A stretch of DNA of 64,000 nucleotides from a virus. Lineage: Duplodnaviria > Caudoviricetes. The stretch spans positions 160,001 through 224,000 of the IMG/VR virus record IMGVR_UViG_3300037067_027616; one strand, given 5' to 3'. Below are positions 1 to 64,000 of the stretch, piece after piece (the stretch's first letter is position 1; every line of letters starts with the position of its first letter). Both the position numbers and the translations under genes were made by a program. The notes under the pieces are model-generated. The model had not been told where the DNA came from and did no database searches. It saw only the letters and a program-made list of their open reading frames with translations.

Positions 1-38
1 AACTTTCTTCGTATCTATCCAAGAAAAACACGGCACAG

Positions 39-1082
39 ATGAAGCTCAGCATGTATCAGACGCTTTATGATCGGCTCATGCAGGAGTCTGCGGCGTACAA
101 GGAATTTGTCGAAATCCCCGAGGATTTTGATACAAAACCCGTGATGGAGAGGGGCGAGGAAGATAAGGCTAAAGAGAAGATGGAACCTACCGAGCGCGAA
201 ACCCAGGCTATAACCGACCAATTCTACCGGGGGCTGTTCTGGTATCTGCAGGATTATTGGAAGACTCGGTCCGGCAAGGAGTCTATGTTTGGATCTCGCG
301 AATCTCCTGAATTCTCTAAACTGTATGATGCCACGAAAGCTATGGTCGGCGTACGCAGCACACCTGTCATACAGAAAGTCATACTCGCCGGGAGCCAGGC
401 GAGAAAGCATCTTCGTGATGTGAAGAACTCCATAAGAGGAATAGCAACCAAGTTGAAGAGGATCGATGTGGATCCTTCTGCAGTGATCGAGCGGATAAAG
501 AATCAATATGGGCTTTCCGACAAGAATTTCACAAGCATGGAAGACATCACAAAAGAAGAGGAACGCGTAAAAAGAAATATTCCTACAGAACCCACACAAA
601 CGACCGGGGTACACTTATACTTCCTCATGAAGTACCGTGACCAATTAGAGTCCCTGTTGGAGTCCAAGAACGCGATGTACGAGATCCTCCGCGAGGTAGT
701 GCCAGCAGAATACAAAGTATCTGTACTTGAGGCTATCAAATCAAAGACGGCCGACAAAAATCTCATAGGAGAAATTGACAAGCGCATAAAAATAATCAGG
801 GAGGACGCAGAGGCCTTGGCTGAAAGAAAAACCAAAGATGCGGAGAAAGACATCGGTAAGGCCGTGCTCAAAGGAATAGATACAGTAAAAAAATCTGAAA
901 TCCTTCAAGGGGCTATAGAAGAGACTCCACAATTGACAGAAGAATCAGTCGATGAGGAAGACAAGCAGGCCAGTTATATGAACCGTCCGGGATTCGACTT
1001 GGGTATCTTCTATGGTAAAGTCCTTCAAGACAAAATAGCGTCCATGGCCGCGCGGTATTTGAAGAATCGTTTGGAATCATAA
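39..1082 (+). CDS. Hypothetical phage protein (347 aa), C-terminal 'SMAARYL' motif
   Basis: Long ORF co-oriented with and abutting the next gene; no recognised family. Confidence 0.7.
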   Translation: MKLSMYQTLYDRLMQESAAYKEFVEIPEDFDTKPVMERGEEDKAKEKMEPTERETQAITDQFYRGLFWYLQDYWKTRSGKESMFGSRESPEFSKLYDATKAMVGVRSTPVIQKVILAGSQARKHLRDVKNSIRGIATKLKRIDVDPSAVIERIKNQYGLSDKNFTSMEDITKEEERVKRNIPTEPTQTTGVHLYFLMKYRDQLESLLESKNAMYEILREVVPAEYKVSVLEAIKSKTADKNLIGEIDKRIKIIREDAEALAERKTKDAEKDIGKAVLKGIDTVKKSEILQGAIEETPQLTEESVDEEDKQASYMNRPGFDLGIFYGKVLQDKIASMAARYLKNRLES

Positions 1083-1083
1083 C

Positions 1084-2628
1084 ATGAAGATTTTCTTGGA
1101 TCTTGATGGTGTTTTGACCGATTTTCAAAAATCGATGTGTGCATTGATGGGTGTGAAGCTTGACCGCGACAAGGTGTGGGACGATAGCAGGAAACTGTGG
1201 TCAAAAGTCGATGAAGAGGGTGAGAAATTCTGGACCGAGATGGAGTGGCAACCCGGGGGCAAGAATCTGTGGGAGGCTTTGAAGGAGTACACCCCTACCA
1301 TACTGTCATCGCCGACAAGGCACGAGTCGTCAAAGACGGGAAAACGTAAATGGGTGCGGGAAAATCTTGGTGATGACGTAAAGGTCATCTTGGAAACAAA
1401 AAAGGAGAAATACGCTTCACCCGATGCCATCCTTGTGGACGATAGGAAGAAGAATATCGCCAAATGGAAAGAGGCAGGCGGCATAGGCGTATTGCATACC
1501 GACCCCGATAAGACCATAGACAAGGTTAAAGAACTCATGTCAACAAACAAGGAAGCATCCAATATAAAGTACGTGGCGGATCCAAAAAATCCTACCAGGA
1601 GAATAGTGCTTGAAAAACTCCACGGGGGCAGGGGAACAAAGACGCACACCAATGAAACCGCGTACAAAAGAAAGCGTGAAAAGGATTGGCGCCAACACAC
1701 TGTAGAAGGTTCTCTACGCGTCGTCTTGGCCTATCTGTCCAAAGAGGAAGCCCTCGATAACTTCAAATTTAGATCGCACCCCGTAGTGATAGACCCTTAC
1801 GACGCTATCGTGCAGCAGGCTCTACAGAAAATGGGTCCTTCTGGCAGGAACGTTGACGTGGTGAAGCTTGAGCCTACCTGCCCCGGTGATAGAGTGGCTT
1901 GGGTAGCCAATGAAGATTTCTTCCAAGGAAAAAAGGATAGGAAAAGAGTCGTGCATCTCTGCCTAAACAAAATCAAATCAGATTTCAAAAAGGCACACGG
2001 CAAAGATTTCAATATGACCAACGCCGAGGATACCAAGAGGATGCGTGAGGTAGTCCTGTCCTACTTGAAAGACGTGGTGCTTCCGCATGAGGAAACTCAC
2101 ATCGAGCAGGAGACCAAAGGAGAAGGACAGTTTGGAGCATCGCCGGAGGTAGGCGCCGAGAGGGCGGAGGACTGGTCGAAACTTGAACAAATGGGTATTA
2201 AAAAGAAAGCTGGATTCTTTCCGGATAACTATGATCCAAAAAAGGGAGAATTCATCGGTAAACTAACACCTATATACACAGACAAACCCATGCGCCGAGA
2301 AGTTCCATTTTCCTTTAAAAGGTTGCGCACGGAAAACCTCAACTATGTTAGAAATGCCCTGTTGAAATTAAAGGACCAAAAAGCAACGAAAATATGGGAT
2401 GCCATAGAGTCTGGATTACAGGGTGACTACAGCCGGGAACAAGAAGAGGAACTCAAAAGAATCATACAGGAAGATGCCCGGGACTATAGCTTATCTGTCG
2501 GGGAACTGATAAATAATTTGTTTGGAAATACTAAGATAGAAGACCTCCGTTCATCCCCTGTTTATCAAGGGATAACCAGAAAATTTGCCCAAAGTGTAGT
2601 GATAAGATACCTCCATAAAAAAATGTAA
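1084..2628 (+). CDS. HAD-family 5'(3')-deoxyribonucleotidase-like domain fused to unknown domains, one with HExxH
   Basis: N-terminal IFLDLDGVL (DxD motif) and ILVDD; PHEETH in the second half. Confidence 0.75.
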   Translation: MKIFLDLDGVLTDFQKSMCALMGVKLDRDKVWDDSRKLWSKVDEEGEKFWTEMEWQPGGKNLWEALKEYTPTILSSPTRHESSKTGKRKWVRENLGDDVKVILETKKEKYASPDAILVDDRKKNIAKWKEAGGIGVLHTDPDKTIDKVKELMSTNKEASNIKYVADPKNPTRRIVLEKLHGGRGTKTHTNETAYKRKREKDWRQHTVEGSLRVVLAYLSKEEALDNFKFRSHPVVIDPYDAIVQQALQKMGPSGRNVDVVKLEPTCPGDRVAWVANEDFFQGKKDRKRVVHLCLNKIKSDFKKAHGKDFNMTNAEDTKRMREVVLSYLKDVVLPHEETHIEQETKGEGQFGASPEVGAERAEDWSKLEQMGIKKKAGFFPDNYDPKKGEFIGKLTPIYTDKPMRREVPFSFKRLRTENLNYVRNALLKLKDQKATKIWDAIESGLQGDYSREQEEELKRIIQEDARDYSLSVGELINNLFGNTKIEDLRSSPVYQGITRKFAQSVVIRYLHKKM

Positions 2629-2633
2629 GCGGT

Positions 2634-4094
2634 ATGTACTACACCAAACTATCGTCATACATAAGGAAAATCGCCGCCTCCGGTGGTGGTCCTATTCCTA
2701 AAAGGTCCTTCGGAAAAACAGGCCTCGATGTTACCATCCTCGGACTCGGGGGCGGCGCCGTTGTGGGTCTCAAAGGTAAAGAAAACGAGAGCAAAGCCGA
2801 AGGTGTGATCCGGGCTGCCTTGAGGTTCGGGGTCAATTACTTTGACACCTCTCCGGAGTACGGCCCCAGTGAGGTTCGTATAGGCTCCGCGTTGGGCAAG
2901 GATAGGCCTTCAGTCGTTTTGGCGACCAAGACCCATGACAGGACGAGGGATGGCTCCTTGAGGCTCCTAGAGGCCTCCTTAAAGGCCCTAAAGACCGACC
3001 ATGTTGATGTGTGGCAGATGCACCACATCGACCATGAAGATGAAGTAAAAATGGTACTAGCAAAGGATGGCGCTTTAAAGGCCCTGCAGGAGGCTAAATC
3101 GCAAGGTATGACACGTTATATAGGTGTCACCGGCCATTACGACCCAGCCCCCTTATCTGCCCTCATAAAGACGGGGGAATTGGACACGGCTCTGCTCGCC
3201 ATGAACGCCGCAGACGTACACGACCAACACAGTTTCATAAAAGGAGTCCTTCCATCGGCTATAAAAGCCAGGCTTGGCGTGGTGTGCATGAAGGTCGCGA
3301 GCATGGGAAGGATATTTAACCCTTGGAATCTCAATAACATACGTGACGCTCTTTATTATTGTCTCAGTCTTCCTGTGTCCACGGCAATCATCGGGGTGGA
3401 TGACGAGGATCAACTTGCAGAGAACGTGACATTAGTTAAAATGTTTGAGAAGCTATCCGATGACGAAATGGGTCGCATCCACGATCTCACTGAAGAATAC
3501 CATGAAATTGCTAATTTCTTCAGGAAGGGTCACGAGGTTCACAACCCTTTCTGGAAGCCCTACGGTTACCAGGGAAAAAAAGCATCCGATAAAGGAAAAA
3601 GGTTGATCATACTTCGAGGTATAAGTGGCACGGGCAAGTCGACCTTGGCGAGGGATCTCGAGCGTGAACACAAGACGAAGGCGCTCGGGTCAGACGACTT
3701 TTTCATGAAGGGCGGGAAGTACATCTATGACATGGCCAAGCTTTCGGAGGCCCACTCTTGGAACCAGCAGAGGGTACGCGAAACGATGAAGCGTGGTGAC
3801 CCCGTAGTCATTGTTGATAACACGAACACACAAGCTTGGGAGATGAAGCCGTACGTGCAGGCCGCCAAGGAATTTGGGTACTCTGTAGAATTCAAGGAGC
3901 CCGGTTGGTCGCCGAAACTCAAGGACGAGCAAGGCAAATGGAATGTCGACTTCATTGAAAAATTGCAAAGAAACAAAGATAGATCAAACATAGGAAAAAC
4001 GATACCGCGCGAGGTGCTGGAGAGAATGCGCGACAGGTACCAATATGGGGTTACTGAAGAAGACGTACTCAAATCCCAAATGCCAGAAATTTGA
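2634..4094 (+). CDS. Aldo/keto reductase fused to a P-loop (AAA_33/N4BP2-like) kinase
   Basis: GVNYFDTSPEYG and VVLATK (AKR motifs); LRGISGTGKST, VIVDNTN and MKPY in the C-terminal domain. Confidence 0.85.
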   Translation: MYYTKLSSYIRKIAASGGGPIPKRSFGKTGLDVTILGLGGGAVVGLKGKENESKAEGVIRAALRFGVNYFDTSPEYGPSEVRIGSALGKDRPSVVLATKTHDRTRDGSLRLLEASLKALKTDHVDVWQMHHIDHEDEVKMVLAKDGALKALQEAKSQGMTRYIGVTGHYDPAPLSALIKTGELDTALLAMNAADVHDQHSFIKGVLPSAIKARLGVVCMKVASMGRIFNPWNLNNIRDALYYCLSLPVSTAIIGVDDEDQLAENVTLVKMFEKLSDDEMGRIHDLTEEYHEIANFFRKGHEVHNPFWKPYGYQGKKASDKGKRLIILRGISGTGKSTLARDLEREHKTKALGSDDFFMKGGKYIYDMAKLSEAHSWNQQRVRETMKRGDPVVIVDNTNTQAWEMKPYVQAAKEFGYSVEFKEPGWSPKLKDEQGKWNVDFIEKLQRNKDRSNIGKTIPREVLERMRDRYQYGVTEEDVLKSQMPEI

Positions 4095-4118
4095 CACCCT
4101 CCCAAAAAAGGATTTGAC

Positions 4119-4580
4119 ATGCGCATTACTGATTACCTCGACAGGATAGCGAGTGACCTTGAATCAAAAGGCCTGTTCAAAGAAGCTTACGATATTGATA
4201 TACTCGCCAACACACTTGACCTCATGACTCAACACGCCAAGGTCACCGAGCGCGAAAGGATGGAAGAACTCAACTATGCCGGGCAGTATATTTCGGCAAC
4301 CCGGCCTAATCTCGCTATGCAGTCCTTCTTGGATTATTGGGGGCCGGAGTACGGCCCGACAATTTATGACTTGGCGAAGAGGAAAGCATCCGGCGACACA
4401 AACCCTGGTCTTTTCCAAAATTGGCAGACGGTCGTGGGGAAGGCAAGGCAATCCAAATCGGTAAGAAGGCAATTGACCCCGGAGCAAACTTCACAGGATC
4501 CCTTCATGTCACAAGCGGAACGTGAAAAACTTCGTAGGCCCGTTCAACAAAAAGATGATGTTTTTACTAGAAGTGAATAG
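4119..4580 (+). CDS. Hypothetical protein with repeated 'LDxIAxxLExxG..KEA..D...NT' motif
   Basis: LDRIASDLESKGLFKEAYDIDILANTLD, shared with six other ORFs in the window. Confidence 0.7.
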   Translation: MRITDYLDRIASDLESKGLFKEAYDIDILANTLDLMTQHAKVTERERMEELNYAGQYISATRPNLAMQSFLDYWGPEYGPTIYDLAKRKASGDTNPGLFQNWQTVVGKARQSKSVRRQLTPEQTSQDPFMSQAEREKLRRPVQQKDDVFTRSE

Positions 4581-4605
4581 AATCCCTGCCGAGGTCAAGG
4601 CTTTT

Positions 4606-6396
4606 TCAGACAAGTTCCTCAAAAGGTGGGGCTTTTAACGGAAGACCTTTTTCCCTATCCTCTTGTTTCTTTTTGGTTTTTTGTAAAATTTCAGAGTCAA
4701 CTTTATTCTTCAATATTTTCTCCCAGCCTTTTCTTGAAGCCATCTCGCCAAGTATCTTTCGAGCCTCCGCCGCGCGTTGGCGTTCGTCCATGTTGTCAAA
4801 GTGCCCTTCTAAAAGCTTCTTTTTTAGTATTGCTTTTATTTCCCCAACTACAGGGCCTTTTGTAACTTCTGAAAATTCCGCCATGATTTCATCGCCGGAC
4901 ATGGGATCTATATACCGATACGACCCTCCGGAGGGCGCCAGCAATCCTTTTTTGATGTCATCATCCTTGAGTCTTTTTAAGTCTTGTTTAATTTTGTCGA
5001 TCCTTGATTTTTCAGTATCATCGAGAGCTTGATCAGCCTCGATGACAGCAAGAGCGTCATCAAGGTCATTGAAAACACACTGCAGGAAAGTCCTCAAAAG
5101 CATCGATGATTCTTGGGGCGTTTTCGGATCCTTGGTAAAAGCCATATGCGAATGTATTATTTTGGTAATAGAATCAATATCCTCGTTATCGTACGTAAGT
5201 TCTTTGAGGGCTTTTCTTGCCAAATCTACGCCGTATTCAGCGTGTTCTGCGAAATATACGACGGGCTTTCCTTGTTTGTTGATTGCCTTTTTCTCGGTTA
5301 AAAGCTTGCCGATGTCATGGAACAAAGCTGCAAGTCGTGCTTTTTTGGAACCCGGAGTCTTTTTTATAACATCAAGGGTATGTTCCCACACGTTCTCCCC
5401 ATGATGCCATTTTCTTGATGCATCGTGATATACATCGAGCATTTTAGATAAAGTGGGTGATACAAAATCGAGGACACCCATGTCACGCATAAGATCTAGC
5501 CCTTCTGCTGCGACATTCCCATCAGGGTGTTCGAGTATTTTGTTTAATTCTTCACGGATTCTTTCTGGTTTTACTTTGTCTTTTATGATCTCTTTTCCTT
5601 CTTGAGTCTTTGCGAAACGCTTTATGAATTCCTCCGTACTCGGGTCAAATTCAAAATTAGGAAGTTTTCCTTTGAAGCGAATTATGCGGAAAATTCGCAA
5701 TGGGTCGTCTTTGTATATCTGAACCATGCCCCCTGGATGAGGGGGTGGTTTCAGAATTTTTTTCTTTAGATCTTCAACACCGCCGACGAAATCCTTTATT
5801 TCTCCGGACGCGACGTCTTGGTATATGGCGTTCACAGTTAAGTCGCGCCTTTTTGCATCATCTTCAAGTGTGGTATACTTCACGTAGGAAGGTCCACGTC
5901 CTTTGATATAGGGTCCCTCAAGCCGCGGGGGTGTCATTTCAATGACATACCCTGACACATCGATGCCATCGTAAACGAATGGCTGTTGCTTTTCTCGTGG
6001 CTGGACAAGGGCAAGAGTCCAAATGCCATACTGCTCCTTGAGTACCGCCGGGTTGTTAGGGGTTGTGATCCCCAAAGCATCGCCTAATTTTTTTGTGAAT
6101 ATCTCTGCGGCTTTCATGTCGTCTTCTGGGGAGTCCACGACAAGATCTATATCTTTGGGATTCGTGTTCAACATCTTGTCCCGCACGTATCCACCGACAG
6201 CGTAGACTTTGCCTTTGTATTCGGGGAGAGTAGTCGTGACCATGTCTTTCAGAAGCTTTTCTACAGCCTTCGTTTGTGTCGCCTTATCCTCTTTGGACTT
6301 ACGGATTTCGGTTACCGTATGTGCCGTTTGCTTCTGAAGATATGCCAACACTACTCTTATCGAATCTCCCATAGCATCTTTATCCTTGTTATTCAT
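4606..6396 (-). CDS. cca: CCA-adding tRNA nucleotidyltransferase / poly(A) polymerase family with HD domain
   Basis: VGGYVRD, DID, DAKRRDLTVNA, DDPLRIFR, ERIREEL; VWEHT...LFHDIGK. Confidence 0.9.
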   Translation of the reverse strand: MNNKDKDAMGDSIRVVLAYLQKQTAHTVTEIRKSKEDKATQTKAVEKLLKDMVTTTLPEYKGKVYAVGGYVRDKMLNTNPKDIDLVVDSPEDDMKAAEIFTKKLGDALGITTPNNPAVLKEQYGIWTLALVQPREKQQPFVYDGIDVSGYVIEMTPPRLEGPYIKGRGPSYVKYTTLEDDAKRRDLTVNAIYQDVASGEIKDFVGGVEDLKKKILKPPPHPGGMVQIYKDDPLRIFRIIRFKGKLPNFEFDPSTEEFIKRFAKTQEGKEIIKDKVKPERIREELNKILEHPDGNVAAEGLDLMRDMGVLDFVSPTLSKMLDVYHDASRKWHHGENVWEHTLDVIKKTPGSKKARLAALFHDIGKLLTEKKAINKQGKPVVYFAEHAEYGVDLARKALKELTYDNEDIDSITKIIHSHMAFTKDPKTPQESSMLLRTFLQCVFNDLDDALAVIEADQALDDTEKSRIDKIKQDLKRLKDDDIKKGLLAPSGGSYRYIDPMSGDEIMAEFSEVTKGPVVGEIKAILKKKLLEGHFDNMDERQRAAEARKILGEMASRKGWEKILKNKVDSEILQKTKKKQEDREKGLPLKAPPFEELV

Positions 6397-6563
6397 GATT
6401 CATGAATTGAAGAAAAACGTGAAGCACGGATTTATTAGCCTCAATGCGGTCTTCAAATTTCTCACACGAAGGTGTTTCCGTGCACGCAAAGTACGGCACG
6501 CCTTCTTTTGACACCATGTCTTCGAAGGATCCGTCATGGACTTTGTACTCTATATAGTCGCGC

Positions 6564-7190
6564 TCATGTTTTTGTCACCTTCAAACATTCCCCAGCATCG
6601 GAATATACCAAAGTTTCAACCCCGTGTGCCTTTAATTCCCGGAGCACAAGGGGATCGTAACCTGCACATATTGTCACAGGTATCACATGCGAGTACAGAT
6701 GGTAGTGAAGTCGCAGCATCATGTACATACGGTATTTAAGTATCTGACCTATCAAGTCATGCTCCCCTACACGCACCTTCACTTCAGTCGGGTAAACGGT
6801 GTCATCCGACCTGTAGAGCATGTCCACCCGGCCGTGCGGAGGACAAGGATGTTCGAGGTTCTCAAGCCACACGGGCTGACCGAGTATTTCCCTTATGTCC
6901 CCAAGAGCTTCGGAATGGATCCTCTTGACGATGCTGTCCTGCTTCGAATTGGCGCCCTCCGCCTTGTCGGTCGCAAAAGGGGACTCATCGACCCAGGCCT
7001 TGTCGGAGATCAACCCTGTCGACAAAGCGTTCCGTATCTTCTTCAACTCTTTGTATTGGTTCTCGGAAAGAACGGTAGGGGTGCCTTTTGACCGATACTC
7101 CTCCCGGAGCATGTCAAGGTACAAAGAGGCATACTTTCGGCTGCCCTTCAAATATGAATAAAGGCACATGTAGTAGAGGGTATCTATCAA
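6564..7190 (-). CDS. PD-(D/E)xK nuclease-family protein (NucS C-terminal-like)
   Basis: GRVDML...EVK...IGQILKY pattern. Confidence 0.55.
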   Translation of the reverse strand: MIDTLYYMCLYSYLKGSRKYASLYLDMLREEYRSKGTPTVLSENQYKELKKIRNALSTGLISDKAWVDESPFATDKAEGANSKQDSIVKRIHSEALGDIREILGQPVWLENLEHPCPPHGRVDMLYRSDDTVYPTEVKVRVGEHDLIGQILKYRMYMMLRLHYHLYSHVIPVTICAGYDPLVLRELKAHGVETLVYSDAGECLKVTKT

Positions 7191-7251
7191 AACAGCCTAC
7201 CTGTAAAAGTGACTTACAGGTAGGCCAGAAAATTAAGAGGTAATTATTCGA

Positions 7252-8487
7252 CTATTTTGCTGATGGGTACTTGTAGATGTCCCCTAAATAATTTTTCAAA
7301 AACGTCTGTGTGGAATTGTGGTGTACCTCATTGTCGTCCATGATAGGTACCTTGCCTCCCCCTCCCGGGGCGTCCACCACGTAAGTAGGCACTGCGTACC
7401 CACTTATCCGTCCGCGCATGTCGGACACTATCTTCCTGCCTGTTGCGATCATTGTTCTGAAATGGCTGGATCCAAGTATCGGATCGCATTGGTATAGATA
7501 ATATGGTCGTACGCGCCGGCGCATCAACTCCGTGCACAATTTGCTTATAACAGACACGTTGTCGTTGATACCTTTAAGAAGGACTGTTTGGCTCCCCAAC
7601 GGGATACCTGCATCGGCAAGCATGGCCAATGCCTGTGTGGATTCATTCGTAAGTTCATGTGGATGCGTGACATGCACGCTCATCCAAACAGGATGGAACT
7701 TGGAGATGAGCTTGCACAACGCCGGGGTTATTCTTTGGGGGAGTACCATAGGCACCTTCGTACCTATCCTGATAACCTCTACGTGTGGTATGCTCCGGAA
7801 TAGTTCTAACAATTTGAAAAGGCGGGCGTCAGTCATTGTGAGAGGGTCACCACCAGAGAGTATAACATCCCGCACTTCTGGATGTTCCCTGACGTAATCT
7901 GCGCACCTTTTCCACCTTGCCTCGTCTGGCCTTGCACACGAGGATCTTCCACCCACCAAACGAGACCTGGTGCAGTACCGACAATAACAGGAACACATGT
8001 CGGTGGTCATGACGAGGACTCTATCAGGATAACGGTGCACGAGTCCGTCAACGGGAGATTGTTTGTCCTCGTGCAAGGGGTCACTTTCCTCCCCTTCAGA
8101 GAATAATAGTTCCATTTTGCTTGGAACCATGCACTTTCGTAAGGGGTCGTTTCTGTCGTTTGGATCCATCAAAGACAAGTAATAGGGGGTAACAGCCATA
8201 GGCATATCTGCCTCATGATCTGTATCCCATTCGGAAAAACCGAATTTTTTCAAATCTGATGTGCTTCTAACGGTATTGCGGATTTGCCATCTCCAATCGT
8301 TCCAATCTTTATTAGAGGACTCTGGGAAGTTCCTCTCACGGAACGATGCCGTTTTTATCTTTTCTTCTTGTATGGTTGTTGTAAGGGTACTACCCGGAGG
8401 CTCCGAGTATGAAACTTCGTCCGAACCCATCTTTCTACACTCCTTGTGTGCTTGCCTTAAGCTGTCAATCGTTACTGCAAAATACAC
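7252..8487 (-). CDS. kamA: KamA-family radical SAM lysine 2,3-aminomutase
   Basis: HRYPDRVL, CSCYCRYCTR, SGGDPL, PYYLYQCD, DAPGGGGKVP. Confidence 0.92.
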   Translation of the reverse strand: MYFAVTIDSLRQAHKECRKMGSDEVSYSEPPGSTLTTTIQEEKIKTASFRERNFPESSNKDWNDWRWQIRNTVRSTSDLKKFGFSEWDTDHEADMPMAVTPYYLSLMDPNDRNDPLRKCMVPSKMELLFSEGEESDPLHEDKQSPVDGLVHRYPDRVLVMTTDMCSCYCRYCTRSRLVGGRSSCARPDEARWKRCADYVREHPEVRDVILSGGDPLTMTDARLFKLLELFRSIPHVEVIRIGTKVPMVLPQRITPALCKLISKFHPVWMSVHVTHPHELTNESTQALAMLADAGIPLGSQTVLLKGINDNVSVISKLCTELMRRRVRPYYLYQCDPILGSSHFRTMIATGRKIVSDMRGRISGYAVPTYVVDAPGGGGKVPIMDDNEVHHNSTQTFLKNYLGDIYKYPSAK

Positions 8488-8536
8488 ATAGTGCGGCGTA
8501 TTAGCAATGTATTACTTTATTATTTTTGTAAATGTT

Positions 8537-9445
8537 TCAGAAAGGTCTATCATCAAGTTGCAGAACGACTAAATTAAGGTCACGCCAATTTGCACAGACC
8601 GATGGACGGTCATCCACCACGTAGCGAACGTCATATTTCCCGGCAACGTTGGCCTCGTACAGTTCACGTTTGACAGTGGTATCCGGCCTTGAATCCCCCG
8701 TAACGCGCATGAAAAAAGGTCCATCAGACGGCAACCCGGCTACATCGGAGAGCCATTGGCACGTGCCTGTGCGCCACTTGTCTTCCCTACCGGACATGAA
8801 AATAAGAGCATGCCCGGCATCCATAAGTAGTTTGACCAAAGTTACAACGTGCGCGAACGGGACATCCTCCATCAATCGGGATCCATCATAGGGGTTCCTG
8901 ATGCCCCGAGACAAGGCCAGCGTCCCATCGATGTCCACAATGATAGCCTTTGGAAGGCCTGGGATGTCCACAGGCGCCGAGTATGGCTCGATGGGGTAGT
9001 ATTGAGTCCGGCATTCGATGTGCTTTCCTTTCACATGCTTGCGGTGCATATCACGGATTATCTGCTCCGGCACGCGCTCGGACTCGGGTCGACCCTCATT
9101 ACGACGTATGGCTTCGTTCAAGTCTACATCAAAATACTTCTCGACTACCATGACATCGCCCACGCGTTTGGCGATGCGACACATGCTGTCCCAATGTTTA
9201 TCGGAGAAGTTAGTGTCATCCACGATGACATCGAAATCTCGGAGTAGCGACCTTTGGACGGCGTAATCCCGGATGTCGAGCATGAACCGTTCTTGCGCCG
9301 GGGACCAAGCCTCCCCATCAAGCATGGCGCGGAGGAGATCCTTGTTGACGCGCTTGAACCTTTTAGGGCTCCTACGCATCTCCTCTTTCGTCCACGTACT
9401 TTTTCCACTGGCTGGAATTCCTTTAGTCATTATGATGGTTCGCAT
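8537..9445 (-). CDS. pseT: T4 PseT-like polynucleotide 5'-kinase/3'-phosphatase
   Basis: GIPASGKST P-loop, VIVDDTN, IIVDIDGTL, VDDRPSV; start taken at MRTIIMT. Confidence 0.9.
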   Translation of the reverse strand: MRTIIMTKGIPASGKSTWTKEEMRRSPKRFKRVNKDLLRAMLDGEAWSPAQERFMLDIRDYAVQRSLLRDFDVIVDDTNFSDKHWDSMCRIAKRVGDVMVVEKYFDVDLNEAIRRNEGRPESERVPEQIIRDMHRKHVKGKHIECRTQYYPIEPYSAPVDIPGLPKAIIVDIDGTLALSRGIRNPYDGSRLMEDVPFAHVVTLVKLLMDAGHALIFMSGREDKWRTGTCQWLSDVAGLPSDGPFFMRVTGDSRPDTTVKRELYEANVAGKYDVRYVVDDRPSVCANWRDLNLVVLQLDDRPF

Positions 9446-10470
9446 GCTTGACCCCTTGCCAAACCGTTTGGCTTTACAGGTTTGCTTAACCAATGTTCAT
9501 CGGTTTGTACGTGGTTCTTTCTAACTAGTTTTGCCGTACTCCTTGAAAACGCCTCATATCTGAAATCAGAGGCAAGTCTTACCACGTATCCTTCAACAGG
9601 GTCGGGGCTGGCGGCACAATATTTCTCAAAGGATCTATCTACGAACTCCCTCCCCCATACTTCATGATAGAACACGGGTACTGTTTGAAGCCCTAGCAAT
9701 TTAGAATAGGTGGCTGTATCGTGCCAAGAAAGGCACCTGTTAAGGTCATCCCATATCGAGTAAACGAGAAAAAAAGAGGGGAGATTTTTGTAGGCTATGC
9801 TGTGTTCGGCATACAGGTTCTCCCCACAAACACGCCATTTTTTTGGGATATCATGTTTGATTGACCCGTGAAGGGCATGTACCCAATCGCGGCTTGGGTG
9901 CGGTCCGGAGTTTACCGATCGTGCAAATACCTTTTCTTGAGTCATCGTGGTACACTCACCGTCCATCTTCACCGTAGCCACCACTTCCTTGCCGTCAAAC
10001 AAGTTGTCGTCTTTATGCATCCTGTCATCGTTTTGGACATTTGGGGAATACGAAAAATGATACGTGCGGGGGTATTTGATGTTCCATGTGAATGAATCAA
10101 GCACTCCACCATCTTTCAAAGCTATCCGGACGCTGTCCTTCAAGAACAAGGGTCCTGGATAGCGGACGCCTGTAGGTTCCACCACATTTCCCCAGTGGTC
10201 GTATTCGTTCTCCTCATCGAAACCAGGAGGACATACACGTGACTTGATACCCGCTTTTTCCCGGAGCACGGAACACGGAATAACAGTCCGTTCTGCATCG
10301 AGGTGACAACGTTCGCACAAAGTTACTCCGTTTTCGGTGTAATACCCACCATCGGGCCACAAGCTTCTATCCATCAAGTGGTGCACGGCCGTACCGCGCG
10401 CCGGACACCCCACGCAGAGTCCCTGGTCGCGTTTCCTCACAGCTATGTTGAATTCATCCCTTGTTGGCAT
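9430..10470 (-). CDS. HNH domain fused to ATP-dependent RNA ligase
   Basis: N-terminal RD..CVGC...HH...N..TLC..CH; KYPRTYH, KMDGE, CGENLYA, EGYVVR. Confidence 0.8.
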   Translation of the reverse strand: MPTRDEFNIAVRKRDQGLCVGCPARGTAVHHLMDRSLWPDGGYYTENGVTLCERCHLDAERTVIPCSVLREKAGIKSRVCPPGFDEENEYDHWGNVVEPTGVRYPGPLFLKDSVRIALKDGGVLDSFTWNIKYPRTYHFSYSPNVQNDDRMHKDDNLFDGKEVVATVKMDGECTTMTQEKVFARSVNSGPHPSRDWVHALHGSIKHDIPKKWRVCGENLYAEHSIAYKNLPSFFLVYSIWDDLNRCLSWHDTATYSKLLGLQTVPVFYHEVWGREFVDRSFEKYCAASPDPVEGYVVRLASDFRYEAFSRSTAKLVRKNHVQTDEHWLSKPVKPNGLARGQACEPS

Positions 10471-10607
10471 TGTCCTGCGCTTCTTTCAAAACATCATCAA
10501 TGGTTTCGTCCGGTTTTCCCTCCAAGCGCCTAGCCTTAAGTCTTATGCGCTCGAGCTTCAAACCAGGCTCCAAGGCATCAGCGCCTATGTCATATCCAAT
10601 ATATTGC

Positions 10608-11264
10608 TCAAGCATTTTGCGACCTCAACTTCATAAGAGAGAGGGCAATGTTTGCACGTGCCAGCTTCTCATACTTATTTCGGAACGTATTTGTCTGGTA
10701 GATTTGCGGCCGACGCATGAACCCATCGAGGATCAGTTGCCTGCCTGTGGAGAATTCTTTGTCATTTACGTGTGCGTATTCCTTTCGTATTTGACTCTCG
10801 TACTCCGAAAATCTTTCCCAGGGACTTCCCAAAATGGCCAAATCAATGTCCGCGACAAGGGCTGCATCTCCAGAAAGGGCGTCCACGTGACGGGTTGCCA
10901 ATATAAGTTCCATTACGGCATCGTGGAATACCTTGTCTTCGATGCCAAGGCGCAGGCAATCAAAAAGGGCCTTGTTTGCGCTCAAACGTTCGTTTCCGGT
11001 AGCTGTTGGTTCATAAACTATGTCGTGGTACCACAAAGCCATTTCTACGGTAATAGGATTAGAACACTCCATGGATACTCCGCCAAATTCGTGCAAGCAC
11101 TCCTCGATATGGCGAAGGTTGTGGTAATGTCTATGTTCTTGGCTGTATAGCCTGAGAAGTTCCTCGGCTAGTTCATCTGCGATACCTGGGTGGCTTATGG
11201 CGCCGCGCGGCATCCTGCAGTAGAAATTCTTCAAAAGGCATAAGAGTGGATATTCTCTATCCAT
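10608..11264 (-). CDS. HD-superfamily phosphohydrolase
   Basis: RHYHNLRHI, ALWYHDIVY, DIDLAILG, IRKEY. Confidence 0.85.
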   Translation of the reverse strand: MDREYPLLCLLKNFYCRMPRGAISHPGIADELAEELLRLYSQEHRHYHNLRHIEECLHEFGGVSMECSNPITVEMALWYHDIVYEPTATGNERLSANKALFDCLRLGIEDKVFHDAVMELILATRHVDALSGDAALVADIDLAILGSPWERFSEYESQIRKEYAHVNDKEFSTGRQLILDGFMRRPQIYQTNTFRNKYEKLARANIALSLMKLRSQNA

Positions 11265-12376
11265 ACGTTCATCCCGGTAAGGGTGCCTGCATTGATCTCC
11301 CCGCTGTTATCAATTTCGAGCATTGAACCGTGTTGACACTCCTTGATTTTTCCCTCTATCAATGACCTTTTGTGATCCGCATCCAACTGTGAATTCATGC
11401 GGCGCTCTATTTCGTCATCCCCGTAATTGCGTTCCTTGAGGCGCTTGCGCCGAACATCCTTGTTGGCAGTAACAAGAATGACGTTGTTGTTTACGATGTG
11501 CAATCCGTTGGCATCAGCGAGTAGTGCGCCGCTTATAATTACTATGCTGTTTCTTTTAGAGAGGTAATCTCGGCGAAGGTAGTATAAGATAGGTTCGAGC
11601 ATGATGTCGTTGTATGAACAACGCAACACCTCGTCAGAGAAAACGGCCTTGGACAGTTCCTGGATGTTTACTTTTCCGTTTTCTAACGAGACACTCAGTT
11701 CCGATGAAATCTCCCGGCGAACATCAGCACACACGGGATCCTCGTGGTTTAAAAGTATATCTTTTGCTATGCGATCCAAATCAGCATCCACCAAAGAGAA
11801 CCACGCCGGACCATAAGAATCCTTGAACTTCTGTTTGTATTTCTCCACAAGGAACGATTTACCCGCCCCAATTTCTCCAGTCACGCCAATACGAACTTGT
11901 TTGAGCATCCTCTCTTCCAAGGCCTGCTTAACAGACATCGGCACATACTCGAGGATCTCTTTTGCGGAATGAGCCTGCAGTTCCTTTACCGCGCTGGAAC
12001 TCACATGAGAAAGGGATTGGTCGGCTATGATCAAAAAGGTATCGATGCCCATCCTTTGGCCATAGTTGATATCGTGCAATATCTGCTCGAAGGCAAAGTC
12101 GGTGCTGTTGCGGACGCCACGTATGATGGTGCGTATGTTTTTGCTGTAGGCAAAATCAACGAGGAGGCCCTCAAACGGCACCACCTCCACGTTGATGCGG
12201 TTGAGAGCCTTGCGTGCCAAAGCGACACGTTCCTCTATTGAGAACGTATATTTCTTTGATACGTTGTTTCCGATCCCTACGATGACCTTGTCAAACACGC
12301 GCAAGGCTCTGTTTACGATGTCGATATGACCGTACGTTATTGGGTCAGCACTCAACGCATAAATTGCCTCACGCAT
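11231..12376 (-). CDS. coaD: Bifunctional phosphopantetheine adenylyltransferase / dephospho-CoA kinase (CoaD-CoaE fusion)
   Basis: DPITYGHIDI, IIRGVRN..DF..E, VSSSAVKE, then IGVTGEIGAGKS and RMNSQL. Confidence 0.88.
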   Translation of the reverse strand: MREAIYALSADPITYGHIDIVNRALRVFDKVIVGIGNNVSKKYTFSIEERVALARKALNRINVEVVPFEGLLVDFAYSKNIRTIIRGVRNSTDFAFEQILHDINYGQRMGIDTFLIIADQSLSHVSSSAVKELQAHSAKEILEYVPMSVKQALEERMLKQVRIGVTGEIGAGKSFLVEKYKQKFKDSYGPAWFSLVDADLDRIAKDILLNHEDPVCADVRREISSELSVSLENGKVNIQELSKAVFSDEVLRCSYNDIMLEPILYYLRRDYLSKRNSIVIISGALLADANGLHIVNNNVILVTANKDVRRKRLKERNYGDDEIERRMNSQLDADHKRSLIEGKIKECQHGSMLEIDNSGEINAGTLTGMNVWIENIHSYAF

Positions 12377-12385
12377 GTTATCTCC

Positions 12386-12976
12386 TTACGCAGCCACAAG
12401 TTCATTAAGATACTTCTTGTACGCCACGTGGGCTTCGTTTTCAGGGTTGTAGTTGAACGAAACAAACGCCCATCCACCCCTGCGGATCTTTGGCTCGACC
12501 GGAGTCCGGATAAGTTTCAACCCGGCTTCTTTAGGCGTCCTTCCGCCTTTGCGTCTGATATTGCACGTCTTGCAAGCGCAAACGCAGTTTTCGTAACTGT
12601 CAGCACCCCCACGCCATTGAGGAAAGATGTGGTCGATGGTACGGTCGTTCGCGGTGCACTTGTACACGAAACGATGACCAAATTCGTCATAGTGCCAATA
12701 TTGGCAGTTGTTTTGGTCGCGTTCGTACACCAGGTCGTCACTGTAATGAAGCGGCCCGGCTTTGATTGAGCAACCAAAAAACGTCTTGAGCATCACGACA
12801 AGCGGTATGGGCATGACGAAATGATTTCCGTTTCTGTTATATGCTGCTCGGATTTGCTTAGATTCGTCTGCCTTGACCATGACTACCTTGTTTTTCACGT
12901 GAAGCTTTATGACGTCCTTAATAGACCTGTCTCCCCAATACTGACCACTACCGTTCAATACAACGACCGACCCCAT
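12386..12976 (-). CDS. HNH endonuclease (McrA/HNH_5-like)
   Basis: VVVLN, RD..CQY, TIDHIFP..GG..SYENCV.ACKTCN..KG.RTP.EA. Confidence 0.85.
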   Translation of the reverse strand: MGSVVVLNGSGQYWGDRSIKDVIKLHVKNKVVMVKADESKQIRAAYNRNGNHFVMPIPLVVMLKTFFGCSIKAGPLHYSDDLVYERDQNNCQYWHYDEFGHRFVYKCTANDRTIDHIFPQWRGGADSYENCVCACKTCNIRRKGGRTPKEAGLKLIRTPVEPKIRRGGWAFVSFNYNPENEAHVAYKKYLNELVAA

Positions 12977-13096
12977 GATGGACCTCCTTCCTCGGAACTT
13001 AAAGTAAGAACAAAGCGTTAAGACCCAACCATTCTCTCGCTTTCATACGACCCTCCTTTTAACAGCACGGATTGTTTGCATGTGCTCATATGCAGT

Positions 13097-13126
13097 AATA
13101 TACTAAAATACATAGCGTTGTGTCAA
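13097..13126 (-). promoter_or_regulatory. Sigma70-like promoter upstream of a 15-codon ORF and the HNH/coaDE/RNA-repair run
   Basis: TTGACA-18 nt-TATATT on the minus strand. Confidence 0.6.
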
Positions 13127-13132
13127 CCTAAA

Positions 13133-13732
13133 TCACGCGCTTCGCGACAATGCTTTAAGATGCTCGAAGCATTCCATGACACGGTCGAGGAGCCCGATTG
13201 AATCAACTACGATGAACTTTTTGGGCGGGAACAATTTGAAGATGAAGGGTATCAAGCTGTCGGCCTCTTTGCGCCATCTTTCATCTAACTGTTCTGCAGA
13301 CCTGACGTTGTCGTCCACGGCCGCCATCACGGGCGGTAAGTGAAATACGATGTCGTAGCGCCTCGGTACATTCAGTTCACACAGCCTCGCGAAAAGATCG
13401 GATGCATACATGGCATCCTTTTTACTGTCTTGTTTCATTAGCATCGCATAAAGCCACCCGAGGTGTATGGGGCTGTCAGTTACCATGGCGTCCACAGGGG
13501 TTATGACCGCCCTATCCTCCCACTCTACCTGCCTCATGGAAACGGTGTATTGATCGGCAAGCGTGTCGATAGGGCCGTACTCGGCGATGTGCGCCCTGGC
13601 GTACTCGTGCACGAGTTCCACGCGCTTCATCCAATCGGTTTCAGTCCCGCACAATCCTGCGAGGGCGCGTGCGGTGCTCGTTTTACCTGACCCGGGTACG
13701 CCTGCGAATGCTATCCTTAATGGGTTTGACAC
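13133..13732 (-). CDS. NadR-like P-loop kinase (AAA_28)
   Basis: IAFAGVPGSGKTS, EYAR, TDS, YDIVF. Confidence 0.7.
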   Translation of the reverse strand: MSNPLRIAFAGVPGSGKTSTARALAGLCGTETDWMKRVELVHEYARAHIAEYGPIDTLADQYTVSMRQVEWEDRAVITPVDAMVTDSPIHLGWLYAMLMKQDSKKDAMYASDLFARLCELNVPRRYDIVFHLPPVMAAVDDNVRSAEQLDERWRKEADSLIPFIFKLFPPKKFIVVDSIGLLDRVMECFEHLKALSRSA

Positions 13733-13900
13733 CGTTTTTCTCCAAATTGTCTATGTATATTTTCAAGATGTCTTCCACCATTTGATTCAAAGTTATGTCT
13801 TTGCGGTGCGCTTCATTGAAGAGCCACCACAAAATATCCTCTTTGATTTCAATGGTAATCTTCACACGGCCGTCTTTTTTCATAATCACCTTTCTGTAAT

Positions 13901-13985
13901 TGGCGGAGGATGAGAGGGTCGAACTCCCACGACCTTTCAGTCACGTGTGTTCCAGACACGCCACTTACCATTAGTGTAATCCTCC
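13901..13985 (-). tRNA. tRNA-Ser(GGA)
   Basis: Cloverleaf, loop CT-GGA-AC, long variable arm, CCA. Confidence 0.9.
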
Positions 13986-13995
13986 ATTAATTCGG

Positions 13996-14078
13996 CGGCG
14001 GGCAGAGGACTCGAACCCCTACACCCTTTCGGGCGCCTGATCTCGAATCAGGTGCATTACCAATTATGCAAGCCCGCC
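13996..14078 (-). tRNA. tRNA-Ser(CGA)
   Basis: Loop TT-CGA-GA, long variable arm; ends CCG, no encoded CCA. Confidence 0.88.
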
Positions 14079-14329
14079 TTCCAGCATTTTCTTGACCTTG
14101 TTGAGATCCTCTTCAACTTTTGACATGTCATTGGCAACCATGTCAAGTGCATCGATTTCGTTCTCGTTGAAATTTGTGTCAGACTCCACCCGGCTCTCCT
14201 CCACATCAACATATTTGTCTACGAACACCACCAAATTCGAAAAGTCCTCGATGGCACCTTTGAATTTGGATCGCAGTTGGGCCTCGACAAGTAATTTTTC
14301 TATTTCATCTGCCATAGGATCCCACACAA

Positions 14330-14421
14330 TGGTGGAGGGAGCAAGATTTGAACTTGCGGGAGAGTTGCCCCTCCTCTAGTTTTCAAGACTAGCGCGATAA
14401 ACCAGGCTCTGCCATCCCTCC
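14330..14421 (-). tRNA. tRNA-Ser(TGA)
   Basis: Loop CT-TGA-AA, long variable arm, CCA. Confidence 0.92.
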
Positions 14422-14572
14422 TCATTTATGAATCGTTCTTTGCACCATGCACTCGACACAAAACCGTATGGCTCGTATCCTGTGCAGGATGTCCTCGAGC
14501 AGGCGGTCGGCTTCCTCCGCCTTCTTCGAGGCCTCGATGTCTTTGTTCTTTGGCTGTGTGTCTTCCATGAAG

Positions 14573-14815
14573 TCAACCTCCAGCGCCTTTGGAACTCTTG
14601 GTATTTTTGCCCCACTCCACGTATCCATAACACGCGATTGCCAAGAATACTGCAAATAACACGACATTGTACAATTCATTCTTGTAGTATCCTACAGCCA
14701 CGAGTATCACGTTGGCGGCGATGTAGAACATAAAACCGATGCGGTTCCTGCGCGCGTTGAGGAGCGCCCCAATTACCCCGAGAAGACTTCCGATCCACCC
14801 AAACACATCAGTCAT
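14573..14815 (-). CDS. Small PnuC-like (nicotinamide riboside transporter) membrane protein
   Basis: Three hydrophobic segments; N..L and YGY..W pattern. Confidence 0.55.
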   Translation of the reverse strand: MTDVFGWIGSLLGVIGALLNARRNRIGFMFYIAANVILVAVGYYKNELYNVVLFAVFLAIACYGYVEWGKNTKSSKGAGG

Positions 14816-15054
14816 TTCAACGGCCCCCGAAGATGACCCACAGCCAGCACACCAAGGATATTAGGAACGGGTAAAAAAGTGGGAACGTTGCTTTTTTGCC
14901 TTTCATTGCGTCATTCAGTTGCTCTAACTTTCCCCAATTGGTGCTCGTGTAACATACAAAGAGTAACAACCGAAGTATGAAAATAAGACCGAACAGTATA
15001 CCGAGCGACCAAGATAAAGCGTTCAAAAAGGCCACGACTTCCTCCTTGAATAAT

Positions 15055-15138
15055 TGGTGCGCCGAGAGAGCATCGAACTCACACGGGTTTCCCCACTGGC
15101 TCCTAAGACCAGCGCGTCTGCCATTCCGCCACCGGCGC
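15055..15138 (-). tRNA. tRNA-Leu(TAG)
   Basis: Loop CT-TAG-GA, GGCGGAATGGCAGACGC D arm, CCA. Confidence 0.93.
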
Positions 15139-15480
15139 TCAATCAAATACCCCGGGGTCGAATTTTGAATTCTTGTAACTGTAACATGTCAATATTACTT
15201 TTTCGCATGGGTCATATCGCGGTCCGTATTCATGCACGACCACTATGAGATTGCCATATTTGTAATACACTGCGTCCTTGAGATACTTTATGGTTTGCCT
15301 CAAACTCTTTTTGGGGGACACAGGAATCAAATCCCCGCGTAAATAAGCGTTTATAAGTCGTTGCTTGGTCAACACCTCATTGATTTTATCGTCTATGCGT
15401 GTACGATATTGCTTGATCGCATGTGGGGCGACTATTACAAATTTACGTAGCTTCGACAGTTGACGATAGGTGACCATCAT
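15139..15480 (-). CDS. Hypothetical protein
   Basis: ORF coupled to the HPr gene. Confidence 0.55.
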   Translation of the reverse strand: MMVTYRQLSKLRKFVIVAPHAIKQYRTRIDDKINEVLTKQRLINAYLRGDLIPVSPKKSLRQTIKYLKDAVYYKYGNLIVVVHEYGPRYDPCEKVILTCYSYKNSKFDPGVFD

Positions 15481-15749
15481 TCCACCATAAAATTCTCGAG
15501 GATGTCAGCTATTTCTTTGTATGCTTTTTCCTCTTCGGGGCCGCGCACCACAAGACTGACTGTTTTTCCTCCGTCCACCGCGAGCGACAGGAGACTCAAG
15601 ATGCTTTTGGCATCCGCCTTCATGCCGTTCTCCGGGTTCTCAATGGTTATTTCAGTGTTGTCGTACTCCTTGGCCCTTTGACAAATGCACAGCGAAGGTC
15701 TTGCGTGTAGTCCTATCTCGCTGCGTAACCTTACCGTTCCCTTTACCAT
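15477..15749 (-). CDS. ptsH: HPr phosphocarrier protein
   Basis: GLHARP (His15) and ADAKSILSLLSL (Ser46). Confidence 0.9.
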   Translation of the reverse strand: MVKGTVRLRSEIGLHARPSLCICQRAKEYDNTEITIENPENGMKADAKSILSLLSLAVDGGKTVSLVVRGPEEEKAYKEIADILENFMVE

Positions 15750-15765
15750 TTCAACCTTTCTTCCT

Positions 15766-15841
15766 TGGAGCCGATGAAGGGACTCAAACCCCCGACCCCC
15801 GCATTACAGGTGCGGTGCTCTATCAGCTGAGCTACATCGGC
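15766..15841 (-). tRNA. tRNA-Thr(TGT)
   Basis: Loop CC-TGT-AA (C33), T loop TTTGAGT, CCA. Confidence 0.88.
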
Positions 15842-15846
15842 TTATG

Positions 15847-16131
15847 TCAATATTCGTAATGTCCACGATCTTGATCACGCTCTTCTCTATCCCGGCGGCT
15901 CTTCCTCTTCTGCGGGAATTTGTCGAGCATCGCCTTCCTGATTGCATCCTTACGTTTCCGGCGTTTCTGCTCACTCGGTTTCTCGTACGAGCGCCTCTTC
16001 TTCAGTTCTGCGAGGATACCTGCGGACTCGGCGACCCTTTTGAACCTCCTGAGCATCCTCTCGATATTCTCCATACCGCCCTTGGTGTCTACTACTCCGT
16101 ACATTTTTGCTCCTTTGAATGTGTCCTTCAA
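15847..16131 (-). CDS. rpsU: Ribosomal protein bS21
   Basis: ENIERMLRRFKR...GILAELKKRRSYEKPSEQKRRK. Confidence 0.88.
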   Translation of the reverse strand: MKDTFKGAKMYGVVDTKGGMENIERMLRRFKRVAESAGILAELKKRRSYEKPSEQKRRKRKDAIRKAMLDKFPQKRKSRRDREERDQDRGHYEY

Positions 16132-17042
16132 GCCCTGCGCATCAAATCCGATACGAGGTGCTTTACTACTGGTGGTGGAAAACCGTTTCCTATACCCTCG
16201 AGCATTTTCGTCCTCGAAAGTACATTAATATCATATTCGTCACCGAGTCCTTGCAACCTCGCCGCAAGTCTGGGGCCACACATGTGAAGTTCCCCCGAGG
16301 GCATGACCACAACCCCATAAGGAACCCCTCGTTTGTAGTTGCTGACTACCGTACCAGCCACCACGTCAAAACGTAACGGTGGATGTCTCTTGCACCTTTT
16401 CGGGTCGCGAAACCAATACTTTTTCTCGTTGTAACTCATGGGACGCGTCAAAGGTTGCGTGTCCTTTTCAGGAGAATCGTAGAGATATTCCCGGACAAGG
16501 CTGGGTTTTTCCCAAGGTTCCTCCGGGTATGTCACGTTCCACTGTATCTTTTTAGAGCAGAGCATAACAACACGGCGCCTGTTCTGCGGCACACCATAAT
16601 CATAGCAGTTTATTTCTTGGCAGTCTACTGCGTACCCGCGTGCTTTCAAATCATTTATTATGGTACATAAATAGCTTTTAAACCGCGAAAGCCCAAAGCT
16701 GTTCTCGATAAGTACGTGATCCGGGTTGCACCGATCAATTGCCCTGAAGAAATGCGGGAAGGTGTTGCGTGAATCGTCTTCCCCCTTTGTGCCAAATCTG
16801 TTGGCACCTGGGGAAAAAGCCTTGCAGACGGGACCTCCGCTGAGAAGGTCACATTCAGTTATCTCGTATTTGTCGACATCTGCGCATATAGCTACGGGAC
16901 TGAGGTACATTGGTTGGCTGTTGTAGGCTTGCACAAACTTCGGGTCGATCTCGCAAGCCCCGACTACATTGGCCCCTGCCTGTGTCATACCCCAAGAGGA
17001 TAGTCCTACGCCAGAGAAGATTTCGACTACACGCATGCTCAC
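16128..17042 (-). CDS. C5 DNA cytosine methyltransferase
   Basis: EIFSGVG, GGPVCKAFS, IEN, YGVPQNRRRV, ARLQG, IGN. Confidence 0.85.
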   Translation of the reverse strand: MSMRVVEIFSGVGLSSWGMTQAGANVVGACEIDPKFVQAYNSQPMYLSPVAICADVDKYEITECDLLSGGPVCKAFSPGANRFGTKGEDDSRNTFPHFFRAIDRCNPDHVLIENSFGLSRFKSYLCTIINDLKARGYAVDCQEINCYDYGVPQNRRRVVMLCSKKIQWNVTYPEEPWEKPSLVREYLYDSPEKDTQPLTRPMSYNEKKYWFRDPKRCKRHPPLRFDVVAGTVVSNYKRGVPYGVVVMPSGELHMCGPRLAARLQGLGDEYDINVLSRTKMLEGIGNGFPPPVVKHLVSDLMRRA

Positions 17043-17051
17043 CTGTCCATT

Positions 17052-17139
17052 TGGTGCCCGAACCCGGACTTGAACCGGGACGAGGGTTTACCCCCAAGAG
17101 GGTTTAAGCCTCTTGTGTCTTCCATTCCACCACTCGGGC
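17052..17139 (-). tRNA. tRNA-Leu(TAA)
   Basis: Loop CT-TAA-AC, long variable arm, CCA. Confidence 0.92.
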
Positions 17140-17157
17140 AAAACCTGAAACAAAATA

Positions 17158-17772
17158 CTACTTGCCGGCGACGATGTAAACCCCGGGGGTGCCGTATCCT
17201 TCATAATTCTCGGCCTCCCGGATGCTGTACCCTATCCCCCGCATTTCCTCTACGAGGGTCCTTTTTGAGTATCCGCACGTGTGGAATTGCCCCGGGTCCA
17301 CCGGTGGATCCTCAACATCGCCGCATTCCATGTCGGCTTGGTAACCGAAAAGTGTGTATAAAAACCATCGACGCGAATTCGCGTTCAAGTCCCCACGAAG
17401 AAGGACTCCCATTATCATGTCTATGTCCGGCATGCTGAGGAGCAGGGTGCCCCCAGGCTTAAGAACACGGTGCCAATCTTTCAATGCCAACTTTGCTCTT
17501 CGTATCGGGAGATGCTCCAATGAATGAGCCGAAAAAAGTCCGTCTGCCGTGTTGGGTTTCATCGGTAGCTTGTAGATGTCAGCCTTCAACACTGATGGGA
17601 GCCGTGTATATCGATCGATGTTCACAAACCCTTGCAGAATACGCTTTCCGGAGCCAAGATTTAGGTACACCCCCGGGACATCCACCGCCCTTTTAAACAT
17701 GTCAGCCTCAATCGATTTGAGTCTTTCTCGGGCGTCCACATAGGACTTTGGCAAGTTAAAGGGGGTGCCCAT
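17158..17772 (-). CDS. Class I SAM-dependent methyltransferase (type 11)
   Basis: LNLGSG, NID, HSLEHL, RVLKPGG. Confidence 0.85.
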   Translation of the reverse strand: MGTPFNLPKSYVDARERLKSIEADMFKRAVDVPGVYLNLGSGKRILQGFVNIDRYTRLPSVLKADIYKLPMKPNTADGLFSAHSLEHLPIRRAKLALKDWHRVLKPGGTLLLSMPDIDMIMGVLLRGDLNANSRRWFLYTLFGYQADMECGDVEDPPVDPGQFHTCGYSKRTLVEEMRGIGYSIREAENYEGYGTPGVYIVAGK

Positions 17773-17882
17773 ATTGTGAATATACTAACTCGGTGTCCTT
17801 TTGTAAACATCGATCCACCAATAAGTTGTTTATATCCCCTTCCGTTATGCAGGCGGCACACCAGTAACCTGAGGCACGCATC

Positions 17883-18257
17883 ATGGAAGAACAAGAATTA
17901 AAAGAAGTAATCCAAAAGCAACAGGTCGAATCCTGTGATGAGAGGTATGTCCTTGAAAAGGTATATTGGCAACGCACGGTCAAAATGCTTGTCATGATCG
18001 TGTCACTGCTGATCACATTATCAGGAGGCATAATCGCTTGGGGTTTCAAGACTTCCGCAGAGGTTACAAACAACACCCAAGGCAGACGGGAAATCGAACG
18101 CAGGATTAGTGACATCGAATCCTTTTACAGAATTGCCAACGAAAACTACAGCAATGTTGCCAAAAACCAATTGGAAGCCCTACAATACTCACAGAGATTG
18201 AGCAGAAAATTGGACATCCTCATAGAACGGGCCGGGGCAAAATATTTGGAAGAGTAG
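17883..18257 (+). CDS. Single-pass membrane protein with coiled coil
   Basis: Hydrophobic MLVMIVSLLITLSGGIIAW; lone plus-strand gene in the tRNA block. Confidence 0.6.
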   Translation: MEEQELKEVIQKQQVESCDERYVLEKVYWQRTVKMLVMIVSLLITLSGGIIAWGFKTSAEVTNNTQGRREIERRISDIESFYRIANENYSNVAKNQLEALQYSQRLSRKLDILIERAGAKYLEE

Positions 18258-18260
18258 GTG

Positions 18261-18336
18261 TGGTGGAGCCTGAGAGAGTCGAACTCTCGGTCTCCTGCGT
18301 GCAAGGCAGGCGCTTTTCCAATTAAGCTAAGGCCCC
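18261..18336 (-). tRNA. tRNA-Ala(TGC)
   Basis: GGGGCC acceptor with G3:U70, loop CT-TGC-AC, CCA. Confidence 0.93.
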
Positions 18337-18344
18337 ACAATGTT

Positions 18345-18421
18345 TGGAGCCCACGAGTGGATTCAAACCACCGACTTTTTCCTTACCAAGGAAATACTCA
18401 TATCAACTGAGTTACGTGGGC
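18345..18421 (-). tRNA. tRNA-Thr(GGT)
   Basis: Loop TT-GGT-AA, T loop TTTGAAT, CCA. Confidence 0.88.
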
Positions 18422-18728
18422 TTATCTACCGTATTTGATGCTTAACGATGCCGCTCCGGCTACGCACATCAAAAAAAGATCGTATGTCCTGATCGCATAT
18501 GTGGGTATCTTGCGTAGTTTGTGAATCGTATTTTTAAGTTGTTCTTCGTCCAACAGCAGCGGAACTATCGTCTTGTGAACTCCGTCATACACCATAAAAT
18601 GCACAAAACCTGGATACATAGTTCCTTCAGAAGCAACCGTCCAGGCTCCTTCCGTGTGTGCATACTCATACACAATTAATGATTCCTTTGTCTCCATGTG
18701 TGTGGAGAAAAATGAATGTGTTATTCGG

Positions 18729-18804
18729 TGGCAGGGTGAGAGGGCATCGAACCCCCAGCCTCAGGTTTTGGAGACCTGCGCTCTGCCGATTGAGCTATCA
18801 CCCT
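18729..18804 (-). tRNA. tRNA-Trp(CCA)
   Basis: Loop CT-CCA-AA, CCA end. Confidence 0.93.
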
Positions 18805-20212
18805 AAAAGAGATATGAACTGATCGTAATTTTGTTTTGATCCGCCCACGCCCTCATAATTCGTTGCTCTTGAGGAGTAGGCGATCTGTTGCTCATACCAC
18901 GTGCTTGACAGATCTGCCCTTTGGTGAGTTCCATGGTGACCATCCTCCACGAGCCTTCCTTGTCAAACAACCTCAACGACCATATCGAGGATCTTCCCGA
19001 TGAGCAGGCCCATGTGTATGATGCCACGCAATGTTTCATGGCCCGGCCTTCATCGTACAGTTCCTTCGAGGTCAAAAGTTCCTTGATAATCCAAACCCTG
19101 CGGTTCTGCCCAGTTCCTTCCTCGAGCCGGAAGTCAGACACCACGCTGTGACTCCAAGAGGACGCACCTTTTTTAGCCTTTCCAAGTTCTTTGTGCCACC
19201 GTTCAACTTGATCCATCAAGGTATTGGCGTTCCGGCCGTTCATGCTGAAGTTTGGTTGTTCGGGATTTTGAGTAACGATGTTGCCTCGGTCGTCATATTC
19301 ATTGCGTATCTCATATTTAATGTGGCATATGTAATCGATGATCGGACCATATTGATTCGAGTCGAGCATGGGATTTGCAATGAGAAATTTTATAAACGAC
19401 TGCCGGAACTCATCATCAAACCGTTGCATGCGAGTGCCCCGCAAACGGGATGATATCCTCGTGTCCCCGCCGAGGGCAACGACCTGGCCATGTAAGAGGG
19501 CATCTATTACAGAGAAATACCCGGGGGCTTCAAGGAAATGGTGCGCCATCTTTTTCGTCAGCGGGAACGGAAGATTTCTCGCCGTCCGTATGTTGTTGCC
19601 GTTCCCTATGTGTATGTACCACTCTTGATGGAGTTGTTCATCAGCCTCCCAAACGCTGTCCATGAAGGTTGGTATGGGATACTTCGTGAAAAGGTGCCGT
19701 AACAACGATGATATCTGCCGTTGCAAGCTGTGGCTCTTCACCACCCACGTGGTGGGATCCTTTATCCAATACGGGGACCACCTCGCGATTTTTATGAGCA
19801 TCCTGATCGCTTGGGTGTCTTTAAGGATCTTTGACCGGTCATTACCTTTTCCAGACACGGAGTCGACAAGTTTGATTAAAGATCTTTTTGTGTCTTCGTC
19901 TAAAACAGACCTGTGATCAAACAGCGCGTTAGAAACAGAGGAAAATTCACACGATTTAGTTGGGTCTTGCAGGACCCTGTGAATGGCTTCCCGTTCGTTT
20001 CGAGGGGTGTGACTGCTTTTTTCCAAAGCTTTGATAGCCTTGTCTGCTTTGTATATCGAGGCCTCCCGTGCAATTTGCCAAGGGGTTTTATACCACGTGG
20101 CCTCAAACCCTGCTTCCTGGCACCACTCAAGGTACTTCGGCATCTCCAAACCGAAGCTACGAAGTATGACTTGTTCGGCGCTCTCCTTGTTGTACTTTTT
20201 CTGTACGGCCAT
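18803..20212 (-). CDS. PcfJ-like domain protein
   Basis: WH...L..EG..M.HCV.SY...C..G.SSIWSLR...T.E....Q.RG..N. Confidence 0.8.
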   Translation of the reverse strand: MAVQKKYNKESAEQVILRSFGLEMPKYLEWCQEAGFEATWYKTPWQIAREASIYKADKAIKALEKSSHTPRNEREAIHRVLQDPTKSCEFSSVSNALFDHRSVLDEDTKRSLIKLVDSVSGKGNDRSKILKDTQAIRMLIKIARWSPYWIKDPTTWVVKSHSLQRQISSLLRHLFTKYPIPTFMDSVWEADEQLHQEWYIHIGNGNNIRTARNLPFPLTKKMAHHFLEAPGYFSVIDALLHGQVVALGGDTRISSRLRGTRMQRFDDEFRQSFIKFLIANPMLDSNQYGPIIDYICHIKYEIRNEYDDRGNIVTQNPEQPNFSMNGRNANTLMDQVERWHKELGKAKKGASSWSHSVVSDFRLEEGTGQNRRVWIIKELLTSKELYDEGRAMKHCVASYTWACSSGRSSIWSLRLFDKEGSWRMVTMELTKGQICQARGMSNRSPTPQEQRIMRAWADQNKITISSYLF

Positions 20213-20223
20213 AAGGTCACCTT

Positions 20224-21111
20224 CTACAGGATGACGATTCTGACATCAGGTACTCCCGCAGGATCCGCCTCTATGACTGCGGCGATTAGTTTGGAGGTTT
20301 CCACCCACGGGTGTCTCATGAGGTAGTCTTCTCTCATGGTTTCCATCCTCGAGGGGTCGATGACGGCGGCGGACAGATACTGTCCAGGTTGCACGACAAC
20401 GGTTCTGCCGATGGTGGCTGTACGTATTTTTGTCCTCCAGGGGCATTCATGTATGTGTCCGGACAATACCATGTACGGCTGCTTTTCCTCAATCCATTCT
20501 TTGATGGCGTTTGACCCGACCTCGCGGCCATCTATGCACACATCCAACCCGACCAATTTGGGAGGGGAATGTATGGCTATTATCTCGTTCGGCTTCGCCT
20601 TTCTCGACCGCAAATCATCTTCGATGGTGCCTTTTTTTCGGAAGTATTCTTTCACATCTATTATGGGTACCAACCCGTGTTCGGTGTCTTCTGTGGGTAT
20701 CTGTATATACGATTCAGGTTTCCACCCCTTGTGGTCATACTTGCAGGCGGTCTTCAACCCGAACGGATAGTCAGGCACGTACGGGTATCCAGTAAACGTA
20801 AACCCCTCGAAATCGATGGGTTTCTCATCGATGAGATCCCCGCATCTTTCCCGGTAGAGGGGTTTGCGTGTCCACAAGTCATCATTGCCAAACATGGCCA
20901 TGAACTTTATGTCCTTATCTCCGCACTTCTTGATGAACCCCGGCAAGAATTTCTTTATGAATTCCTTCTGCCGCGGTTGCATGGAGTAACCTTTTGGGAG
21001 TATGTCGGCTCCCACGTGAAGGAGTTTTGCTCCTTCAGTTACGCATAAATCGAGAGCCTTTGCGTACTTCCCCTCATCCCCATGTAAATCTGTGGCATAA
21101 ACGAACTTCAT
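20224..21111 (-). CDS. Metallophosphoesterase (calcineurin-like)
   Basis: TDLHG, GAD, GNDD, HSPP, SGHIHE. Confidence 0.88.
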   Translation of the reverse strand: MKFVYATDLHGDEGKYAKALDLCVTEGAKLLHVGADILPKGYSMQPRQKEFIKKFLPGFIKKCGDKDIKFMAMFGNDDLWTRKPLYRERCGDLIDEKPIDFEGFTFTGYPYVPDYPFGLKTACKYDHKGWKPESYIQIPTEDTEHGLVPIIDVKEYFRKKGTIEDDLRSRKAKPNEIIAIHSPPKLVGLDVCIDGREVGSNAIKEWIEEKQPYMVLSGHIHECPWRTKIRTATIGRTVVVQPGQYLSAAVIDPSRMETMREDYLMRHPWVETSKLIAAVIEADPAGVPDVRIVIL

Positions 21112-21137
21112 TCGTCACCCCATTCAAAAGGTAAGAT

Positions 21138-21166
21138 AATATACTATTTTGAATATCTTTTGTCAC
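21138..21166 (-). promoter_or_regulatory. Possible internal promoter within tRNA block 1
   Basis: GTGACA-17-TATATT. Confidence 0.45.
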
Positions 21167-21175
21167 CTTGAATTT

Positions 21176-21254
21176 TGGTAGGATCGGTGAGATTTGAACT
21201 CACGACCAGCTGCTTATAAGGCAGCTGCTCATCACCAGGCTGAGCTACGATCCT
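21176..21254 (-). tRNA. tRNA-Ile(TAT)
   Basis: Loop CT-TAT-AA, CCA. Confidence 0.88.
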
Positions 21255-21303
21255 ACAAACCGGAGTGTGCTGACAATGAAGCATGTCCATACTTTGATAA
21301 TTG

Positions 21304-21376
21304 TGGAGCTGAGGGGGATCGAACCCCTGGCCTCGACATTGCGAACGTCGCGCTCTCCCAGCTGAGCTACAGCCCC
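21304..21376 (-). tRNA. tRNA-Ala(CGC)
   Basis: GGGGCTGTAGCTCAG, loop TT-CGC-AA; no encoded CCA. Confidence 0.92.
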
Positions 21377-21397
21377 GTATTAGATTCTTAAAATTTG

Positions 21398-21694
21398 TCA
21401 TGCGGCCCAAGGACGTATATCAGAAAGATCTTCCTGCCAAGGTCTGCAGTATCTTTTCTCCTGCATAGTCCTTTTGTCTTTGTTCCAACGACTTCTACGT
21501 GGGTTTCCGCAGGAAGAACAAGAACACAATTTGGTCGTGTTCCTTCTCAAGTAACCCCAACGTTCGAGAAGTTTCTTCTTCTGTTCTTCGGTACACCATG
21601 TCCACCGGTATGAACTGGTTTCACCGCGAGCACGTGCGTCACCTTTCCACTTTCCTACGAGGAAGCGTTCCCGGCGATTGCGGGGATGAGGCAT
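21398..21694 (-). CDS. Small basic Arg/Lys-rich protein with CSCxxCGNPR motif
   Basis: Strong SD (TAAGGAGG) inside a hairpin; upstream mini-ORF. Confidence 0.65.
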   Translation of the reverse strand: MPHPRNRRERFLVGKWKGDARARGETSSYRWTWCTEEQKKKLLERWGYLRRNTTKLCSCSSCGNPRRSRWNKDKRTMQEKRYCRPWQEDLSDIRPWAA

Positions 21695-21797
21695 CAGTAA
21701 CCTCCTTATGAGTTAAATACTGATTGCCATCATTTTACCCCTTTGTTGGAAAAGTGATTACACTATCATCTTTTAAAAATGAGTAGATGATTAATTT

Positions 21798-21873
21798 TGG
21801 TGGAGCTGGCGAGGGTCGAACTCACTACCTCCTCGTAGCCAACGAGGCGCTCTCCCAATTGAGCTACAGCCCC
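21798..21873 (-). tRNA. tRNA-Ala(GGC)
   Basis: Loop TT-GGC-TA, CCA. Confidence 0.92.
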
Positions 21874-22020
21874 ACATTGATAATATACTATCAAAAACAT
21901 TGAAATGGACTGCGGTCTCCGGTTCGCCTATGGGAGCCACCTGTGCTTGATAACGGGAGAGGTGGGCGCCCACGTCACCGCCATTCCGGTTCACACGATA
22001 CCCGCAGTCCATTTTTGTTT

Positions 22021-22098
22021 TGGAGCCAACGACTGGACTCGAACCAGCAACCCCCGCATTACGAATGCGGTGCTCTACCAAATTGAAGCTACGTTGGC
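22021..22098 (-). tRNA. tRNA-Thr(CGT)
   Basis: Loop TT-CGT-AA, CCA. Confidence 0.92.
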
Positions 22099-22099
22099 A

Positions 22100-22176
22100 T
22101 GGTGGGCGACAGAGGGCTCGAACCTCTGATCTCCGCGATGTGGACGCGGCGCCTTAGCCGACTGGGCCAGTCGCCC
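22100..22176 (-). tRNA. tRNA-Val(CAC)
   Basis: Loop TC-CAC-AT (C33), CCA. Confidence 0.88.
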
Positions 22177-22186
22177 CTGAAGATTG

Positions 22187-22275
22187 TGGTGGGAGGTGAT
22201 GGAGTCGAACCACCCGAGCCCGTTAAAGGCAACAGCTCTACAGGCTGTCCCGCTACCCCTACGGTATAACCTCCC
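22187..22275 (-). tRNA. tRNA-Tyr(GTA)
   Basis: Loop CT-GTA-GA, long variable arm, CCA. Confidence 0.92.
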
Positions 22276-22286
22276 ATAAATAAAAA

Positions 22287-22492
22287 GGGGACACTCCCGT
22301 AATTGGACTTCTGTTCTATGGCCACATTTGACTGAGCCCGAGACCCGTCCATTGTAGCCCTGCTCACCGGCTAGGACTGTTTTCGGTTGCTACCGAGGAA
22401 GTGCGGGCGACCTTGCGATCTCCTTCCACGAGCAGTGTAGGTCCAATTTCCTCACCGGACTGACGTCCGGCGCGTGACCTCGGAGTGTCCCC
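22287..22492 (-). ncRNA. rnpB: Minimal RNase P RNA-like gene (~206 nt)
   Basis: P1 GGGGACACTCC/GGAGTGTCCCC; P2 GGTCAC/GTGGCC; GAGGAAATTGGAC and AGAACAGAAGTCCAATTAC form the P4 pseudoknot; GAGCAG. Confidence 0.8.
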
Positions 22493-22497
22493 GGGAT

Positions 22498-22583
22498 TGG
22501 TGCTCAAGGAGAGACTTGAACTCTCACGAAGTTTCCCTCGGTGGGTTTTGAGTCCACTGGGTCTGCCATTCCCCCACTTGAGC
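22498..22583 (-). tRNA. tRNA-Leu(CAA)
   Basis: Loop CT-CAA-AA, CCA. Confidence 0.92.
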
Positions 22584-22627
22584 ATGTTCATAATTTCACG
22601 AATGTTCACGTAAACGTGAACAAAAAT

Positions 22628-22711
22628 TGGTGCGGCTGACTGGATTTGAACCAGCAAGGCGTTTGCCATAACGTTCTTAGCGTTACGTGTATGCCATTCC
22701 ACCACAGCCGC
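22628..22711 (-). tRNA. tRNA-Leu(AAG)
   Basis: Loop CT-AAG-AA, Leu-type D arm and variable arm, CCA. Confidence 0.88.
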
Positions 22712-22718
22712 ATATTTA

Positions 22719-22874
22719 TAAGATCCGCGTCCGAGTCGATGGGGCGTCTTCTTTCGAAGACTGATTAACCATCAGTTGCTCCACCCTGGAGCATACTCCC
22801 CATAAGTGGGGAGTCGTGGGATCGAACCACGCATACACGGAATGTACGCCCTCTCATGGAGGACGCGGATCTTA
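22719..22874 (-). ncRNA. Circularly permuted tRNA-like RNA 1 (YrlA/Y-RNA-like), GTT loop
   Basis: Order is T arm, acceptor 3' strand, short linker, acceptor 5' strand, D arm, anticodon arm, inside a long terminal stem. Confidence 0.8.
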
Positions 22875-22882
22875 ATTTCAGT

Positions 22883-23042
22883 AGGACACCGTCCGAGTCG
22901 ATGGAGCGTCATCGTCAGATGATGGTTTAGAGACCATTGCGTTTACCATTTCGCCATCCCGGCATTGGTGCCGGGGCCAGGATTTGAACCTGGAGTTGCC
23001 TTTCGGCTTAAATGTACGCTTCGTCCTGGAGGACGGTGTCCT
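22883..23042 (-). ncRNA. Circularly permuted tRNA-like RNA 2 (Leu-like body, CTCTAA loop)
   Basis: CCAGG-TTCAAAT-CCTGG-CCCCGGC-ACCA-AT-GCCGGGATGGCGAAATGGTAAACGC; same conserved flanks as units 1 and 3. Confidence 0.8.
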
Positions 23043-23048
23043 TTTTCT

Positions 23049-23134
23049 TGGTGCGGATGAAAGGATTTGAACCTTCATGGGTGTTAGCCCACTAGCGCCT
23101 GAAACTAGCGTGTCTGCCTTTCCACCACATCCGC
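23049..23134 (-). tRNA. tRNA-Leu(CAG)
   Basis: Loop TT-CAG-GC, CCA. Confidence 0.92.
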
Positions 23135-23144
23135 GCATCTTAAT

Positions 23145-23293
23145 GGGATCCCCGCCTGAGTCGACGGAGCAAGTGACGCATTTTGACTGTTTTACTGACA
23201 GTTGCCTTACCATTTGGCTATTCCCCCATATAAGGGGGAATCAGGAGTTGAACCTGAAGAGTGTATGCTTTCATCATGGAAGGCGAGGATCCC
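23145..23293 (-). ncRNA. Circularly permuted tRNA-like RNA 3 (GTA loop)
   Basis: TCAGG-TTCAACT-CCTGA-TTCCCCC-ttatat-GGGGGAATAGCCAAATGGTAAGGCA-ACTGT-CAGTAAA-ACAGT; conserved flanks. Confidence 0.8.
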
Positions 23294-23302
23294 TAACTTG
23301 TT

Positions 23303-23380
23303 TGGGGTGACCGGCGAGACTCGAACTCGTAACCGCTGGATTCACAATCCAGTGCTCTGACCAATTGAGCTACGGCCACC
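23303..23380 (-). tRNA. tRNA-His(GTG)
   Basis: G-1:C73, loop TT-GTG-AA, CCA. Confidence 0.93.
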
Positions 23381-23392
23381 ATAATTCTCCTT

Positions 23393-23466
23393 TGGAGCTG
23401 GCGCCCAGATTTGAACTGAGGATGAAGGTTTTGCGGACCTTTGCCTTTCCACTTGGCTACGCCAGC
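23393..23466 (-). tRNA. tRNA-Cys(GCA)
   Basis: Loop CC-GCA-AA (C33), U73, CCA. Confidence 0.9.
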
Positions 23467-23624
23467 ATAAGGTAACAAGGAGGAGGGAACGGGCCGGGGA
23501 GCACCGCCCCCACCCCTTGATGCTATTGACATGACTGCGTCCCGCATCAGCGGGCGCATTCATCATGTGCTTCATGCAAACAATCCGTATTTTCAATGAA
23601 CCAGAAACCACAAACAACTCCGTA

Positions 23625-23671
23625 AAAACTTAAAGGCCCCCGTCCGAATCTCTCCGGGCGGGGGCCTTCTG
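23625..23671 (-). terminator. Attenuator terminator of tRNA block 1
   Basis: AAGGCCCCCGCCCGGA-gaga-TTCGGACGGGGGCCTTT followed by AAGTTTTT. Confidence 0.85.
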
Positions 23672-23690
23672 GTTTTCGCTATGGGCTTGT

Positions 23691-23813
23691 TCAGCCCTTC
23701 AGAAGTCCCCCGCCGTAACTATCCCACGTGAGGTGCAAATACGACAGTCGGCATGCGGCTATCGCTTGCACGTTTGTGGATGATCCGGTTAGTAAGGACT
23801 CTCTGCGTTTCAT
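23691..23813 (-). CDS. Leader peptide 1 (MKRRESLLTGSSTNVQAIAACRLSYLHLTWDSYGGGLLKG)
   Basis: AGGAG SD; lies between promoter and terminator; 3' end holds the antiterminator strand; contains the exact codon for all 20 downstream tRNAs. Confidence 0.88.
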   Translation of the reverse strand: MKRRESLLTGSSTNVQAIAACRLSYLHLTWDSYGGGLLKG

Positions 23814-23835
23814 TTGAAAACTCCTGATGGCTCCA

Positions 23836-23864
23836 AATATACCACACAAAAATGGTTTTGTCAA
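23836..23864 (-). promoter_or_regulatory. Promoter of tRNA block 1
   Basis: TTGACA-17-TATATT with extended -10 TG. Confidence 0.88.
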
Positions 23865-24104
23865 CCTGTTTCTTCCAAAGGCCTTTGGGACAGCGGGAAC
23901 AGCCTCTCATCCACCTGCTTTACGAGGCTCCAAAGTGATGGACACTCCGGCCCATCACCGTAGGTGCTTATGTACTGCCGGATGTACGCACGGGCGTTTT
24001 CAAGTTGCTCGCGGGTCATGCACCCTGTGGTCGTGGACACCGCCTTGGTGAACGCTGTTTCCTTCTCGCTCAACTGCTCGGTGACATCGTCCATAGGGTC
24101 TCCT

Positions 24105-24557
24105 TTACCAGGTGACTACGAACGGCCCGAAATGGAAACCTTTGCACCATTTACAGGCGTACCCATCTCCTTTGAAAGGCACCGGCCGCGTGACAAGGAA
24201 AAGGCTGAAACGCCAGTCGAAAGGCACGATCTGCAGGCCGATGTCATCGACTTTGTCATACAGCTTCCACCACCATTTCTTTTCGCGCTCCGTGCGCTCC
24301 GCCTCGTGCTTTTCGTACTCCGGGTCAGGCTCATACACTTTTTCCTCATCCGCCTCAAGCCCGAACACTACTTTCAATACGTCATCCCGCTCTTCATCCG
24401 GAAAATCAAAACAAATACCCGCGCTGTCATCATCACCTTTTTTCAGCAATTTCCATATGCAACAACCGACACCGTCCGGGTAGCGTATTTTCTCACCCCG
24501 ATACTCGTTTGATCTCACCATGGTCGTCCCCCTTTTGTATCGGGATAAACTAATCAA
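24105..24557 (-). CDS. Hypothetical protein
   Basis: ORF in the co-directional run. Confidence 0.5.
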   Translation of the reverse strand: MISLSRYKRGTTMVRSNEYRGEKIRYPDGVGCCIWKLLKKGDDDSAGICFDFPDEERDDVLKVVFGLEADEEKVYEPDPEYEKHEAERTEREKKWWWKLYDKVDDIGLQIVPFDWRFSLFLVTRPVPFKGDGYACKWCKGFHFGPFVVTW

Positions 24558-24561
24558 GACA

Positions 24562-25224
24562 TTATTGCGAGGGACTATAGATTCCTTTGTCCACTATGAA
24601 AGCGAGAACCATACTCGAGAGTCCTGCTTTCAGTATCCCCGGCACGGGGGTGGTCCTGTCCTTCCACGTATGCAATGCCTCGCGTGCTTTCGTGGATGAC
24701 ATGTCGGGTGTGGCCAGGCCCTCCAGATACCTGTGACCACCGGTGGTGTACCATGCCCCGGGGATGTGAACGTATCCCGGCCGTGGCACAACGATAAACG
24801 ATGCGAAGATCCGCAGTTCCTCAAAGTGCTTCCACCTGCCAAAATCGAGGGCATTGTCCAAGCCTATGACGAATTTGAAGGTCACATCTTCGTAGTCGCC
24901 GGCGAGGTTCATGGCCGTCTTCATGGTGCTGCCGTCATCCCAACAGGACCACCGTTTGGCGACTTCAAACTCGAAGTCGCTGACGATTATGCGCTTCTCT
25001 CCTTCAGGCACGGCGAGTGTACACAATTTCACCCGTTCGGAGAAGTCTGTCATGACCTTGCCGAAACAATGATCGATGCACGGCATCAGCCATACCTCAT
25101 CCACCTTGAGTGTCGGGTTGTTGAGTATCCCCAAGGCAACATCGATGTGTCCCGTGGTCGGCGGGTCGAAAGATCCCCCGAACACAGCCACCACCTTGGT
25201 CGGTTTTTTATCCGTGACGGTCAT
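24562..25224 (-). CDS. nadD: Nicotinate-nucleotide adenylyltransferase
   Basis: VFGGSFDPPTTGH, VWLMP, VIGLDN...W, VPRPGY, MSST. Confidence 0.88.
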   Translation of the reverse strand: MTVTDKKPTKVVAVFGGSFDPPTTGHIDVALGILNNPTLKVDEVWLMPCIDHCFGKVMTDFSERVKLCTLAVPEGEKRIIVSDFEFEVAKRWSCWDDGSTMKTAMNLAGDYEDVTFKFVIGLDNALDFGRWKHFEELRIFASFIVVPRPGYVHIPGAWYTTGGHRYLEGLATPDMSSTKAREALHTWKDRTTPVPGILKAGLSSMVLAFIVDKGIYSPSQ

Positions 25225-26084
25225 TCACTCTCCTCAAAGTGGTGGATATTGTAGATTGTGAAGTCGAAAACCGTGTGGTTAAAAAGGGCAAACCGCACGA
25301 AGAATTGAGGATTGTGATCCCCTTTGAACCAACTGAAGTTTACATCAGCGTTTATTACGGTAAGTCCGTCTTTGAAGGAACGGTATTGATAGAACACGCA
25401 CAAATCCATGGCGTAGTTTTTGCCAAGTTTTATACTGAATCCTGTCATGATTGTTACTCCTTATCTCCTTTGAAGAAGCCCATCTTTCTCTTCTTCGCTG
25501 GACGCCATTCCTTGAGGAAGCTTACGAATCTCACTATGGTCTCGAAGGCGATAATCACGGAAACAACAATGTTCAACGCCGTCACGAAAACATTTAGGGC
25601 GTTACCCATCCGTATACCTTGTCGACTGCCAGAAAACGACTTGGTCATAGATCTCCTGTGGTCACCACAGGAATATACCAAACTTAACGGCAAAATTACT
25701 TAAAATTTTAGCGGCACCGTGTTATTTGACACGGATTCGTAGAGATGTTTGGCACGCAGATATGCTTCACGGGATACGGGCTTGGGATTGCCAAGGCTCT
25801 CGATGAACCTCTTGGCATCCCGTCCCGTAAGGGTGGGTGTGGGTTTTGGTAGGGTTTCCAACACCTTTTTGAGTTCAAGGTTCACAGGGGTACTCCGGTA
25901 GGTTCCTTGTGGTCATGGACGCGCTGTAGCTTCACTACAGTCTCCTTGGGAAGAGAGGTGGTGTCCAGATACCCTTGGGCTATTTGACGTGCCTGGAGGT
26001 TGTCTAGGGCCTCGTAGGGGATTTTAATGACCAATTGGTATTGGTATAGTTCGAGTTTGTCGGGCATGTGGACACCTTTCAAAA

Positions 26085-26177
26085 TGGCGGAGGGTGAAGG
26101 ATTTGAACCTTCGGTAGAGCTTTTGGCCCTACAGACGTTTAGCAAACGCCCGCTTTAGACCTCTCAGCCAACCCTCC
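26085..26177 (-). tRNA. tRNA-Ser(GCT)
   Basis: Loop TT-GCT-AA, long variable arm, CCA. Confidence 0.93.
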
Positions 26178-26180
26178 GTT

Positions 26181-26269
26181 TGGTAGGTCCGGGTGGAATT
26201 GAACCACCGTTTACCTTTCGGCCCCTTGCGTATCAGACAAGTGCTCTAACCGGGCTGAGCTACGGACCT
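26181..26269 (-). tRNA. tRNA-Ile(GAT) with an unusual long variable arm
   Basis: Loop CT-GAT-AC; GCC-GAAA-GGT extra arm; CCA. Confidence 0.85.
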
Positions 26270-26276
26270 GCATATA

Positions 26277-26369
26277 TGGTAGCGGGGGCAAGATTCGAAC
26301 TTGCGACCTCCGTTAGGAAGTTCTGGCTTATGAGGCCAGTGACTTAGACCTGCTCTAGTCTACCCCGCA
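26277..26369 (-). tRNA. tRNA-Met(CAT), initiator-like acceptor, long variable arm
   Basis: T1:T72 mismatch, GCGGGG stem, loop CT-CAT-AA, CCA. Confidence 0.82.
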
Positions 26370-26375
26370 ATGTAT

Positions 26376-26747
26376 TCATCTCAACTCTATTTTTGCCCCG
26401 ACCTCCTCGAACCTCGTTTTGAGAGCCTCGGCCTCCGCTTTCGCGAGTCCGTCCTTTATCACCGCTCCTGGCACCGTGTTCTTGCCGGCGTCCATCAAAC
26501 TTGCTCCGGTCACCTCACGGAGTATCTTGATGACTTGGATGCGTTTTTCTCCGACCTCTGACAATACTACCGAGAACTCTGTCTGTTCCTCGACCACCGG
26601 CGCCGTGTTTACCTGTGGCACCATCGGTGTAATCACATCCGAAGCCTTCACCCCAAATTTTTCTTCAAGCGCCCGGGTGAGTTCGACAAGTTCCATCACG
26701 GTCATCGACCCGAAGGCTTCAAGCAGCTGCTCGTTTGTATAAGACAT
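26376..26747 (-). CDS. rplL: Ribosomal protein bL12 (L7/L12)
   Basis: MTVMELVEL..ALEEKFGV.A, EEQTEFSVVL, IQVIK..RE.TG, GAKIEL. Confidence 0.92.
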   Translation of the reverse strand: MSYTNEQLLEAFGSMTVMELVELTRALEEKFGVKASDVITPMVPQVNTAPVVEEQTEFSVVLSEVGEKRIQVIKILREVTGASLMDAGKNTVPGAVIKDGLAKAEAEALKTRFEEVGAKIELR

Positions 26748-26771
26748 GTCTATCTCCTGTCTTTGAATGTC

Positions 26772-26850
26772 TGGTACCGGAAGCCGGGGTCGAACCGGCG
26801 ACAGACCTGCCGTATGAGAGCAGCGCTCTACCACGCTGAGCTATTCCGGT
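26772..26850 (-). tRNA. tRNA-Met(CAT), elongator-like
   Basis: Loop CT-CAT-AC, CCA. Confidence 0.85.
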
Positions 26851-26857
26851 ATAACTT

Positions 26858-27226
26858 TTACTGCAAAACTTTCAGCTTGTATTTCTTCACCAATCCTTCT
26901 ATTTCTTTTTGATCCGAGTTTATCCACAAGAAATGCTCCGGACTCGTCATCGTCCTGAAACCTGTTTCCAAGTACCATTTCCAATTTTCGAAGCCCCTCC
27001 GATGGATGAACACACAAAGAGATCCAGGTAACAGCTTCATTACATCCTCAAAAGACATTTGAACAGTTTGTCTTTGATATGACTTTTTGCAATCTAACGT
27101 ATCCACCCACCAATGAAAAGATTTTTCCTTTGCCTCACGAAGAAGACTTTCCTGTCTTTTCAAAGAAAGCCTCTGAATATCGTAAAAAACATCAGGACTG
27201 TGGATCATTTTCTCCGTGCTTTCCAC
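26858..27226 (-). CDS. Hypothetical protein
   Basis: ORF in the co-directional run. Confidence 0.5.
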   Translation of the reverse strand: MESTEKMIHSPDVFYDIQRLSLKRQESLLREAKEKSFHWWVDTLDCKKSYQRQTVQMSFEDVMKLLPGSLCVFIHRRGFENWKWYLETGFRTMTSPEHFLWINSDQKEIEGLVKKYKLKVLQ

Positions 27227-27462
27227 AACGGGTCAGGATCGTATGACTCCATCACCCCGTTTCTCCAATAATAACTTGTCCAAGGTTCCCATTTCCACCG
27301 ATAATCGCAGATATCCCAAGGATTGAAATATCTGCGGTACGCATTACCGTTTGGAACATCTTCCGTGTTTCTGACGATACGGTTGGCGTACCTCTTCATC
27401 CAACGCTTGCGTGCGGTACCATACCCATCGACAGTCCACGGCTCCCTGTAGGAACGTGACAT
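27205..27462 (-). CDS. Small basic Trp/Arg-rich protein (MSRSYR...WDICDY)
   Basis: AAGGAG SD inside a hairpin with an upstream amber-containing mini-ORF. Confidence 0.65.
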   Translation of the reverse strand: MSRSYREPWTVDGYGTARKRWMKRYANRIVRNTEDVPNGNAYRRYFNPWDICDYRWKWEPWTSYYWRNGVMESYDPDPLWKARRK

Positions 27463-27527
27463 GCTCCAGCTCCTTTGTTAAGGTAACTAATGCATGTGTT
27501 CCCCCTTTTCTTTTGTTTGACGTGTGT

Positions 27528-27743
27528 TCATGCCGCTTCTACCATTTCCTCACGGTACTTCCTGATGTACCGCATAAGATAAATAGCTTTGTCATCACGT
27601 AGGAAAGTGGCATTGCCCACATCGCTGATCGGTACCGGGAACAGAAAACCTGAGTCCGTTTTGTACCACAGTTCATTGTCCCTGTAGTACTGGAAGTGGG
27701 CTTTCTGCTCCTTCACCAGGTCAATCAGCTTCGGCGTGGACAC
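27528..27743 (-). CDS. Small hypothetical phage protein
   Basis: Compact ORF with SD. Confidence 0.55.
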   Translation of the reverse strand: MSTPKLIDLVKEQKAHFQYYRDNELWYKTDSGFLFPVPISDVGNATFLRDDKAIYLMRYIRKYREEMVEAA

Positions 27744-27763
27744 CTGACACCTTCCTTTCTATT

Positions 27764-27841
27764 TGGCGGGGGTGACGAGGCTCGAACTCGCGAATCTCGA
27801 CCGTGACAGGGTCGCGTGCTAACCAGCTGCACCACACCCCC
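27764..27841 (-). tRNA. tRNA-Asp(GTC)
   Basis: Loop CT-GTC-AC, G73, CCA. Confidence 0.93.
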
Positions 27842-28359
27842 GTATTTTACTTGTCCTCAACTACATCGAACCAATCTCCTGCGATCGTGTAGCAACTATG
27901 ATCCTCTTCGCGTTCCTTTGATATCTTCCTGCATTTCTCGCACTCACCCTCTGCGGTCGTGTGCACGCAGATCACTTCCTCGTACAGAGGATCCCAATTC
28001 ACGAATACCTTTGCCATGTTATGCTACTTCCTGCTTAAGGATATTCTCTTCAATGTACTTCTTTACCATCCTTGGTGTAACTGATATATTGCCGTACTCA
28101 GCGCAACCATAACACTCGGCACAATGCTCTTCTGTCACACCACAACGCTCTGGAGACAACTTGAAATACTCCAACGGCACTCGGTAGAACTTCTTTGTCG
28201 GAGAGTATATGCCGATTGTTCCTTTGACTCCATTTATTAGGTTGAGTAATCCTTGGAGTCCATTCACTACCCCAACTTTCCGAGTCGACCACACCCAAGC
28301 CTCTCCATTGATGTGCACTTTTCTCGGGGAACTCATAGTGTGTCACTCCCTCTCAAATT

Positions 28360-28436
28360 TGGTGGTCCCGAACGGATTTGAACCGCTGACGCCCAGGTCT
28401 TCGGCCTGGCGCTCTACCGGGCTGAGCTACAGGACC
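28360..28436 (-). tRNA. tRNA-Phe(GAA)
   Basis: Loop CC-GAA-GA (C33), CCA. Confidence 0.9.
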
Positions 28437-28516
28437 ACGATATAACACGTGGCCCTTGTAGCCACGTGTTTATGTAGAGTCTGTAAATCGATCTTCCATC
28501 TCATATCTCCTAAACG

Positions 28517-28553
28517 AAAAAACCCCACCGATCCTTTTGGGCCCGGTGGGGTT
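28517..28553 (-). terminator. Attenuator terminator of tRNA block 2
   Basis: AACCCCACCGG...TCGGTGGGG followed by TTTTTT. Confidence 0.88.
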
Positions 28554-28578
28554 CAGAATGCTAACGAGTCCACCGGGC

Positions 28579-28650
28579 TTACATGGCAATATCCATGCTA
28601 TCAAAGTCGATAGCGCTGAAGATAATGCTGATGCCGATGGTAGTACGCAT
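28579..28650 (-). CDS. Leader peptide 2 (MRTTIGISIIFSAIDFDSMDIAM)
   Basis: AAGGAG upstream; rich in ATC/AGC/TTC/GAC/ATG; antiterminator directly follows the TAA. Confidence 0.88.
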   Translation of the reverse strand: MRTTIGISIIFSAIDFDSMDIAM

Positions 28651-28683
28651 TGAAAGTATTGCTCCTTTTACGACGTTGGGCAT

Positions 28684-28712
28684 AATATACCACGGATTTA
28701 GAAGATTGTCAA
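28684..28712 (-). promoter_or_regulatory. Promoter of tRNA block 2
   Basis: TTGACA-17-TATATT with extended TG. Confidence 0.88.
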
Positions 28713-28725
28713 TAGGAATCTTATA

Positions 28726-29148
28726 TTAAGTGATCCCTGCGAGTATCTTGCCCCTCAACATGCCCTTCAAAAGGTCAACTTCACCTTCCGACTTATCCAT
28801 TGCCCTCAACCATCCAGTGACATCTTCGAGGATTAAGTCTGTTGTAGCTTCCGCCTCTATTTTATCAATGTTGTAGTCGGGATGAGCCTTCATCGCCTGA
28901 TCATAGGCCCTCTTGCCTTGGGCGCTGTCTACATACTCTTGATAGAGTTTATTCACATACTGTTGACTTTTATTCTTAAGATAGTCTGCGGTAATGAACC
29001 CTTGCGCGGTCACGGATTGGTCAATAGTATTGCTTACCACATCCAAATCATGAGCCTCTTTGATCATACCGAGGGATTCAAGATGGGAAGCTATTTTGTC
29101 GAGTTTCTTTGCGATGTCTTTCATAGGGTCATCAAAAATGATATTCAT
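28726..29148 (-). CDS. Repeat-motif protein
   Basis: LDKIASHLESLGMIKEAHDLDVVSNTID. Confidence 0.7.
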   Translation of the reverse strand: MNIIFDDPMKDIAKKLDKIASHLESLGMIKEAHDLDVVSNTIDQSVTAQGFITADYLKNKSQQYVNKLYQEYVDSAQGKRAYDQAMKAHPDYNIDKIEAEATTDLILEDVTGWLRAMDKSEGEVDLLKGMLRGKILAGIT

Positions 29149-30016
29149 TCAAATGTTGCAGTATGTCCGCTGCGTTCTCTTTTATTTCTTTTTCATAATC
29201 TCGTTGTGGGACCATAGATGACCTTGGGTCTTGAGAATTTTGGCTTATTGATACTACGGCTAAACCGTCCCCAATTCGTATTGTTATGGTGCTAACAACC
29301 ACAAAGCTTTCGTATAGTTTAGCTCTCCTCTGTGCCTTCGAAACTAGGTATCCTGGAGCGCCTCCTGTTGAGTCGAGAGCCATACCAACGCCAAAAGTCA
29401 TTCGACCGTATGTGCTGTCAACTACTTCCACGGATCCAACTGTTCTTCCTGGTTTCTGCTTTAGAAACTCATCAACTATTGGGTTAGAACCACCAAAAAC
29501 TTCCCCCAAAACTTGGGTTTTTGATACCTTCTTAGTTGGTGTTTCAGCTGTTGTATCTGCGGTATCTTGTTTTAAAGCCTGCCATTCTAGGCGTTCCTTT
29601 TGAATTGCGTCTTTAAACTTCCCAGCGTCTGCGGTCTGAAACACCCCCATTAAAGCTATAATGGCAAGAATGACTTTTGGGTTTGTGATTGTCTTTACAC
29701 CCCTCATCAATCCTTGTAGGTTAAAAGCCTCTTTATTAGAAGCCTGCCGTACCATTGAATTACCACCAAGTGCCCCGGCTATTTCATTGATAGCAACTTC
29801 CAATTTTCCTGGAGAGGTTTGCGCGAAATCGAGTACGATTTTGAGGGCTTCCTCTTTAGAAGGTAGTCCGGGTATTTTTGATACAATACCACGGATCCAT
29901 TGCCCCGCACCTGCCTCCAAAGTATTACTCACCACATCCAAATCGTGTGCCTCTTTGATCATCCCAAGGGACTCAAGGTGTGTGGAGAGGGAATCAAGGC
30001 GGTAAGTGATTTTCAT
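29132..30016 (-). CDS. Repeat-motif protein with a hydrophobic segment
   Basis: LDSLSTHLESLGMIKEAHDLDVVSNTLE. Confidence 0.7.
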   Translation of the reverse strand: MKITYRLDSLSTHLESLGMIKEAHDLDVVSNTLEAGAGQWIRGIVSKIPGLPSKEEALKIVLDFAQTSPGKLEVAINEIAGALGGNSMVRQASNKEAFNLQGLMRGVKTITNPKVILAIIALMGVFQTADAGKFKDAIQKERLEWQALKQDTADTTAETPTKKVSKTQVLGEVFGGSNPIVDEFLKQKPGRTVGSVEVVDSTYGRMTFGVGMALDSTGGAPGYLVSKAQRRAKLYESFVVVSTITIRIGDGLAVVSISQNSQDPRSSMVPQRDYEKEIKENAADILQHLNEYHF

Positions 30017-30030
30017 GATATGATGCCTTA

Positions 30031-30774
30031 TTAAAACTTGGGTTTCAGTTCTTTGGCATTATCTAATGCTGTTTTGTATTCTTTGTTATCCGGATACATT
30101 TTGCAAAGCCTGTCTATAGCGTTGACAATTTGCTGTTTGTTTTCTTCCCCAAGAAAACCCCTGCCTACAATCGTGTAATAAAACCCGTGTAATACCTCTT
30201 TAGCAGGAAGGTCGCTATTATTAACATTAACTAATTCCTCATCCGTGGGATCCCTGTATGTTGTGTACGTAAATATAGAGGGTTTTTCGTTGGCTTTTTT
30301 GATCGTGCCAAGTGTTTCGGGGTGAGAAGAGTAGGGCTTTTTGTTTGCCATGACCTTATTGACTTCATCACCAAGCGTACGCGCTATTTCCGGGTATTTC
30401 TTCAAAGTAGCTACAGAGGCGCGATAGGCGCTGGAATTATCCATATCAAGAGATTCTTGTAGAAGATCCGATAGGGCTATCCGAATGTTTTCTGGCAGCA
30501 CTCTCTGGATATACGCCTCGTCAAGGAGACTGCTTGTGGCTTCGAGTGTATTACTGACGACATCCAAATCATGGGCCTCTTTGACCATCCCGAGGGACTC
30601 AAGGTGTGAGGCTATTTTATCAAGTGCAGAAGATAATTTTGCACGTAATACCTTACCGGTTTGATCAATGGTCGCACCACAATGTGGGCAGATAATTGCA
30701 CCCATGGCCACTTCAGGAGTGTTACCATAATCAACTTCTTTTCCACATCCTTGACATTTTACCTTATTAGTCAT
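30031..30774 (-). CDS. Zn-ribbon plus repeat-motif protein
   Basis: CxxC...CPHCG; LDKIASHLESLGMVKEAHDLDVVSNTLE. Confidence 0.7.
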   Translation of the reverse strand: MTNKVKCQGCGKEVDYGNTPEVAMGAIICPHCGATIDQTGKVLRAKLSSALDKIASHLESLGMVKEAHDLDVVSNTLEATSSLLDEAYIQRVLPENIRIALSDLLQESLDMDNSSAYRASVATLKKYPEIARTLGDEVNKVMANKKPYSSHPETLGTIKKANEKPSIFTYTTYRDPTDEELVNVNNSDLPAKEVLHGFYYTIVGRGFLGEENKQQIVNAIDRLCKMYPDNKEYKTALDNAKELKPKF

Positions 30775-31384
30775 GTGCTTATCAATTCTCTCTTTTTGGC
30801 TTCAACGATCTATATCGGCTGTTACCTCACGAGACACCGCTTCTTTGAGATAAATATGAGCCACCTTGAGGGGTTTAGTTCCCTTGCTCTCACGCGCCAT
30901 TGAACGAGCAGCTTGTTCACGAGTTTTATGAGACGTTCCAATGTGAGGTTGACCCATAACAACCCATCCCACACCCCCGATACGTGTCCAACCCTTTACA
31001 ATATTACCAAGAACGACCCCATCCTCGCTCACTTCATATTCTTCTTCGTTTATTTTGTGGTACGTGAAGTTACTCATCCTACATTCCGGTTTCAGAATAT
31101 GTTTACTATCAATTCTCTCTTTTTGCTTTTGCTACTTCTGATTCTAGGGACCCAAGGCGGGCAGAGTGGTTGCTGAGGCGTTCACTTAACAACGTATTTA
31201 CGTACCCCAGCGTGTCAGTGATTTTGTCCAATTTTCTGTCAAATTTCGAAAAGTATTCCAAGAACACCTTGTTGCACTTCTGCTCTTGTTGTGAAATGGC
31301 CTCTTTAAGTTGATCAGGGGTGATGTGGGATTTTCCGTTTCCGCCGCTGTTAGGTGTCTTGGAGTTCACGGTGTCTTCCTCAAG

Positions 31385-31939
31385 TTAGTTGGACGGTTGG
31401 TTGCCCGATTCAATGGTGTTACTCACCACATCGAGGTCATGAGCCTCTTTGACCATCCCGATGGACTCAAGGCGGTCAGCAATTTTGTCTAAAGCAAACG
31501 GCACTGAAGCTTCTTTTGTTTTTACACCCAATGACTTAAGCATTTCTATCCGCTTTGAGTCAGTGACGTTCATTGGAGACAGAGGGGTGTATGTGAACGT
31601 AATATCGAACCTGTCGAGAGGATCCTCAACAGAGCCTGCGCCGTGTGCCTTTATCTGTGCAGGAACAACGCGTTGTACGCCTGCAGGGGTGACAAAAACT
31701 CCTAGGAAATTCCAAATCTTCGATTTGTTTGGCATCTCATTGTCGTAGAAGGATTCCACGAGACTGAATGTAGGAAGGATATCTTTGAGTTCCTTCATCA
31801 TCTTTTGGATGGGCGCCCAAGACGTGTCGTCCTTGTAAAAGTCGTGCGTGTACTTGTCGGAAATGCGACCAAAAGCGGACTTCAACTTTGCATCGGTCAT
31901 TACCGGGAGGGATTCAGTCTGCACACCGGATTCATTCAT
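31385..31939 (-). CDS. Repeat-motif protein (motif at C-terminus)
   Basis: LDKIADRLESIGMVKEAHDLDVVSNTIE. Confidence 0.7.
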   Translation of the reverse strand: MNESGVQTESLPVMTDAKLKSAFGRISDKYTHDFYKDDTSWAPIQKMMKELKDILPTFSLVESFYDNEMPNKSKIWNFLGVFVTPAGVQRVVPAQIKAHGAGSVEDPLDRFDITFTYTPLSPMNVTDSKRIEMLKSLGVKTKEASVPFALDKIADRLESIGMVKEAHDLDVVSNTIESGNQPSN

Positions 31940-31947
31940 ACTATCCT

Positions 31948-32214
31948 CTATTTCTTAACAGGGTGCTTCACAACCCTCACCGGAGCCGAAGTACGAACGA
32001 CCCCAAGCACTTTAGCTGTGTCGGTCTTTAACACGATGCTTGTGTCGTTCACGACCTTCGTGATGACCAAAGTGTCCCACACCACAGTCTTGATGGTATC
32101 GACCTTCACCGTGACAATCGTGTCAGCCTTGGCGATCTTCACCGTTTCCGTGCGTTGCGCCGCGATACATCCTATGACCATAATCAATATTATTACCCTT
32201 GAAATCCTCATCAT
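31948..32214 (-). CDS. Secreted or membrane protein with (K/V)xDT repeats
   Basis: Signal-like N-terminus; repeated DT units. Confidence 0.55.
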   Translation of the reverse strand: MMRISRVIILIMVIGCIAAQRTETVKIAKADTIVTVKVDTIKTVVWDTLVITKVVNDTSIVLKTDTAKVLGVVRTSAPVRVVKHPVKK

Positions 32215-32771
32215 TCCTGTTCCTTGTCTGCTGAAGTTCTCATGCCCGAAGCGGGGATGTCCCTGCTGAGCGTGTCAACCAAATCATCCAAAAGTGTCTT
32301 TGGTATCTTCTTCGCGATCAATTTTATGAAATTGGCGATGTTGGCAGGGGTAACGATCTTCTTAAGCTTCTGTTCTGCCTGTTCGGATTCTTCCTCGGAA
32401 AGCTTATCGATCGTGTTGCTGATAACGTCAACTTCCGCGGCTTCTTTCGTAAGACCCTTTGACTCCAAAGCATCGGCGATGGAATCAAGTACGGACGACA
32501 ACTTATTGGTGGGCACACCTTCCTCCTTGTTCATCTTCTTTATTGACTGCACCAACCTCTTGTATTCCGAATCATCGTCCCCTATAAGGTCGGCATCTCC
32601 TGGGGTCACGCCTGCGGTGTCATATGAAGAAGGCTTGTTGTTGAGGACGTTACCTATTTGTGTCCGATTCTCCAACAAGGCCTTGAATTCAGGAGTTCCT
32701 GGTTGGGCATCAGTTTCGATAGGGACGTACGCCACACCTTTGTAGTGTACCTTCACCACGTATTTTGCCAT
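32211..32771 (-). CDS. Repeat-motif protein
   Basis: LDSIADALESKGLTKEAAEVDVISNTID. Confidence 0.7.
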   Translation of the reverse strand: MAKYVVKVHYKGVAYVPIETDAQPGTPEFKALLENRTQIGNVLNNKPSSYDTAGVTPGDADLIGDDDSEYKRLVQSIKKMNKEEGVPTNKLSSVLDSIADALESKGLTKEAAEVDVISNTIDKLSEEESEQAEQKLKKIVTPANIANFIKLIAKKIPKTLLDDLVDTLSRDIPASGMRTSADKEQE

Positions 32772-33073
32772 TTTGTTACCTTACTGAATTTCAGGTGCTT
32801 TGGCCTGCATGCCAATGTACGCCCCACGGTTCGTGCTCGGATCGGTACGCAAGGTGCCGTTGTTCAACGGGTTGTCGGAAGCCGTGTTGTCGACCACGTC
32901 ACCGTTCGGGTTTCCTCGTATAGCGTCTGCCGTGTTCTTACCAACTGTGCCGTTGCTTCCGGATGCCATAGGCATGCCGATGTAGGTGCTGTCTGTTCCA
33001 GCCATGACGTTCTCCTTGTTGGGTTAAACGATACGTCAAAGGTTCAATATTAAGAGTTAATTATAAAAACGGG

Positions 33074-33688
33074 TCAGCACAGAAGATGCTTCTTGGCCAA
33101 TTCCATGACCTTGGCACACAAAGGCTCTTCTAGCCCCGTTATTTCAGCTATTTGAGGACCCTCAGAGGCACCGTCTTCAAAAGCGTCTATTACTGACATG
33201 GCATCATCGGGTTGTATATTGGCATTGCCAAGGTCATCAAAAAAGCCTATTGATTTAGGTCCAAGCCAAGATCTCCTGAAGTTGAGGGCTATTGGCTTGA
33301 GCATTTCAGCCACACGGCCGAGGCCTTTTTCCTGCAACTCGGAAGCTATCAAACCCATCTTCCGCGCAAATTTTAGGCTCATCTGCTCGCCTTCGGAAGG
33401 AGTATTCTTTTTAGGCTCTGGTGCAGGCTTTGACTTTTCGGGGGATTTTGTGTCTCCCGGGGTGCCGTCGCTGCGCTCTACATTGTAGCGATCCCGCCAA
33501 TTCCTGAAGGTGAAGGGGCTTGTGCCTGTCTTGGGACACACATGCTGTACGTATGTGAGGAATGGTTCAAGGGACGCTCCGCCCTTGGGGGTTACCTTGT
33601 AGCGTTTTCCATCGTGGATAAAGTCAAAATCTGTGACGCCGATGTCACTATCGCGTCCTACCCAAACCACTACTGTTTTGTTTGGCAT
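33074..33688 (-). CDS. Hypothetical protein with a degenerate repeat motif
   Basis: IASELQEKGL. Confidence 0.55.
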   Translation of the reverse strand: MPNKTVVVWVGRDSDIGVTDFDFIHDGKRYKVTPKGGASLEPFLTYVQHVCPKTGTSPFTFRNWRDRYNVERSDGTPGDTKSPEKSKPAPEPKKNTPSEGEQMSLKFARKMGLIASELQEKGLGRVAEMLKPIALNFRRSWLGPKSIGFFDDLGNANIQPDDAMSVIDAFEDGASEGPQIAEITGLEEPLCAKVMELAKKHLLC

Positions 33689-33730
33689 GCGTGATCCCCT
33701 TGATAGGGACGTACGCGCATGAGAACACTA

Positions 33731-34375
33731 TTAGAAGTTAAGCCATCGGCGCAATTTTATAGGTGACACCTTTTCCTTGAGATATACGTCTGCCTTGATT
33801 TCAAACTGTCCCCAGGCCGTGAACTCGAGGGCGAAGTTTGTGGATCGGTCGGTCACCTCGCGGGTATTGATATCGAAAGTCTCATGAAGATGGTAGATCA
33901 CCTTTTCAACCTTGTTCATGAGATCGGGGTCGAGAGCACCAAGGGTTACCTTGACGGTATAATCCGTGCGTTGCTTGGCGGCACCGTGGACGAGATAGAA
34001 GATATCCTCGACATTTACTTTGCTGATGTTTCCCATGCCTTTCGTTGGCGCCACGGCACTTTGGATAATGGACATACCTGCCCCGCCAGATCCAGATCTT
34101 GTAAGTGCCGAGCCGGCCATTTCAAGATCCGCCAGGTACTTTGAGTCCACTGAAGCGACTTTTGTCACGGGCATTTTCGGGGCTTCCCCGAGCTTGATGC
34201 CCGCAGGTCCTATGCTCACCTCTCCGCCGGACACCAGGCGATCCACGGTGGCGTCCATCAAAGTGATCAGTTGTTGTGCGAATATGACGAGGCATAAAAG
34301 GATGAAGGCGTATTTTGTAAGTTGTTGTATGAGTGGCATATACGCGACTAAACGGTTTACTTTTATTTCGTTCAT
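33731..34375 (-). CDS. Membrane-anchored prokaryotic YEATS (pYEATS) domain protein
   Basis: N-terminal TM; VEKVIYHLHETF...NFALEFTAWGQFEIKADV. Confidence 0.75.
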   Translation of the reverse strand: MNEIKVNRLVAYMPLIQQLTKYAFILLCLVIFAQQLITLMDATVDRLVSGGEVSIGPAGIKLGEAPKMPVTKVASVDSKYLADLEMAGSALTRSGSGGAGMSIIQSAVAPTKGMGNISKVNVEDIFYLVHGAAKQRTDYTVKVTLGALDPDLMNKVEKVIYHLHETFDINTREVTDRSTNFALEFTAWGQFEIKADVYLKEKVSPIKLRRWLNF

Positions 34376-34388
34376 AGAAAACTCCTTA

Positions 34389-35858
34389 TCACAACGGGAA
34401 CCCGTTTCGGTTCTTTACTGTTATCTTGACGTTATGTTTTCTTTTTCCGTTTGACCTGTGATCGAAAAGAACTTTTGTATCGGTGCGCGCGAATGGACAG
34501 TCGGATTCGATTTCCACTTCCCATGATTCAGGAACATATACTTCTGTCGGATTGTTTATGGGGCTGATCCAATCCGAATCTTTATAGTCCCACGTCATCT
34601 TGAACACGTCTTTTTTGAAACTGTACTTGGCGTTGGTGCCTCCGATTCGTTGTGGATATATTCTCACCAGCAAACCGAGGTACTCCGTTGGTTTTCCACC
34701 CTCTGTGATAAGACCATACTCGCTGTGAATGTTTTTATCATACGCCCAATGACACCACCCTACTGTGTGTTTGTCAGCAAGGTCAAGGAAATTTTGGTAC
34801 GCTTTTTTGCAATTTTTAACCGCGAGCGGGAACCCGAATTCCCCGTATAACATCGGGGATTCGAACTCTTCTGCCTCGGAACTACGTATGTTCATTCCGC
34901 GTTTCATAACCTGTCGGTTAAACCACCTGTACGGTTTCCTTTGTTCACAGAAGAAATCATAGTAGTGGGGCATGTACACCAATCCGCAGAAATGAGTGCC
35001 TTTCCAATTATTCACCCGCAGATTCGTGGGGTATCCTGCGCTCGTCGACATCCAAGGTTCGAACATGAGATGCGGATAACCGTTGTTGTGCTTGAGCCAC
35101 ATCTCCATCAATTTCTCATAGTAGTGGGTAAGTTCCTTCCTCTCAAACTTGAGGAAAAATCCTTTTGGCCAAGGCTCATTGATGACATCTATGCCGATGA
35201 CATTGGGTATTTCCTTGACCTTCAAAAGGACATGTTCGATCATGGCCACGTTGGCATCGAGGAGCCCGTCCTTGTTTGACCAGAAGTTGTCGAAGCAGGC
35301 GCGTACTGCAGGCTGGAAATAGTTCATGGCCCAGGACTCTTGAAACTCAAACTTTTTACCGTCATCCCTCACGGCCCACTCCGGGAAACCATCGCCATGA
35401 TATCTTTGTGCGAACAAATCTTGATGTATGTCTACTATGACATCAACACCGTGGTTTCCCAATAGGCGTATCTTTTCTATGACGGAGTCTATGTACGCAT
35501 TGTCGTACTGACCGCGTATCGGTTCTATGGCTTCCCAAAATACCGTGTAGCGCACGATGTTGAATCCCCAGGACTCGAGATCTGACGCTTCTTTTTCACC
35601 ATGCCATGTAAGGCCCGCAACACCTATCCCGGTGCTTGGCAACGGCGGGCCGCTGTGCTTGCTGTAGTTGGATATATTCGCACCATGGTAAATGATCGTG
35701 CGCCCCGGGATATCCCGCATATAGTGTGTTTTATACGGCGTTGGGAAAGATAACAACCTTCGTGTGAACGTGCATGACGTTAGGAAAAAAGTTATTGAAA
35801 CACACAATAACAGGATTACTAAAAACGTTTCCATTTCTGTCCTCTTTCTTTTTTTCAT
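34389..35858 (-). CDS. GH5 endoglycoceramidase-like glycoside hydrolase
   Basis: WGFN.VR...WEA.EP, DIHQD, G.GFP.W, INEP, YGEFG, R.YP. Confidence 0.85.
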   Translation of the reverse strand: MKKRKRTEMETFLVILLLCVSITFFLTSCTFTRRLLSFPTPYKTHYMRDIPGRTIIYHGANISNYSKHSGPPLPSTGIGVAGLTWHGEKEASDLESWGFNIVRYTVFWEAIEPIRGQYDNAYIDSVIEKIRLLGNHGVDVIVDIHQDLFAQRYHGDGFPEWAVRDDGKKFEFQESWAMNYFQPAVRACFDNFWSNKDGLLDANVAMIEHVLLKVKEIPNVIGIDVINEPWPKGFFLKFERKELTHYYEKLMEMWLKHNNGYPHLMFEPWMSTSAGYPTNLRVNNWKGTHFCGLVYMPHYYDFFCEQRKPYRWFNRQVMKRGMNIRSSEAEEFESPMLYGEFGFPLAVKNCKKAYQNFLDLADKHTVGWCHWAYDKNIHSEYGLITEGGKPTEYLGLLVRIYPQRIGGTNAKYSFKKDVFKMTWDYKDSDWISPINNPTEVYVPESWEVEIESDCPFARTDTKVLFDHRSNGKRKHNVKITVKNRNGFPL

Positions 35859-35860
35859 AA

Positions 35861-35937
35861 TGGTGCGCCCGGTGGGATTTTAACCCACGACCATCGGTTT
35901 TAGAGACCGTCGGCTCTACACGCTGAGCTACGGGCGC
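35861..35937 (-). tRNA. Amber suppressor tRNA (CTA anticodon)
   Basis: GCGCCCG acceptor, GCTC/GAGC D stem, CGGT-CTCTAAA-ACCG, T loop TTAAAAT, CCA. Confidence 0.82.
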
Positions 35938-35944
35938 ACGATTA

Positions 35945-36256
35945 TCATGCCGTCTTCAGCCCAGAAAAAACGGTTCCTATGTCAAAGCACGCCACCGCAG
36001 TGATCTGCCCATCGAGATCCGGCTCGTGGAAAGCACTGAACCGCTTTTTGTTCATCGTGAGTATGCTTTCCCAAGTACGTATTTCTATGAGGTTTCTCAC
36101 TGCAAGGAACACAATGGTACCGTTCCCCCAGACACGGAAAAGTTCACCGTGTTCCAAAGAGTATTGAGCCAATGCGTGTGCACCTTGAACCAACCGGTAT
36201 GTTTCTGAAAGATCCTGGCGCACCAACACGTACATTTTAGGCTGTTGTGGGGACAT
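35945..36256 (-). CDS. Pth2-like peptidyl-tRNA hydrolase
   Basis: KMYVLVRQDLS...VQGAHA...EPD....TA; start taken at MSPQQPK. Confidence 0.75.
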   Translation of the reverse strand: MSPQQPKMYVLVRQDLSETYRLVQGAHALAQYSLEHGELFRVWGNGTIVFLAVRNLIEIRTWESILTMNKKRFSAFHEPDLDGQITAVACFDIGTVFSGLKTA

Positions 36257-36476
36257 GTTGTATCTCCTCCACAATCGCCCAATCAGGCTCGTTACCTTCG
36301 CGAGGACGCTCGATACGCTCATACTCCACTCCCCTTAAAAGGCCATAGGCAATGAGAACGTGCCGACATCTCCTCGACTTCGGTCCGTGCTTCCATCCGC
36401 TCGCCTTGATTTCGATGGCGAGTTCCTTGATTTCCTTCTTGAGTGACGCGATGTGTTCATATATGCTTGTTTCCAT
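36237..36476 (-). CDS. Small protein upstream of Pth2
   Basis: LK.EIK.LA..IK...RH..IAY.LLRG..YE.IE; SD sequestered in a hairpin. Confidence 0.65.
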   Translation of the reverse strand: METSIYEHIASLKKEIKELAIEIKASGWKHGPKSRRCRHVLIAYGLLRGVEYERIERPREGNEPDWAIVEEIQHVPTTA

Positions 36477-36478
36477 GG

Positions 36479-36583
36479 TACCTTCCTTTATGGTTTGGTT
36501 GACTTACAGACACTACCCAAAACAAAGGAAGGTCATGGAGGCTTTAAGACTCGTACCTATGTGAATCCAGACACCTATCTCAT
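36479..36583 (-). promoter_or_regulatory. Amber-containing leader (MR*VSGFT*VRVLKPP-UGA) with an anti-SD hairpin
   Basis: TAAGGAG-6 nt-ATG at 36583; in-frame TAG at 36575-77 and 36557-59; ACCTTCCTTT pairs with downstream AAAGGAAGGT. Confidence 0.7.
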
Positions 36584-37060
36584 GGGGTTCTCCTTATGAC
36601 AATCAGCTTCTCAATCGAAACGAGGTTAAGAAGTGTACAACGTGTGGAGGCTTCCTGTATATTTTTCTTGGCCGCTTCTGCTTTTGTAACGCTTTCTGCC
36701 GAACACGTTATCCGTATCCTGCCGTTCGATAACGACAACGTAATGGAATCGTATTCCGTTTCTTCAGGTATCTCCGTAAGGAGACACTTAAGAAGGGATA
36801 ATTCAAAGAGTTCCCGGGGTTCAAATGAACCAGCTACGTCCGGGAGGAGGTTATTAGCTGTCTTGTTGTACGATGCCAACTTCCGTATCCCCTTTAGAAA
36901 TTTCCTGCGGTGACAGAAGCCCGGCGATTTCCATGGAGTACATGGTGACATGCTTCTCGGCAACGTCCCTGGCTACAAGCCCCATCTTGCATGCCTCGAC
37001 CATTGTATTGGTGAGGTCGTTCATGACGGACAGCCTGTCGAGTACTTCATCGCTTAACAT

Positions 37061-37648
37061 TTATTCCCCCAATATTGTAGGATCTTTTCCATAAAGTTTG
37101 AGCATCCGCTCGGCATCGGCCCAAGTGTATAGTCCGGGAAGGTAGTGGCCCCCGAATCTTCTCGATACATTTATAAGCCTCAAAGACAGGGCCTTTTGAA
37201 AGCGTTGCTGTATGTCAAAACAGAGGTCACGGGATTTCTTGTCAGTGCAACGGACGCACATGTCCCACCCGTCTTCGCCTGCGCCTATGTTTCTTATGAC
37301 AAAACTCTGCGATCGGAAGTAGTCCCTTACGGAAACAGCGAGGGCGCCGGCTCTTTCAAGCATGCCATCGGAGTCGTTCGTTTTGATGGCCTCGTCCATT
37401 GTTTCCGTGGAAACACCTTGTTTTCCCACAACAGTCACGAGCCAAGATTCAAGTATGTCAAAGAATTGAGGCATAGCCGCCAACCTGTTTCCGAATTCGG
37501 CCGTGTTTGCTCGGAGATACTGCATACGCTTATCATACACCGCCTTGACCTCAAGGTCATCAAGATGATCCTTGTGTTTGTCATACAGGTTCTTCTCGTA
37601 GACCATGAGATAACTCATGGTGATGGTCGCCTCACTGAGTTCCATCAT
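37061..37648 (-). CDS. Hypothetical protein
   Basis: 195-aa ORF. Confidence 0.6.
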   Translation of the reverse strand: MMELSEATITMSYLMVYEKNLYDKHKDHLDDLEVKAVYDKRMQYLRANTAEFGNRLAAMPQFFDILESWLVTVVGKQGVSTETMDEAIKTNDSDGMLERAGALAVSVRDYFRSQSFVIRNIGAGEDGWDMCVRCTDKKSRDLCFDIQQRFQKALSLRLINVSRRFGGHYLPGLYTWADAERMLKLYGKDPTILGE

Positions 37649-38169
37649 AGTATGTCTCCAGACACGGTGAAACGGGCGCGCGACGTCAAAGACGTGGTGC
37701 CATATACAAATATACTTTCGTGTAGCTTTATTTTAACCTAATGCTGTTTTTGTGGGGCGGGTTCGTTCAACATCTGGAACGATGCTTCATTGAGGTAGGA
37801 CACTGTATCCATGAGGTTTCGGCATTCGAGCAGATCGTTGCCGTGTATGTTGGGGGTACTTTTGGTGGCAAGTTTGTATGATTTTAGTGTACGATTGGTC
37901 GGTTTTACCATACTGTTTTGTGCAGGCTCAGGGAAACTGACTGAAGGTTGTTCCGCGAACACAGGTACGTTACCAAGAGTCACCCCAAGGTCAAATTGCG
38001 ACAAACGCGACTGGGTTTTCGCTATGGAGACACAGGAAAACCACACGACAATAACCATGAGGGAGGTCAAAGCGAAATAATATTTTTTCATACGCCTTCA
38101 CCTTTCCACACGTGGAAGGAGTATGAGAACTTTATTAAAAATGCGAAGTGTTGCTTCGCATTTATATGA

Positions 38170-38246
38170 TGGTCGGGGCGACTGGATTCGAACCAGCGAC
38201 CACTTGGACCCCATCCAAGTGCCCTACCAGACTGGGCCACGCCCCG
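38170..38246 (-). tRNA. tRNA-Pro(GGG)
   Basis: CGGGGCG acceptor, loop AT-GGG-GT, CCA. Confidence 0.92.
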
Positions 38247-38261
38247 ACGATATCACGTCAT

Positions 38262-38666
38262 TCAACCCTTAACGAGTTCGAGCAAATGGGTACACGGCTT
38301 ATTTTCGGAGTGTTCCGATACGACGCACCCGCATACAGTGCATATGATAGTTTTCGGCTTCAAAGGGCAGGTTATGACACGGTCATATGCTTTTAACAAC
38401 TCTTTTACCAAGTTTGGCTTATGCATTACCAAATTCTCCTTCTCATTTTTTGAGAACTTCTTGATGACGCATTCTCTTTTCAAAGCCGCGCTGCGACTGC
38501 TACACTCCTCCACGTGTACAAGCCTTACTGGCAGTCCCAAGGCCTTCACCGATCGGGCACCTTTACCGGCGTTGTGGGTGGCGACCCTGCGTGGTACGTC
38601 ACAGGTCATTCCCGTGTAGAGAGCGCCTTTGGAGCATCGGACCATGTAGACGTACCAAGATTTCAT
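38262..38666 (-). CDS. GIY-YIG nuclease (YhbQ-like)
   Basis: WYVYMVRC..G.LYTG.T....R...HN.GKGA, RSAALKRE. Confidence 0.88.
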   Translation of the reverse strand: MKSWYVYMVRCSKGALYTGMTCDVPRRVATHNAGKGARSVKALGLPVRLVHVEECSSRSAALKRECVIKKFSKNEKENLVMHKPNLVKELLKAYDRVITCPLKPKTIICTVCGCVVSEHSENKPCTHLLELVKG

Positions 38667-38684
38667 AGAGCCTCATTTAAAAAA

Positions 38685-38786
38685 GATTTGGCGGCTTGCC
38701 CCGTCATGTAGTGGCTGCACCACGGCTGCCACCCTTGGGTGTCTAATCCGGCTTTTTGGTCGCCTCACCGGCAGGGCCGCCAAACC
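38685..38786 (-). ncRNA. Rod-shaped RNA, possibly divergent 4.5S/SRP-like
   Basis: 11-bp terminal stem; A-rich asymmetric loop; apical TAGAC-ACC-CAAG-GGT-GGCAGCC. Confidence 0.35.
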
Positions 38787-38808
38787 CTGTATGACTTTCC
38801 TTTCAAGA

Positions 38809-38884
38809 TGGCTGGGGCACGAGGGGTCGAACCTCGGACCTTCTGATTCAGAGCCAGACGCTCTACCAACTGAGCTATGCCCCA
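38809..38884 (-). tRNA. tRNA-Gln(CTG)
   Basis: TGGGGCA acceptor, loop CT-CTG-AA, CCA. Confidence 0.92.
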
Positions 38885-38892
38885 CTGTATTC

Positions 38893-38967
38893 TCGGGACA
38901 CTCGGATTCGAACCGAGAGTCTCGCGGACCCGAACCGCGCGCGTTAGCCAGGTTACGCTATGTCCCG
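38893..38967 (-). tRNA. tRNA-Pro(CGG)
   Basis: Loop TT-CGG-GT; no encoded CCA. Confidence 0.9.
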
Positions 38968-39050
38968 TTGTAATCATTGCAGAGGTACCATACCCGTTTC
39001 GGTTTTTCGACCCTTCAGGTACGGCGTGGTATGATACCTCTACATCTTAC

Positions 39051-39126
39051 TGGCTGGGGTGGCAGGACTCGAACCTGCGACACCGACCTTCAAAGGGTCG
39101 TGTTCTAGCCACTGAACTACACCCCA
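39051..39126 (-). tRNA. tRNA-Gln(TTG)
   Basis: Loop CT-TTG-AA, CCA. Confidence 0.92.
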
Positions 39127-39133
39127 TCATATT

Positions 39134-39212
39134 TGGTCGGGATGACTGGATTCGAACCAGCGACCCCTTGCTCCCAAGGCAAGTGCTCTAAACCAGACTG
39201 AGCTACATCCCG
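39134..39212 (-). tRNA. tRNA-Pro(TGG)
   Basis: Loop CT-TGG-GA, CCA. Confidence 0.93.
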
Positions 39213-39686
39213 ATATCAATTTTACTCATCGTGACTTCGTACGGTGACAGGTAGTACCTTCCGACCCTGTAATCCGCGTATCCTTCCTTCCTGTCGCCTT
39301 TGAAGCTCCTCGGGCCTGCAGGAGGGTTAGGAAGGTCTTCTACGGTCTTCCTCTGGTCGTACAGCATGAGTCGGCTTCCATCCCTCGCGTACCACTTGTC
39401 GTAGTACCCGATCCTGACACGCTCTCGCTCCCAGGCATCCCAAAGAACTTGCTCCTTCAAGAGTTCCAAATACGCCCCATGGTCACCGTACACGACCCTG
39501 AGGTATCCTTTCGCCACCAAAGTACCCCGCGTAGTGAAGAAGTGCATCGCCGGGGAACCTCCCTCGACCAGGTCAGTGTCCCTCTCCAACGCTTCCTTCT
39601 CCTCCATACGGTTCGGGTAGACGGCCGTTGTCCTGAACGGCTCACCTGTCGTGCATGTGTAGAAGGTGGTCACGTTTAGAATATAA

Positions 39687-39777
39687 TGGCTGGCACGGAG
39701 AGATTTGAACTCCCGATGGGCTTTCGCCACGGCGGATTAACAGTCCGCTGCCTTAGACCAAACTAGGCTACGTGCCA
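39687..39777 (-). tRNA. tRNA-Asn(GTT) with a long variable arm
   Basis: Loop CT-GTT-AA; GGC-GAAA-GCC extra arm; CCA. Confidence 0.87.
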
Positions 39778-39801
39778 TTGTGTCCTGTCAAAGAACAAAA
39801 G

Positions 39802-39838
39802 AAAAACCCCGGCGATCCTTTCGGTCCGCCGGGGTCTT
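39802..39838 (-). terminator. Attenuator terminator of tRNA block 3
   Basis: ACCCCGGCGGACC-GAAA-GGATCGCCGGGGT followed by TTTT. Confidence 0.88.
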
Positions 39839-39859
39839 GTGTTCTGGTCTTCAGTTAAT

Positions 39860-39940
39860 TCAGAGCGTGCGACCGAACCCCAACGGACTTTTGTTCCGCG
39901 GTTGCTGATTGGGGTTTGGGTTCTGAACGAACAAAAACAT
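39860..39940 (-). CDS. Leader peptide 3 (MFLFVQNPNPNQQPRNKSPLGFGRTL)
   Basis: AGGAG SD; CAG/CAA/AAC/CCA/CCC/CCG cluster; contains the antiterminator strand. Confidence 0.88.
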   Translation of the reverse strand: MFLFVQNPNPNQQPRNKSPLGFGRTL

Positions 39941-39962
39941 GGTTTATTCTCCTGTGGTGTTA

Positions 39963-39991
39963 AATATACACCTATCGGGACAAATTGTCAA
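39963..39991 (-). promoter_or_regulatory. Promoter of tRNA block 3
   Basis: TTGACA-17-TATATT. Confidence 0.88.
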
Positions 39992-40331
39992 CCTCTTTTT
40001 TCATTCTTTTGATCTTCCTTGCCAAAAATGCGCGCTCAAGTCCTTTTATGTCGCGGGTGATAGCGTACTCTACACGCTTCTGCCTGTACCCGGAAACTTT
40101 GAGAGTATCGACAGAAAGGAGTGTGACCCCATCCATATTAATGCGGTCAGTCAACCCCACATACACAGTGAATCGCGGAGCGCAGGAAACTAGAAGCAAC
40201 AACATCGCCATTGCGGCGACTATCTTGAAATTCATCGAAAGTCCTTTGTTTCAGGAATAATGACAAAAATGTGGTCTTATCGGGGATATGCTTGTTGCTA
40301 TGATATCCGTAAACGTGCAGCTACGACAATG

Positions 40332-40928
40332 TCATTCTATGATTTTCTTGGCTTCTGCGCGTCCCTCGTCAAGAAGCTTCTCATCTTTGAGGTCAAGCAC
40401 GGAAAGCAACTGTTGTAATTCTCCGGCATGTACCTTTTCCTCATCAGCGATATCACCCAAAAGTTCCTTTACATCGGCGTTCTCACAGCTGTCGATGATG
40501 AGTTCGTAAAGGTGCACCGCGTCCTGCTCTGCTGATATTGCAAGGCGTATAGCCCTGGCTGTTTCGCGTTGGTCGAGGGGCTTGTCCGTCTTGAGGAGGG
40601 ATCCTATGGATGAGAAGTCCATCGCCTGCTTCTCGGCGCCGGACTCCATCTTCTTCAGCCGCGTGTAATAGTCCTTAAACTCCCGAAGATGCGCTTGGGC
40701 GACCATTTCGTAAAACTGATCTTCGGTGACGGGCATCTTTACGCCAGCATCCTCGAAAGCTTTATTGAACAAATCGAAGATGTCTTTGTGTTCCTTCTCG
40801 ACCTCTTTGCCCATGGACAACTGTTTATTGCTGGGTTTGTCCGCCGCCATCTTTTCCAAATATGAACGCACCACATCCCGTGCTATTGCAGGGCTTTCCA
40901 TAATCACCGCCTTGTTTGTTACACACAA
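40332..40928 (-). CDS. DUF5661-like domain fused to a ferritin-like (rubrerythrin/Flp-type) domain
   Basis: MGKEVEKEH...AHLRE..DYYTRLKKME; AEQDAVHLYE...IADEEKVHAGE. Confidence 0.75.
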   Translation of the reverse strand: MCVTNKAVIMESPAIARDVVRSYLEKMAADKPSNKQLSMGKEVEKEHKDIFDLFNKAFEDAGVKMPVTEDQFYEMVAQAHLREFKDYYTRLKKMESGAEKQAMDFSSIGSLLKTDKPLDQRETARAIRLAISAEQDAVHLYELIIDSCENADVKELLGDIADEEKVHAGELQQLLSVLDLKDEKLLDEGRAEAKKIIE

Positions 40929-41218
40929 GGCGTTCTATATTAGAAGAGAATTAGTTAAATTCTTGGGGCGTTCCGAGCCGTTCCAAGATACCGATGGCGT
41001 GTTCCGGGTAAAGTTCCTTCAAACACTCGGGGCATATACTATGCGTAACTATTTTGCGCGGGGCTACGGCGAGGAGTTCTTTGCCTTCGCACCAATAGCC
41101 GTCATCGGTGCGTATCCGCCGACACGAACAACAGGAAGTTACGAGGAAGTTAAGCGGTTTAGTACCAGGTTGTGACATAGCGGGTAGTGGGTACATGAAT
41201 AGGAAATTACATCCGGTA

Positions 41219-41704
41219 CTACCCGTGCGCAAGATCGTCACGCACCTTCGTGAGGGTCTGCCCGAGCCAGTTGGTGCCTTTCCAATTCTTTGGGTCGTCA
41301 CACAGGGTCGACTTCCAATGGAGTCCGATGCCCCAGATGCAGTCTTGGGGGCTTGCCTCAACGATCGTGCGGGTGCCTGTCGACAGAAGTTCCTCCTTCA
41401 AATCCTTGTTCTGGCTGTACTTGGCCAAACACCCCTTGTACATGATGTCGAGAGCCTTGCCGTCCCATGTGTCCTTGTCGAATCCGCGTACGGCACGGCC
41501 GCATTGCTTTTGATAACCGGGATCATCGGAGGACATGATCTCGTTGAGCGTCTCTGTATCTCCGAACATGCGGGCCTTCTCGGCCATGAGATACTGCTCG
41601 GAGCAATTGTACTTGATGCCGTCGACCTCGAACCCGCAAGGGTGCCAATTGCTGAACGAGCACCCTTTTCCCCAGAAGAACACATACTTGTCGGTCATCC
41701 TCAT
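41219..41704 (-). CDS. NADAR (YbiA-like) family protein
   Basis: FSNWHP, SEQYLMAEKA.MFGD, GRAV.GF, EASP.D.IWGIG, G.NWLG. Confidence 0.92.
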   Translation of the reverse strand: MRMTDKYVFFWGKGCSFSNWHPCGFEVDGIKYNCSEQYLMAEKARMFGDTETLNEIMSSDDPGYQKQCGRAVRGFDKDTWDGKALDIMYKGCLAKYSQNKDLKEELLSTGTRTIVEASPQDCIWGIGLHWKSTLCDDPKNWKGTNWLGQTLTKVRDDLAHG

Positions 41705-41713
41705 AGGTTACTC

Positions 41714-42334
41714 CTATACGAGTCTGTTGAACATTGCTTGGTCATCGCCGCATTTCTCTTTAAGTTTGGCTAACCACGCGCGGGTCTTTACCTTGAACAT
41801 CTCTGGATTCTGCTGTTTGCCTTGGACCTTCATCTTGCAGACAACACCCTCGAAGGTGATGCCAAGCATACGAGAGGAACGGATCTCCTCCTCGACCTCG
41901 GCATTCATGTTACCACGAAATATAAACCTCGCCGTTCCAAGATGCCCGAACAGATCCAAGAACTCGTCAGGGTTGAGGATCCCGTGCTTGAAAGGTTTCA
42001 CATCGATAAGGGTGACATCGTGTGGCTCATCGAGCACGTGCCAACCAGCGAATGAGTGTTGACCCCAAAATTCAAAAAAAGCTGTAGCCTCGTGCCAACG
42101 GTTTTTTTCAAATACGTGACACATGCCTTCTTCATACTTCTCCTGTATAATCCCGATGGCATCCCCTAAAAACGGATGGCCCCCGTCCATGAGTTGGGTG
42201 CGGCTACCGTATTTGTAAAATTGGCCCTTCTTGCGGCGCCATTCGGCACGGATGTTGGATCCGTCCAATTTATCAAAGGCGTATACCGGGACTCCATAGT
42301 GTGGTATCCGCGGTATGGAAGGATATTCTTTCAT
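41714..42334 (-). CDS. RNA ligase-like nucleotidyltransferase
   Basis: YPSI, KLDGSN, FFEFWG, EGVV, FK.K; start taken at MKEYPSI. Confidence 0.7.
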   Translation of the reverse strand: MKEYPSIPRIPHYGVPVYAFDKLDGSNIRAEWRRKKGQFYKYGSRTQLMDGGHPFLGDAIGIIQEKYEEGMCHVFEKNRWHEATAFFEFWGQHSFAGWHVLDEPHDVTLIDVKPFKHGILNPDEFLDLFGHLGTARFIFRGNMNAEVEEEIRSSRMLGITFEGVVCKMKVQGKQQNPEMFKVKTRAWLAKLKEKCGDDQAMFNRLV

Positions 42335-42351
42335 AAAATTTCTATTTGAAG

Positions 42352-42426
42352 TGGTACGCCTGCCAGGACTTGAACCTGGGTAACTGGTTTCGTAGACCAG
42401 GGCCTGATCCGCTAGGCTACAGGCGC
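42352..42426 (-). tRNA. tRNA-Arg(ACG)
   Basis: Loop CT-ACG-AA, CCA. Confidence 0.92.
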
Positions 42427-43062
42427 ACAAGTTTTGTCCCACTCGGCTCTCAAAAAATCGTACAAACCTTTTATCTTTTGTAGGGCTTTTGTGTCTGTGA
42501 TAACCATCTTGAATGTTCCATAGTTACTTCTTCTAGGACTTACGTTACCCCCTTTTTCATAAGAATGAATATCGTCAACTTTTATTTTCATTTGGTCCGC
42601 CCAATATTTTTTCATTTCTTCAGTAACACTGTGACCAATTAAAACGTATCTTGGGTTTTTTACAGAAAATAATGTAATGTATTTGGCAAAAAGTTTCATT
42701 ATTGATGGGTCAGTGTTTGTAAAGTCTATGGTGTTTTTAGATTTTTTGTAACCTTCTGCTAAATACATTACAATAAAATCCCTAACTCCTTTGTTTGAAA
42801 GTATCTCTTCAGCATTGTCATAGCCTTCTCTGTAACAGCCATCTCTGATTTTCCTATACTTTTCAACTAATACCACGACTGCTACTTTCCTAGCACGCTC
42901 AAGAGACTCGCTCCTTGTTATCCTATTGAAACCGAAACCACGAAGCCAATAAAACACTGTAGATTTTCTTCGCCCTAAAATAGATGCTATCTCGTCAATT
43001 GTTTTACCGCTTCTCTTCAGTTCTACAGCTTTTTCTTTCTCCTGCTTGCTGCCTCTTCTCAT
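42412..43062 (-). CDS. HTH plus LAGLIDADG-like putative homing endonuclease
   Basis: N-terminal HTH (G.TI.EIA..LG..KSTV..W); MYLAEG.K...F.N.D motif; visibly AT-richer than its flanks; stop lies inside tRNA-Arg. Confidence 0.6.
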   Translation of the reverse strand: MRRGSKQEKEKAVELKRSGKTIDEIASILGRRKSTVFYWLRGFGFNRITRSESLERARKVAVVVLVEKYRKIRDGCYREGYDNAEEILSNKGVRDFIVMYLAEGYKKSKNTIDFTNTDPSIMKLFAKYITLFSVKNPRYVLIGHSVTEEMKKYWADQMKIKVDDIHSYEKGGNVSPRRSNYGTFKMVITDTKALQKIKGLYDFLRAEWDKTCAPVA

Positions 43063-43134
43063 TTGAACCTCCTATCGGATGGTGTAGGCCACACGAATGA
43101 AAGTTCAAATAGAAGATTATTACAAATTGTCACA

Positions 43135-43172
43135 TCGTAGCCTGGTATTCTATCCAGTTGAGCTACGGACGC
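43135..43172 (-). pseudogene. 5' half of a tRNA-Arg(ACG), truncated just after the anticodon
   Basis: GCGTCCGTAGCTCAACTGGATAGAATACCAGGCTACGA followed by unrelated AT-rich sequence. Confidence 0.8.
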
Positions 43173-43179
43173 ATGTTTC

Positions 43180-43449
43180 CTACAATTTCTGTCTTCCCTC
43201 CACCAACTTGTCATCGATGATGATGTACCCTTGTTGTGAAAACGGCTTGTGTATGATGCCCCTGAATCGTAACCCTTGCGATTTGAGGGCACATATCCAT
43301 TCGGTGTTTTCCGGCCGACACGTAAACAGCCACACTTCATTTCCTTCAGAGATGATGGTGTTGACCTTTTCCACCACCCCCGGGAACAACTCGTCAGAGC
43401 CACTAGGTACGATCGTGTTGTCCACGTCCAACAGGTAGCACAACCCCAT
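43180..43449 (-). CDS. Small HAD-like protein
   Basis: LLDVDNTI, FTCR, KP....IIDD. Confidence 0.65.
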   Translation of the reverse strand: MGLCYLLDVDNTIVPSGSDELFPGVVEKVNTIISEGNEVWLFTCRPENTEWICALKSQGLRFRGIIHKPFSQQGYIIIDDKLVEGRQKL

Positions 43450-43714
43450 TCTAGCCCCTATTCTATATCTTCAAAGGTTCAACGGTAACGAACTTCTTTC
43501 CTATGTGGCTCATGGTTTTTTCCTCATACCCACATTTCTTGCATTTGACTTTCCCAGACCACGGTCCCCACGCGAGCGCCGAAATGACTACGATTTGGTC
43601 GTTACCACATTTGGTGCATGTGTCACCGTTCGGGGCTGGTCGTTCCACAGGAAGCATGGGCTTCAAGACGATTTCTTTGACGGCTTCTAACGTTTTCCTA
43701 TTCACAAATGCCTC

Positions 43715-44302
43715 CTACCCTACGAAAAAGTAGTCCACTGTCTTATCCCCGTACACCGACTCCGCCGCCTTCTCCTTTGAATCGTAAGAAGCCAGGCGGT
43801 ACATGTTTGACATTACTCTCCATTGGTCATCTTCATATACGAGAAGTATTGCGTGTCCTCGCCTTTTACCGTCCTTGCGTCCGTGGCACACAGCCATGAC
43901 ACATTTTTTATTTCCCCGCAGGACTTCCCACGACAAGAGTGCAAAATCCTCACAATCTCCACCCCATTTTGCTGCCGTAAGCCAAGGCTTGCTGTAGCAA
44001 TTAATTTTGTCTTTCCGCCACACAAAACCATATTCTGAATACCAAGCCTTCAACGTGATCGTATCATTTACTTTCTTGCGGGCCTCTTTTATCAAGTGCA
44101 TGCCCCACTGTTTCCGTTTGGCATTGAGCAGGCCCTCGATACCTCCCGACAGAAAGATGTAGGGTTTTGCCGTCAACGGACCGTACCACTTGATAAACCA
44201 TCTCCACAACCTCACGACTTGACCTCTCCTGTTTCGATCGGTATAATAAAAAGATCCGGCATGGTATCTACCTTTTCGTACTGCTGATGACGAGCAAGCC
44301 AC
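43715..44302 (-). CDS. Transglutaminase-like cysteine protease domain protein (true start probably downstream)
   Basis: GDCEDFA...GHAIL. Confidence 0.6.
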   Translation of the reverse strand: MACSSSAVRKGRYHAGSFYYTDRNRRGQVVRLWRWFIKWYGPLTAKPYIFLSGGIEGLLNAKRKQWGMHLIKEARKKVNDTITLKAWYSEYGFVWRKDKINCYSKPWLTAAKWGGDCEDFALLSWEVLRGNKKCVMAVCHGRKDGKRRGHAILLVYEDDQWRVMSNMYRLASYDSKEKAAESVYGDKTVDYFFVG

Positions 44303-44541
44303 TTTACCACCACGTGAACCTCATGCTCCCCGAGTTCTGCCTGCCAATAGGAGTTGTCACCGTCTGTAAGCCTTTGTGACCCGTTTCTCTCCGCTATCTC
44401 CTTGAGGAACCCCAACATGTCCATCATCCAGGAGTGCCTTGAAGAATTCGTGTCTGCGATGTTTGGTACCCGGATGAGGTTCCCTTCAAACCAATACCTC
44501 AATGTTTCCTTTTTTCTTGCCACTGTGCACCCCTTTTCTTT

Positions 44542-44619
44542 TGGTACCCGCGGTGCGACTTGAACGCACGATCTTTGCCTTCGGAGGGCAATGTTTTGAT
44601 CCAACTAAACTACGCGGGC
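44542..44619 (-). tRNA. tRNA-Arg(CCG)
   Basis: Loop CT-CCG-AA, CCA. Confidence 0.92.
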
Positions 44620-44810
44620 ATTGTTCGCTCATCCCGTATTTTCTTTTCAACCAACCCCTTTTTCCCATTTCAGCACACAATCCTTGGAACATTTTTCGGT
44701 CGTCTCCGGAAAGACCAAACTCGCGGCCTTTAGTAAACAGTCCCCGGAAGTCATCAAACAAATATTCATCAGACATCTTCGACAAGTCTTCCACAATGTC
44801 CTTCAATCTA

Positions 44811-44887
44811 TGGTGGGCCCGGCCCGGCTTGAACGGGCGACCTCCTGCATGTCGAGCAGGCACTCTAGCCAACTGAGCTACGAGCCC
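44811..44887 (-). tRNA. tRNA-Val(GAC)
   Basis: Loop TC-GAC-AT (C33), CCA. Confidence 0.9.
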
Positions 44888-44893
44888 ACGTAT

Positions 44894-44970
44894 TGGTACC
44901 CCCTCCCGGAGTCGAACCGGGTACCTACTGATTAAGAGTCAGTTGCTCTAGCCAAATGAGCTAAGGAGGC
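44894..44970 (-). tRNA. tRNA-Lys(CTT)
   Basis: Loop CT-CTT-AA, CCA. Confidence 0.93.
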
Positions 44971-45379
44971 ATGAATTATCCGTTGAACTCCTCTTCGTTC
45001 TCTTTTTCTTTGGTTTCGTCCACACTATCCACGAGTACCTTCTCGATGCTGTCACAAAATTTACGTATGCTCGATACCAACAATTCCCTTTGCGCCTTGT
45101 TGACCTTTTTCATGAATTCACCGAAAATGGCGTTGAACTCCTCATCTGCAAACATTTTCTTTTCCATCTCGGAAGCAATAGTTCCGAGAGCATTGATTTG
45201 CAACTCACGCCATTTCCAAACCATGTCGCGCATAAACTTTTTAGGATCTTCTGTCAGCACGGCCATCGTCTTCAGCACAGACATCGCCACGAAGAACGTG
45301 AAGTCGTTTCTGAGTTCCCTCAATGCCTCTCCACTCACGTTCTCCTCGGTACCCATTCATCGTACCTTTCGTTTTGATT

Positions 45380-45457
45380 TGGTAGGCGCGAGAGGACTTG
45401 AACCTCCGACCCTCGGTTTGTAGGACCGATGCTCTGTACCAACTGAGCTACGCGCCT
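45380..45457 (-). tRNA. tRNA-Val(TAC)
   Basis: Loop CC-TAC-AA (C33), CCA. Confidence 0.9.
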
Positions 45458-45834
45458 TCAATATCTTCTCCTTCTTGAGTTTTCCGCCGGCCATTTCAGA
45501 CCAATACTCTACATCGAGGTCGGGTTTCTCCGCCTTGATGTCTTCAGCTATCTTGCGTCCCATCTCGTACAGTTTCTTCTCGTACTTCTTGAGGACACAG
45601 TAATTGGGTCTTCCCGTCGCCACGTCATCGTAGTAGCGCTCAAATTTATTCAAATCATTTGTGATGCTCTTTGACAACCCAATATCTTCTGGGTCGATCA
45701 TAAAACCCTTGTCCAGGCTCCACAAGCACGAAGAACTGAAGTCAGGCATGACCTTCACTCCCGGGACTTTGTACCGTTTTGACTTTGATTCCTTTGACAT
45801 ATGTTCAAGCCTTTTATTAACAGGTTAGACTTTC

Positions 45835-45909
45835 TGGTACCCCCGGTTGGATTCGAACCAACGACCCCCATCTTAAAAGGATGGTATTCTACCTCTGAAT
45901 TACGGAGGC
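45835..45909 (-). tRNA. tRNA-Lys(TTT)
   Basis: Loop CT-TTT-AA, CCA. Confidence 0.93.
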
Positions 45910-45910
45910 A

Positions 45911-45953
45911 CAAAACAAGAAGGCCCCCGGTGACTTTGTCATCCGGGGGCCTT
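45911..45953 (-). terminator. Attenuator terminator of tRNA block 4
   Basis: AAGGCCCCCGG-ATGAC-aaa-GTCA-CCGGGGGCCTT followed by CTTGTTTT. Confidence 0.85.
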
Positions 45954-45980
45954 AAACCTATTGTGAAGAGATTGAATAGG

Positions 45981-46046
45981 CTACACGACCCCCGATGGCG
46001 TCACCCGGCGCTTGGATACGACTCGTTTTGCCTTCAGTGAGAACAT
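45981..46046 (-). CDS. Leader peptide 4 (MFSLKAKRVVSKRRVTPSGVV)
   Basis: AAG/AAA/GTC/GTA/CGG/CGC/CGA cluster; contains the antiterminator strand. Confidence 0.85.
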   Translation of the reverse strand: MFSLKAKRVVSKRRVTPSGVV

Positions 46047-46071
46047 GGTGCCTTTTTCCCTTCAAAAACAT

Positions 46072-46100
46072 AATATACCACAACCTGACAGGTTTGTCAA
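46072..46100 (-). promoter_or_regulatory. Promoter of tRNA block 4
   Basis: TTGACA-17-TATATT with extended TG. Confidence 0.88.
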
Positions 46101-46103
46101 TGG

Positions 46104-46667
46104 TCAATTCGTGAAATTTACAGGTTGCTTACCGGATCTTTTCAAACAAGCATCGTATAACTTTGCTGCCTGGAGTTCGTTAGCAAAAGTTCCTACTCTC
46201 TTATTGCGATATCTCACCACCCAAGGTTTGTTGATACTTCCGCTATAACTCACTCCGATGTATTTCGATATTGGAGTACCGACGTTTGAATATTGTTCGG
46301 CACGCACTTTAGTGCCCGGACTCCTTGAGAGATCTATGCCGTTCTGTGATCTGTTCCTTATCTTTTTGAAAACCTGAACAGGCTGCTGTGGCATACAGAG
46401 CGGTCTGGCAACAATGTTTTTTCCTACCCTTGCAGGATCGGCCGTCAGCTGGTCACTGACTTCTTCGAGGGGAGAATCTATGAGGGTTATATCGTGTGAG
46501 GTGTCCCCGAAGTACTTTGAGGTACATTCATCGATAGCTTTTTCCAAATAATCAATACTCCCCGCGAATTGGGCCAACTTGAATACTTCATTTACAAGCT
46601 CAAGGATCCTTTGGTTAATCGCAGGTTTCATCAATTCGAGGACGTCATCTGTAACGGTCTTTGTCAT
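46104..46667 (-). CDS. Protein with a C-terminal AP2-like DNA-binding domain
   Basis: SKYIGVS...W.......VGTF..E..AAK.YD. Confidence 0.65.
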   Translation of the reverse strand: MTKTVTDDVLELMKPAINQRILELVNEVFKLAQFAGSIDYLEKAIDECTSKYFGDTSHDITLIDSPLEEVSDQLTADPARVGKNIVARPLCMPQQPVQVFKKIRNRSQNGIDLSRSPGTKVRAEQYSNVGTPISKYIGVSYSGSINKPWVVRYRNKRVGTFANELQAAKLYDACLKRSGKQPVNFTN

Positions 46668-46708
46668 ATTGCTCTCCTTTTATTGTTTTTGATTTCAGAA
46701 ACGGTTTT

Positions 46709-47464
46709 CTATTCCTTTTTATCTTCAGGTATTAAGTCTTCCTTAATAAGCGCCCGGTGCCTGACCTGGCTGTCCAAATGCCACTTTCCTTCCCTGTTCG
46801 ACATGCGTAAAACTTCACAGTTGTAGGGGTTTCTGACGGTTTCATAGTATTCGACAGACCAATGAAACCAGCGCATGAGGAAAAGTCTCATCGTGAGTCC
46901 GTGCGTGACGATGAGGCAAACCCTGGGAAAATCCGGCTTATCGAAATCTCTCCAGAGTGTGTCCATGAAGGTGGACAAGCGGTCATAGACATCAGCCCCT
47001 GATTCTCCATCGGGGATCCTGTAGAAGAACGTGCCAAACTTGTCACGTTCTTCCTCGATCTTTTTTGAAACATCGGCGTCCTTGTAGTTTCCCCAATCCT
47101 GCTCGCGCAACCGCGGGTCGAACGTTTCGCTTGCGATGTGGACATAGTATGGTTTATGGAGTAAATCTTTTATTCTTCCTGTGTGCGTGTGAATACCATC
47201 GAACAAAAGCCTCCAGACGGTATGCCACGTTTGTTTGGTCCGCTCATATGGCGAGCAATATGCGGCGATTTCCGGCGGGTCGATGCCTTTGGGGAATTCG
47301 TGAACGAGATCGTCTTTGATGTAAATGCCTGCGGTAACAGCCTGCTGACGACCGAAATCGGTGAGAGGTATCTTCCAATCAGGGACGGTCTTCAAAAGAT
47401 CCCAATTCACGTTCGCTTCAGACTGACCGTGCCTTATGAGATATATGAATTTTGGAGGAGCCAT
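46709..47464 (-). CDS. Histidine phosphatase (phosphoglycerate mutase family)
   Basis: LIRHGQS, SPY.RT.QT, LREQDWG, GES..DV..R, VTHG. Confidence 0.9.
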   Translation of the reverse strand: MAPPKFIYLIRHGQSEANVNWDLLKTVPDWKIPLTDFGRQQAVTAGIYIKDDLVHEFPKGIDPPEIAAYCSPYERTKQTWHTVWRLLFDGIHTHTGRIKDLLHKPYYVHIASETFDPRLREQDWGNYKDADVSKKIEEERDKFGTFFYRIPDGESGADVYDRLSTFMDTLWRDFDKPDFPRVCLIVTHGLTMRLFLMRWFHWSVEYYETVRNPYNCEVLRMSNREGKWHLDSQVRHRALIKEDLIPEDKKE

Positions 47465-47482
47465 AGTGCCTCTTTTTTTATT

Positions 47483-47557
47483 TGGTATCCTCACCGGGAA
47501 TCGGACCCGGATCTAGAGTTTAGGAAACTCTTGTTCTGTCCGTTGAACTATGAGGAC
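47483..47557 (-). tRNA. tRNA-Arg(CCT)
   Basis: Loop TT-CCT-AA; atypical T loop TCCGATT; CCA. Confidence 0.88.
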
Positions 47558-47615
47558 ATAGTTGAATATACCATTTCGTAACCCTGATTTACAGCACTTT
47601 TCGAAGACATAAATG

Positions 47616-47691
47616 TGGTGCGGCAGCCGAGACTCGAACTCGGGGCATTCAGCTTGGGAAGCTGACATTCTACCAACTGAATTACTGCCGC
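47616..47691 (-). tRNA. tRNA-Gly(CCC)
   Basis: Loop TT-CCC-AA, CCA. Confidence 0.92.
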
Positions 47692-47696
47692 ATATT

Positions 47697-47771
47697 TGGA
47701 GCGCCAGCCGAGGCTCGAACTCGGGACCCCTACCATGGCAAGGTAGTATTCTACCACTGAACTACTGGCGC
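47697..47771 (-). tRNA. tRNA-Gly(GCC)
   Basis: Loop TT-GCC-AT, U73, CCA. Confidence 0.92.
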
Positions 47772-48189
47772 TTTCTGTTTTCATCAATGATTTTGTGCTC
47801 CCGCTCCCACCCGTCCACATATGTCTGTAACTGTTTTTCCACCCAATCGTGAACTTTCTGGGAAAAATCCACTCCATATTCTTTTTTAGCCTCTTCAAAT
47901 CCGACCCGCCACGCTTCCTTCTCAATGTCCGGTGTGTAGTATTCAACAGAAGATGCAAAGTCATCTGGCATGAGAGCGTGACCCAACTCATGGAAAAATG
48001 ACGCCACCTTCAACTCATCATCCTCATAAATCCCTAAATAAATTTTGGGGTGGCAGATGTAACTTTTGTTTTCGTATTCTTCAAGACCATTGGCACTGCA
48101 GTAATCGTCTCCAGGTACGACTTGAACAACCTCATATCCGTATTTGGCGGCTACTTTTTTGAAATCGGATAGTGCCCACGAAATTAAAA

Positions 48190-48265
48190 TGGAGCGGGAG
48201 ACGAGGCTCGAACTCGCGACCTTCAGATTGGAAATCTGAGACTCTACCAACTGAGTTACTCCCGC
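48190..48265 (-). tRNA. tRNA-Gly(TCC)
   Basis: Loop TT-TCC-AA, U73, CCA. Confidence 0.93.
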
Positions 48266-48278
48266 GTATTTTCATATC

Positions 48279-48356
48279 TGGTACGCCTGGCGAGACTCGA
48301 ACTCGCGACCCTCAGATTAGAAGTCTGATGCTCTGATCCAGCTGAGCTACAGGCGC
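48279..48356 (-). tRNA. tRNA-Arg(TCT)
   Basis: Loop CT-TCT-AA, CCA. Confidence 0.93.
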
Positions 48357-48361
48357 TCATG

Positions 48362-48868
48362 TTATCTCAACCCATACAAGTACAAAAGTGCCGCATACCC
48401 CGAGGGAAGTAACTGAAGAGGTTTGTCGACCTCCTTCGAGTACTTCACGGCCATCTCTAAAAAATACCGCGCGTGGAGCATCGCCTCTATCCATCTTCGC
48501 GGGTCTTTTTTAGGATCCAAGCCATCCTCCATAATTTCTTTGAACACGGAACATCGATTTTTCCAACCGTACTTGTATAGGCCTTCCAACTCCTTCAGCA
48601 CCTTGCGTGTCACAACCACCGCGGATCCAACTTTATAGGAACCGTGGTACAGCCTGTAAACTGTGTCCTCAATTTCCCAATGGCTGTTGATGTTTTCGAG
48701 AAGTTCCTCAAGTACCTTTTGTTTTTTATGGAGGTTCTTGATGAGAACGCGTTGCCCTTGGTCGTTGCTGCGCTTCTCCTTCATGGCAGCCGCGCTACTG
48801 TTGCGCAGACCTTTCTCACAGAATTTTTTGAAATCCTCGATGCTAATCTTTTTTGCTTTGTCATTCAT
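48362..48868 (-). CDS. Hypothetical protein
   Basis: YR.YH.S.KV...EA.LHARYFLEMAVKY...LPSG.AALLYLY.LR. Confidence 0.6.
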   Translation of the reverse strand: MNDKAKKISIEDFKKFCEKGLRNSSAAAMKEKRSNDQGQRVLIKNLHKKQKVLEELLENINSHWEIEDTVYRLYHGSYKVGSAVVVTRKVLKELEGLYKYGWKNRCSVFKEIMEDGLDPKKDPRRWIEAMLHARYFLEMAVKYSKEVDKPLQLLPSGYAALLYLYGLR

Positions 48869-49153
48869 GGAATTTTTGTTTCTCCGTGAGATTCGGAATC
48901 CATGTGCGGATCCTCGCAGAGTACAACGAATTCTCCAGTACCTTCGAGAGCCTCAAGTTCCAAATCATCGAAGTCATTCTCTTGGAAGTTCGTCCCGTCC
49001 CACCAACGGCACATGTACGTTATCCCGTGTTTTGTCACCAGTACTCCGCACACTCTGCCGTCCTGTTTTCCATCGACGATGTGTACCCTTTGGCCCGGGC
49101 TGAACTTTGATTTTACAACCATGTGGCTCCCCTGTGGTGTGTGGTGTATGGTG

Positions 49154-49227
49154 TGGGCCCACCAAGAGTCGAACTTGGGACAGGCGGATTATGAGACCGC
49201 TACTCTAACCAACTGAGTTATGGGCCC
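49154..49227 (-). tRNA. tRNA-Ile2(CAT), lysidine-type
   Basis: GGGCCCA acceptor, loop CT-CAT-AA; leader 5 carries three ATA codons; no encoded CCA. Confidence 0.8.
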
Positions 49228-49248
49228 GTTGATTCCTGCTCATACACC

Positions 49249-49277
49249 AATATACCATTCAGCGGGACACGTGTAAA
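49249..49277 (-). promoter_or_regulatory. Possible internal promoter in tRNA block 5
   Basis: TTTACA-17-TATATT with extended TG. Confidence 0.55.
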
Positions 49278-49303
49278 CTTGATACATTTGTGAAACAGGT
49301 ATG

Positions 49304-49377
49304 TAGCCCGGACGAGATTCGAACTCGTGATTTTCACAGTGAAAGTGTGATGGATTAGACCGCTACCCTACCGGGCC
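49304..49377 (-). tRNA. tRNA-Glu(TTC)
   Basis: Loop CT-TTC-AC; no encoded CCA. Confidence 0.9.
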
Positions 49378-49382
49378 ATACT

Positions 49383-50063
49383 TTATGCCAAATCACTTAT
49401 AAAGCCTTGATTATACCGCTTATATGATGTTCGTCTTCCGTTGGAGTGGTTCACGACCATGTCATCTCGCACCCGTATAGTACGGACCTTGTCACCCCGC
49501 ATACCACTTCCGACCTGCCCTCGCCTGGCATCATTCACGTTTCCGGTCACTTTTGACGTGAGCCTGTGGTGGATCCTCTGGCGCAACACGCTCATCGCTT
49601 GTTCCTTATTTTGGTGCTGGCTACGCTCCGATTCGCATCTCACAATAATGCCCGTCGGGATGTGCTTCACCTGTACGGCAGAATCCGTCACGTTTCGGTG
49701 TTGTCCGCCTTTTCCGGAACCGCGCGCTATTGAGATCTCTATGTCACTACACGGTATGTCCACCTTTACCCCGGGGATCTCTTCGAGGACGGCCACTGTG
49801 ATGGTGGAAGTCTGTACACGGCCGCGCTTCTCTGTCGGAGGTATCCTTTGCCACCTGTGACCGCCCGGCTCGTTCTCAAACGTTCTTGCGGCGTCTTCTC
49901 CCGATATTTTGATGCAGACGTAACCTGGTCGCATCTCCAGGACACGCATCTAATATCCCTTCAAAACGCACACCTTTCCATAAATCCTGAACTGATCTTC
50001 AACTAAAAGCTTTGCATCGTCTCCGCCTTCGGCGGCTCTGATTTCCACTATGATTGATTGCAT
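49383..50063 (-). CDS. Short RF1-like peptide chain release factor with in-frame TAG at codon 38
   Basis: GGAGG SD, MQSIIVEIRAAEGGDDAK...KGY*MRVLE..., E.G.HR.QRIPPTE..GRVQTS, GGQ, SQ..NK. Confidence 0.85.
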
Positions 50064-50199
50064 GGTACCCTCCGTTATAAAACGCCCTGGTGTTCCCTAC
50101 GTCCGTCCTGATAGCCCGGGCATCGGGGCATAGGAACGGTAACCTTTCGGTGAGACTTGTTCGCCGAAAGAAAACTCGGTTGCACCTTTTGGCTTATAT

Positions 50200-50277
50200 T
50201 GGTAGCCCGGATGAGGTTCGAACTCATGAGTCTCCGCCTTGAGAGGGCGGTGTCCTAGCCAATTAGACGACCGGGCC
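50200..50277 (-). tRNA. tRNA-Glu(CTC)
   Basis: Loop CT-CTC-AA, CCA. Confidence 0.93.
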
Positions 50278-50324
50278 TTACATTCAAAAGTGCTTTTGTC
50301 GTCAGCAGACTGTCAAAGATCAAC

Positions 50325-50359
50325 GAAAAAACCCCGCCAGGCTTGGCCTGACGGGGTTT
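50325..50359 (-). terminator. Attenuator terminator of tRNA block 5
   Basis: AAACCCCGTCAGGC-caa-GCCTGGCGGGG followed by TTTTTT. Confidence 0.88.
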
Positions 50360-50381
50360 GTGTATAAGTACAATACTCCCG

Positions 50382-50441
50382 TCAGGTGGGTATTCTTCCC
50401 TCCCTACCTTCTTCAGCTATTCTGACGGTTGCGTTTATCAT
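50382..50441 (-). CDS. Leader peptide 5 (MINATVRIAEEGREGRIPT), near-leaderless
   Basis: ATG about 10 nt from the -10 box; ATA/AGA/AGG/GAA/GAG/GGA/GGT cluster; antiterminator overlaps the TGA. Confidence 0.85.
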   Translation of the reverse strand: MINATVRIAEEGREGRIPT

Positions 50442-50450
50442 AGGATATTA

Positions 50451-50479
50451 AATATAACACAAAAAAACGGTGTTGTCAA
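50451..50479 (-). promoter_or_regulatory. Promoter of tRNA block 5
   Basis: TTGACA-17-TATATT with extended TG. Confidence 0.88.
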
Positions 50480-50949
50480 CCCTGTTCTTTTTTAGCGAGT
50501 CTCATGTGTTCTATCGAACTGGTCATGGTGTCTTTACCGCCCATCTCCGTTAGAAGGTACAAAAGAAGATTTTTCAAACGGAATTCGACATCCTCTTTCA
50601 TCTCGCGGACACCTTTTTTATACTTCTCCACAGACATCTTCAACTTTGGTACTTTGGCGGCCACGCTGTCGAGTATCCTCTCGAATTGGTCGAGAGCATT
50701 TTTAATGCTGTCTATTGGAACTTGGGCCTTGTCCCTATGTTCCATAATGACATCGTCTAAAGAAGGGGTATTCAAATCCCGGGGACTTGGGATAACATTG
50801 TACGGATGCTTTGCAGGATACACGGTGTTTGGAGAGTAAGCAGATTCGATGGTGTTAGATATCACATCGACATCCTCTGCCTCCTTGATCATTCCTAAAA
50901 ACTCGAGTCGTTCAGCAATGTCATCAAATGTCGCGATTACTTCTTTCAT
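50476..50949 (-). CDS. Repeat-motif protein
   Basis: FDDIAERLEFLGMIKEAEDVDVISNTIE. Confidence 0.7.
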   Translation of the reverse strand: MKEVIATFDDIAERLEFLGMIKEAEDVDVISNTIESAYSPNTVYPAKHPYNVIPSPRDLNTPSLDDVIMEHRDKAQVPIDSIKNALDQFERILDSVAAKVPKLKMSVEKYKKGVREMKEDVEFRLKNLLLYLLTEMGGKDTMTSSIEHMRLAKKEQG

Positions 50950-50956
50950 ACACCCC

Positions 50957-51862
50957 TCATTTTAGATACGTGTAATCTACCTGCTTGGACAGTTGTTCGC
51001 CTATCTCGATGTATTGGCTCATGTATTTGACCCCGTCCATGATGTCCATTTTAGGGTCAAGGTCGTATTTTTCAAGTCTTTGAAAGGTAAAATCTTGATA
51101 TTGCCCGGCTATTCCGGACAATATTTCTTCGTTAGTTCTGTCACATTGTCTACGTGCAAGTCCACCGTCCATGGGACTCATGAAATAGTAGAGTTGCCGG
51201 AGAGCATTGTAACTAGATGCCTCTTTATAGGACATGGAGAACGGGGACTCCCCGCATCCGAGGGACAACATGTGTACCTGTTCGTTTTTGAGCCAATCCA
51301 AGCGGCAGGCCTCTACGTAGGCCTCTACGGTCGGGCTGCTCATGTTACCGGTTCCTCCGTCAAGCCACACAGCGTTTCCTGCTTTGTCTTTGATGGATCC
51401 AAAATAATAAGGCGCGGCGTAGCTCCTGGACAAGGCTTCAAGTACAGTAAGTTCACCGTCTTTTTCTTCCCAAGACTTGAAGAAGTGTGTCCTTCCGTCC
51501 ACCATATTCACGCTGGTGCAGACAAAACGTGTTTCGCAATTCTTCATCCTGAACTCTCCGCCGACGTGATAACGTATGAGTTCGTCTAACGGCGTGCGGC
51601 TGTATTTATTTCCGATGAACGGTATGTGCGTTTGTGGAGTGAACACTTTAGGTATGGCCGACAGCAACAACGGGTAGAACGTTTCCATTCGGAGGGCGCC
51701 TGTGGATAGCACTCCGCCGATTATTGCACCCACGGAAGATCCCCAAACAAGGTCGAAAACCTCGTGTATTTCCTTGCCGAGGACGCGAACGATGTTGGAG
51801 AGTATCGTGGCAGCAATGGGACCCTTGGCGCCGCCGCCGTCTATTACCAAAATGCGCTTCAT
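50957..51862 (-). CDS. Patatin-like phospholipase
   Basis: DGGGAKG, GSSVG, AAPYYF, DGG. Confidence 0.9.
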   Translation of the reverse strand: MKRILVIDGGGAKGPIAATILSNIVRVLGKEIHEVFDLVWGSSVGAIIGGVLSTGALRMETFYPLLLSAIPKVFTPQTHIPFIGNKYSRTPLDELIRYHVGGEFRMKNCETRFVCTSVNMVDGRTHFFKSWEEKDGELTVLEALSRSYAAPYYFGSIKDKAGNAVWLDGGTGNMSSPTVEAYVEACRLDWLKNEQVHMLSLGCGESPFSMSYKEASSYNALRQLYYFMSPMDGGLARRQCDRTNEEILSGIAGQYQDFTFQRLEKYDLDPKMDIMDGVKYMSQYIEIGEQLSKQVDYTYLK

Positions 51863-51898
51863 ACCGAGTTAACGGTATGAAGAGAGCATTATGGTTTG

Positions 51899-52798
51899 TT
51901 AGGACGGGTCAAGACCGTTGATGTCGCTTCTTTCGATCGACAACGGGTTTTTTCTTTTGTATCCAGAAGTCTCGTGCCTTTTAACGACCTTATGATCTTC
52001 ATAGGATGCACGGAGTTTCAAAAATTCATTGTAAGACTCCGGTCTTCCATCGAACTTCAAAAAATCGTCCCAGGCGAACATGTCTTCGTCTTTGCAGAGC
52101 CATATTTTGAGGATGCGGTCGACTTCATCATAGGATTGTGCCCCGAACTGCTCCAAATCGGAGGATGTGATTCCGAGCCCGTCTGTAGGAACAGCGTGGA
52201 CACACTGCTCAAGTGCGGTTGCGGCATCCTCGGCGTGTTCGGTGCGTAGTGATTGCACGAGATACTTCGAAAGATCGTAAACCTCCGTCTTCCACAGATA
52301 TTGTATCATGCCATAGTCGCCGACGTCACCATGAAGCGTCCAGAACCCCAACTCATATTCGGAAAGATTGTCGGTAGACAGAACCAATCCTTTGTGTTTG
52401 CTTGCAAGGTCAAACAGTCTTATCATGCGGAGGCGCGCTTTCAAATTTCCCCGGCGAACTTTTCGCTCATGTGTGAGGTCACCAGGTTCATCGTCTTCCA
52501 TGAGTATTTTTACCATCGATGCAAAGTCGTTGCCAAAGTCGGCTTCTTTGAAGCTTGTGCAAAAGGCCTTTCCTACGGCCGCCGCGCGTTGTATTTCTTC
52601 ACTTTTATTCGTGGCTATGGTGATGCTTCTGCCGATGAGTTCCATACCATGATAGTCGCATACAGGTTTGGCCAATGCTGCGCACAAGGCACTGTCCAAT
52701 CCCCCGGACACACCGAGAACCAAAGAATTCAAATGGTTGGATGAAACATATTCCGACAGCGATTTCCGTAGACTCTCAACAACTTTAAGATGATCCAT
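51899..52798 (-). CDS. nadE: NH3-dependent NAD+ synthetase
   Basis: LGVSGGLDSA, GNLKARLRM, TDN.SE..LGF.TL.GD, KTEV, PTDGL. Confidence 0.92.
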   Translation of the reverse strand: MDHLKVVESLRKSLSEYVSSNHLNSLVLGVSGGLDSALCAALAKPVCDYHGMELIGRSITIATNKSEEIQRAAAVGKAFCTSFKEADFGNDFASMVKILMEDDEPGDLTHERKVRRGNLKARLRMIRLFDLASKHKGLVLSTDNLSEYELGFWTLHGDVGDYGMIQYLWKTEVYDLSKYLVQSLRTEHAEDAATALEQCVHAVPTDGLGITSSDLEQFGAQSYDEVDRILKIWLCKDEDMFAWDDFLKFDGRPESYNEFLKLRASYEDHKVVKRHETSGYKRKNPLSIERSDINGLDPS

Positions 52799-52818
52799 TT
52801 TATGTCCTTCCTGCAGGG

Positions 52819-54321
52819 TCAGTCAATGAGGATGCATTGATTTATCATATTCTGTCGTTTTTCGAAAAGATTTGGACTCAAGCCAACTTTAACCGTGTGA
52901 GGCTTGTCGATTCTCTTTTGTGTCCAATGTAACATGGCAATCTGCGACCGCACTCGTGCACGGACATCTTCAAGGGTGTCCATGAGATAGCCTTTATTTT
53001 GTGTCTGCCGCGGTTGAACATTCCAATGGCTTTCTATTTCCGTACTCTTATTGCCATCGTCCTGGTGTACAAACTTGTGTATCTCTTTAAGGTTTTCTTC
53101 TTTTCCATATATGAGGATCCCCTGCAGGAACCCGTCCTTGTCCACCAACGCGGCGGATCTGTTGGAACCGGGTATGCTTGTTTTGACCGGATTGTCCCGT
53201 GCCAATTTGATAACGCTCCGCTCGACATATCCTGCTTGCACAGAAGTAAGTTTGGCAACGCCGCCGATGCTCGGTTGATCCCAACATGTACCGGGTTTCG
53301 TTCCGCAAGCCCATACAAGGTTTTTGAGTATTTCATCAGGCTTGTATCCGAAACGCGCTGCGTTATCGCTTATCTGCTCGCGGATGGCCTGTATGGAATA
53401 TTCATCGAGGTCGTTCGTCATATAAATTTTGACATCTTGCAACCCGGCGGATTGCAACATCCGGTATCCTTCCATGGCCAAGTAGGCCAAGTCGCCACCA
53501 TCGAGGCGTATTCCCATCGTTCCTTTTGACCTGCGTATCTCATCGATGTTCTTGCTGAACGCCTTGATGGCATTTGGTATACCGGACGACAACGTGTCGA
53601 CAGTGTCCACAAGAAGTACAGGACGGCCAGGGTTGCATTGCAACCACAAGTCAAACGCTTTGAATTCATTGCCAAAACTCTGGATCCACTCGTGACCCAT
53701 GGTGCCCACGGTCGGGATATCAAACCACGATCTTATTTCTGAATTGCTGCTGATCGTGGCTCCGGCAAGATACGAATACAACGTGGTGCGCAAACAATCT
53801 TGCGCGCGCCGGCGTGCGAACTCCATAACCGATCCGACTTCCGTGGCGTTGACCACCCTCCGCCATTTCGTCATGGCGAGGCTCGGGTAATTCACGCACT
53901 CGAGGAGCATACCTTCCGCTATACGTACATCGAGAAGCGACCCCTCCAAGACAACCGCAGGCTCCCCCCCGAACATGAGGGAACCTTCGGGAAGGGCGTT
54001 TACGGTAACATTGACAGTCTTCCTCTCGATAAGGTACTTGATGAAGTCCTCACGGTATCCTTGCCCATGCAATATGTCACCTACATCGATGGAGAATTTA
54101 TACTCCGCCAGTAAGCGTTGGAACTCTGTAATTCCCCCCAAGATGGCGTAAGATCCTTCGAATGGCGCCTTTCGGATGAAGTACGTCTTCGATGCGGTAA
54201 GGTTATGCCTTTGCAGAAAGAAGTCCGACTGTGCCATCCGAGGATAGTAGTCATCCCACGGGCAAAGGCTTTTGCGAGCCATCGCGCTGAGTCCTTGGTA
54301 CAGATTCTTCTTGTCATGCAT
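52819..54321 (-). CDS. pncB: Nicotinate phosphoribosyltransferase
   Basis: R..PF, EFARRRAQ, GTMGH, LVDT.D, IRLD.GD, TNDLDE. Confidence 0.88.
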   Translation of the reverse strand: MHDKKNLYQGLSAMARKSLCPWDDYYPRMAQSDFFLQRHNLTASKTYFIRKAPFEGSYAILGGITEFQRLLAEYKFSIDVGDILHGQGYREDFIKYLIERKTVNVTVNALPEGSLMFGGEPAVVLEGSLLDVRIAEGMLLECVNYPSLAMTKWRRVVNATEVGSVMEFARRRAQDCLRTTLYSYLAGATISSNSEIRSWFDIPTVGTMGHEWIQSFGNEFKAFDLWLQCNPGRPVLLVDTVDTLSSGIPNAIKAFSKNIDEIRRSKGTMGIRLDGGDLAYLAMEGYRMLQSAGLQDVKIYMTNDLDEYSIQAIREQISDNAARFGYKPDEILKNLVWACGTKPGTCWDQPSIGGVAKLTSVQAGYVERSVIKLARDNPVKTSIPGSNRSAALVDKDGFLQGILIYGKEENLKEIHKFVHQDDGNKSTEIESHWNVQPRQTQNKGYLMDTLEDVRARVRSQIAMLHWTQKRIDKPHTVKVGLSPNLFEKRQNMINQCILID

Positions 54322-54734
54322 TTTAACAGCGCTCCCTATTTGGAGTTAGGAACTTCTTGGCACGATGCGAACCGCGCCTCGGGGTTTTTCGTAAGGACCT
54401 TCGGCATGAATTCGATCTCCGGATTTTCCACTTGCTCTAATGACTTGAAAAAGAATGGCCTGAGCACGAACCCATCTACTTCTTTCTCAAACGCCGACAA
54501 TCCCTCTTTTAAAGCAGAGTCATCGTAGAAGACGTTTTTTAAGAAGAACTTAAACTCTTCCATTGTCTTATTCTTCTCAACAACGTCCATGCCCGATGTC
54601 GGATGTACCCAACATTGCACTAGATAAGTTCTTTCTCGTTGTCCTTCGCTGTTTTCAGACATATCGTTTCGGCCCTCGGTTGTTGTAGAGAACCTACCCT
54701 CCCATGGATAATATACTTTTCTGAACACGGTTTG

Positions 54735-56996
54735 TCACACCTTACTTGAGTGATAGTCTGTAATCACTTGATATATAACATCTTCCACATATTCACGATC
54801 TGGAGAGTGGGGCAATTTTGATGCCTTGTACAACTCTCCGAGTTGCTTGTCCATATCGTGTGCGTATTGCTCCACTTTGTCGTAAGACCATGCGCCATCG
54901 CGTATGGACTTCAGTTCTTCAGCATCAATGTTCGTACGGTCGACGTTCACTTTTCCTGCTTCAAGTATCTCCGCTCCCATGCGGCAAAGTCTGACAAGAT
55001 GCATAGCGTGCTTGCTGTTACCGTGGAAAGCGACATGTCCATTCCTGCGGGTGACCAACACACCATTTGGTACGGAAAAGCACACTATATTCTGGCCAAC
55101 CACCGGTATTTTTCTTACTGCACAGCGCCTCATAATCCTGTGATGTTTTTGGGAATTTTTGTCGATGTGCACATGGAACATTTTTGCCTTTGGGTAATGC
55201 TCATTGTCGCTGTCGTACGGGCCATACAAGGATGTTTCCCAACCACAAGTAACCGCCAATTCTTGCACATCATCGGCAAGACTTTTCACGGAAGTGTAGT
55301 AAATCACCGACTTTTTGGACGTGTTCCTAATGGTACCATCCCCGAGTACCATAGCGTCAAAAAGAATTTCTTTTTCGTGCTTTGATAGTCCAAAAACCCA
55401 CCGCGGTATCTTTTTTGTTGTTTTCTCGCCACAATCGGAAAGAAACCTTTGCGCCAACTCTTTCCCGTACACAATGAGAACTATTTCTTGGATCGAAGTA
55501 GAGCGAAATAGGTTGGGACCGCGTTCATAAGAATAGAGTCCTGTAGGGGCTTCCGTGCTACCGTGAAATCTGGACATGTGCCAATGAAGCCTACCACCGG
55601 ACTTCTGGCTGATGCGTACGTTTTTGGGATTGCTTTTACATTTTCCCAGGCACCCATCAGACAAGTACCACCCCATCAACGACAAGTATTGCCTGCGCGT
55701 GAGTTTTACATCGGGAAAATTGTTGATTGTACCATATGTTTTTGTTGCTGGGTCAATGGTGGCTAGAACCTCAAAACATTCTGGTAAACAAGAAATTTCC
55801 TCAAGTACAAAATCTGAAGAGATTCTATTTTTTCTTGACACAGGCTTGAACAGCATTCGGTGATTTGGTGTCACCCGCACATCTATGTGGTTACCGGTGA
55901 GCTGGTACATAGATCCGGTGAAAGTCCCTTCAAATCTATCTACAAAATGTTGATATTCTAATTGACCTCTACGACCGGATTCTTTATACCGACCCGGTTT
56001 ACCTGTAAGGCGTTTTGACTGGAAAAGGTACTTTTTATGAAGTATCCCCCTCACTGTGGCAAGTCGATCTTCGATTGACACGTCCCTATATTTCTTCCAA
56101 CCAGAATCTGTCAAAAACTCGGTGTCGTCCGCATAACAATCAAACCCGAACTTTTCCTCCAAAGCTGCCCGTTTCTTGTTTCTTGATTTTGACCAATTTT
56201 GGTACTGTTCCCACTCCGTCTTTTTGTTGAGATAAACGACCTCTTTGCTGGCCATGTCGTAGTACTCTTCTTTGAGGTACTTCGTACCTAAAGCTTGAAA
56301 AGCATGTGCTTGTGCGGAAATTCCCATCTGGAGCCACTCCAAGGACAACTTGCGTTGATCCGGGTCGAGGAACCGTGCAAACAAAGGAATAACCCAATCA
56401 CCGTAGATTTGGTCGAGTTCAACCAAAAAGTCATGTCGGAGATCCTCCGGGATAGCCTCAATGGCCGCGTAGCACACGGCTTTGAGTTGAGAAGTCGGAA
56501 ACAAGGACTGCTCTGGAAGGCCCATTTCCGTCCGTGTAGGGAAGGATTTTGGGGGGTCAAGCAAAAACTTCCTGTGAACTTTTATCCTGTTAAGTTGTGC
56601 GATAGCGTACCCCGAGAATGTGTATCGGCATTTCTTTGATAGAAATTTTTCACGGGATAACAAAATTCTCTCCCACCACGGGCTTGTTTTCTTTATGCAC
56701 CTATCCGGCGCCCACAGTAAATCGAGCATGTTTGGGTTGTTTTCAAGTAGCAATGACGTAGCTTTGTGGATAGCATAGATTTTTCTGTCCACGCCCCCAA
56801 AGTCAGAGAACTCCTCAACATTTTTGAAACCCAAAAAATACTCTGGCCCAGGGATCATCACACCTGTCCTATCCTCATCAGATTCGGGTGTATTTGTACC
56901 GTAGGCCTGCGAACCCGTAACGGTTTCAAATATGGTGTGATTCAACGCGTATTGCTGTTCCATGTTTTTCCCTCCAGAGGAAATATACCATTTCAC
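54735..56996 (-). CDS. Pol-beta-superfamily (YcgL/RlaP-like) nucleotidyltransferase containing an intein
   Basis: GSQAYGT....SDED..GV, NPN.LD.L, GFD|intein|SKHAMHLVRL. Confidence 0.85.
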   Translation of the reverse strand: MKWYISSGGKNMEQQYALNHTIFETVTGSQAYGTNTPESDEDRTGVMIPGPEYFLGFKNVEEFSDFGGVDRKIYAIHKATSLLLENNPNMLDLLWAPDRCIKKTSPWWERILLSREKFLSKKCRYTFSGYAIAQLNRIKVHRKFLLDPPKSFPTRTEMGLPEQSLFPTSQLKAVCYAAIEAIPEDLRHDFLVELDQIYGDWVIPLFARFLDPDQRKLSLEWLQMGISAQAHAFQALGTKYLKEEYYDMASKEVVYLNKKTEWEQYQNWSKSRNKKRAALEEKFGFDCYADDTEFLTDSGWKKYRDVSIEDRLATVRGILHKKYLFQSKRLTGKPGRYKESGRRGQLEYQHFVDRFEGTFTGSMYQLTGNHIDVRVTPNHRMLFKPVSRKNRISSDFVLEEISCLPECFEVLATIDPATKTYGTINNFPDVKLTRRQYLSLMGWYLSDGCLGKCKSNPKNVRISQKSGGRLHWHMSRFHGSTEAPTGLYSYERGPNLFRSTSIQEIVLIVYGKELAQRFLSDCGEKTTKKIPRWVFGLSKHEKEILFDAMVLGDGTIRNTSKKSVIYYTSVKSLADDVQELAVTCGWETSLYGPYDSDNEHYPKAKMFHVHIDKNSQKHHRIMRRCAVRKIPVVGQNIVCFSVPNGVLVTRRNGHVAFHGNSKHAMHLVRLCRMGAEILEAGKVNVDRTNIDAEELKSIRDGAWSYDKVEQYAHDMDKQLGELYKASKLPHSPDREYVEDVIYQVITDYHSSKV
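55017..56138 (-). mobile_element. Intein with LAGLIDADG homing endonuclease (374 aa, residues 287-660)
   Basis: CYADDTEFLT..GW, VTPNHRML, GWYLSDG, AMVLGDG, VTRRNG...HGN followed by Ser. Confidence 0.92.
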
Positions 56997-57255
56997 TCTG
57001 CAAAATTATCAATCAAAATTGCGTGATGATGTTCAAAGAAACAGGTTTAATCTAAACCCTCCGAGGCATTAGATTAGATAGGAACGAGTTGTGACTAATG
57101 GCCGATACTCAATTGATACGTGGATTCTGTTGTCCCAGAACATTTGGCTCAAAATAAAAGTTACCAAGGATGGCGGTCCCTATGAGTGAAAAACGTCCCA
57201 CCTTGCTCATAGAAAAATTTCAAAAGAGATTCGAAAATACGGGGGCCACCTGGAG

Positions 57256-57921
57256 ATGTTAATCAAAAGGTGGATACCGAGTCCGTTCATACACGAGAGG
57301 CCTGCGGGATGTCCTCTCGATATGATCGTCATTCACCACATAGGGTCAAAGAACGGAAAATTGTATACGATTTCGGGAACTATTGCTTGGTTCACTAATG
57401 AGTCATTGCATGTGAACAAAACAACGGGCGTGGTCGAGAACAGAGTAAGCGCCCATTACATCATACCAAGGTCGATCTACGAGAAGCAGACAGACATGAT
57501 CGCCTTAGTAAAACACGAGGAGGTGGCCTACCACGCCGGCGACTCAAGCTGGACAGTGAATGGTGTCACCAGATCCAACATCAACAACTATAGCATAGGC
57601 ATAGAACTCGAAGGCGATGGCAATGCCATTGAATACACGGACTTCCAATATGATCGCTTGACGAAACTTGTCAAAGAACTCATGCAGAAATACAATATAA
57701 CGGACGCAAACATTGTTGGCCACGAGGATATTGCTCCTGGCAGGAAGACCGACCCGGGGATATTCTTTGATTGGAAGAGGCTCCGTGTTTCCATCGCCCC
57801 TAAAATACAAATTGTCGTCCCGGATACGGATTCCGTTCCGGAAAGAAAATTCCACAGGACATCGGGCATGAATACTCAGCCCGATTTTTTATCAAAATTA
57901 CGAAAACTTTTTAACCGATAA
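57256..57921 (+). CDS. N-acetylmuramoyl-L-alanine amidase (AmpD/Amidase_2)
   Basis: IVIHH, VSAHY, AYHAG, SIGIELEG, GHEDIAPGRKTDPG. Confidence 0.92.
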   Translation: MLIKRWIPSPFIHERPAGCPLDMIVIHHIGSKNGKLYTISGTIAWFTNESLHVNKTTGVVENRVSAHYIIPRSIYEKQTDMIALVKHEEVAYHAGDSSWTVNGVTRSNINNYSIGIELEGDGNAIEYTDFQYDRLTKLVKELMQKYNITDANIVGHEDIAPGRKTDPGIFFDWKRLRVSIAPKIQIVVPDTDSVPERKFHRTSGMNTQPDFLSKLRKLFNR

Positions 57922-57987
57922 TTGCAAGAAGCAGCGCCGTGCGAGTTATCGCCCGGCGGCATGTTTCGTTTGTGCGGAGGAATTTCA

Positions 57988-59988
57988 ATGCAGACTCAAA
58001 AAGGATGGCTGATTAAGCAGACTTTCGACAATGACTTCGTACACATCATGGAATCCCTTTATGAAAAGTATGGTGAGGAAATTTTCAGTATCCAAGGAAT
58101 CGCGAATAAGCACATGGACATCGTCGCGTTTTCAAAACAATTTTTTGGCAAGTCCGGCAACGTCGCCGACATCAGTATCGATGGCAACGCCAACATAAAA
58201 GAGAAAAACATCTTGCAGTACAATTACGAGAGCGGCAAAGCGGTTATGAAGCTGAATTCTTTCTATCTGCTCTACAAGTGGGTGAACAAATGCTTTGGCG
58301 AGGAGGTTGCGGCACAAGCGCTTGAGAAGGTCGTGAACGGTGAACTGTTCGTGAACGACATGAATTCGTTTGTATCGCCATATTGTTTTGCCTTTGATTT
58401 GCGCAATCTGCTGGCGCAAGGCATGAATTTTTTCAAAGGCAACATGACCATCAAACCACCAAGAAGGTCGGAATCCTTCATTGCCCTCATTATTCAATCC
58501 ACGGCATATATTTCCAACCAGATTGCTGGGGCCGCCAGCTACCCGGACTTTTTTGTAGTTCTCGATTGGTTCTATCGTAAAGAACTTGGCCCCGAATATG
58601 CGAAGACGATTCGCAAAGGATTCGAAGATAAACTCTCTGGCAAAGACACACCGGAAGTAGCTTCGTGGGACAAAGTCAAAAACCAATTCCAGAATTTCAT
58701 TTACTCTATGAATTTTCCTTTCCGAGGATCCCAATCCGCTTTCACCAATCTGTCGGTGATGGACAACGGGTTTATGAACACGTTGTTCAAAGACTACAAG
58801 ATACCAACATCAGATGGTGGGTTTGAAGATCCGGATCTTCAGTCAGCCAAAGAACTCTCAAAATTGTTCTTTGAGTATTTCTCGCACATCAACTGCAGTG
58901 AAGGTATCTTCACCTTTCCGGTCATGACCATTGCCATATCAGTGGAGAAAGGTGGCAATCCCATTGACCCAAAGTTCTGTGAGTGGGCAGCCAAAGCAAA
59001 CAGCGAGAAGGGTCTTGCCAATATATTCCAGAGTGAACCCACAAGTTTTTCAAGTTGTTGTCGGTTGAAAAACGATTTGACTAAAGTCGCCGACACGGGC
59101 TATCAGAACTCGTTTGGGGTGGGCGGACTGTCCATTGGATCTCACCGCGTTGCCGGCCTCAACCTCCCCCGCATTGCACTTTTGGAGAAAAAAGATCCGG
59201 ACATCCTCTCGAAGGATCTCGAAATTCTGCATAAGGTCTTGTACGCTCACCGTCAACTCATCAAACACCTCATCGACCTTGGAAACATGCCCCTCTACAC
59301 GGCCGGGTGGATCCACCTCGCGCGTCAATACTCAACAATCGGTTTCATCGGGGCCCACGAGTACGTCGCCAATAAAGGGATGGACATCGCGAAACAAGAC
59401 GGTCTTAAGGTCATCAAGGACGTACTCGGGTTGATCGAAAATAAAATCGTAGGGTGGCAAGAAGCAGAAAAGGAAGAAAAAAATATTTATAACTTGGAGC
59501 AAATCCCCGGGGAGTCCATGTGCGTCAGGTTGTGCGAAATAGACACACTCTTGAAACACAACCCTAACAAATACATTATGTACTCCAATCAGTACATACC
59601 CTTGGTCCAAGATGCCTCTATCTATGACCGGATCCGCATACAGGGTAAAATTGATAGTCACACATCTGGCGGTGCAATTTTGCACATCAATGTCGATGAT
59701 AACACGACATTGTCGCCAAAACAATTTGGATCAATCATGCAGTTGGCCAGGGAACACGGTTGCACATATTTTGCCATCAACTACGCTTACAGTGAGTGTT
59801 CCGCCGGTCATTATTCCGTCGGTAAGCACGAGAAATGCCCTGCATGCCAAGCCGAAATCGTGTGTACCTACAGCAGGGTAGTAGGGTTTATTACGCCGAT
59901 AAGATCTTGGTCCAAAACAAGAAGAGAGTGGGAATTCCCTCTTAGGGTTTTCTACAGGAATGGCCGTCTTGAGGACGTGCACGCGTGA
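57988..59988 (+). CDS. nrdD: Anaerobic ribonucleoside-triphosphate reductase
   Basis: PYC, FTFPV, SSCCRL, PGES, SGG, C...H...CPAC, SRVVGF glycyl-radical motif. Confidence 0.92.
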   Translation: MQTQKGWLIKQTFDNDFVHIMESLYEKYGEEIFSIQGIANKHMDIVAFSKQFFGKSGNVADISIDGNANIKEKNILQYNYESGKAVMKLNSFYLLYKWVNKCFGEEVAAQALEKVVNGELFVNDMNSFVSPYCFAFDLRNLLAQGMNFFKGNMTIKPPRRSESFIALIIQSTAYISNQIAGAASYPDFFVVLDWFYRKELGPEYAKTIRKGFEDKLSGKDTPEVASWDKVKNQFQNFIYSMNFPFRGSQSAFTNLSVMDNGFMNTLFKDYKIPTSDGGFEDPDLQSAKELSKLFFEYFSHINCSEGIFTFPVMTIAISVEKGGNPIDPKFCEWAAKANSEKGLANIFQSEPTSFSSCCRLKNDLTKVADTGYQNSFGVGGLSIGSHRVAGLNLPRIALLEKKDPDILSKDLEILHKVLYAHRQLIKHLIDLGNMPLYTAGWIHLARQYSTIGFIGAHEYVANKGMDIAKQDGLKVIKDVLGLIENKIVGWQEAEKEEKNIYNLEQIPGESMCVRLCEIDTLLKHNPNKYIMYSNQYIPLVQDASIYDRIRIQGKIDSHTSGGAILHINVDDNTTLSPKQFGSIMQLAREHGCTYFAINYAYSECSAGHYSVGKHEKCPACQAEIVCTYSRVVGFITPIRSWSKTRREWEFPLRVFYRNGRLEDVHA

Positions 59989-60605
59989 GGATTGTAAGTT
60001 GCATCCAAAACTCCTTCCAGGAGTATGACGACCATATATCATTGGTCCTCTTTTGCTTCGGGTGCAACTTGAATTGTTGTGGGTGCTACAATCACGAAAC
60101 AATCATGAACCTCGATAACATACGGGGTACGGTGAAGGAATTCATCGATGACAAGCTTACCCCACTTGACGATGCCATCGTGTTCCTTGGCGGAGAACCA
60201 ACCGTATGGGCGGAAGACATCCCCGGGGATGTGTCCTACGCTAAAAGCAAAGGGAAGTTGGTAAAATTGTTCACCAACGGAACGAACCCGGCCGTGGTGC
60301 GCGAACTGAACAAACTCCACCTAGTAGACAGTTACAGCATCGACCTCAAAACAGTAACAGATGCTCCGAGGTTCCTCCGGGCTACAAAGCCGTTGAGCAC
60401 CGATGAATACCTAATGCTCGTAGACGAATCCATACAAAGCGTTTTGGAATCGGGGGCATCTCTTGAGATAAGGACTACGGCATGGAAGGAACTCGATGAC
60501 TTGGACAAAACGAAGGAGTATGTTTTAAAACGTTATGGTGGTGTAAAACACATAGTGCAGGACGATTTCCGGGACACGATAGAAAAGCTTAAGAACTTGA
60601 AATAG
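59985..60605 (+). CDS. nrdG: NrdD activating radical SAM enzyme
   Basis: GCNLNCCGCYN, GGEPT, TNG; abuts nrdD. Confidence 0.88.
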   Translation: MRIVSCIQNSFQEYDDHISLVLFCFGCNLNCCGCYNHETIMNLDNIRGTVKEFIDDKLTPLDDAIVFLGGEPTVWAEDIPGDVSYAKSKGKLVKLFTNGTNPAVVRELNKLHLVDSYSIDLKTVTDAPRFLRATKPLSTDEYLMLVDESIQSVLESGASLEIRTTAWKELDDLDKTKEYVLKRYGGVKHIVQDDFRDTIEKLKNLK

Positions 60606-61248
60606 ACTCTGAAACAAGTCCTGACGTAGTGAACTTCTTGCAGAAACTCTGGCGGTGAATTTCGCACAACCCAAGGCTACGGATCGCCTCAATATGTCGT
60701 GGCGATCCGTAGCCTTTGTGTTCCTCAAAGCCATATCCAGGGAATCTTATGGCTTCTCGCTCCATTATCAAATCCCGTTCGACCTTCGCCACAATGGACG
60801 CCGCCGCGATGCTGGCGCTTTTGGCATCGCCTTTAATTATTGAAATCTGTCTATCTTCTGGTATTTCTGGGATTTTAATGTTTCCATCGATGGCGATGAT
60901 GGTATCCCCTTCCTTGAGGATATCCTCAAAAGCTTCAAGACATACGTGCATGCCGAGCATCGTGGCCCCAAGTATGTTGAGCGATTCTATCTTATCGACA
61001 GGGATGATAGCCAGACTATGCCTGTGGTTTGCCTTGATTTCCTTGGCGATTCGGTGACGCTCTTTGCTAGGAACCTTCTTGGAGTCGTTAACGCCCTCTA
61101 CAGGGCATCCTAAATCGAGTACCACCGCACATATGACCACAGGCCCTGCCAGCGGTCCTCGGCCTACCTCATCGATTCCTATAAGCTTTTGGGCGCCGTA
61201 ACTGGATATGAGGTTGAGGTCATAACTATAGAGCCTATCTGATCGCAT
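60589..61248 (-). CDS. rnhB: Ribonuclease HII
   Basis: GIDEVGRGPLAGPV, DSKK, IDGN, KGD.KSASIAAASIVAKV.RD, HKGY. Confidence 0.95.
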   Translation of the reverse strand: MRSDRLYSYDLNLISSYGAQKLIGIDEVGRGPLAGPVVICAVVLDLGCPVEGVNDSKKVPSKERHRIAKEIKANHRHSLAIIPVDKIESLNILGATMLGMHVCLEAFEDILKEGDTIIAIDGNIKIPEIPEDRQISIIKGDAKSASIAAASIVAKVERDLIMEREAIRFPGYGFEEHKGYGSPRHIEAIRSLGLCEIHRQSFCKKFTTSGLVSESISSS

Positions 61249-62141
61249 GACCTTTTTTCCAATTCTTTCAACTTGTTGTATAAATCTGATGTTTCCGGTG
61301 TTAGGGGTGGAACATAATCGTTGAATCTTATTCTGATCGTCCTAAAGAAGTTTAAACGCACCCCGTCTTTCACGTAAACCTCTGTATCTCCTGGTTTTAT
61401 GACATAGGGTATCTTACGGTCGAATATCTCCAATATACCACTGTCGCCAGACACCCTTTGGGCGGGGGTAACGTTTACGTGGACCTTAAAATAGTCATCC
61501 TCTATGCCCACATACGGATCTTCATAGGTGTTTACCCTGACCATCAAATCCTCGTAAGTGCCATCAGTACGGGCATTTCCGAAGTTTTTAAGTAGCACGT
61601 GCTTTTTATAATAGACATGCAATGTCGCTCTGAATTTAGCTAAAACGTTCTCCATAACCCTTTTCTCACCTTTGCACGTCTTGCAAGGTATTCCGGTTAT
61701 CCCTGTGCCTTTACACACGGGACAGATGCTGTCCCTGTCAAGCAAAGAAAGAATTGAACTTTCAATTATTCCTTGTCCGTTGCAACATGTGCAAACCCCA
61801 GCTTTGCCTTCCTGGGCACCTGTTCCTGAACAGGATTGACATAATGAGTGCCTTCGCAATTTGACTGATTTCTCCTCCGCATAGTATACATCACGTACGG
61901 TAATAGTCATTTGACTATCAAGGTAACTGTGTGTACCAGGACCTTGTGGTGCGCGGAGTATTCCTGGATTCGTCCGTATGCTATTGTAGGCCTCTGTAAT
62001 AGCCCTGAAGAGGTCCTCGTTTCCGGGACTCTTGTCAGGGTGGTACTTGAGGCAGAGAATACGGTAGCGCTCGCGTACATCAACGAGCGTACACTCGGGA
62101 GGAAGACCGAGGACTTTCAACGGACTGTTTGTATCTGCCAT
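61179..62141 (-). CDS. dnaJ: DnaJ-like chaperone
   Basis: KYHPDK J domain; four CxxCxGxG repeats. Confidence 0.88.
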   Translation of the reverse strand: MADTNSPLKVLGLPPECTLVDVRERYRILCLKYHPDKSPGNEDLFRAITEAYNSIRTNPGILRAPQGPGTHSYLDSQMTITVRDVYYAEEKSVKLRRHSLCQSCSGTGAQEGKAGVCTCCNGQGIIESSILSLLDRDSICPVCKGTGITGIPCKTCKGEKRVMENVLAKFRATLHVYYKKHVLLKNFGNARTDGTYEDLMVRVNTYEDPYVGIEDDYFKVHVNVTPAQRVSGDSGILEIFDRKIPYVIKPGDTEVYVKDGVRLNFFRTIRIRFNDYVPPLTPETSDLYNKLKELEKRSCDQIGSIVMTSTSYPVTAPKSL

Positions 62142-62174
62142 TTGTTATATCAGGGTTGTGCCCTGTGTAAAACG

Positions 62175-62666
62175 TTAAACCCTAGGTGCAAGTGCTTGAG
62201 TAATTTCCCATCCTGATTCGCCAGCATAACTATCCGGGAACGGGGATTGCACGGTCTGTTGCGAAAGATTGGTGACCCCGCGTTCGAACACGTATGAGGT
62301 ATAAATCAACCCTGTGGAATCTACTCCGCTGATGGCGTTGAAGCGCACACGCAAATTGGTGTTGTAGAAGTCCATCCCTTCATCTTCTTTTGCCATCCAT
62401 TCGAACGTGTGTGCAGTGCCTGCTTCAGAAAAAGCCAAAGACGTCAGTTGTGTCGACCCGGAAGGGGTCATAGCCGTCCAAGTCGACCCGTTGTCCAAAG
62501 AGTACTCGTATGTATCGATTTCGACGTTAGACAACTCCGGATATCCGTATCCGACATAGTTGATGACGACCTTCTGTTTGTCCGCACTCAAAGCTGCTGT
62601 GCTGAAGATGAGAGCGAAGTCTGTGACTTCTATGAATCCATCGAGGTCTTTGTGATTAATGGCCAT
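62175..62666 (-). CDS. Hypothetical beta-rich protein (possibly virion)
   Basis: EYSLDNGSTW motif. Confidence 0.55.
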   Translation of the reverse strand: MAINHKDLDGFIEVTDFALIFSTAALSADKQKVVINYVGYGYPELSNVEIDTYEYSLDNGSTWTAMTPSGSTQLTSLAFSEAGTAHTFEWMAKEDEGMDFYNTNLRVRFNAISGVDSTGLIYTSYVFERGVTNLSQQTVQSPFPDSYAGESGWEITQALAPRV

Positions 62667-62681
62667 TTTCTTTCTCCGGTG

Positions 62682-63083
62682 TTAGTTATCTTCCAAATTT
62701 ATGCCGGCCTTTTGGAGCTGTCTTACGAGTTCCTCGGTCAGCCTTTCTTTCGTTTTTTCATCTTCGTCTTTGAAGATCTCCTTATGGAGTATCTTCGCAG
62801 CATCCTCATCGTTTGGCTTTGTTGTACCTTCCGTCGTCAGATTCTGTCGAAAGTACACCACGTATGCCAGCAACAAGCGCCTATCGTCATCGGATATGTC
62901 GTCAAAAGCTTTGCCTTTTTTCGCGTTTTTTACCTTCTTCGCGAGTTTCGGTCCTTCTTCTCGAAGTCTGCGGACATCTTGGTCGCTGAGGCCTGTACCA
63001 GCCGCCAGCAACCCGTAGGCCGCCTCTGTCAAATACCGTGCGATGACCTTTTTCACCATTGACTTAGACATATTCAAAAACAA
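62682..63083 (-). CDS. Hypothetical protein with 'KKVIARYL..AA' motif
   Basis: ORF in the co-directional run. Confidence 0.55.
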   Translation of the reverse strand: MFLNMSKSMVKKVIARYLTEAAYGLLAAGTGLSDQDVRRLREEGPKLAKKVKNAKKGKAFDDISDDDRRLLLAYVVYFRQNLTTEGTTKPNDEDAAKILHKEIFKDEDEKTKERLTEELVRQLQKAGINLEDN

Positions 63084-63501
63084 ACCTAAGGTTTATGATC
63101 GCCTCTCCCAAGTTCGTTTCAGCAGTGCCAACCTCGGCATCCATCCAGACGTACTCTGGGCTGTTATGATCGAGCGGGAGGCCGTAGTCACTTATCTCTG
63201 AATAGTTTGTGAAGTCAGAAACGCCGGCTGCGCGAACGAAAAAGTCGCTCAATTCATCATCCCCGGGTTCTATACCAAGTACGGACGTTGCAGACTTGAA
63301 CTTTCCGAATTTGGTGTGGTTGAGATCGGCATTGTCTTCGAGGAATAAAGCGAGTTTGCTCAAGACTTCCCCTACGGCCACGGGCTTCACAACGACCGCT
63401 TGCGAATTGTAGTGTCCGCGGGCGACGGTTCCAAAATCAACCAATGCAGCATCCGACTCGAGAAGAACCATTGTTTCCGGATTGTATGTTTCTATTCTCA
63501 T
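63064..63501 (-). CDS. Hypothetical protein, paralogue of 63520..63960
   Basis: Shared Y.P.T..LL, FG.V..G, L.L.L, YVW.D, IN.RF.FEY. Confidence 0.65.
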   Translation of the reverse strand: MRIETYNPETMVLLESDAALVDFGTVARGHYNSQAVVVKPVAVGEVLSKLALFLEDNADLNHTKFGKFKSATSVLGIEPGDDELSDFFVRAAGVSDFTNYSEISDYGLPLDHNSPEYVWMDAEVGTAETNLGEAIINLRFVFEYV

Positions 63502-63519
63502 GGCCTTCGTCCTTTTGGG

Positions 63520-63960
63520 TTAGGCGTACTCGAAAATGAACCGATAATTTATGGAGGACGTCGAGCCTGTTTCTGCGGCCCCGGATTGGACATCCAACCA
63601 CACGTAGTCCCCCCGGCCCTCCAAGTCAATACCTATAGGTACTCCCCCAGAATCTTGGGGAGGATCTGATACCTCTAAAAAATGATCGGTGATGGCAGGT
63701 GCTGCGCTGTCATCACTCGTATATGAATGCACCCCCGGAACGAATTCCGAATAGGTGTAGTATCCGTAACGAGATTGAGAAAAACCCCCATCGTTTTGAA
63801 GATACAAAGTCAGGGCGGTAAGTGTTTCAACATCGCAAATCGGCCGTATAAGCACAGGCATAGCCCCGTGCACACCCTGCCGGACATTCCCGAAGTTTAA
63901 GCCGGTGATATCTTCGGCAAGGAGGTTTCCCGTGTGCGGACTGTATGCTCTTATCTTCAT
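63520..63960 (-). CDS. Hypothetical protein, paralogue of 63064..63501
   Basis: Same shared motifs. Confidence 0.65.
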   Translation of the reverse strand: MKIRAYSPHTGNLLAEDITGLNFGNVRQGVHGAMPVLIRPICDVETLTALTLYLQNDGGFSQSRYGYYTYSEFVPGVHSYTSDDSAAPAITDHFLEVSDPPQDSGGVPIGIDLEGRGDYVWLDVQSGAAETGSTSSINYRFIFEYA

Positions 63961-64000
63961 CTTTTGCCTGTTCAGCTAGTTGTGGAACACTATCAACAAC

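Follow-up and report, generated by a model that had tools for sequence, protein, structure and literature searches.

A putative leader-peptide attenuator at the head of a phage tRNA block, with control codons that match the tRNAs downstream

Layout of unit 4 and its tRNA block

The DNA analysed here is a 64,000-nt stretch (the window) of a 466,729-bp IMG/VR virus record that is about 98% complete and has a GC content of 49%. Using ARAGORN and the Rfam tRNA model, we found 47 tRNA genes in the window, 47/47 on the minus strand, which jointly cover all 61 sense codons. The genome has five tRNA blocks, and an attenuator-like unit stands at the head of each (5/5). We describe the unit ahead of the fourth block (unit 4) and then the four others; coordinates are those of the window unless stated otherwise.

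Unit 4 occupies positions 46100-45910 of the minus strand. Its elements follow one another in the order sigma-70-type promoter, SD, 21-codon ORF and GC-rich, U-tailed terminator, with tRNA-Lys(UUU) directly afterwards. The individual features are:

46072 to 46100, minus strand: promoter, with the -35 box TTGACA at 46100-46095, a 17-nt spacer and a TG-extended -10 box TATATT at 46077-46072
46047 to 46065, minus strand: 5' UTR of about 19 nt, with an SD-like AGGGA at 46061-46057 recognised by its anti-SD pairing
45981 to 46046, minus strand: leader ORF of 21 codons plus a TAG stop, picked by rule
46002 to 46034, minus strand: control codons 5-15, with three Lys (AAG, AAA, AAG), three Arg (CGA, CGC, CGG) and three Val (GTC, GTA, GTG)
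46030 to 46047, minus strand: region 1 (anti-antiterminator), which pairs with region 2 in the MFE fold of the truncated transcript without a ribosome
45986 to 45998, minus strand: region 2 (5' arm of the antiterminator), within the last codons of the leader, in a predicted duplex with 45952-45939 (dG -20.2)
45920 to 45953, minus strand: terminator hairpin of 34 nt, with region 3 at 45953-45938, the loop AAA and region 4 at 45934-45920
45910 to 45919, minus strand: T-rich tail following the hairpin and stopping 1 nt short of tRNA-Lys(UUU)

The promoter matches the sigma-70 consensus at 11 of 12 positions and is among the best in the region; use of the host sigma-70 is assumed from this consensus. 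Sequences of the same type (at most one mismatch) occur in 46 copies genome-wide, making this the standard promoter of the phage. Transcription of unit 4 would start near 46065-46062. The preliminary description had been concerned that a weak SD might not support translation of the leader. We calculated an anti-SD pairing of -5.3 kcal/mol, ending 9 nt ahead of the ATG; among 282 long ORFs of the phage the median is -5.7 kcal/mol, and among random 20-mers it is -2.8. The SD is therefore average for this phage, and the concern falls away.

The leader was chosen by a fixed rule, as the frame of at least 15 codons opened by the first ATG lying at least 8 nt past the -10 box. A frame starting from an ATG that abuts the -10 box (46071) was considered and rejected: its match to the block is at background (7/36) and its start should precede the transcription start. 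Four nucleotides ahead of the -35 box of unit 4 is the end of an AP2/HNH-endonuclease-like ORF (46104-46667 (-)), which by analogy with the tRNA genes of T5 is possibly a homing endonuclease inserted between tRNA blocks.

Block 4 has six tRNA genes, in the order Lys(UUU), Val(UAC), Lys(CUU), Val(GAC), Arg(CCG) and Arg(ACG), with about ten ORFs interspersed. Its tRNA genes and two of its protein-coding genes are:

45835 to 45909, minus strand: tRNA-Lys(UUU), the first gene past the terminator of unit 4 (ARAGORN; Rfam tRNA, 65.9 bits)
45380 to 45457, minus strand: tRNA-Val(UAC) (ARAGORN, Rfam tRNA)
44894 to 44970, minus strand: tRNA-Lys(CUU) (ARAGORN, Rfam tRNA)
44811 to 44887, minus strand: tRNA-Val(GAC) (ARAGORN, Rfam tRNA)
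44542 to 44619, minus strand: tRNA-Arg(CCG) (ARAGORN, Rfam tRNA)
42352 to 42426, minus strand: tRNA-Arg(ACG) (ARAGORN, Rfam tRNA)
41714 to 42340, minus strand: RNA-ligase-like ORF of 208 aa, late in the block (phrog_548 'RNA ligase', E=6.7e-12, profile positions 3-243 of 341)
41219 to 41704, minus strand: NADAR-domain protein (PF08719, E=3.8e-51)

The position of tRNA-Lys(UUU) as the first gene after the terminator (45835-45909) is as originally described. The block had also been said to end with an RNA ligase and a NADAR protein. The NADAR assignment is secure (Pfam, E=4e-51), whilst the ligase assignment holds in part, the match being to part of the profile (PHROG 548, E=7e-12); the ORF gave neither a Pfam match nor a PDB sequence match.

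There is no further strong minus-strand terminator between unit 4 and the next unit at 39.8 kb, so block 4 is probably a single transcription unit that ends at the terminator of the next attenuator. The operon gated by unit 4 would then probably span about 5.9 kb, with the six tRNA genes and some ten ORFs, including those for the RNA-ligase-like and NADAR proteins. Across 35000-52000 (-), the only strong minus-strand terminators are those of the attenuators, bar one at 51884. It is thus probable that each attenuator terminator closes off transcription of the block before it as well, and that any read-through would meet the next leader.

Other genes of tRNA metabolism were noted elsewhere. Just outside the tRNA region is a tRNA-maintenance toolkit (2634-4094 (+), 4606-6396 (-) and 9430-10470 (-)) with a polynucleotide-kinase-like ATPase, a CCA-adding tRNA nucleotidyltransferase (E=5e-52) and a full-length RNA ligase (phrog_24030, E=5e-105). 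Two more tRNA-like genes (called as Asn-AUU and Leu-UAA) lie outside the window at 411456-411917 (+) of the record, far from the main array and just downstream of a standard phage promoter.

Codon content of the leaders

Reading the leader directly, nine of the 11 codons from 5 to 15 (46034-46002) specify Lys, Arg or Val, as the preliminary description had it. Its statement on the Arg codons is equally borne out: all three in leader 4 are CGN, and AGR codons are confined to the leader that heads the adjacent upstream block, the one with the Arg(UCU) and Arg(CCU) tRNAs.

We then scored every internal codon of the leader for whether it can be decoded by the six tRNAs of block 4. Eleven of the 20 can, compared with 17.9% of codons in the long ORFs of the window (binomial P=2e-4), and the match to each other small block is 1/20. 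The effect is specific to the frame. In the two shifted frames of leader 4, only 2/19 and 3/19 codons match the block as against 11/20 in frame; with all five units pooled, the in-frame own-block match of 56% drops to 20% and 19% when the frame is shifted and to 18-29% for the antisense strand. In block 4, five of the six tRNAs have an exact Watson-Crick codon in leader 4, and the sixth, Arg(ACG), is served by CGA and CGC via inosine wobble.

The four sister units have the same arrangement and each matches a different set of tRNAs:

50318 to 50479, minus strand: sister unit 5, with promoter, 19-codon leader and terminator, which would gate two Glu tRNAs, a CAU tRNA, Arg(UCU), three Gly tRNAs and Arg(CCU); antiterminator z -4.0
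39790 to 39991, minus strand: sister unit 3, with a 26-codon leader rich in Gln, Asn and Pro, which would gate Asn, three Pro and two Gln tRNAs; codon match P=4e-5, antiterminator z -4.1
28512 to 28712, minus strand: sister unit 2, with a 23-codon leader rich in Ile, Ser(AGC), Phe, Asp and Met, which would gate Phe, Asp, two Met, Ile(GAU) and Ser(GCU) tRNAs; 16/22, P=4e-8, antiterminator z -5.3
23620 to 23864, minus strand: sister unit 1, with a 40-codon leader that has an exact codon for every one of the tRNAs (20/20) in its 20-tRNA block; antiterminator P=0.024

From unit 5 to unit 1, the own-block matches are 8/18, 11/20, 11/25, 16/22 and 24/39, with P values ranging from 9e-3 to 4e-8. Overall, 42 of 46 tRNAs have an exact Watson-Crick codon in their own leader, whereas the null means are 17.2 and 19.5 and the maximum in 20,000 trials was 31.

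Unit 5 has some peculiarities. Its leader lacks an SD and its ATG is only 9 nt after the -10 box (50441-50451 (-)), so it would need nearly leaderless translation, unlike the other four leaders. The CAU tRNA of block 5 (49153-49227 (-)) has an anticodon loop resembling that of T5 tRNA-Ile2, and the leader (50441-50382 (-)) has three ATA codons; if the CAU tRNA is indeed Ile2, the own-block match would rise from 8/18 to 11/18. As for the two CAU tRNAs of block 2, one is initiator-like (1:72 mismatch) and the other elongator-Met-like.

Leader folding and the distribution of the units

An antiterminator had been named for unit 4 in the preliminary description. The pairing does exist (45998-45986 with 45952-45939), but its dG of -20.2 is not significantly better than the -15.9 +/- 2.8 obtained with dinucleotide shuffles of this G-rich segment (P=0.08). 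Judged alone, the antiterminator of unit 4 is the weakest element of the case. In the sister units the equivalent duplexes exceed the shuffles at P<=0.001 for units 5, 3 and 2 (z -4.0 to -5.3) and at P=0.024 for unit 1. The terminator of unit 4 has a dG of -27.8 kcal/mol.

To model the switch, we folded the transcript truncated before the 3' arm of the terminator, with a ribosome footprint placed at every codon in turn. For unit 4, region 2 is predicted to pair with 11 of the 16 nt of the terminator 5' arm as long as the A site is at codons 2-14 (or 2-13 if the footprint is made longer). Beyond this range, up to the stop, this antiterminator pairing is blocked. Without a ribosome, region 1 sequesters region 2 and the terminator arm is left free, so that termination is predicted. 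The switch falls where the Lys/Arg/Val run ends. Codon 14 (CGG, the sole codon for Arg-CCG) is at the edge of the effective window of the unit; codon 15 (GTG) and two Val codons at 20-21 are outside it.

The constrained folds of units 1, 2, 3 and 5 follow the same ribosome-position logic. Their behaviour without a ribosome is not uniform, unit 2 being predicted to antiterminate in that state. Equilibrium folds of the full leaders kept the terminator in every case and are uninformative for a kinetic switch; antitermination would thus depend on co-transcriptional kinetics.

The TAG stop of leader 4 introduces a possible variation. A read-through frame would reach a TGA at 45943-45941, in the 5' arm/loop of the terminator, and a ribosome there would sit on the terminator and probably abolish termination. 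The phage encodes an amber suppressor tRNA (CUA anticodon; 35861-35937 (-)). In a crude and weak test for stop recoding, treating TAG as sense lengthened frames no more than treating TAA as sense, and so gave no sign of TAG recoding.

The combination of elements is confined to the tRNA blocks. Amongst the 88 strong terminators in the 467 kb, that of unit 4 included, a promoter lies 60-330 nt upstream at six loci only: the five tRNA-block heads and one ordinary 66-codon gene. A promoter followed by a strong terminator within about 150 nt occurs at the tRNA-block heads only. The sixth locus (109,760-109,453 of the genome) was examined as an attenuator candidate and rejected, the gene being an ordinary HTH gene.

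We looked for comparable units in other phages. The histidine-phosphatase gene adjoining unit 4 led to three large AT-rich phage contigs with 42-46% protein identity, in which the tRNA arrays are elsewhere in the genome and differently grouped. A promoter-consensus scan of these relatives gave nothing useful. A terminator-first scan identified six units in two of them (G001 and G002), with strong GC-rich terminators 21-82 nt before block-head tRNAs, each preceded by an SD and a short ORF. G001 combines Arg(ACG) and Arg(CCG) with Pro and Gln tRNAs in one block, and the leader of that block has the core R-R-P-Q-P-Q-Q-P-R-R. Elsewhere in the relatives, leaders correspond to Phe/Asn/Ser(GCU)/Cys and Met/Thr/Ala/Ile/Val blocks. 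When the tRNAs were shuffled among blocks, the observed score of 37/52 for G001 compared with an expectation of 24.4 (0 of 20,000 shuffles), and that of 14/18 for G002 with 10.4 (P=0.016). The antiterminator arms, which start from 19 nt upstream to 1 nt downstream of the leader stop, are better than shuffles in 6/6 units (P<=0.003, z -3.6 to -6.1). This covariation of leader and block at deep divergence is the strongest evidence for a functional codon match.

A peptide stretch, S-W-L-L-E-G ... G-Y-D-K-T, recurs in the long leaders of the G001 His block and the G002 Lys block, although these blocks start with different tRNAs; the leaders are thus homologous and have evolved together with the block content. 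Four of the six leaders in the relatives end in TAG. G001 has tRNAs with UUA (ochre suppressor) and CUA anticodons and, according to ARAGORN, one with the four-base anticodon CTTG; the positions noted here are local 16386-16460 and 32395-32468, in a joined stretch starting at 142500.

The design is not found everywhere. For some tRNA groups of the relatives, no unit could be recognised within 300 nt, and the tRNA region of T5, used as a negative control, has no such units; the design is thus not a universal one, nor does the method generate it as an artefact. We sought close relatives of unit 4 in viral contigs with three proteins encoded in or next to the arrays (the 147-aa orphan, PcfJ-like and patatin-like proteins), in metagenome contigs with the 147-aa orphan, and by an exact tRNA-Lys core pattern, in each case with no close relative found. 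A pattern from the leader common to G001 and G002 recovered those two phages and chance matches in GC-rich contigs lacking tRNAs. Isolate phages searched by blastn showed similarity at the tRNA level only.

Proposed mechanism and biological meaning

Taken together, the frame-specific codons, the ribosome-scan folds, the four sister units, their exclusivity and the six units in relatives support the original proposal of a leader-peptide attenuator matched to its own tRNAs. We consider it likely, on these sequence and folding models, that unit 4 is a ribosome-mediated (leader-peptide) transcription attenuator that senses decoding capacity. The phage would probably make the block 4 tRNAs only when Lys, Val and CGN-Arg codons are decoded slowly.

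In this model, the host RNA polymerase would start at the strong promoter and a ribosome would load on the 21-codon leader. Rapid decoding of the Lys, Val and CGN-Arg codons would bring the ribosome to the last codons, where it would cover region 2; the terminator would fold, and transcription would halt about 145 nt in, just short of tRNA-Lys(UUU). Where the matching charged tRNAs are scarce, the ribosome would stall at codons 5-14 and leave region 2 free to pair with the emerging 5' arm of the terminator, and the polymerase would read into the tRNA genes. Without translation, region 1 would sequester region 2 and the terminator would form. The unit would thereby act as a supply-on-demand device in which the new tRNAs relieve the stall; since the tRNA products decode the leader's own codons, the loop would be self-limiting. 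The analysis shows the sequence elements, the frame-specific codon match with its replication and covariation, and predicted alternative helices that depend on where the ribosome stands; that ribosomes translate the leader, that the choice is made kinetically in vivo, and that the signal is a shortage of tRNA rather than of amino acid is what we infer here. The sensor would respond to any shortage in Lys, Val or CGN-Arg decoding.

The same hardware could instead have evolved to report amino-acid starvation through uncharged tRNA, which is its use in biosynthetic operons. Unit 4 is built like the classical attenuators, which respond to charged-tRNA levels (PMC1183508), and to a stalled ribosome an uncharged tRNA is no different from a missing one. 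However, the genes regulated here are tRNAs, and extra tRNA relieves a tRNA shortage, not amino-acid starvation. Moreover, the leaders list isoacceptor codons, with CGN and AGR Arg codons in separate units and 20/20 in unit 1, which would be pointless for sensing an amino acid. We therefore regard starvation as an unlikely signal.

A unit that senses general translation status or the timing of infection, through ribosomes engaging phage transcripts, with codon content being secondary, is quite improbable. It would be in keeping with the termination predicted for unit 4 without a ribosome (region 1 with region 2), which makes initiation matter, but unit 2 is predicted to do the opposite. It also leaves unexplained both the enrichment of own-block codons, in frame only, in eleven leaders and the covariation of leader and block between phages.

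Alternatively, the short ORF may have arisen by chance, with the hairpin serving simply as a somewhat leaky terminator or insulator that separates transcription units, and with no sensing of codons. The antiterminator of unit 4 alone (P=0.08) and the general type of the promoter would be compatible with this. Such a reading is very doubtful given the codon match of unit 4 (P=2e-4) and its replication in ten other units, the frame control, the 42/46 exact codons against a null of about 18, and the restriction to tRNA-block heads of promoters with a strong terminator within about 150 nt. Scarcely credible is ribosome-free sensing in the manner of a T-box riboswitch, with tRNAs pairing to the leader RNA: regulated genes and sensed molecules would both be tRNAs, as in T-box logic, but nothing in the window meets the threshold for a T-box or another Rfam leader family, the codon-matching triplets keep strictly to one frame, which belongs to an ORF that has an SD and runs from ATG to stop, and one leader would have to bind 6 to 20 different tRNAs.

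The preferred reading, attenuation by a translated leader, has close parallels. Attenuators with control codons for more than one amino acid are familiar from enterobacteria, as in the ilvGMEDA leader (Ile/Leu/Val codons) and the thr leader (Thr/Ile); trpL, hisL, leuL and pheL are further amino-acid leaders. Unit 4 resembles them in its promoter-proximal short ORF, in control codons for several amino acids and, going by its predicted folds, in regions 1-4 with mutually exclusive helices, in the occlusion of region 2 by a ribosome at the end of the leader, and in termination without a ribosome. Unlike them, the phage units would regulate tRNAs and not biosynthetic enzymes, their control codons are an inventory of isoacceptor codons rather than a run of one codon, and their products decode the leader, which gives direct negative feedback; the units are phage-encoded and have no sequence or Rfam relationship to the enterobacterial leaders. 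T-boxes (RF00230) similarly couple the status of specific tRNAs to read-through via a choice of terminator or antiterminator, but bind the uncharged tRNA directly without a ribosome, whereas in the phage units an in-frame translated ORF would do the reading. T-box targets are mostly aminoacyl-tRNA synthetase and amino-acid genes.

An Rfam cmscan of the whole window at the gathering score gave tRNA matches only, with no Trp, His, Leu or Thr leader and no T-box (RF00230). Leader-peptide attenuation as a general mechanism is covered in PMC1183508, and pheL in PMC3082878; our full-text search of the literature found no description of leader-peptide attenuation of tRNA genes. Attenuation of phage tRNA genes would, then, be a variant of the known leader-peptide mechanism with a new target class, tRNA genes.

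What would trigger unit 4 during infection? Both PrrC and PARIS AriB cut tRNA-Lys, to which the response of phages is a ligase or a resistant tRNA (PMC10264068, PMC11464382). The known counters to tRNA-targeting defences include T4 polynucleotide kinase and RNA ligase against PrrC, T5 tRNA-Lys against PARIS AriB, and tRNA-Tyr against retron effectors (PMC10264068, PMC11464382, PMC11555353). The present phage is comparable in that tRNA-Lys(UUU) is the first gated gene, block 4 has an RNA-ligase-like gene, and an RNA ligase, a PNK-like protein and a CCA-adding enzyme are nearby. By analogy, PrrC-type cleavage of tRNA-Lys is a plausible trigger of unit 4, a scenario that fits both the known cleavage of tRNA-Lys and these genes. 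The counter-defence studies differ in treating the rescuing tRNAs or enzymes and not a transcriptional control that senses demand; PMC10264068 makes no mention of a promoter.

Why phages have tRNA genes has been under discussion for over 50 years (PMC10264068), the candidate answers being codon compensation, a substitute for host tRNAs lost to decay, and escape from defences that cleave tRNAs. A regulator induced by slow decoding of its own codons would show that the phage's own trigger is shortage, and the question becomes testable with a 190-bp element and a reporter. It would also extend textbook leader-peptide attenuation to tRNA genes, with the leader as an inventory at isoacceptor resolution and with direct negative feedback, and could provide ready-made sensors of decoding capacity for chosen codons.

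More tentatively, and by analogy with the known defences, the five units may form an inducible counter-defence regulon. A PrrC- or PARIS-AriB-type nuclease, or phage-induced decay of host tRNAs, would stall the matching leader and switch on only that block, supplying replacement tRNAs together with co-transcribed repair or anti-defence proteins (RNA-ligase-like and NADAR in block 4). We offer this as a possibility rather than an expectation. If true, it would amount to direct evidence, from the genome, that surviving tRNA depletion rather than adjusting codon usage is the main reason why large phages have tRNAs.

Follow-up and report, generated by a model that had tools for sequence, protein, structure and literature searches.

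A probable codon-sensing transcription attenuator in front of tRNA genes and a release-factor gene in a 467-kb phage genome

Layout of the locus

Exploring a single phage contig of 466,729 bp (~467 kb; 49% G+C) that carries 49 tRNA genes and a tmRNA gene, we analyzed bases 160001-224000, a stretch of 64,000 nucleotides referred to below as the window. The window holds 47 tRNA genes, all on the minus strand and located between 13.9 and 50.3 kb, and the element described here, attenuator 5, heads the last group. Its features and those of the operon that it leads are as follows, the six aligned sequences being the window and the five relatives introduced below.

50474..50479 (-): -35 box TTGACA, overlapping the TGA stop of an upstream 157-aa ORF (50476-50949); invariant in the six aligned sequences
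50451..50459 (-): extended -10 box, TGT + TATATT; TATATT invariant in the six-sequence alignment
50382..50441 (-): leader ORF, 19 codons + TGA; ATG 9 nt past the -10 box
50391..50423 (-): putative sensor, codons 7-17 of the leader; 10/11 read by tRNAs of its own operon; synonymous-site conservation
50422..50428 (-): region 1 (CCGTCAG, codons 5-7), putative anti-antiterminator strand; pairs with region 2 in the minimum-energy fold
50378..50386 (-): region 2 (CCTGACGGG), putative 5' antiterminator strand including the TGA stop; nearly invariant
50329..50359 (-): intrinsic terminator; region 3 = 50356-50346, region 4 = 50342-50332, T6 = 50331-50326
50305..50319 (-): conserved block TCTTTGACAGTCTGC in the interval between terminator and first tRNA; nearly invariant (14/15 columns) in six sequences
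50200..50277 (-): tRNA-Glu(CTC), first gene of the operon; tRNA call
49383..50063 (-): truncated RF1-like release-factor gene, 226 codons; in-frame TAG at 49952-49950
49303..49377 (-): tRNA-Glu(TTC); tRNA call
49249..49277 (-): internal promoter TTTACA-17-TATATT; hexamers conserved in seven sequences
49153..49227 (-): tRNA with anticodon CAT, probably Ile2; would read ATA after lysidine modification
47483..48356 (-): distal tRNA group, five tRNAs
48356-48279 (-): tRNA-Arg(TCT)
48265-48190 (-): tRNA-Gly(TCC)
48166-47765 (-): 134-codon reading frame among the distal tRNAs, no known family
47771-47697 (-): tRNA-Gly(GCC)
47691-47616 (-): tRNA-Gly(CCC)
47557-47483 (-): tRNA-Arg(CCT)

The leader TGA is followed by 22 nt, the terminator hairpin, its T6 tract and a further 48 nt before tRNA-Glu(CTC). 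No strong terminator was found between 50330 and the next attenuator at 45953, so a read-through transcript would span the whole 4.3-kb operon, comprising eight tRNAs, the RF1-like gene and four other protein-coding frames (one histidine-phosphatase-family gene and three of no known family). Crude genome-wide open-frame totals gave no sign of global TAG recoding, reading TAG as sense gaining no more than reading TAA as sense. Two candidates in the terminator region were rejected: a TTGACA in the block after the terminator has no -10 box downstream in any of the six sequences, and a TTG-start ORF following GGGAG and overlapping the terminator has a spacing of only 2 nt. The sequence TCTTTGACA also sits just 5' of tRNA-Asn (window 39794) and of the tmRNA gene.

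Relatives were collected through the release-factor gene (40 IMG/VR loci and 80 metagenome loci). At seven of these loci (L041-L046 and L051) the release-factor protein is 72-91% identical to that of the window, and six of the seven carry tRNA genes in the order Glu(CTC), release factor, Glu(TTC), CAT, Arg(TCT), Gly, as far as the contigs reach. Five metagenomic relatives, L041-L045, include the upstream promoter and leader and were aligned with the window (release-factor identity 75-84%). All six sequences keep the promoter hexamers, the ATG, the frame, the 19 codons, the TGA inside CCTGACGGG and the terminator, whereas sequence varies freely in the promoter spacer and in the loop that separates regions 2 and 3. 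Searching more broadly, we found that blastn against 50,697 phage records matched only the tRNAs, that an exact-pattern scan of IMG/VR with the sensor and region 2 gave no match, and that no tRNAs lie within 20 kb of the release-factor gene in LR745206 or LR745208, two published huge-phage records.

The promoter reads TTGACA-17-TATATT with a TG upstream of the -10 box (50479-50451, minus strand). We counted 23 instances of the exact pattern TTGACA-N17-TATATT in the 466,729-bp genome and none in 20 shuffles, which indicates that it is the promoter consensus used by this phage. The leader begins with the ATG at 50441, runs for 19 codons (MINATVRIAEEGREGRIPT) and ends with the TGA at 50384-50382. 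The first-pass annotation had called this leader near-leaderless, and for the window genome this is correct: the ATG lies 9 nt past the -10 box and has no Shine-Dalgarno sequence, an element present at the other promoters of the genome that were read. In four of the five relatives (L041, L042, L043 and L045) a GGAG is found 7-9 bases before the ATG, within a 10-nt stretch; exactly this stretch is missing from the window and from L044, which share TATCCTATG and the 9-nt distance from -10 box to ATG. Because four of five relatives have GGAG in the stretch missing here, we take the near-leaderless start to be the derived state. The promoter spacers of the window and L044 have completely diverged, and retention of the near-leaderless geometry despite this divergence argues for maintenance rather than decay.

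Positions 6-9 nt past the -10 box contain no purine and position 10 is an A, which makes a transcription start at or just before the A of the ATG plausible, as judged from the consensus promoter. Translation of the leader in the window genome would then begin close to the 5' end of the transcript. Termination-reinitiation from the upstream 157-aa ORF, whose stop lies 32 nt before the leader ATG, is a second possible route of translation. That ORF has no relative in IMG/VR, and a search of 5.8 billion proteins returned only the ORF itself.

Leader codons and RNA helices

Reading the minus strand confirmed the codons assigned in the first pass to positions 7-17 of the leader, AGA ATA GCT GAA GAA GGT AGG GAG GGA AGA ATA, together with the claim that 10 of the 11 are read by tRNAs encoded downstream (wobble allowed); only GCT falls outside the set. 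The matching tRNAs are Glu CTC and TTC, the CAT tRNA, Arg TCT and CCT, and Gly TCC and GCC. All three Ile codons of the leader are ATA, again as reported before. The codon GGG is missing from the leader; of all sense tRNAs in the window, Gly(CCC) alone is not represented by a codon in the leader of its operon (wobble allowed). The earlier statement that Gly(CCC) stood alone in this respect therefore holds among sense tRNAs; the CTA suppressor tRNA likewise has no codon in its own leader (wobble allowed).

The eight downstream tRNAs correspond to nine codons (AGA, AGG, ATA, GAA, GAG and GGN), which make up ~18% of codons in the long open frames of the genome. At a background of 0.18 the binomial P for 10 of 11 is 3e-7. 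Across the whole genome, 10/11 is reached by 5 of 933,394 eleven-codon windows in six frames, one of them being the leader and the other four overlapping within a single purine repeat elsewhere. Because the sensor is rich in purines, part of its codon match is independent of frame, and an RNA-level role of the purine tract GAAGAAGGTAGGGAGGGAAG is possible. Each tRNA is sampled by only one to three leader codons, which we count against the attenuator reading, since in classical attenuation theory few codons per tRNA give low sensitivity.

Among the six aligned sequences the stretch GAA GAA GGT AGG GAG GGA of the sensor is nearly constant. In pairwise comparison, codons for the same amino acid are identical in 43 of 49 cases in the sensor vs 44-58% in the adjacent release-factor gene. 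The only synonymous changes in the sensor are GCT/GCC, at the codon outside the set, and AGA/AGG, both of which are inside it. Nonsynonymous changes remain within the set in two cases, GAA (Glu) becoming AGA (Arg) in L044 and ATA (Ile) becoming GAA (Glu) in L043 and L045, while three changes in L044 and one in L043/L045 leave the set. Arginine is encoded by AGA or AGG and never by CGN, codon 8 is ATA in 6/6, and GGT and GGA are fixed. Together, this pattern fits selection on codons rather than on the peptide.

The terminator is a hairpin of 14 pairs followed by T6 (-25.3 kcal/mol), and both it and the promoter are called by simple scans. It had been proposed that the antiterminator overlaps the leader stop codon, and this was confirmed: CCTGACGGG (region 2, 50386-50378) spans the TGA and is a perfect 9-nt complement of CCCGTCAGG in the 5' arm of the terminator. 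Region 1, CCGTCAG, can in turn pair with CTGACGG within region 2 (seven pairs). The 2:3 antiterminator hairpin, with nine perfect pairs, has a predicted energy of -21.0 kcal/mol, and the fold up to region 2, including the 1:2 helix, of -15.1 kcal/mol. The minimum-energy fold of the free RNA consists of the 1:2 helix and the terminator (z-score -3.4; 0/200 shuffles fold as well). Over the six sequences, pairing is preserved in 86% (1:2), 93% (2:3) and 93% (3:4) of cells vs 14-63% in slid controls. Two compensatory pairs lie at the base of the terminator and the 1:2 helix shows no covariation; covariation is weak as the helices are nearly invariant, which is expected because the three strands constrain one another. 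In L043 and L045, regions 1 and 2 could pair in a shifted register. A permissive Rfam cmscan of 44000-52000 (4227 families) returned only tRNAs and chance hits, none of them at 50325-50479, and the Rfam Trp, His, Leu and Thr leader families and the T-box gave no covariance-model match at the element.

To relate ribosome position to these helices, the ribosome was modelled with a footprint that extends 15 nt upstream and 11 nt downstream of the first base of its A-site codon. With the A site on codons 2-15, region 2 is predicted to be free to pair with region 3 before region 4 is made; with the A site on codons 16-20 (stop included), the ribosome covers region 2, and no hairpin but the terminator can form. 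Sensor codons 7-15 thus lie within the modelled permissive zone. Codons 16-17 (AGA ATA) fall at its edge, where a stall should favour termination, and this is a small misfit.

The tRNA with anticodon CAT bears on how the ATA codons are to be understood. Its G1-C72 is paired, indicating that it is not an initiator, and it has C4-G69 and C5-G68 like E. coli ileX, where metT has U4-A69 and A5-U68; the C4-G69 and C5-G68 pairs matter for lysidine synthesis. Overall identity is 52/74 to ileX and 48/75 to metT, and blastn of the tRNA against E. coli genomes gave no match. One relative's CAT tRNA has U5-A68. Internal ATG codons are present in the leader of the operon to which the other two CAT tRNAs of the window belong. 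ATA is also read by a tRNA-Ile(TAT) encoded in another operon, and no TilS gene was found in the phage. The tRNA at 49153-49227 is thus likely to be Ile2, as the first-pass annotation held, citing the leader's ATA codons in support; the ileX-like acceptor pairs make that assignment plausible, while the support from the leader, which had been termed independent, is partly circular.

Downstream of tRNA-Glu(TTC), the internal promoter suggested earlier at 49277-49249 is supported by phylogenetic footprinting, its hexamers being conserved in seven sequences in which spacer and flanks vary. This promoter could give basal, unattenuated expression of six of the eight tRNAs, which then need not depend on attenuator 5. 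For tRNA-Glu(CTC), the release-factor gene and tRNA-Glu(TTC) no other promoter match was found.

The other tRNA operons of the window and other phages

The window contains five perfect promoters, at 50479, 46100, 39991, 28712 and 23864, and all lead into the same arrangement: a short ORF, then a strong U-tailed hairpin, then a group of tRNA genes. We scored the codons of every leader against every tRNA block in a 5x5 comparison.

Leader A (23864): own block 24/39; other blocks 2-8
Leader B (28712): own block 16/22; other blocks 0-6
Leader C (39991): own block 11/25; other blocks 2-4
Leader D (46100): own block 11/20; other blocks 1-8
Leader E (50479, attenuator 5): own block 11/18; other blocks 0-7

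All five leaders score highest on their own operon. An exact Watson-Crick codon is present in the own leader for 20/20, 6/6, 6/7, 5/6 and 6/8 tRNAs, and the operon with the CGN-reading tRNAs has CGN codons in its leader. Every unit contains, at or close to the leader stop, a segment complementary to the 5' arm of its terminator. When 127 terminator-like hairpins of the genome were ranked by upstream complementarity to the 5' arm, the five tRNA terminators took ranks 2, 3, 7, 8 and 9, attenuator 5 being 8th, with energies of -20 to -25 kcal/mol vs a median of -12.3 (five among the top nine of 127; hypergeometric P ~5e-7 by our own arithmetic). A further hairpin with a high rank, near window 14508, was considered as a sixth attenuator and rejected, as it ends a longer coding region and has no short leader ORF.

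The window and other phage sequences were scanned for hairpins of at least -13 kcal/mol in strength with a T tract, located at most 250 nt upstream of a tRNA, and the frame that ends close to the hairpin was scored against every tRNA block. The own block came first at 8 of 17 sites in the first 40 loci and the window, and at 9 of 22 scorable sites in 96 non-redundant sequences (95 loci and the window; six frameless sites left out). The nine comprise four attenuators of the window, three sites of L014, one of L097 and one of L056. Attenuator 5 itself ranked third in this wider scan, behind blocks with a nearly identical tRNA set.

Two elements outside the window resemble its attenuators. In L021 (31% G+C), a promoter, a leader with AGA GAG GAG AGA GAA and a terminator precede tRNA-Glu(TTC) and tRNA-Arg(TCT), and on this sequence pattern we regard the element as a functional analogue of attenuator 5. 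The element of L097 (36% G+C) looks like a homologue of the window's Asn/Pro/Gln attenuator: its block holds only Asn and Gln tRNAs, and its leader keeps the Gln/Asn run and is without the Pro codon run. Searching 784 kb with a covariance model of these E-type elements (the window and its five relatives) revealed no additional E-type homologue; the weak same-strand hits were L097 (E 3e-4), L021 (0.03) and the attenuators of the window at 28.5 kb and 39.8 kb (0.1).

The cultured Caulobacter phage phiCbK (JX100813), inspected by eye and with no statistics, also appears to share the leader-attenuator design. In the annotation of its GenBank record, rho-independent terminators stand immediately ahead of tRNA blocks. 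Before the Pro, Lys, Leu and Ser tRNAs lies gp083, an ORF of 45 codons with many Ser, Pro, Lys and Leu codons, and a near-leaderless ORF, 7 nt past a promoter-like -10 box, has Gln, Phe, Val, Ile and Gly codons ahead of the corresponding tRNAs. The phage is unrelated to that of the window and differs in its sequences and tRNA groupings, but the terminators and codon-matched ORFs before the tRNAs are alike.

Proposed mechanism, alternatives and known systems

The 5x5 codon match, the terminator ranks, the synteny in five relatives, the synonymous conservation and the analogues elsewhere all support the first-pass reading of the element as an attenuator. We consider it probable that attenuator 5 is a working ribosome-mediated, codon-sensing transcription attenuator of the trp/ilv type. 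The sequences show its anatomy, statistics and conservation; that the leader is translated in the window genome, that ribosome and polymerase are coupled, and which way and to what the element responds, we infer. In the proposed mechanism, transcription would start a few nucleotides from the ATG and a ribosome would follow the advancing RNA polymerase, translating the 19-codon leader. Fast decoding of codons 7-15 (AGA, ATA, GAA, GGT, AGG, GAG and GGA) would bring the ribosome to the TGA, where it would cover region 2; the 3:4 terminator would form and the transcript would stop at ~115 nt. If a charged tRNA is scarce, the ribosome would stall at the slow codon, hiding region 1 and freeing region 2, which would pair with region 3, block the terminator and allow the tRNAs to be transcribed. 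With no ribosome on the leader, regions 1 and 2 would pair and the terminator would form. Slow decoding being the signal and tRNA the product that relieves it, the device would work as a homeostat, supplying nothing beyond what the infected cell is short of.

An alternative is that the element is a decayed attenuator which has lost its Shine-Dalgarno sequence, so that the leader is untranslated, the 1:2 and 3:4 helices always form, and the hairpin merely ends transcripts from the upstream genes and from its own promoter, the tRNAs being supplied by the internal promoter and by leakage. The 10-nt gap does remove the GGAG that four relatives have, the free RNA folds into the terminated form at minimum energy, a conserved internal promoter exists, and in L044, which shares the lack of a Shine-Dalgarno, three sensor codons fall outside the set. 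Yet the window keeps the ATG, the frame, the stop and 10/11 sensor codons, it shares with L044 the 9-nt ATG spacing in the face of diverged spacers, and the first three genes of the operon, from tRNA-Glu(CTC) to tRNA-Glu(TTC), match no promoter other than that of the leader. Leaderless leader ORFs, moreover, exist in the phiCbK tRNA region and in mycobacteria (10.1101/834739). On balance we judge decay unlikely. Quite unlikely, in our estimate, is a working ribosome-dependent attenuator that answers to another signal, such as general translation capacity or starvation for Arg, Ile, Glu or Gly. A device of this kind cannot tell a missing tRNA from an uncharged one, and multivalent leaders are textbook knowledge (ilvGMEDA, thr). 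However, conservation is at the level of the codon and not of the amino acid (AGA or AGG and never CGN; ATA fixed at codon 8), the CGN codons sit in the leader of the operon with CGN-reading tRNAs, and a lack of amino acids is not relieved by tRNAs, the products of the genes regulated here.

Very improbable is a reading in which the promoter-terminator unit yields a functional peptide of 19 aa or a small non-coding RNA, and in which the codon match is a by-product of purine-richness. A discrete RNA of ~115 nt would result from the unit, the sequence of the purine tract is conserved, and one other purine repeat of the genome reaches an equal codon score by composition alone; however, the same logic is found at four other leaders whose codon sets are not purine-rich and in other phages, the overlap of terminator and antiterminator has a high rank among the terminators of the genome, amino-acid changes are tolerated as long as the codon remains within the set, and Rfam gave no matching family.

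The purpose of phage tRNA genes has been debated for fifty years, the proposals including codon compensation, host shut-off and escape from anticodon nucleases; to our knowledge their regulation has hardly been asked about. If attenuator 5 works as a codon-sensing attenuator, it would be direct sequence-level evidence that tRNA supply limits the phage and that tRNA synthesis is demand-driven. AGA, AGG, ATA and GGA, which this operon serves, are the classic rare-codon set of E. coli. Beyond this locus, we lean slightly towards the view that codon-inventory attenuators are old and widespread in the tRNA arrays of large phages; with them, a phage would measure host decoding codon by codon and transcribe only the tRNA sets that are lacking. 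If so, the cause of the lack could be a poor match to the host, host shut-off or defence nucleases that cleave tRNAs. Such leaders could also aid annotation, by identifying the tRNAs of one transcription unit and by hinting at the reading of ambiguous CAT anticodons.

Full-text literature searching turned up no description of tRNA genes, phage or bacterial, under the control of leader-peptide attenuation. We know of no earlier case of such regulation, nor of a feedback loop in which the product acts on the sensor with no enzyme between. Known leader attenuators are either multivalent, such as ilvGMEDA (Ile/Leu/Val) and thr (Thr/Ile), or respond to a single amino acid, as in trp, his, leu and pheA. 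Attenuator 5 resembles these enterobacterial amino-acid leaders in having a promoter, a short ORF with regulatory codons, helices 1:2, 2:3 and 3:4, and a terminator before the first structural gene, and in the placing of the stop, such that a terminating ribosome masks region 2. In contrast to them, it would regulate tRNAs and a release-factor gene rather than biosynthetic enzymes, its sensor would act at the level of codon and isoacceptor (seven tRNAs, four amino acids), its product would act directly on the sensor, the window copy is without a Shine-Dalgarno, and no Rfam leader matches it. In E. coli, pheST, with its pheM leader, provides a case of attenuation of an aminoacyl-tRNA synthetase, one amino acid being sensed via runs of Phe codons. 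It shares with attenuator 5 the leader-peptide attenuation of a gene of the translation apparatus, but it concerns one amino acid and a synthetase and is not from a phage. The theory of leader-peptide attenuation is treated in PMC1183508.

T-box riboswitches, named in PMC2879506, likewise sense tRNA status and choose between terminator and antiterminator. Unlike the proposed mechanism, the T-box binds uncharged tRNA through a specifier codon and the T-box motif, without translation, and attenuator 5 has no such motif.

A PNAS 2021 paper on the VapC4 toxin and small ORFs reportedly describes how cleavage of one tRNA is sensed through leaderless ORFs; this paper is cited in PMC10264068. Leaderless poly-Cys short ORFs of mycobacteria are Cys-responsive attenuators according to 10.1101/834739. 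They differ from attenuator 5 in that they use one codon type and govern host Cys and stress genes rather than tRNAs, and resemble it in that the speed at which a leaderless leader is translated controls the genes downstream.

Recoding position in the release-factor gene

The operon headed by attenuator 5 includes a release-factor gene:
49383-50063, minus strand: release-factor (RF) gene; RF1-like protein lacking domain 1, with an in-frame TAG at 49952-49950

Comparison with the RF1 model aligned positions 113-323 (E 3e-63), and the PPT motif is present in the protein. The in-frame TAG is codon 38 of the gene; five close relatives (loci given as L041-L046) carry TGA instead of TAG at this codon, and the distant homologues examined, among them L050, L001, L014 and L010, read CTT TGA C at the same position, the part upstream of it being unreadable in the same frame. 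CTT TGA C matches the motif at which prfB undergoes +1 frameshifting. The RF gene thus has a recoding site whose position is fixed and which is solved in three differing ways, TAG, TGA or CTT TGA C.

Conserved block and codon content of attenuator 5

Between the terminator of attenuator 5 and the first tRNA lies a block that is nearly invariant among six relatives:
50305-50319, minus strand: conserved block TCTTTGACA(GTCTGC)

The 9-mer TCTTTGACA of this block recurs directly 5' of tRNA-Asn (window 39794, minus strand), after attenuator C, and again 3 nt ahead of the tmRNA gene (genome 422961, plus strand). When a -10 box was sought downstream of the block, none was found to follow. The block may be a processing signal.

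Searching the genome for codons of the Glu/Arg/Gly/Ile set, we found only one locus besides the leader of attenuator 5 with 10 of 11 matches, a purine tandem repeat (GAA GGA AGA ...) outside the window at about 279,294-279,330 of the genome, plus strand. The matching frame contains TAA codons and is therefore probably non-coding.

Leaders and tRNAs of the other operons

Three further features lie on the minus strand:
23691-23813, minus strand: leader of the largest operon, 40 codons
26277-26369, minus strand: one of the CAT tRNAs, 93 nt; its extra arm is long and U1-U72 is mismatched
45981-46046, minus strand: leader of the Lys/Val/Arg operon, stop codon TAG; terminator at 45953-45920

The 40-codon leader holds an exact Watson-Crick codon for all 20 tRNAs between 23466 and 13901, mostly with one occurrence each. 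This CAT tRNA looks like an initiator except for the extra arm, a feature unusual for a Met tRNA. A CTA suppressor tRNA is also encoded in the window (35861-35937).

Past its TAG, the frame of the Lys/Val/Arg leader runs to a TGA within the terminator hairpin. Were the suppressor tRNA to read this TAG, the ribosome would enter the terminator and open it; suppression is a possible second input to this attenuator.

Leader units in other phages

Unrelated large phages, with G+C contents from 31% to 51%, have units of a codon-matched leader plus terminator ahead of their tRNA blocks, at these loci:
L097: 2855-2987
L014: 6604-6758, 9203-9324 and about 2420-2562
L010: 6604-6708 and 7533-7679
L019: 7587-7672
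L021: 2772-2916

The L097 unit appears homologous to the Asn/Pro/Gln attenuator of the window, but its leader has no run of Pro codons and its block no Pro tRNAs. For phage phiCbK (L126, JX100813 47000-53000), three rho-independent terminators are marked in the GenBank record directly ahead of tRNA blocks, and gp083, annotated there as a 45-aa hypothetical protein, resembles a leader peptide serving the tRNA block behind it.
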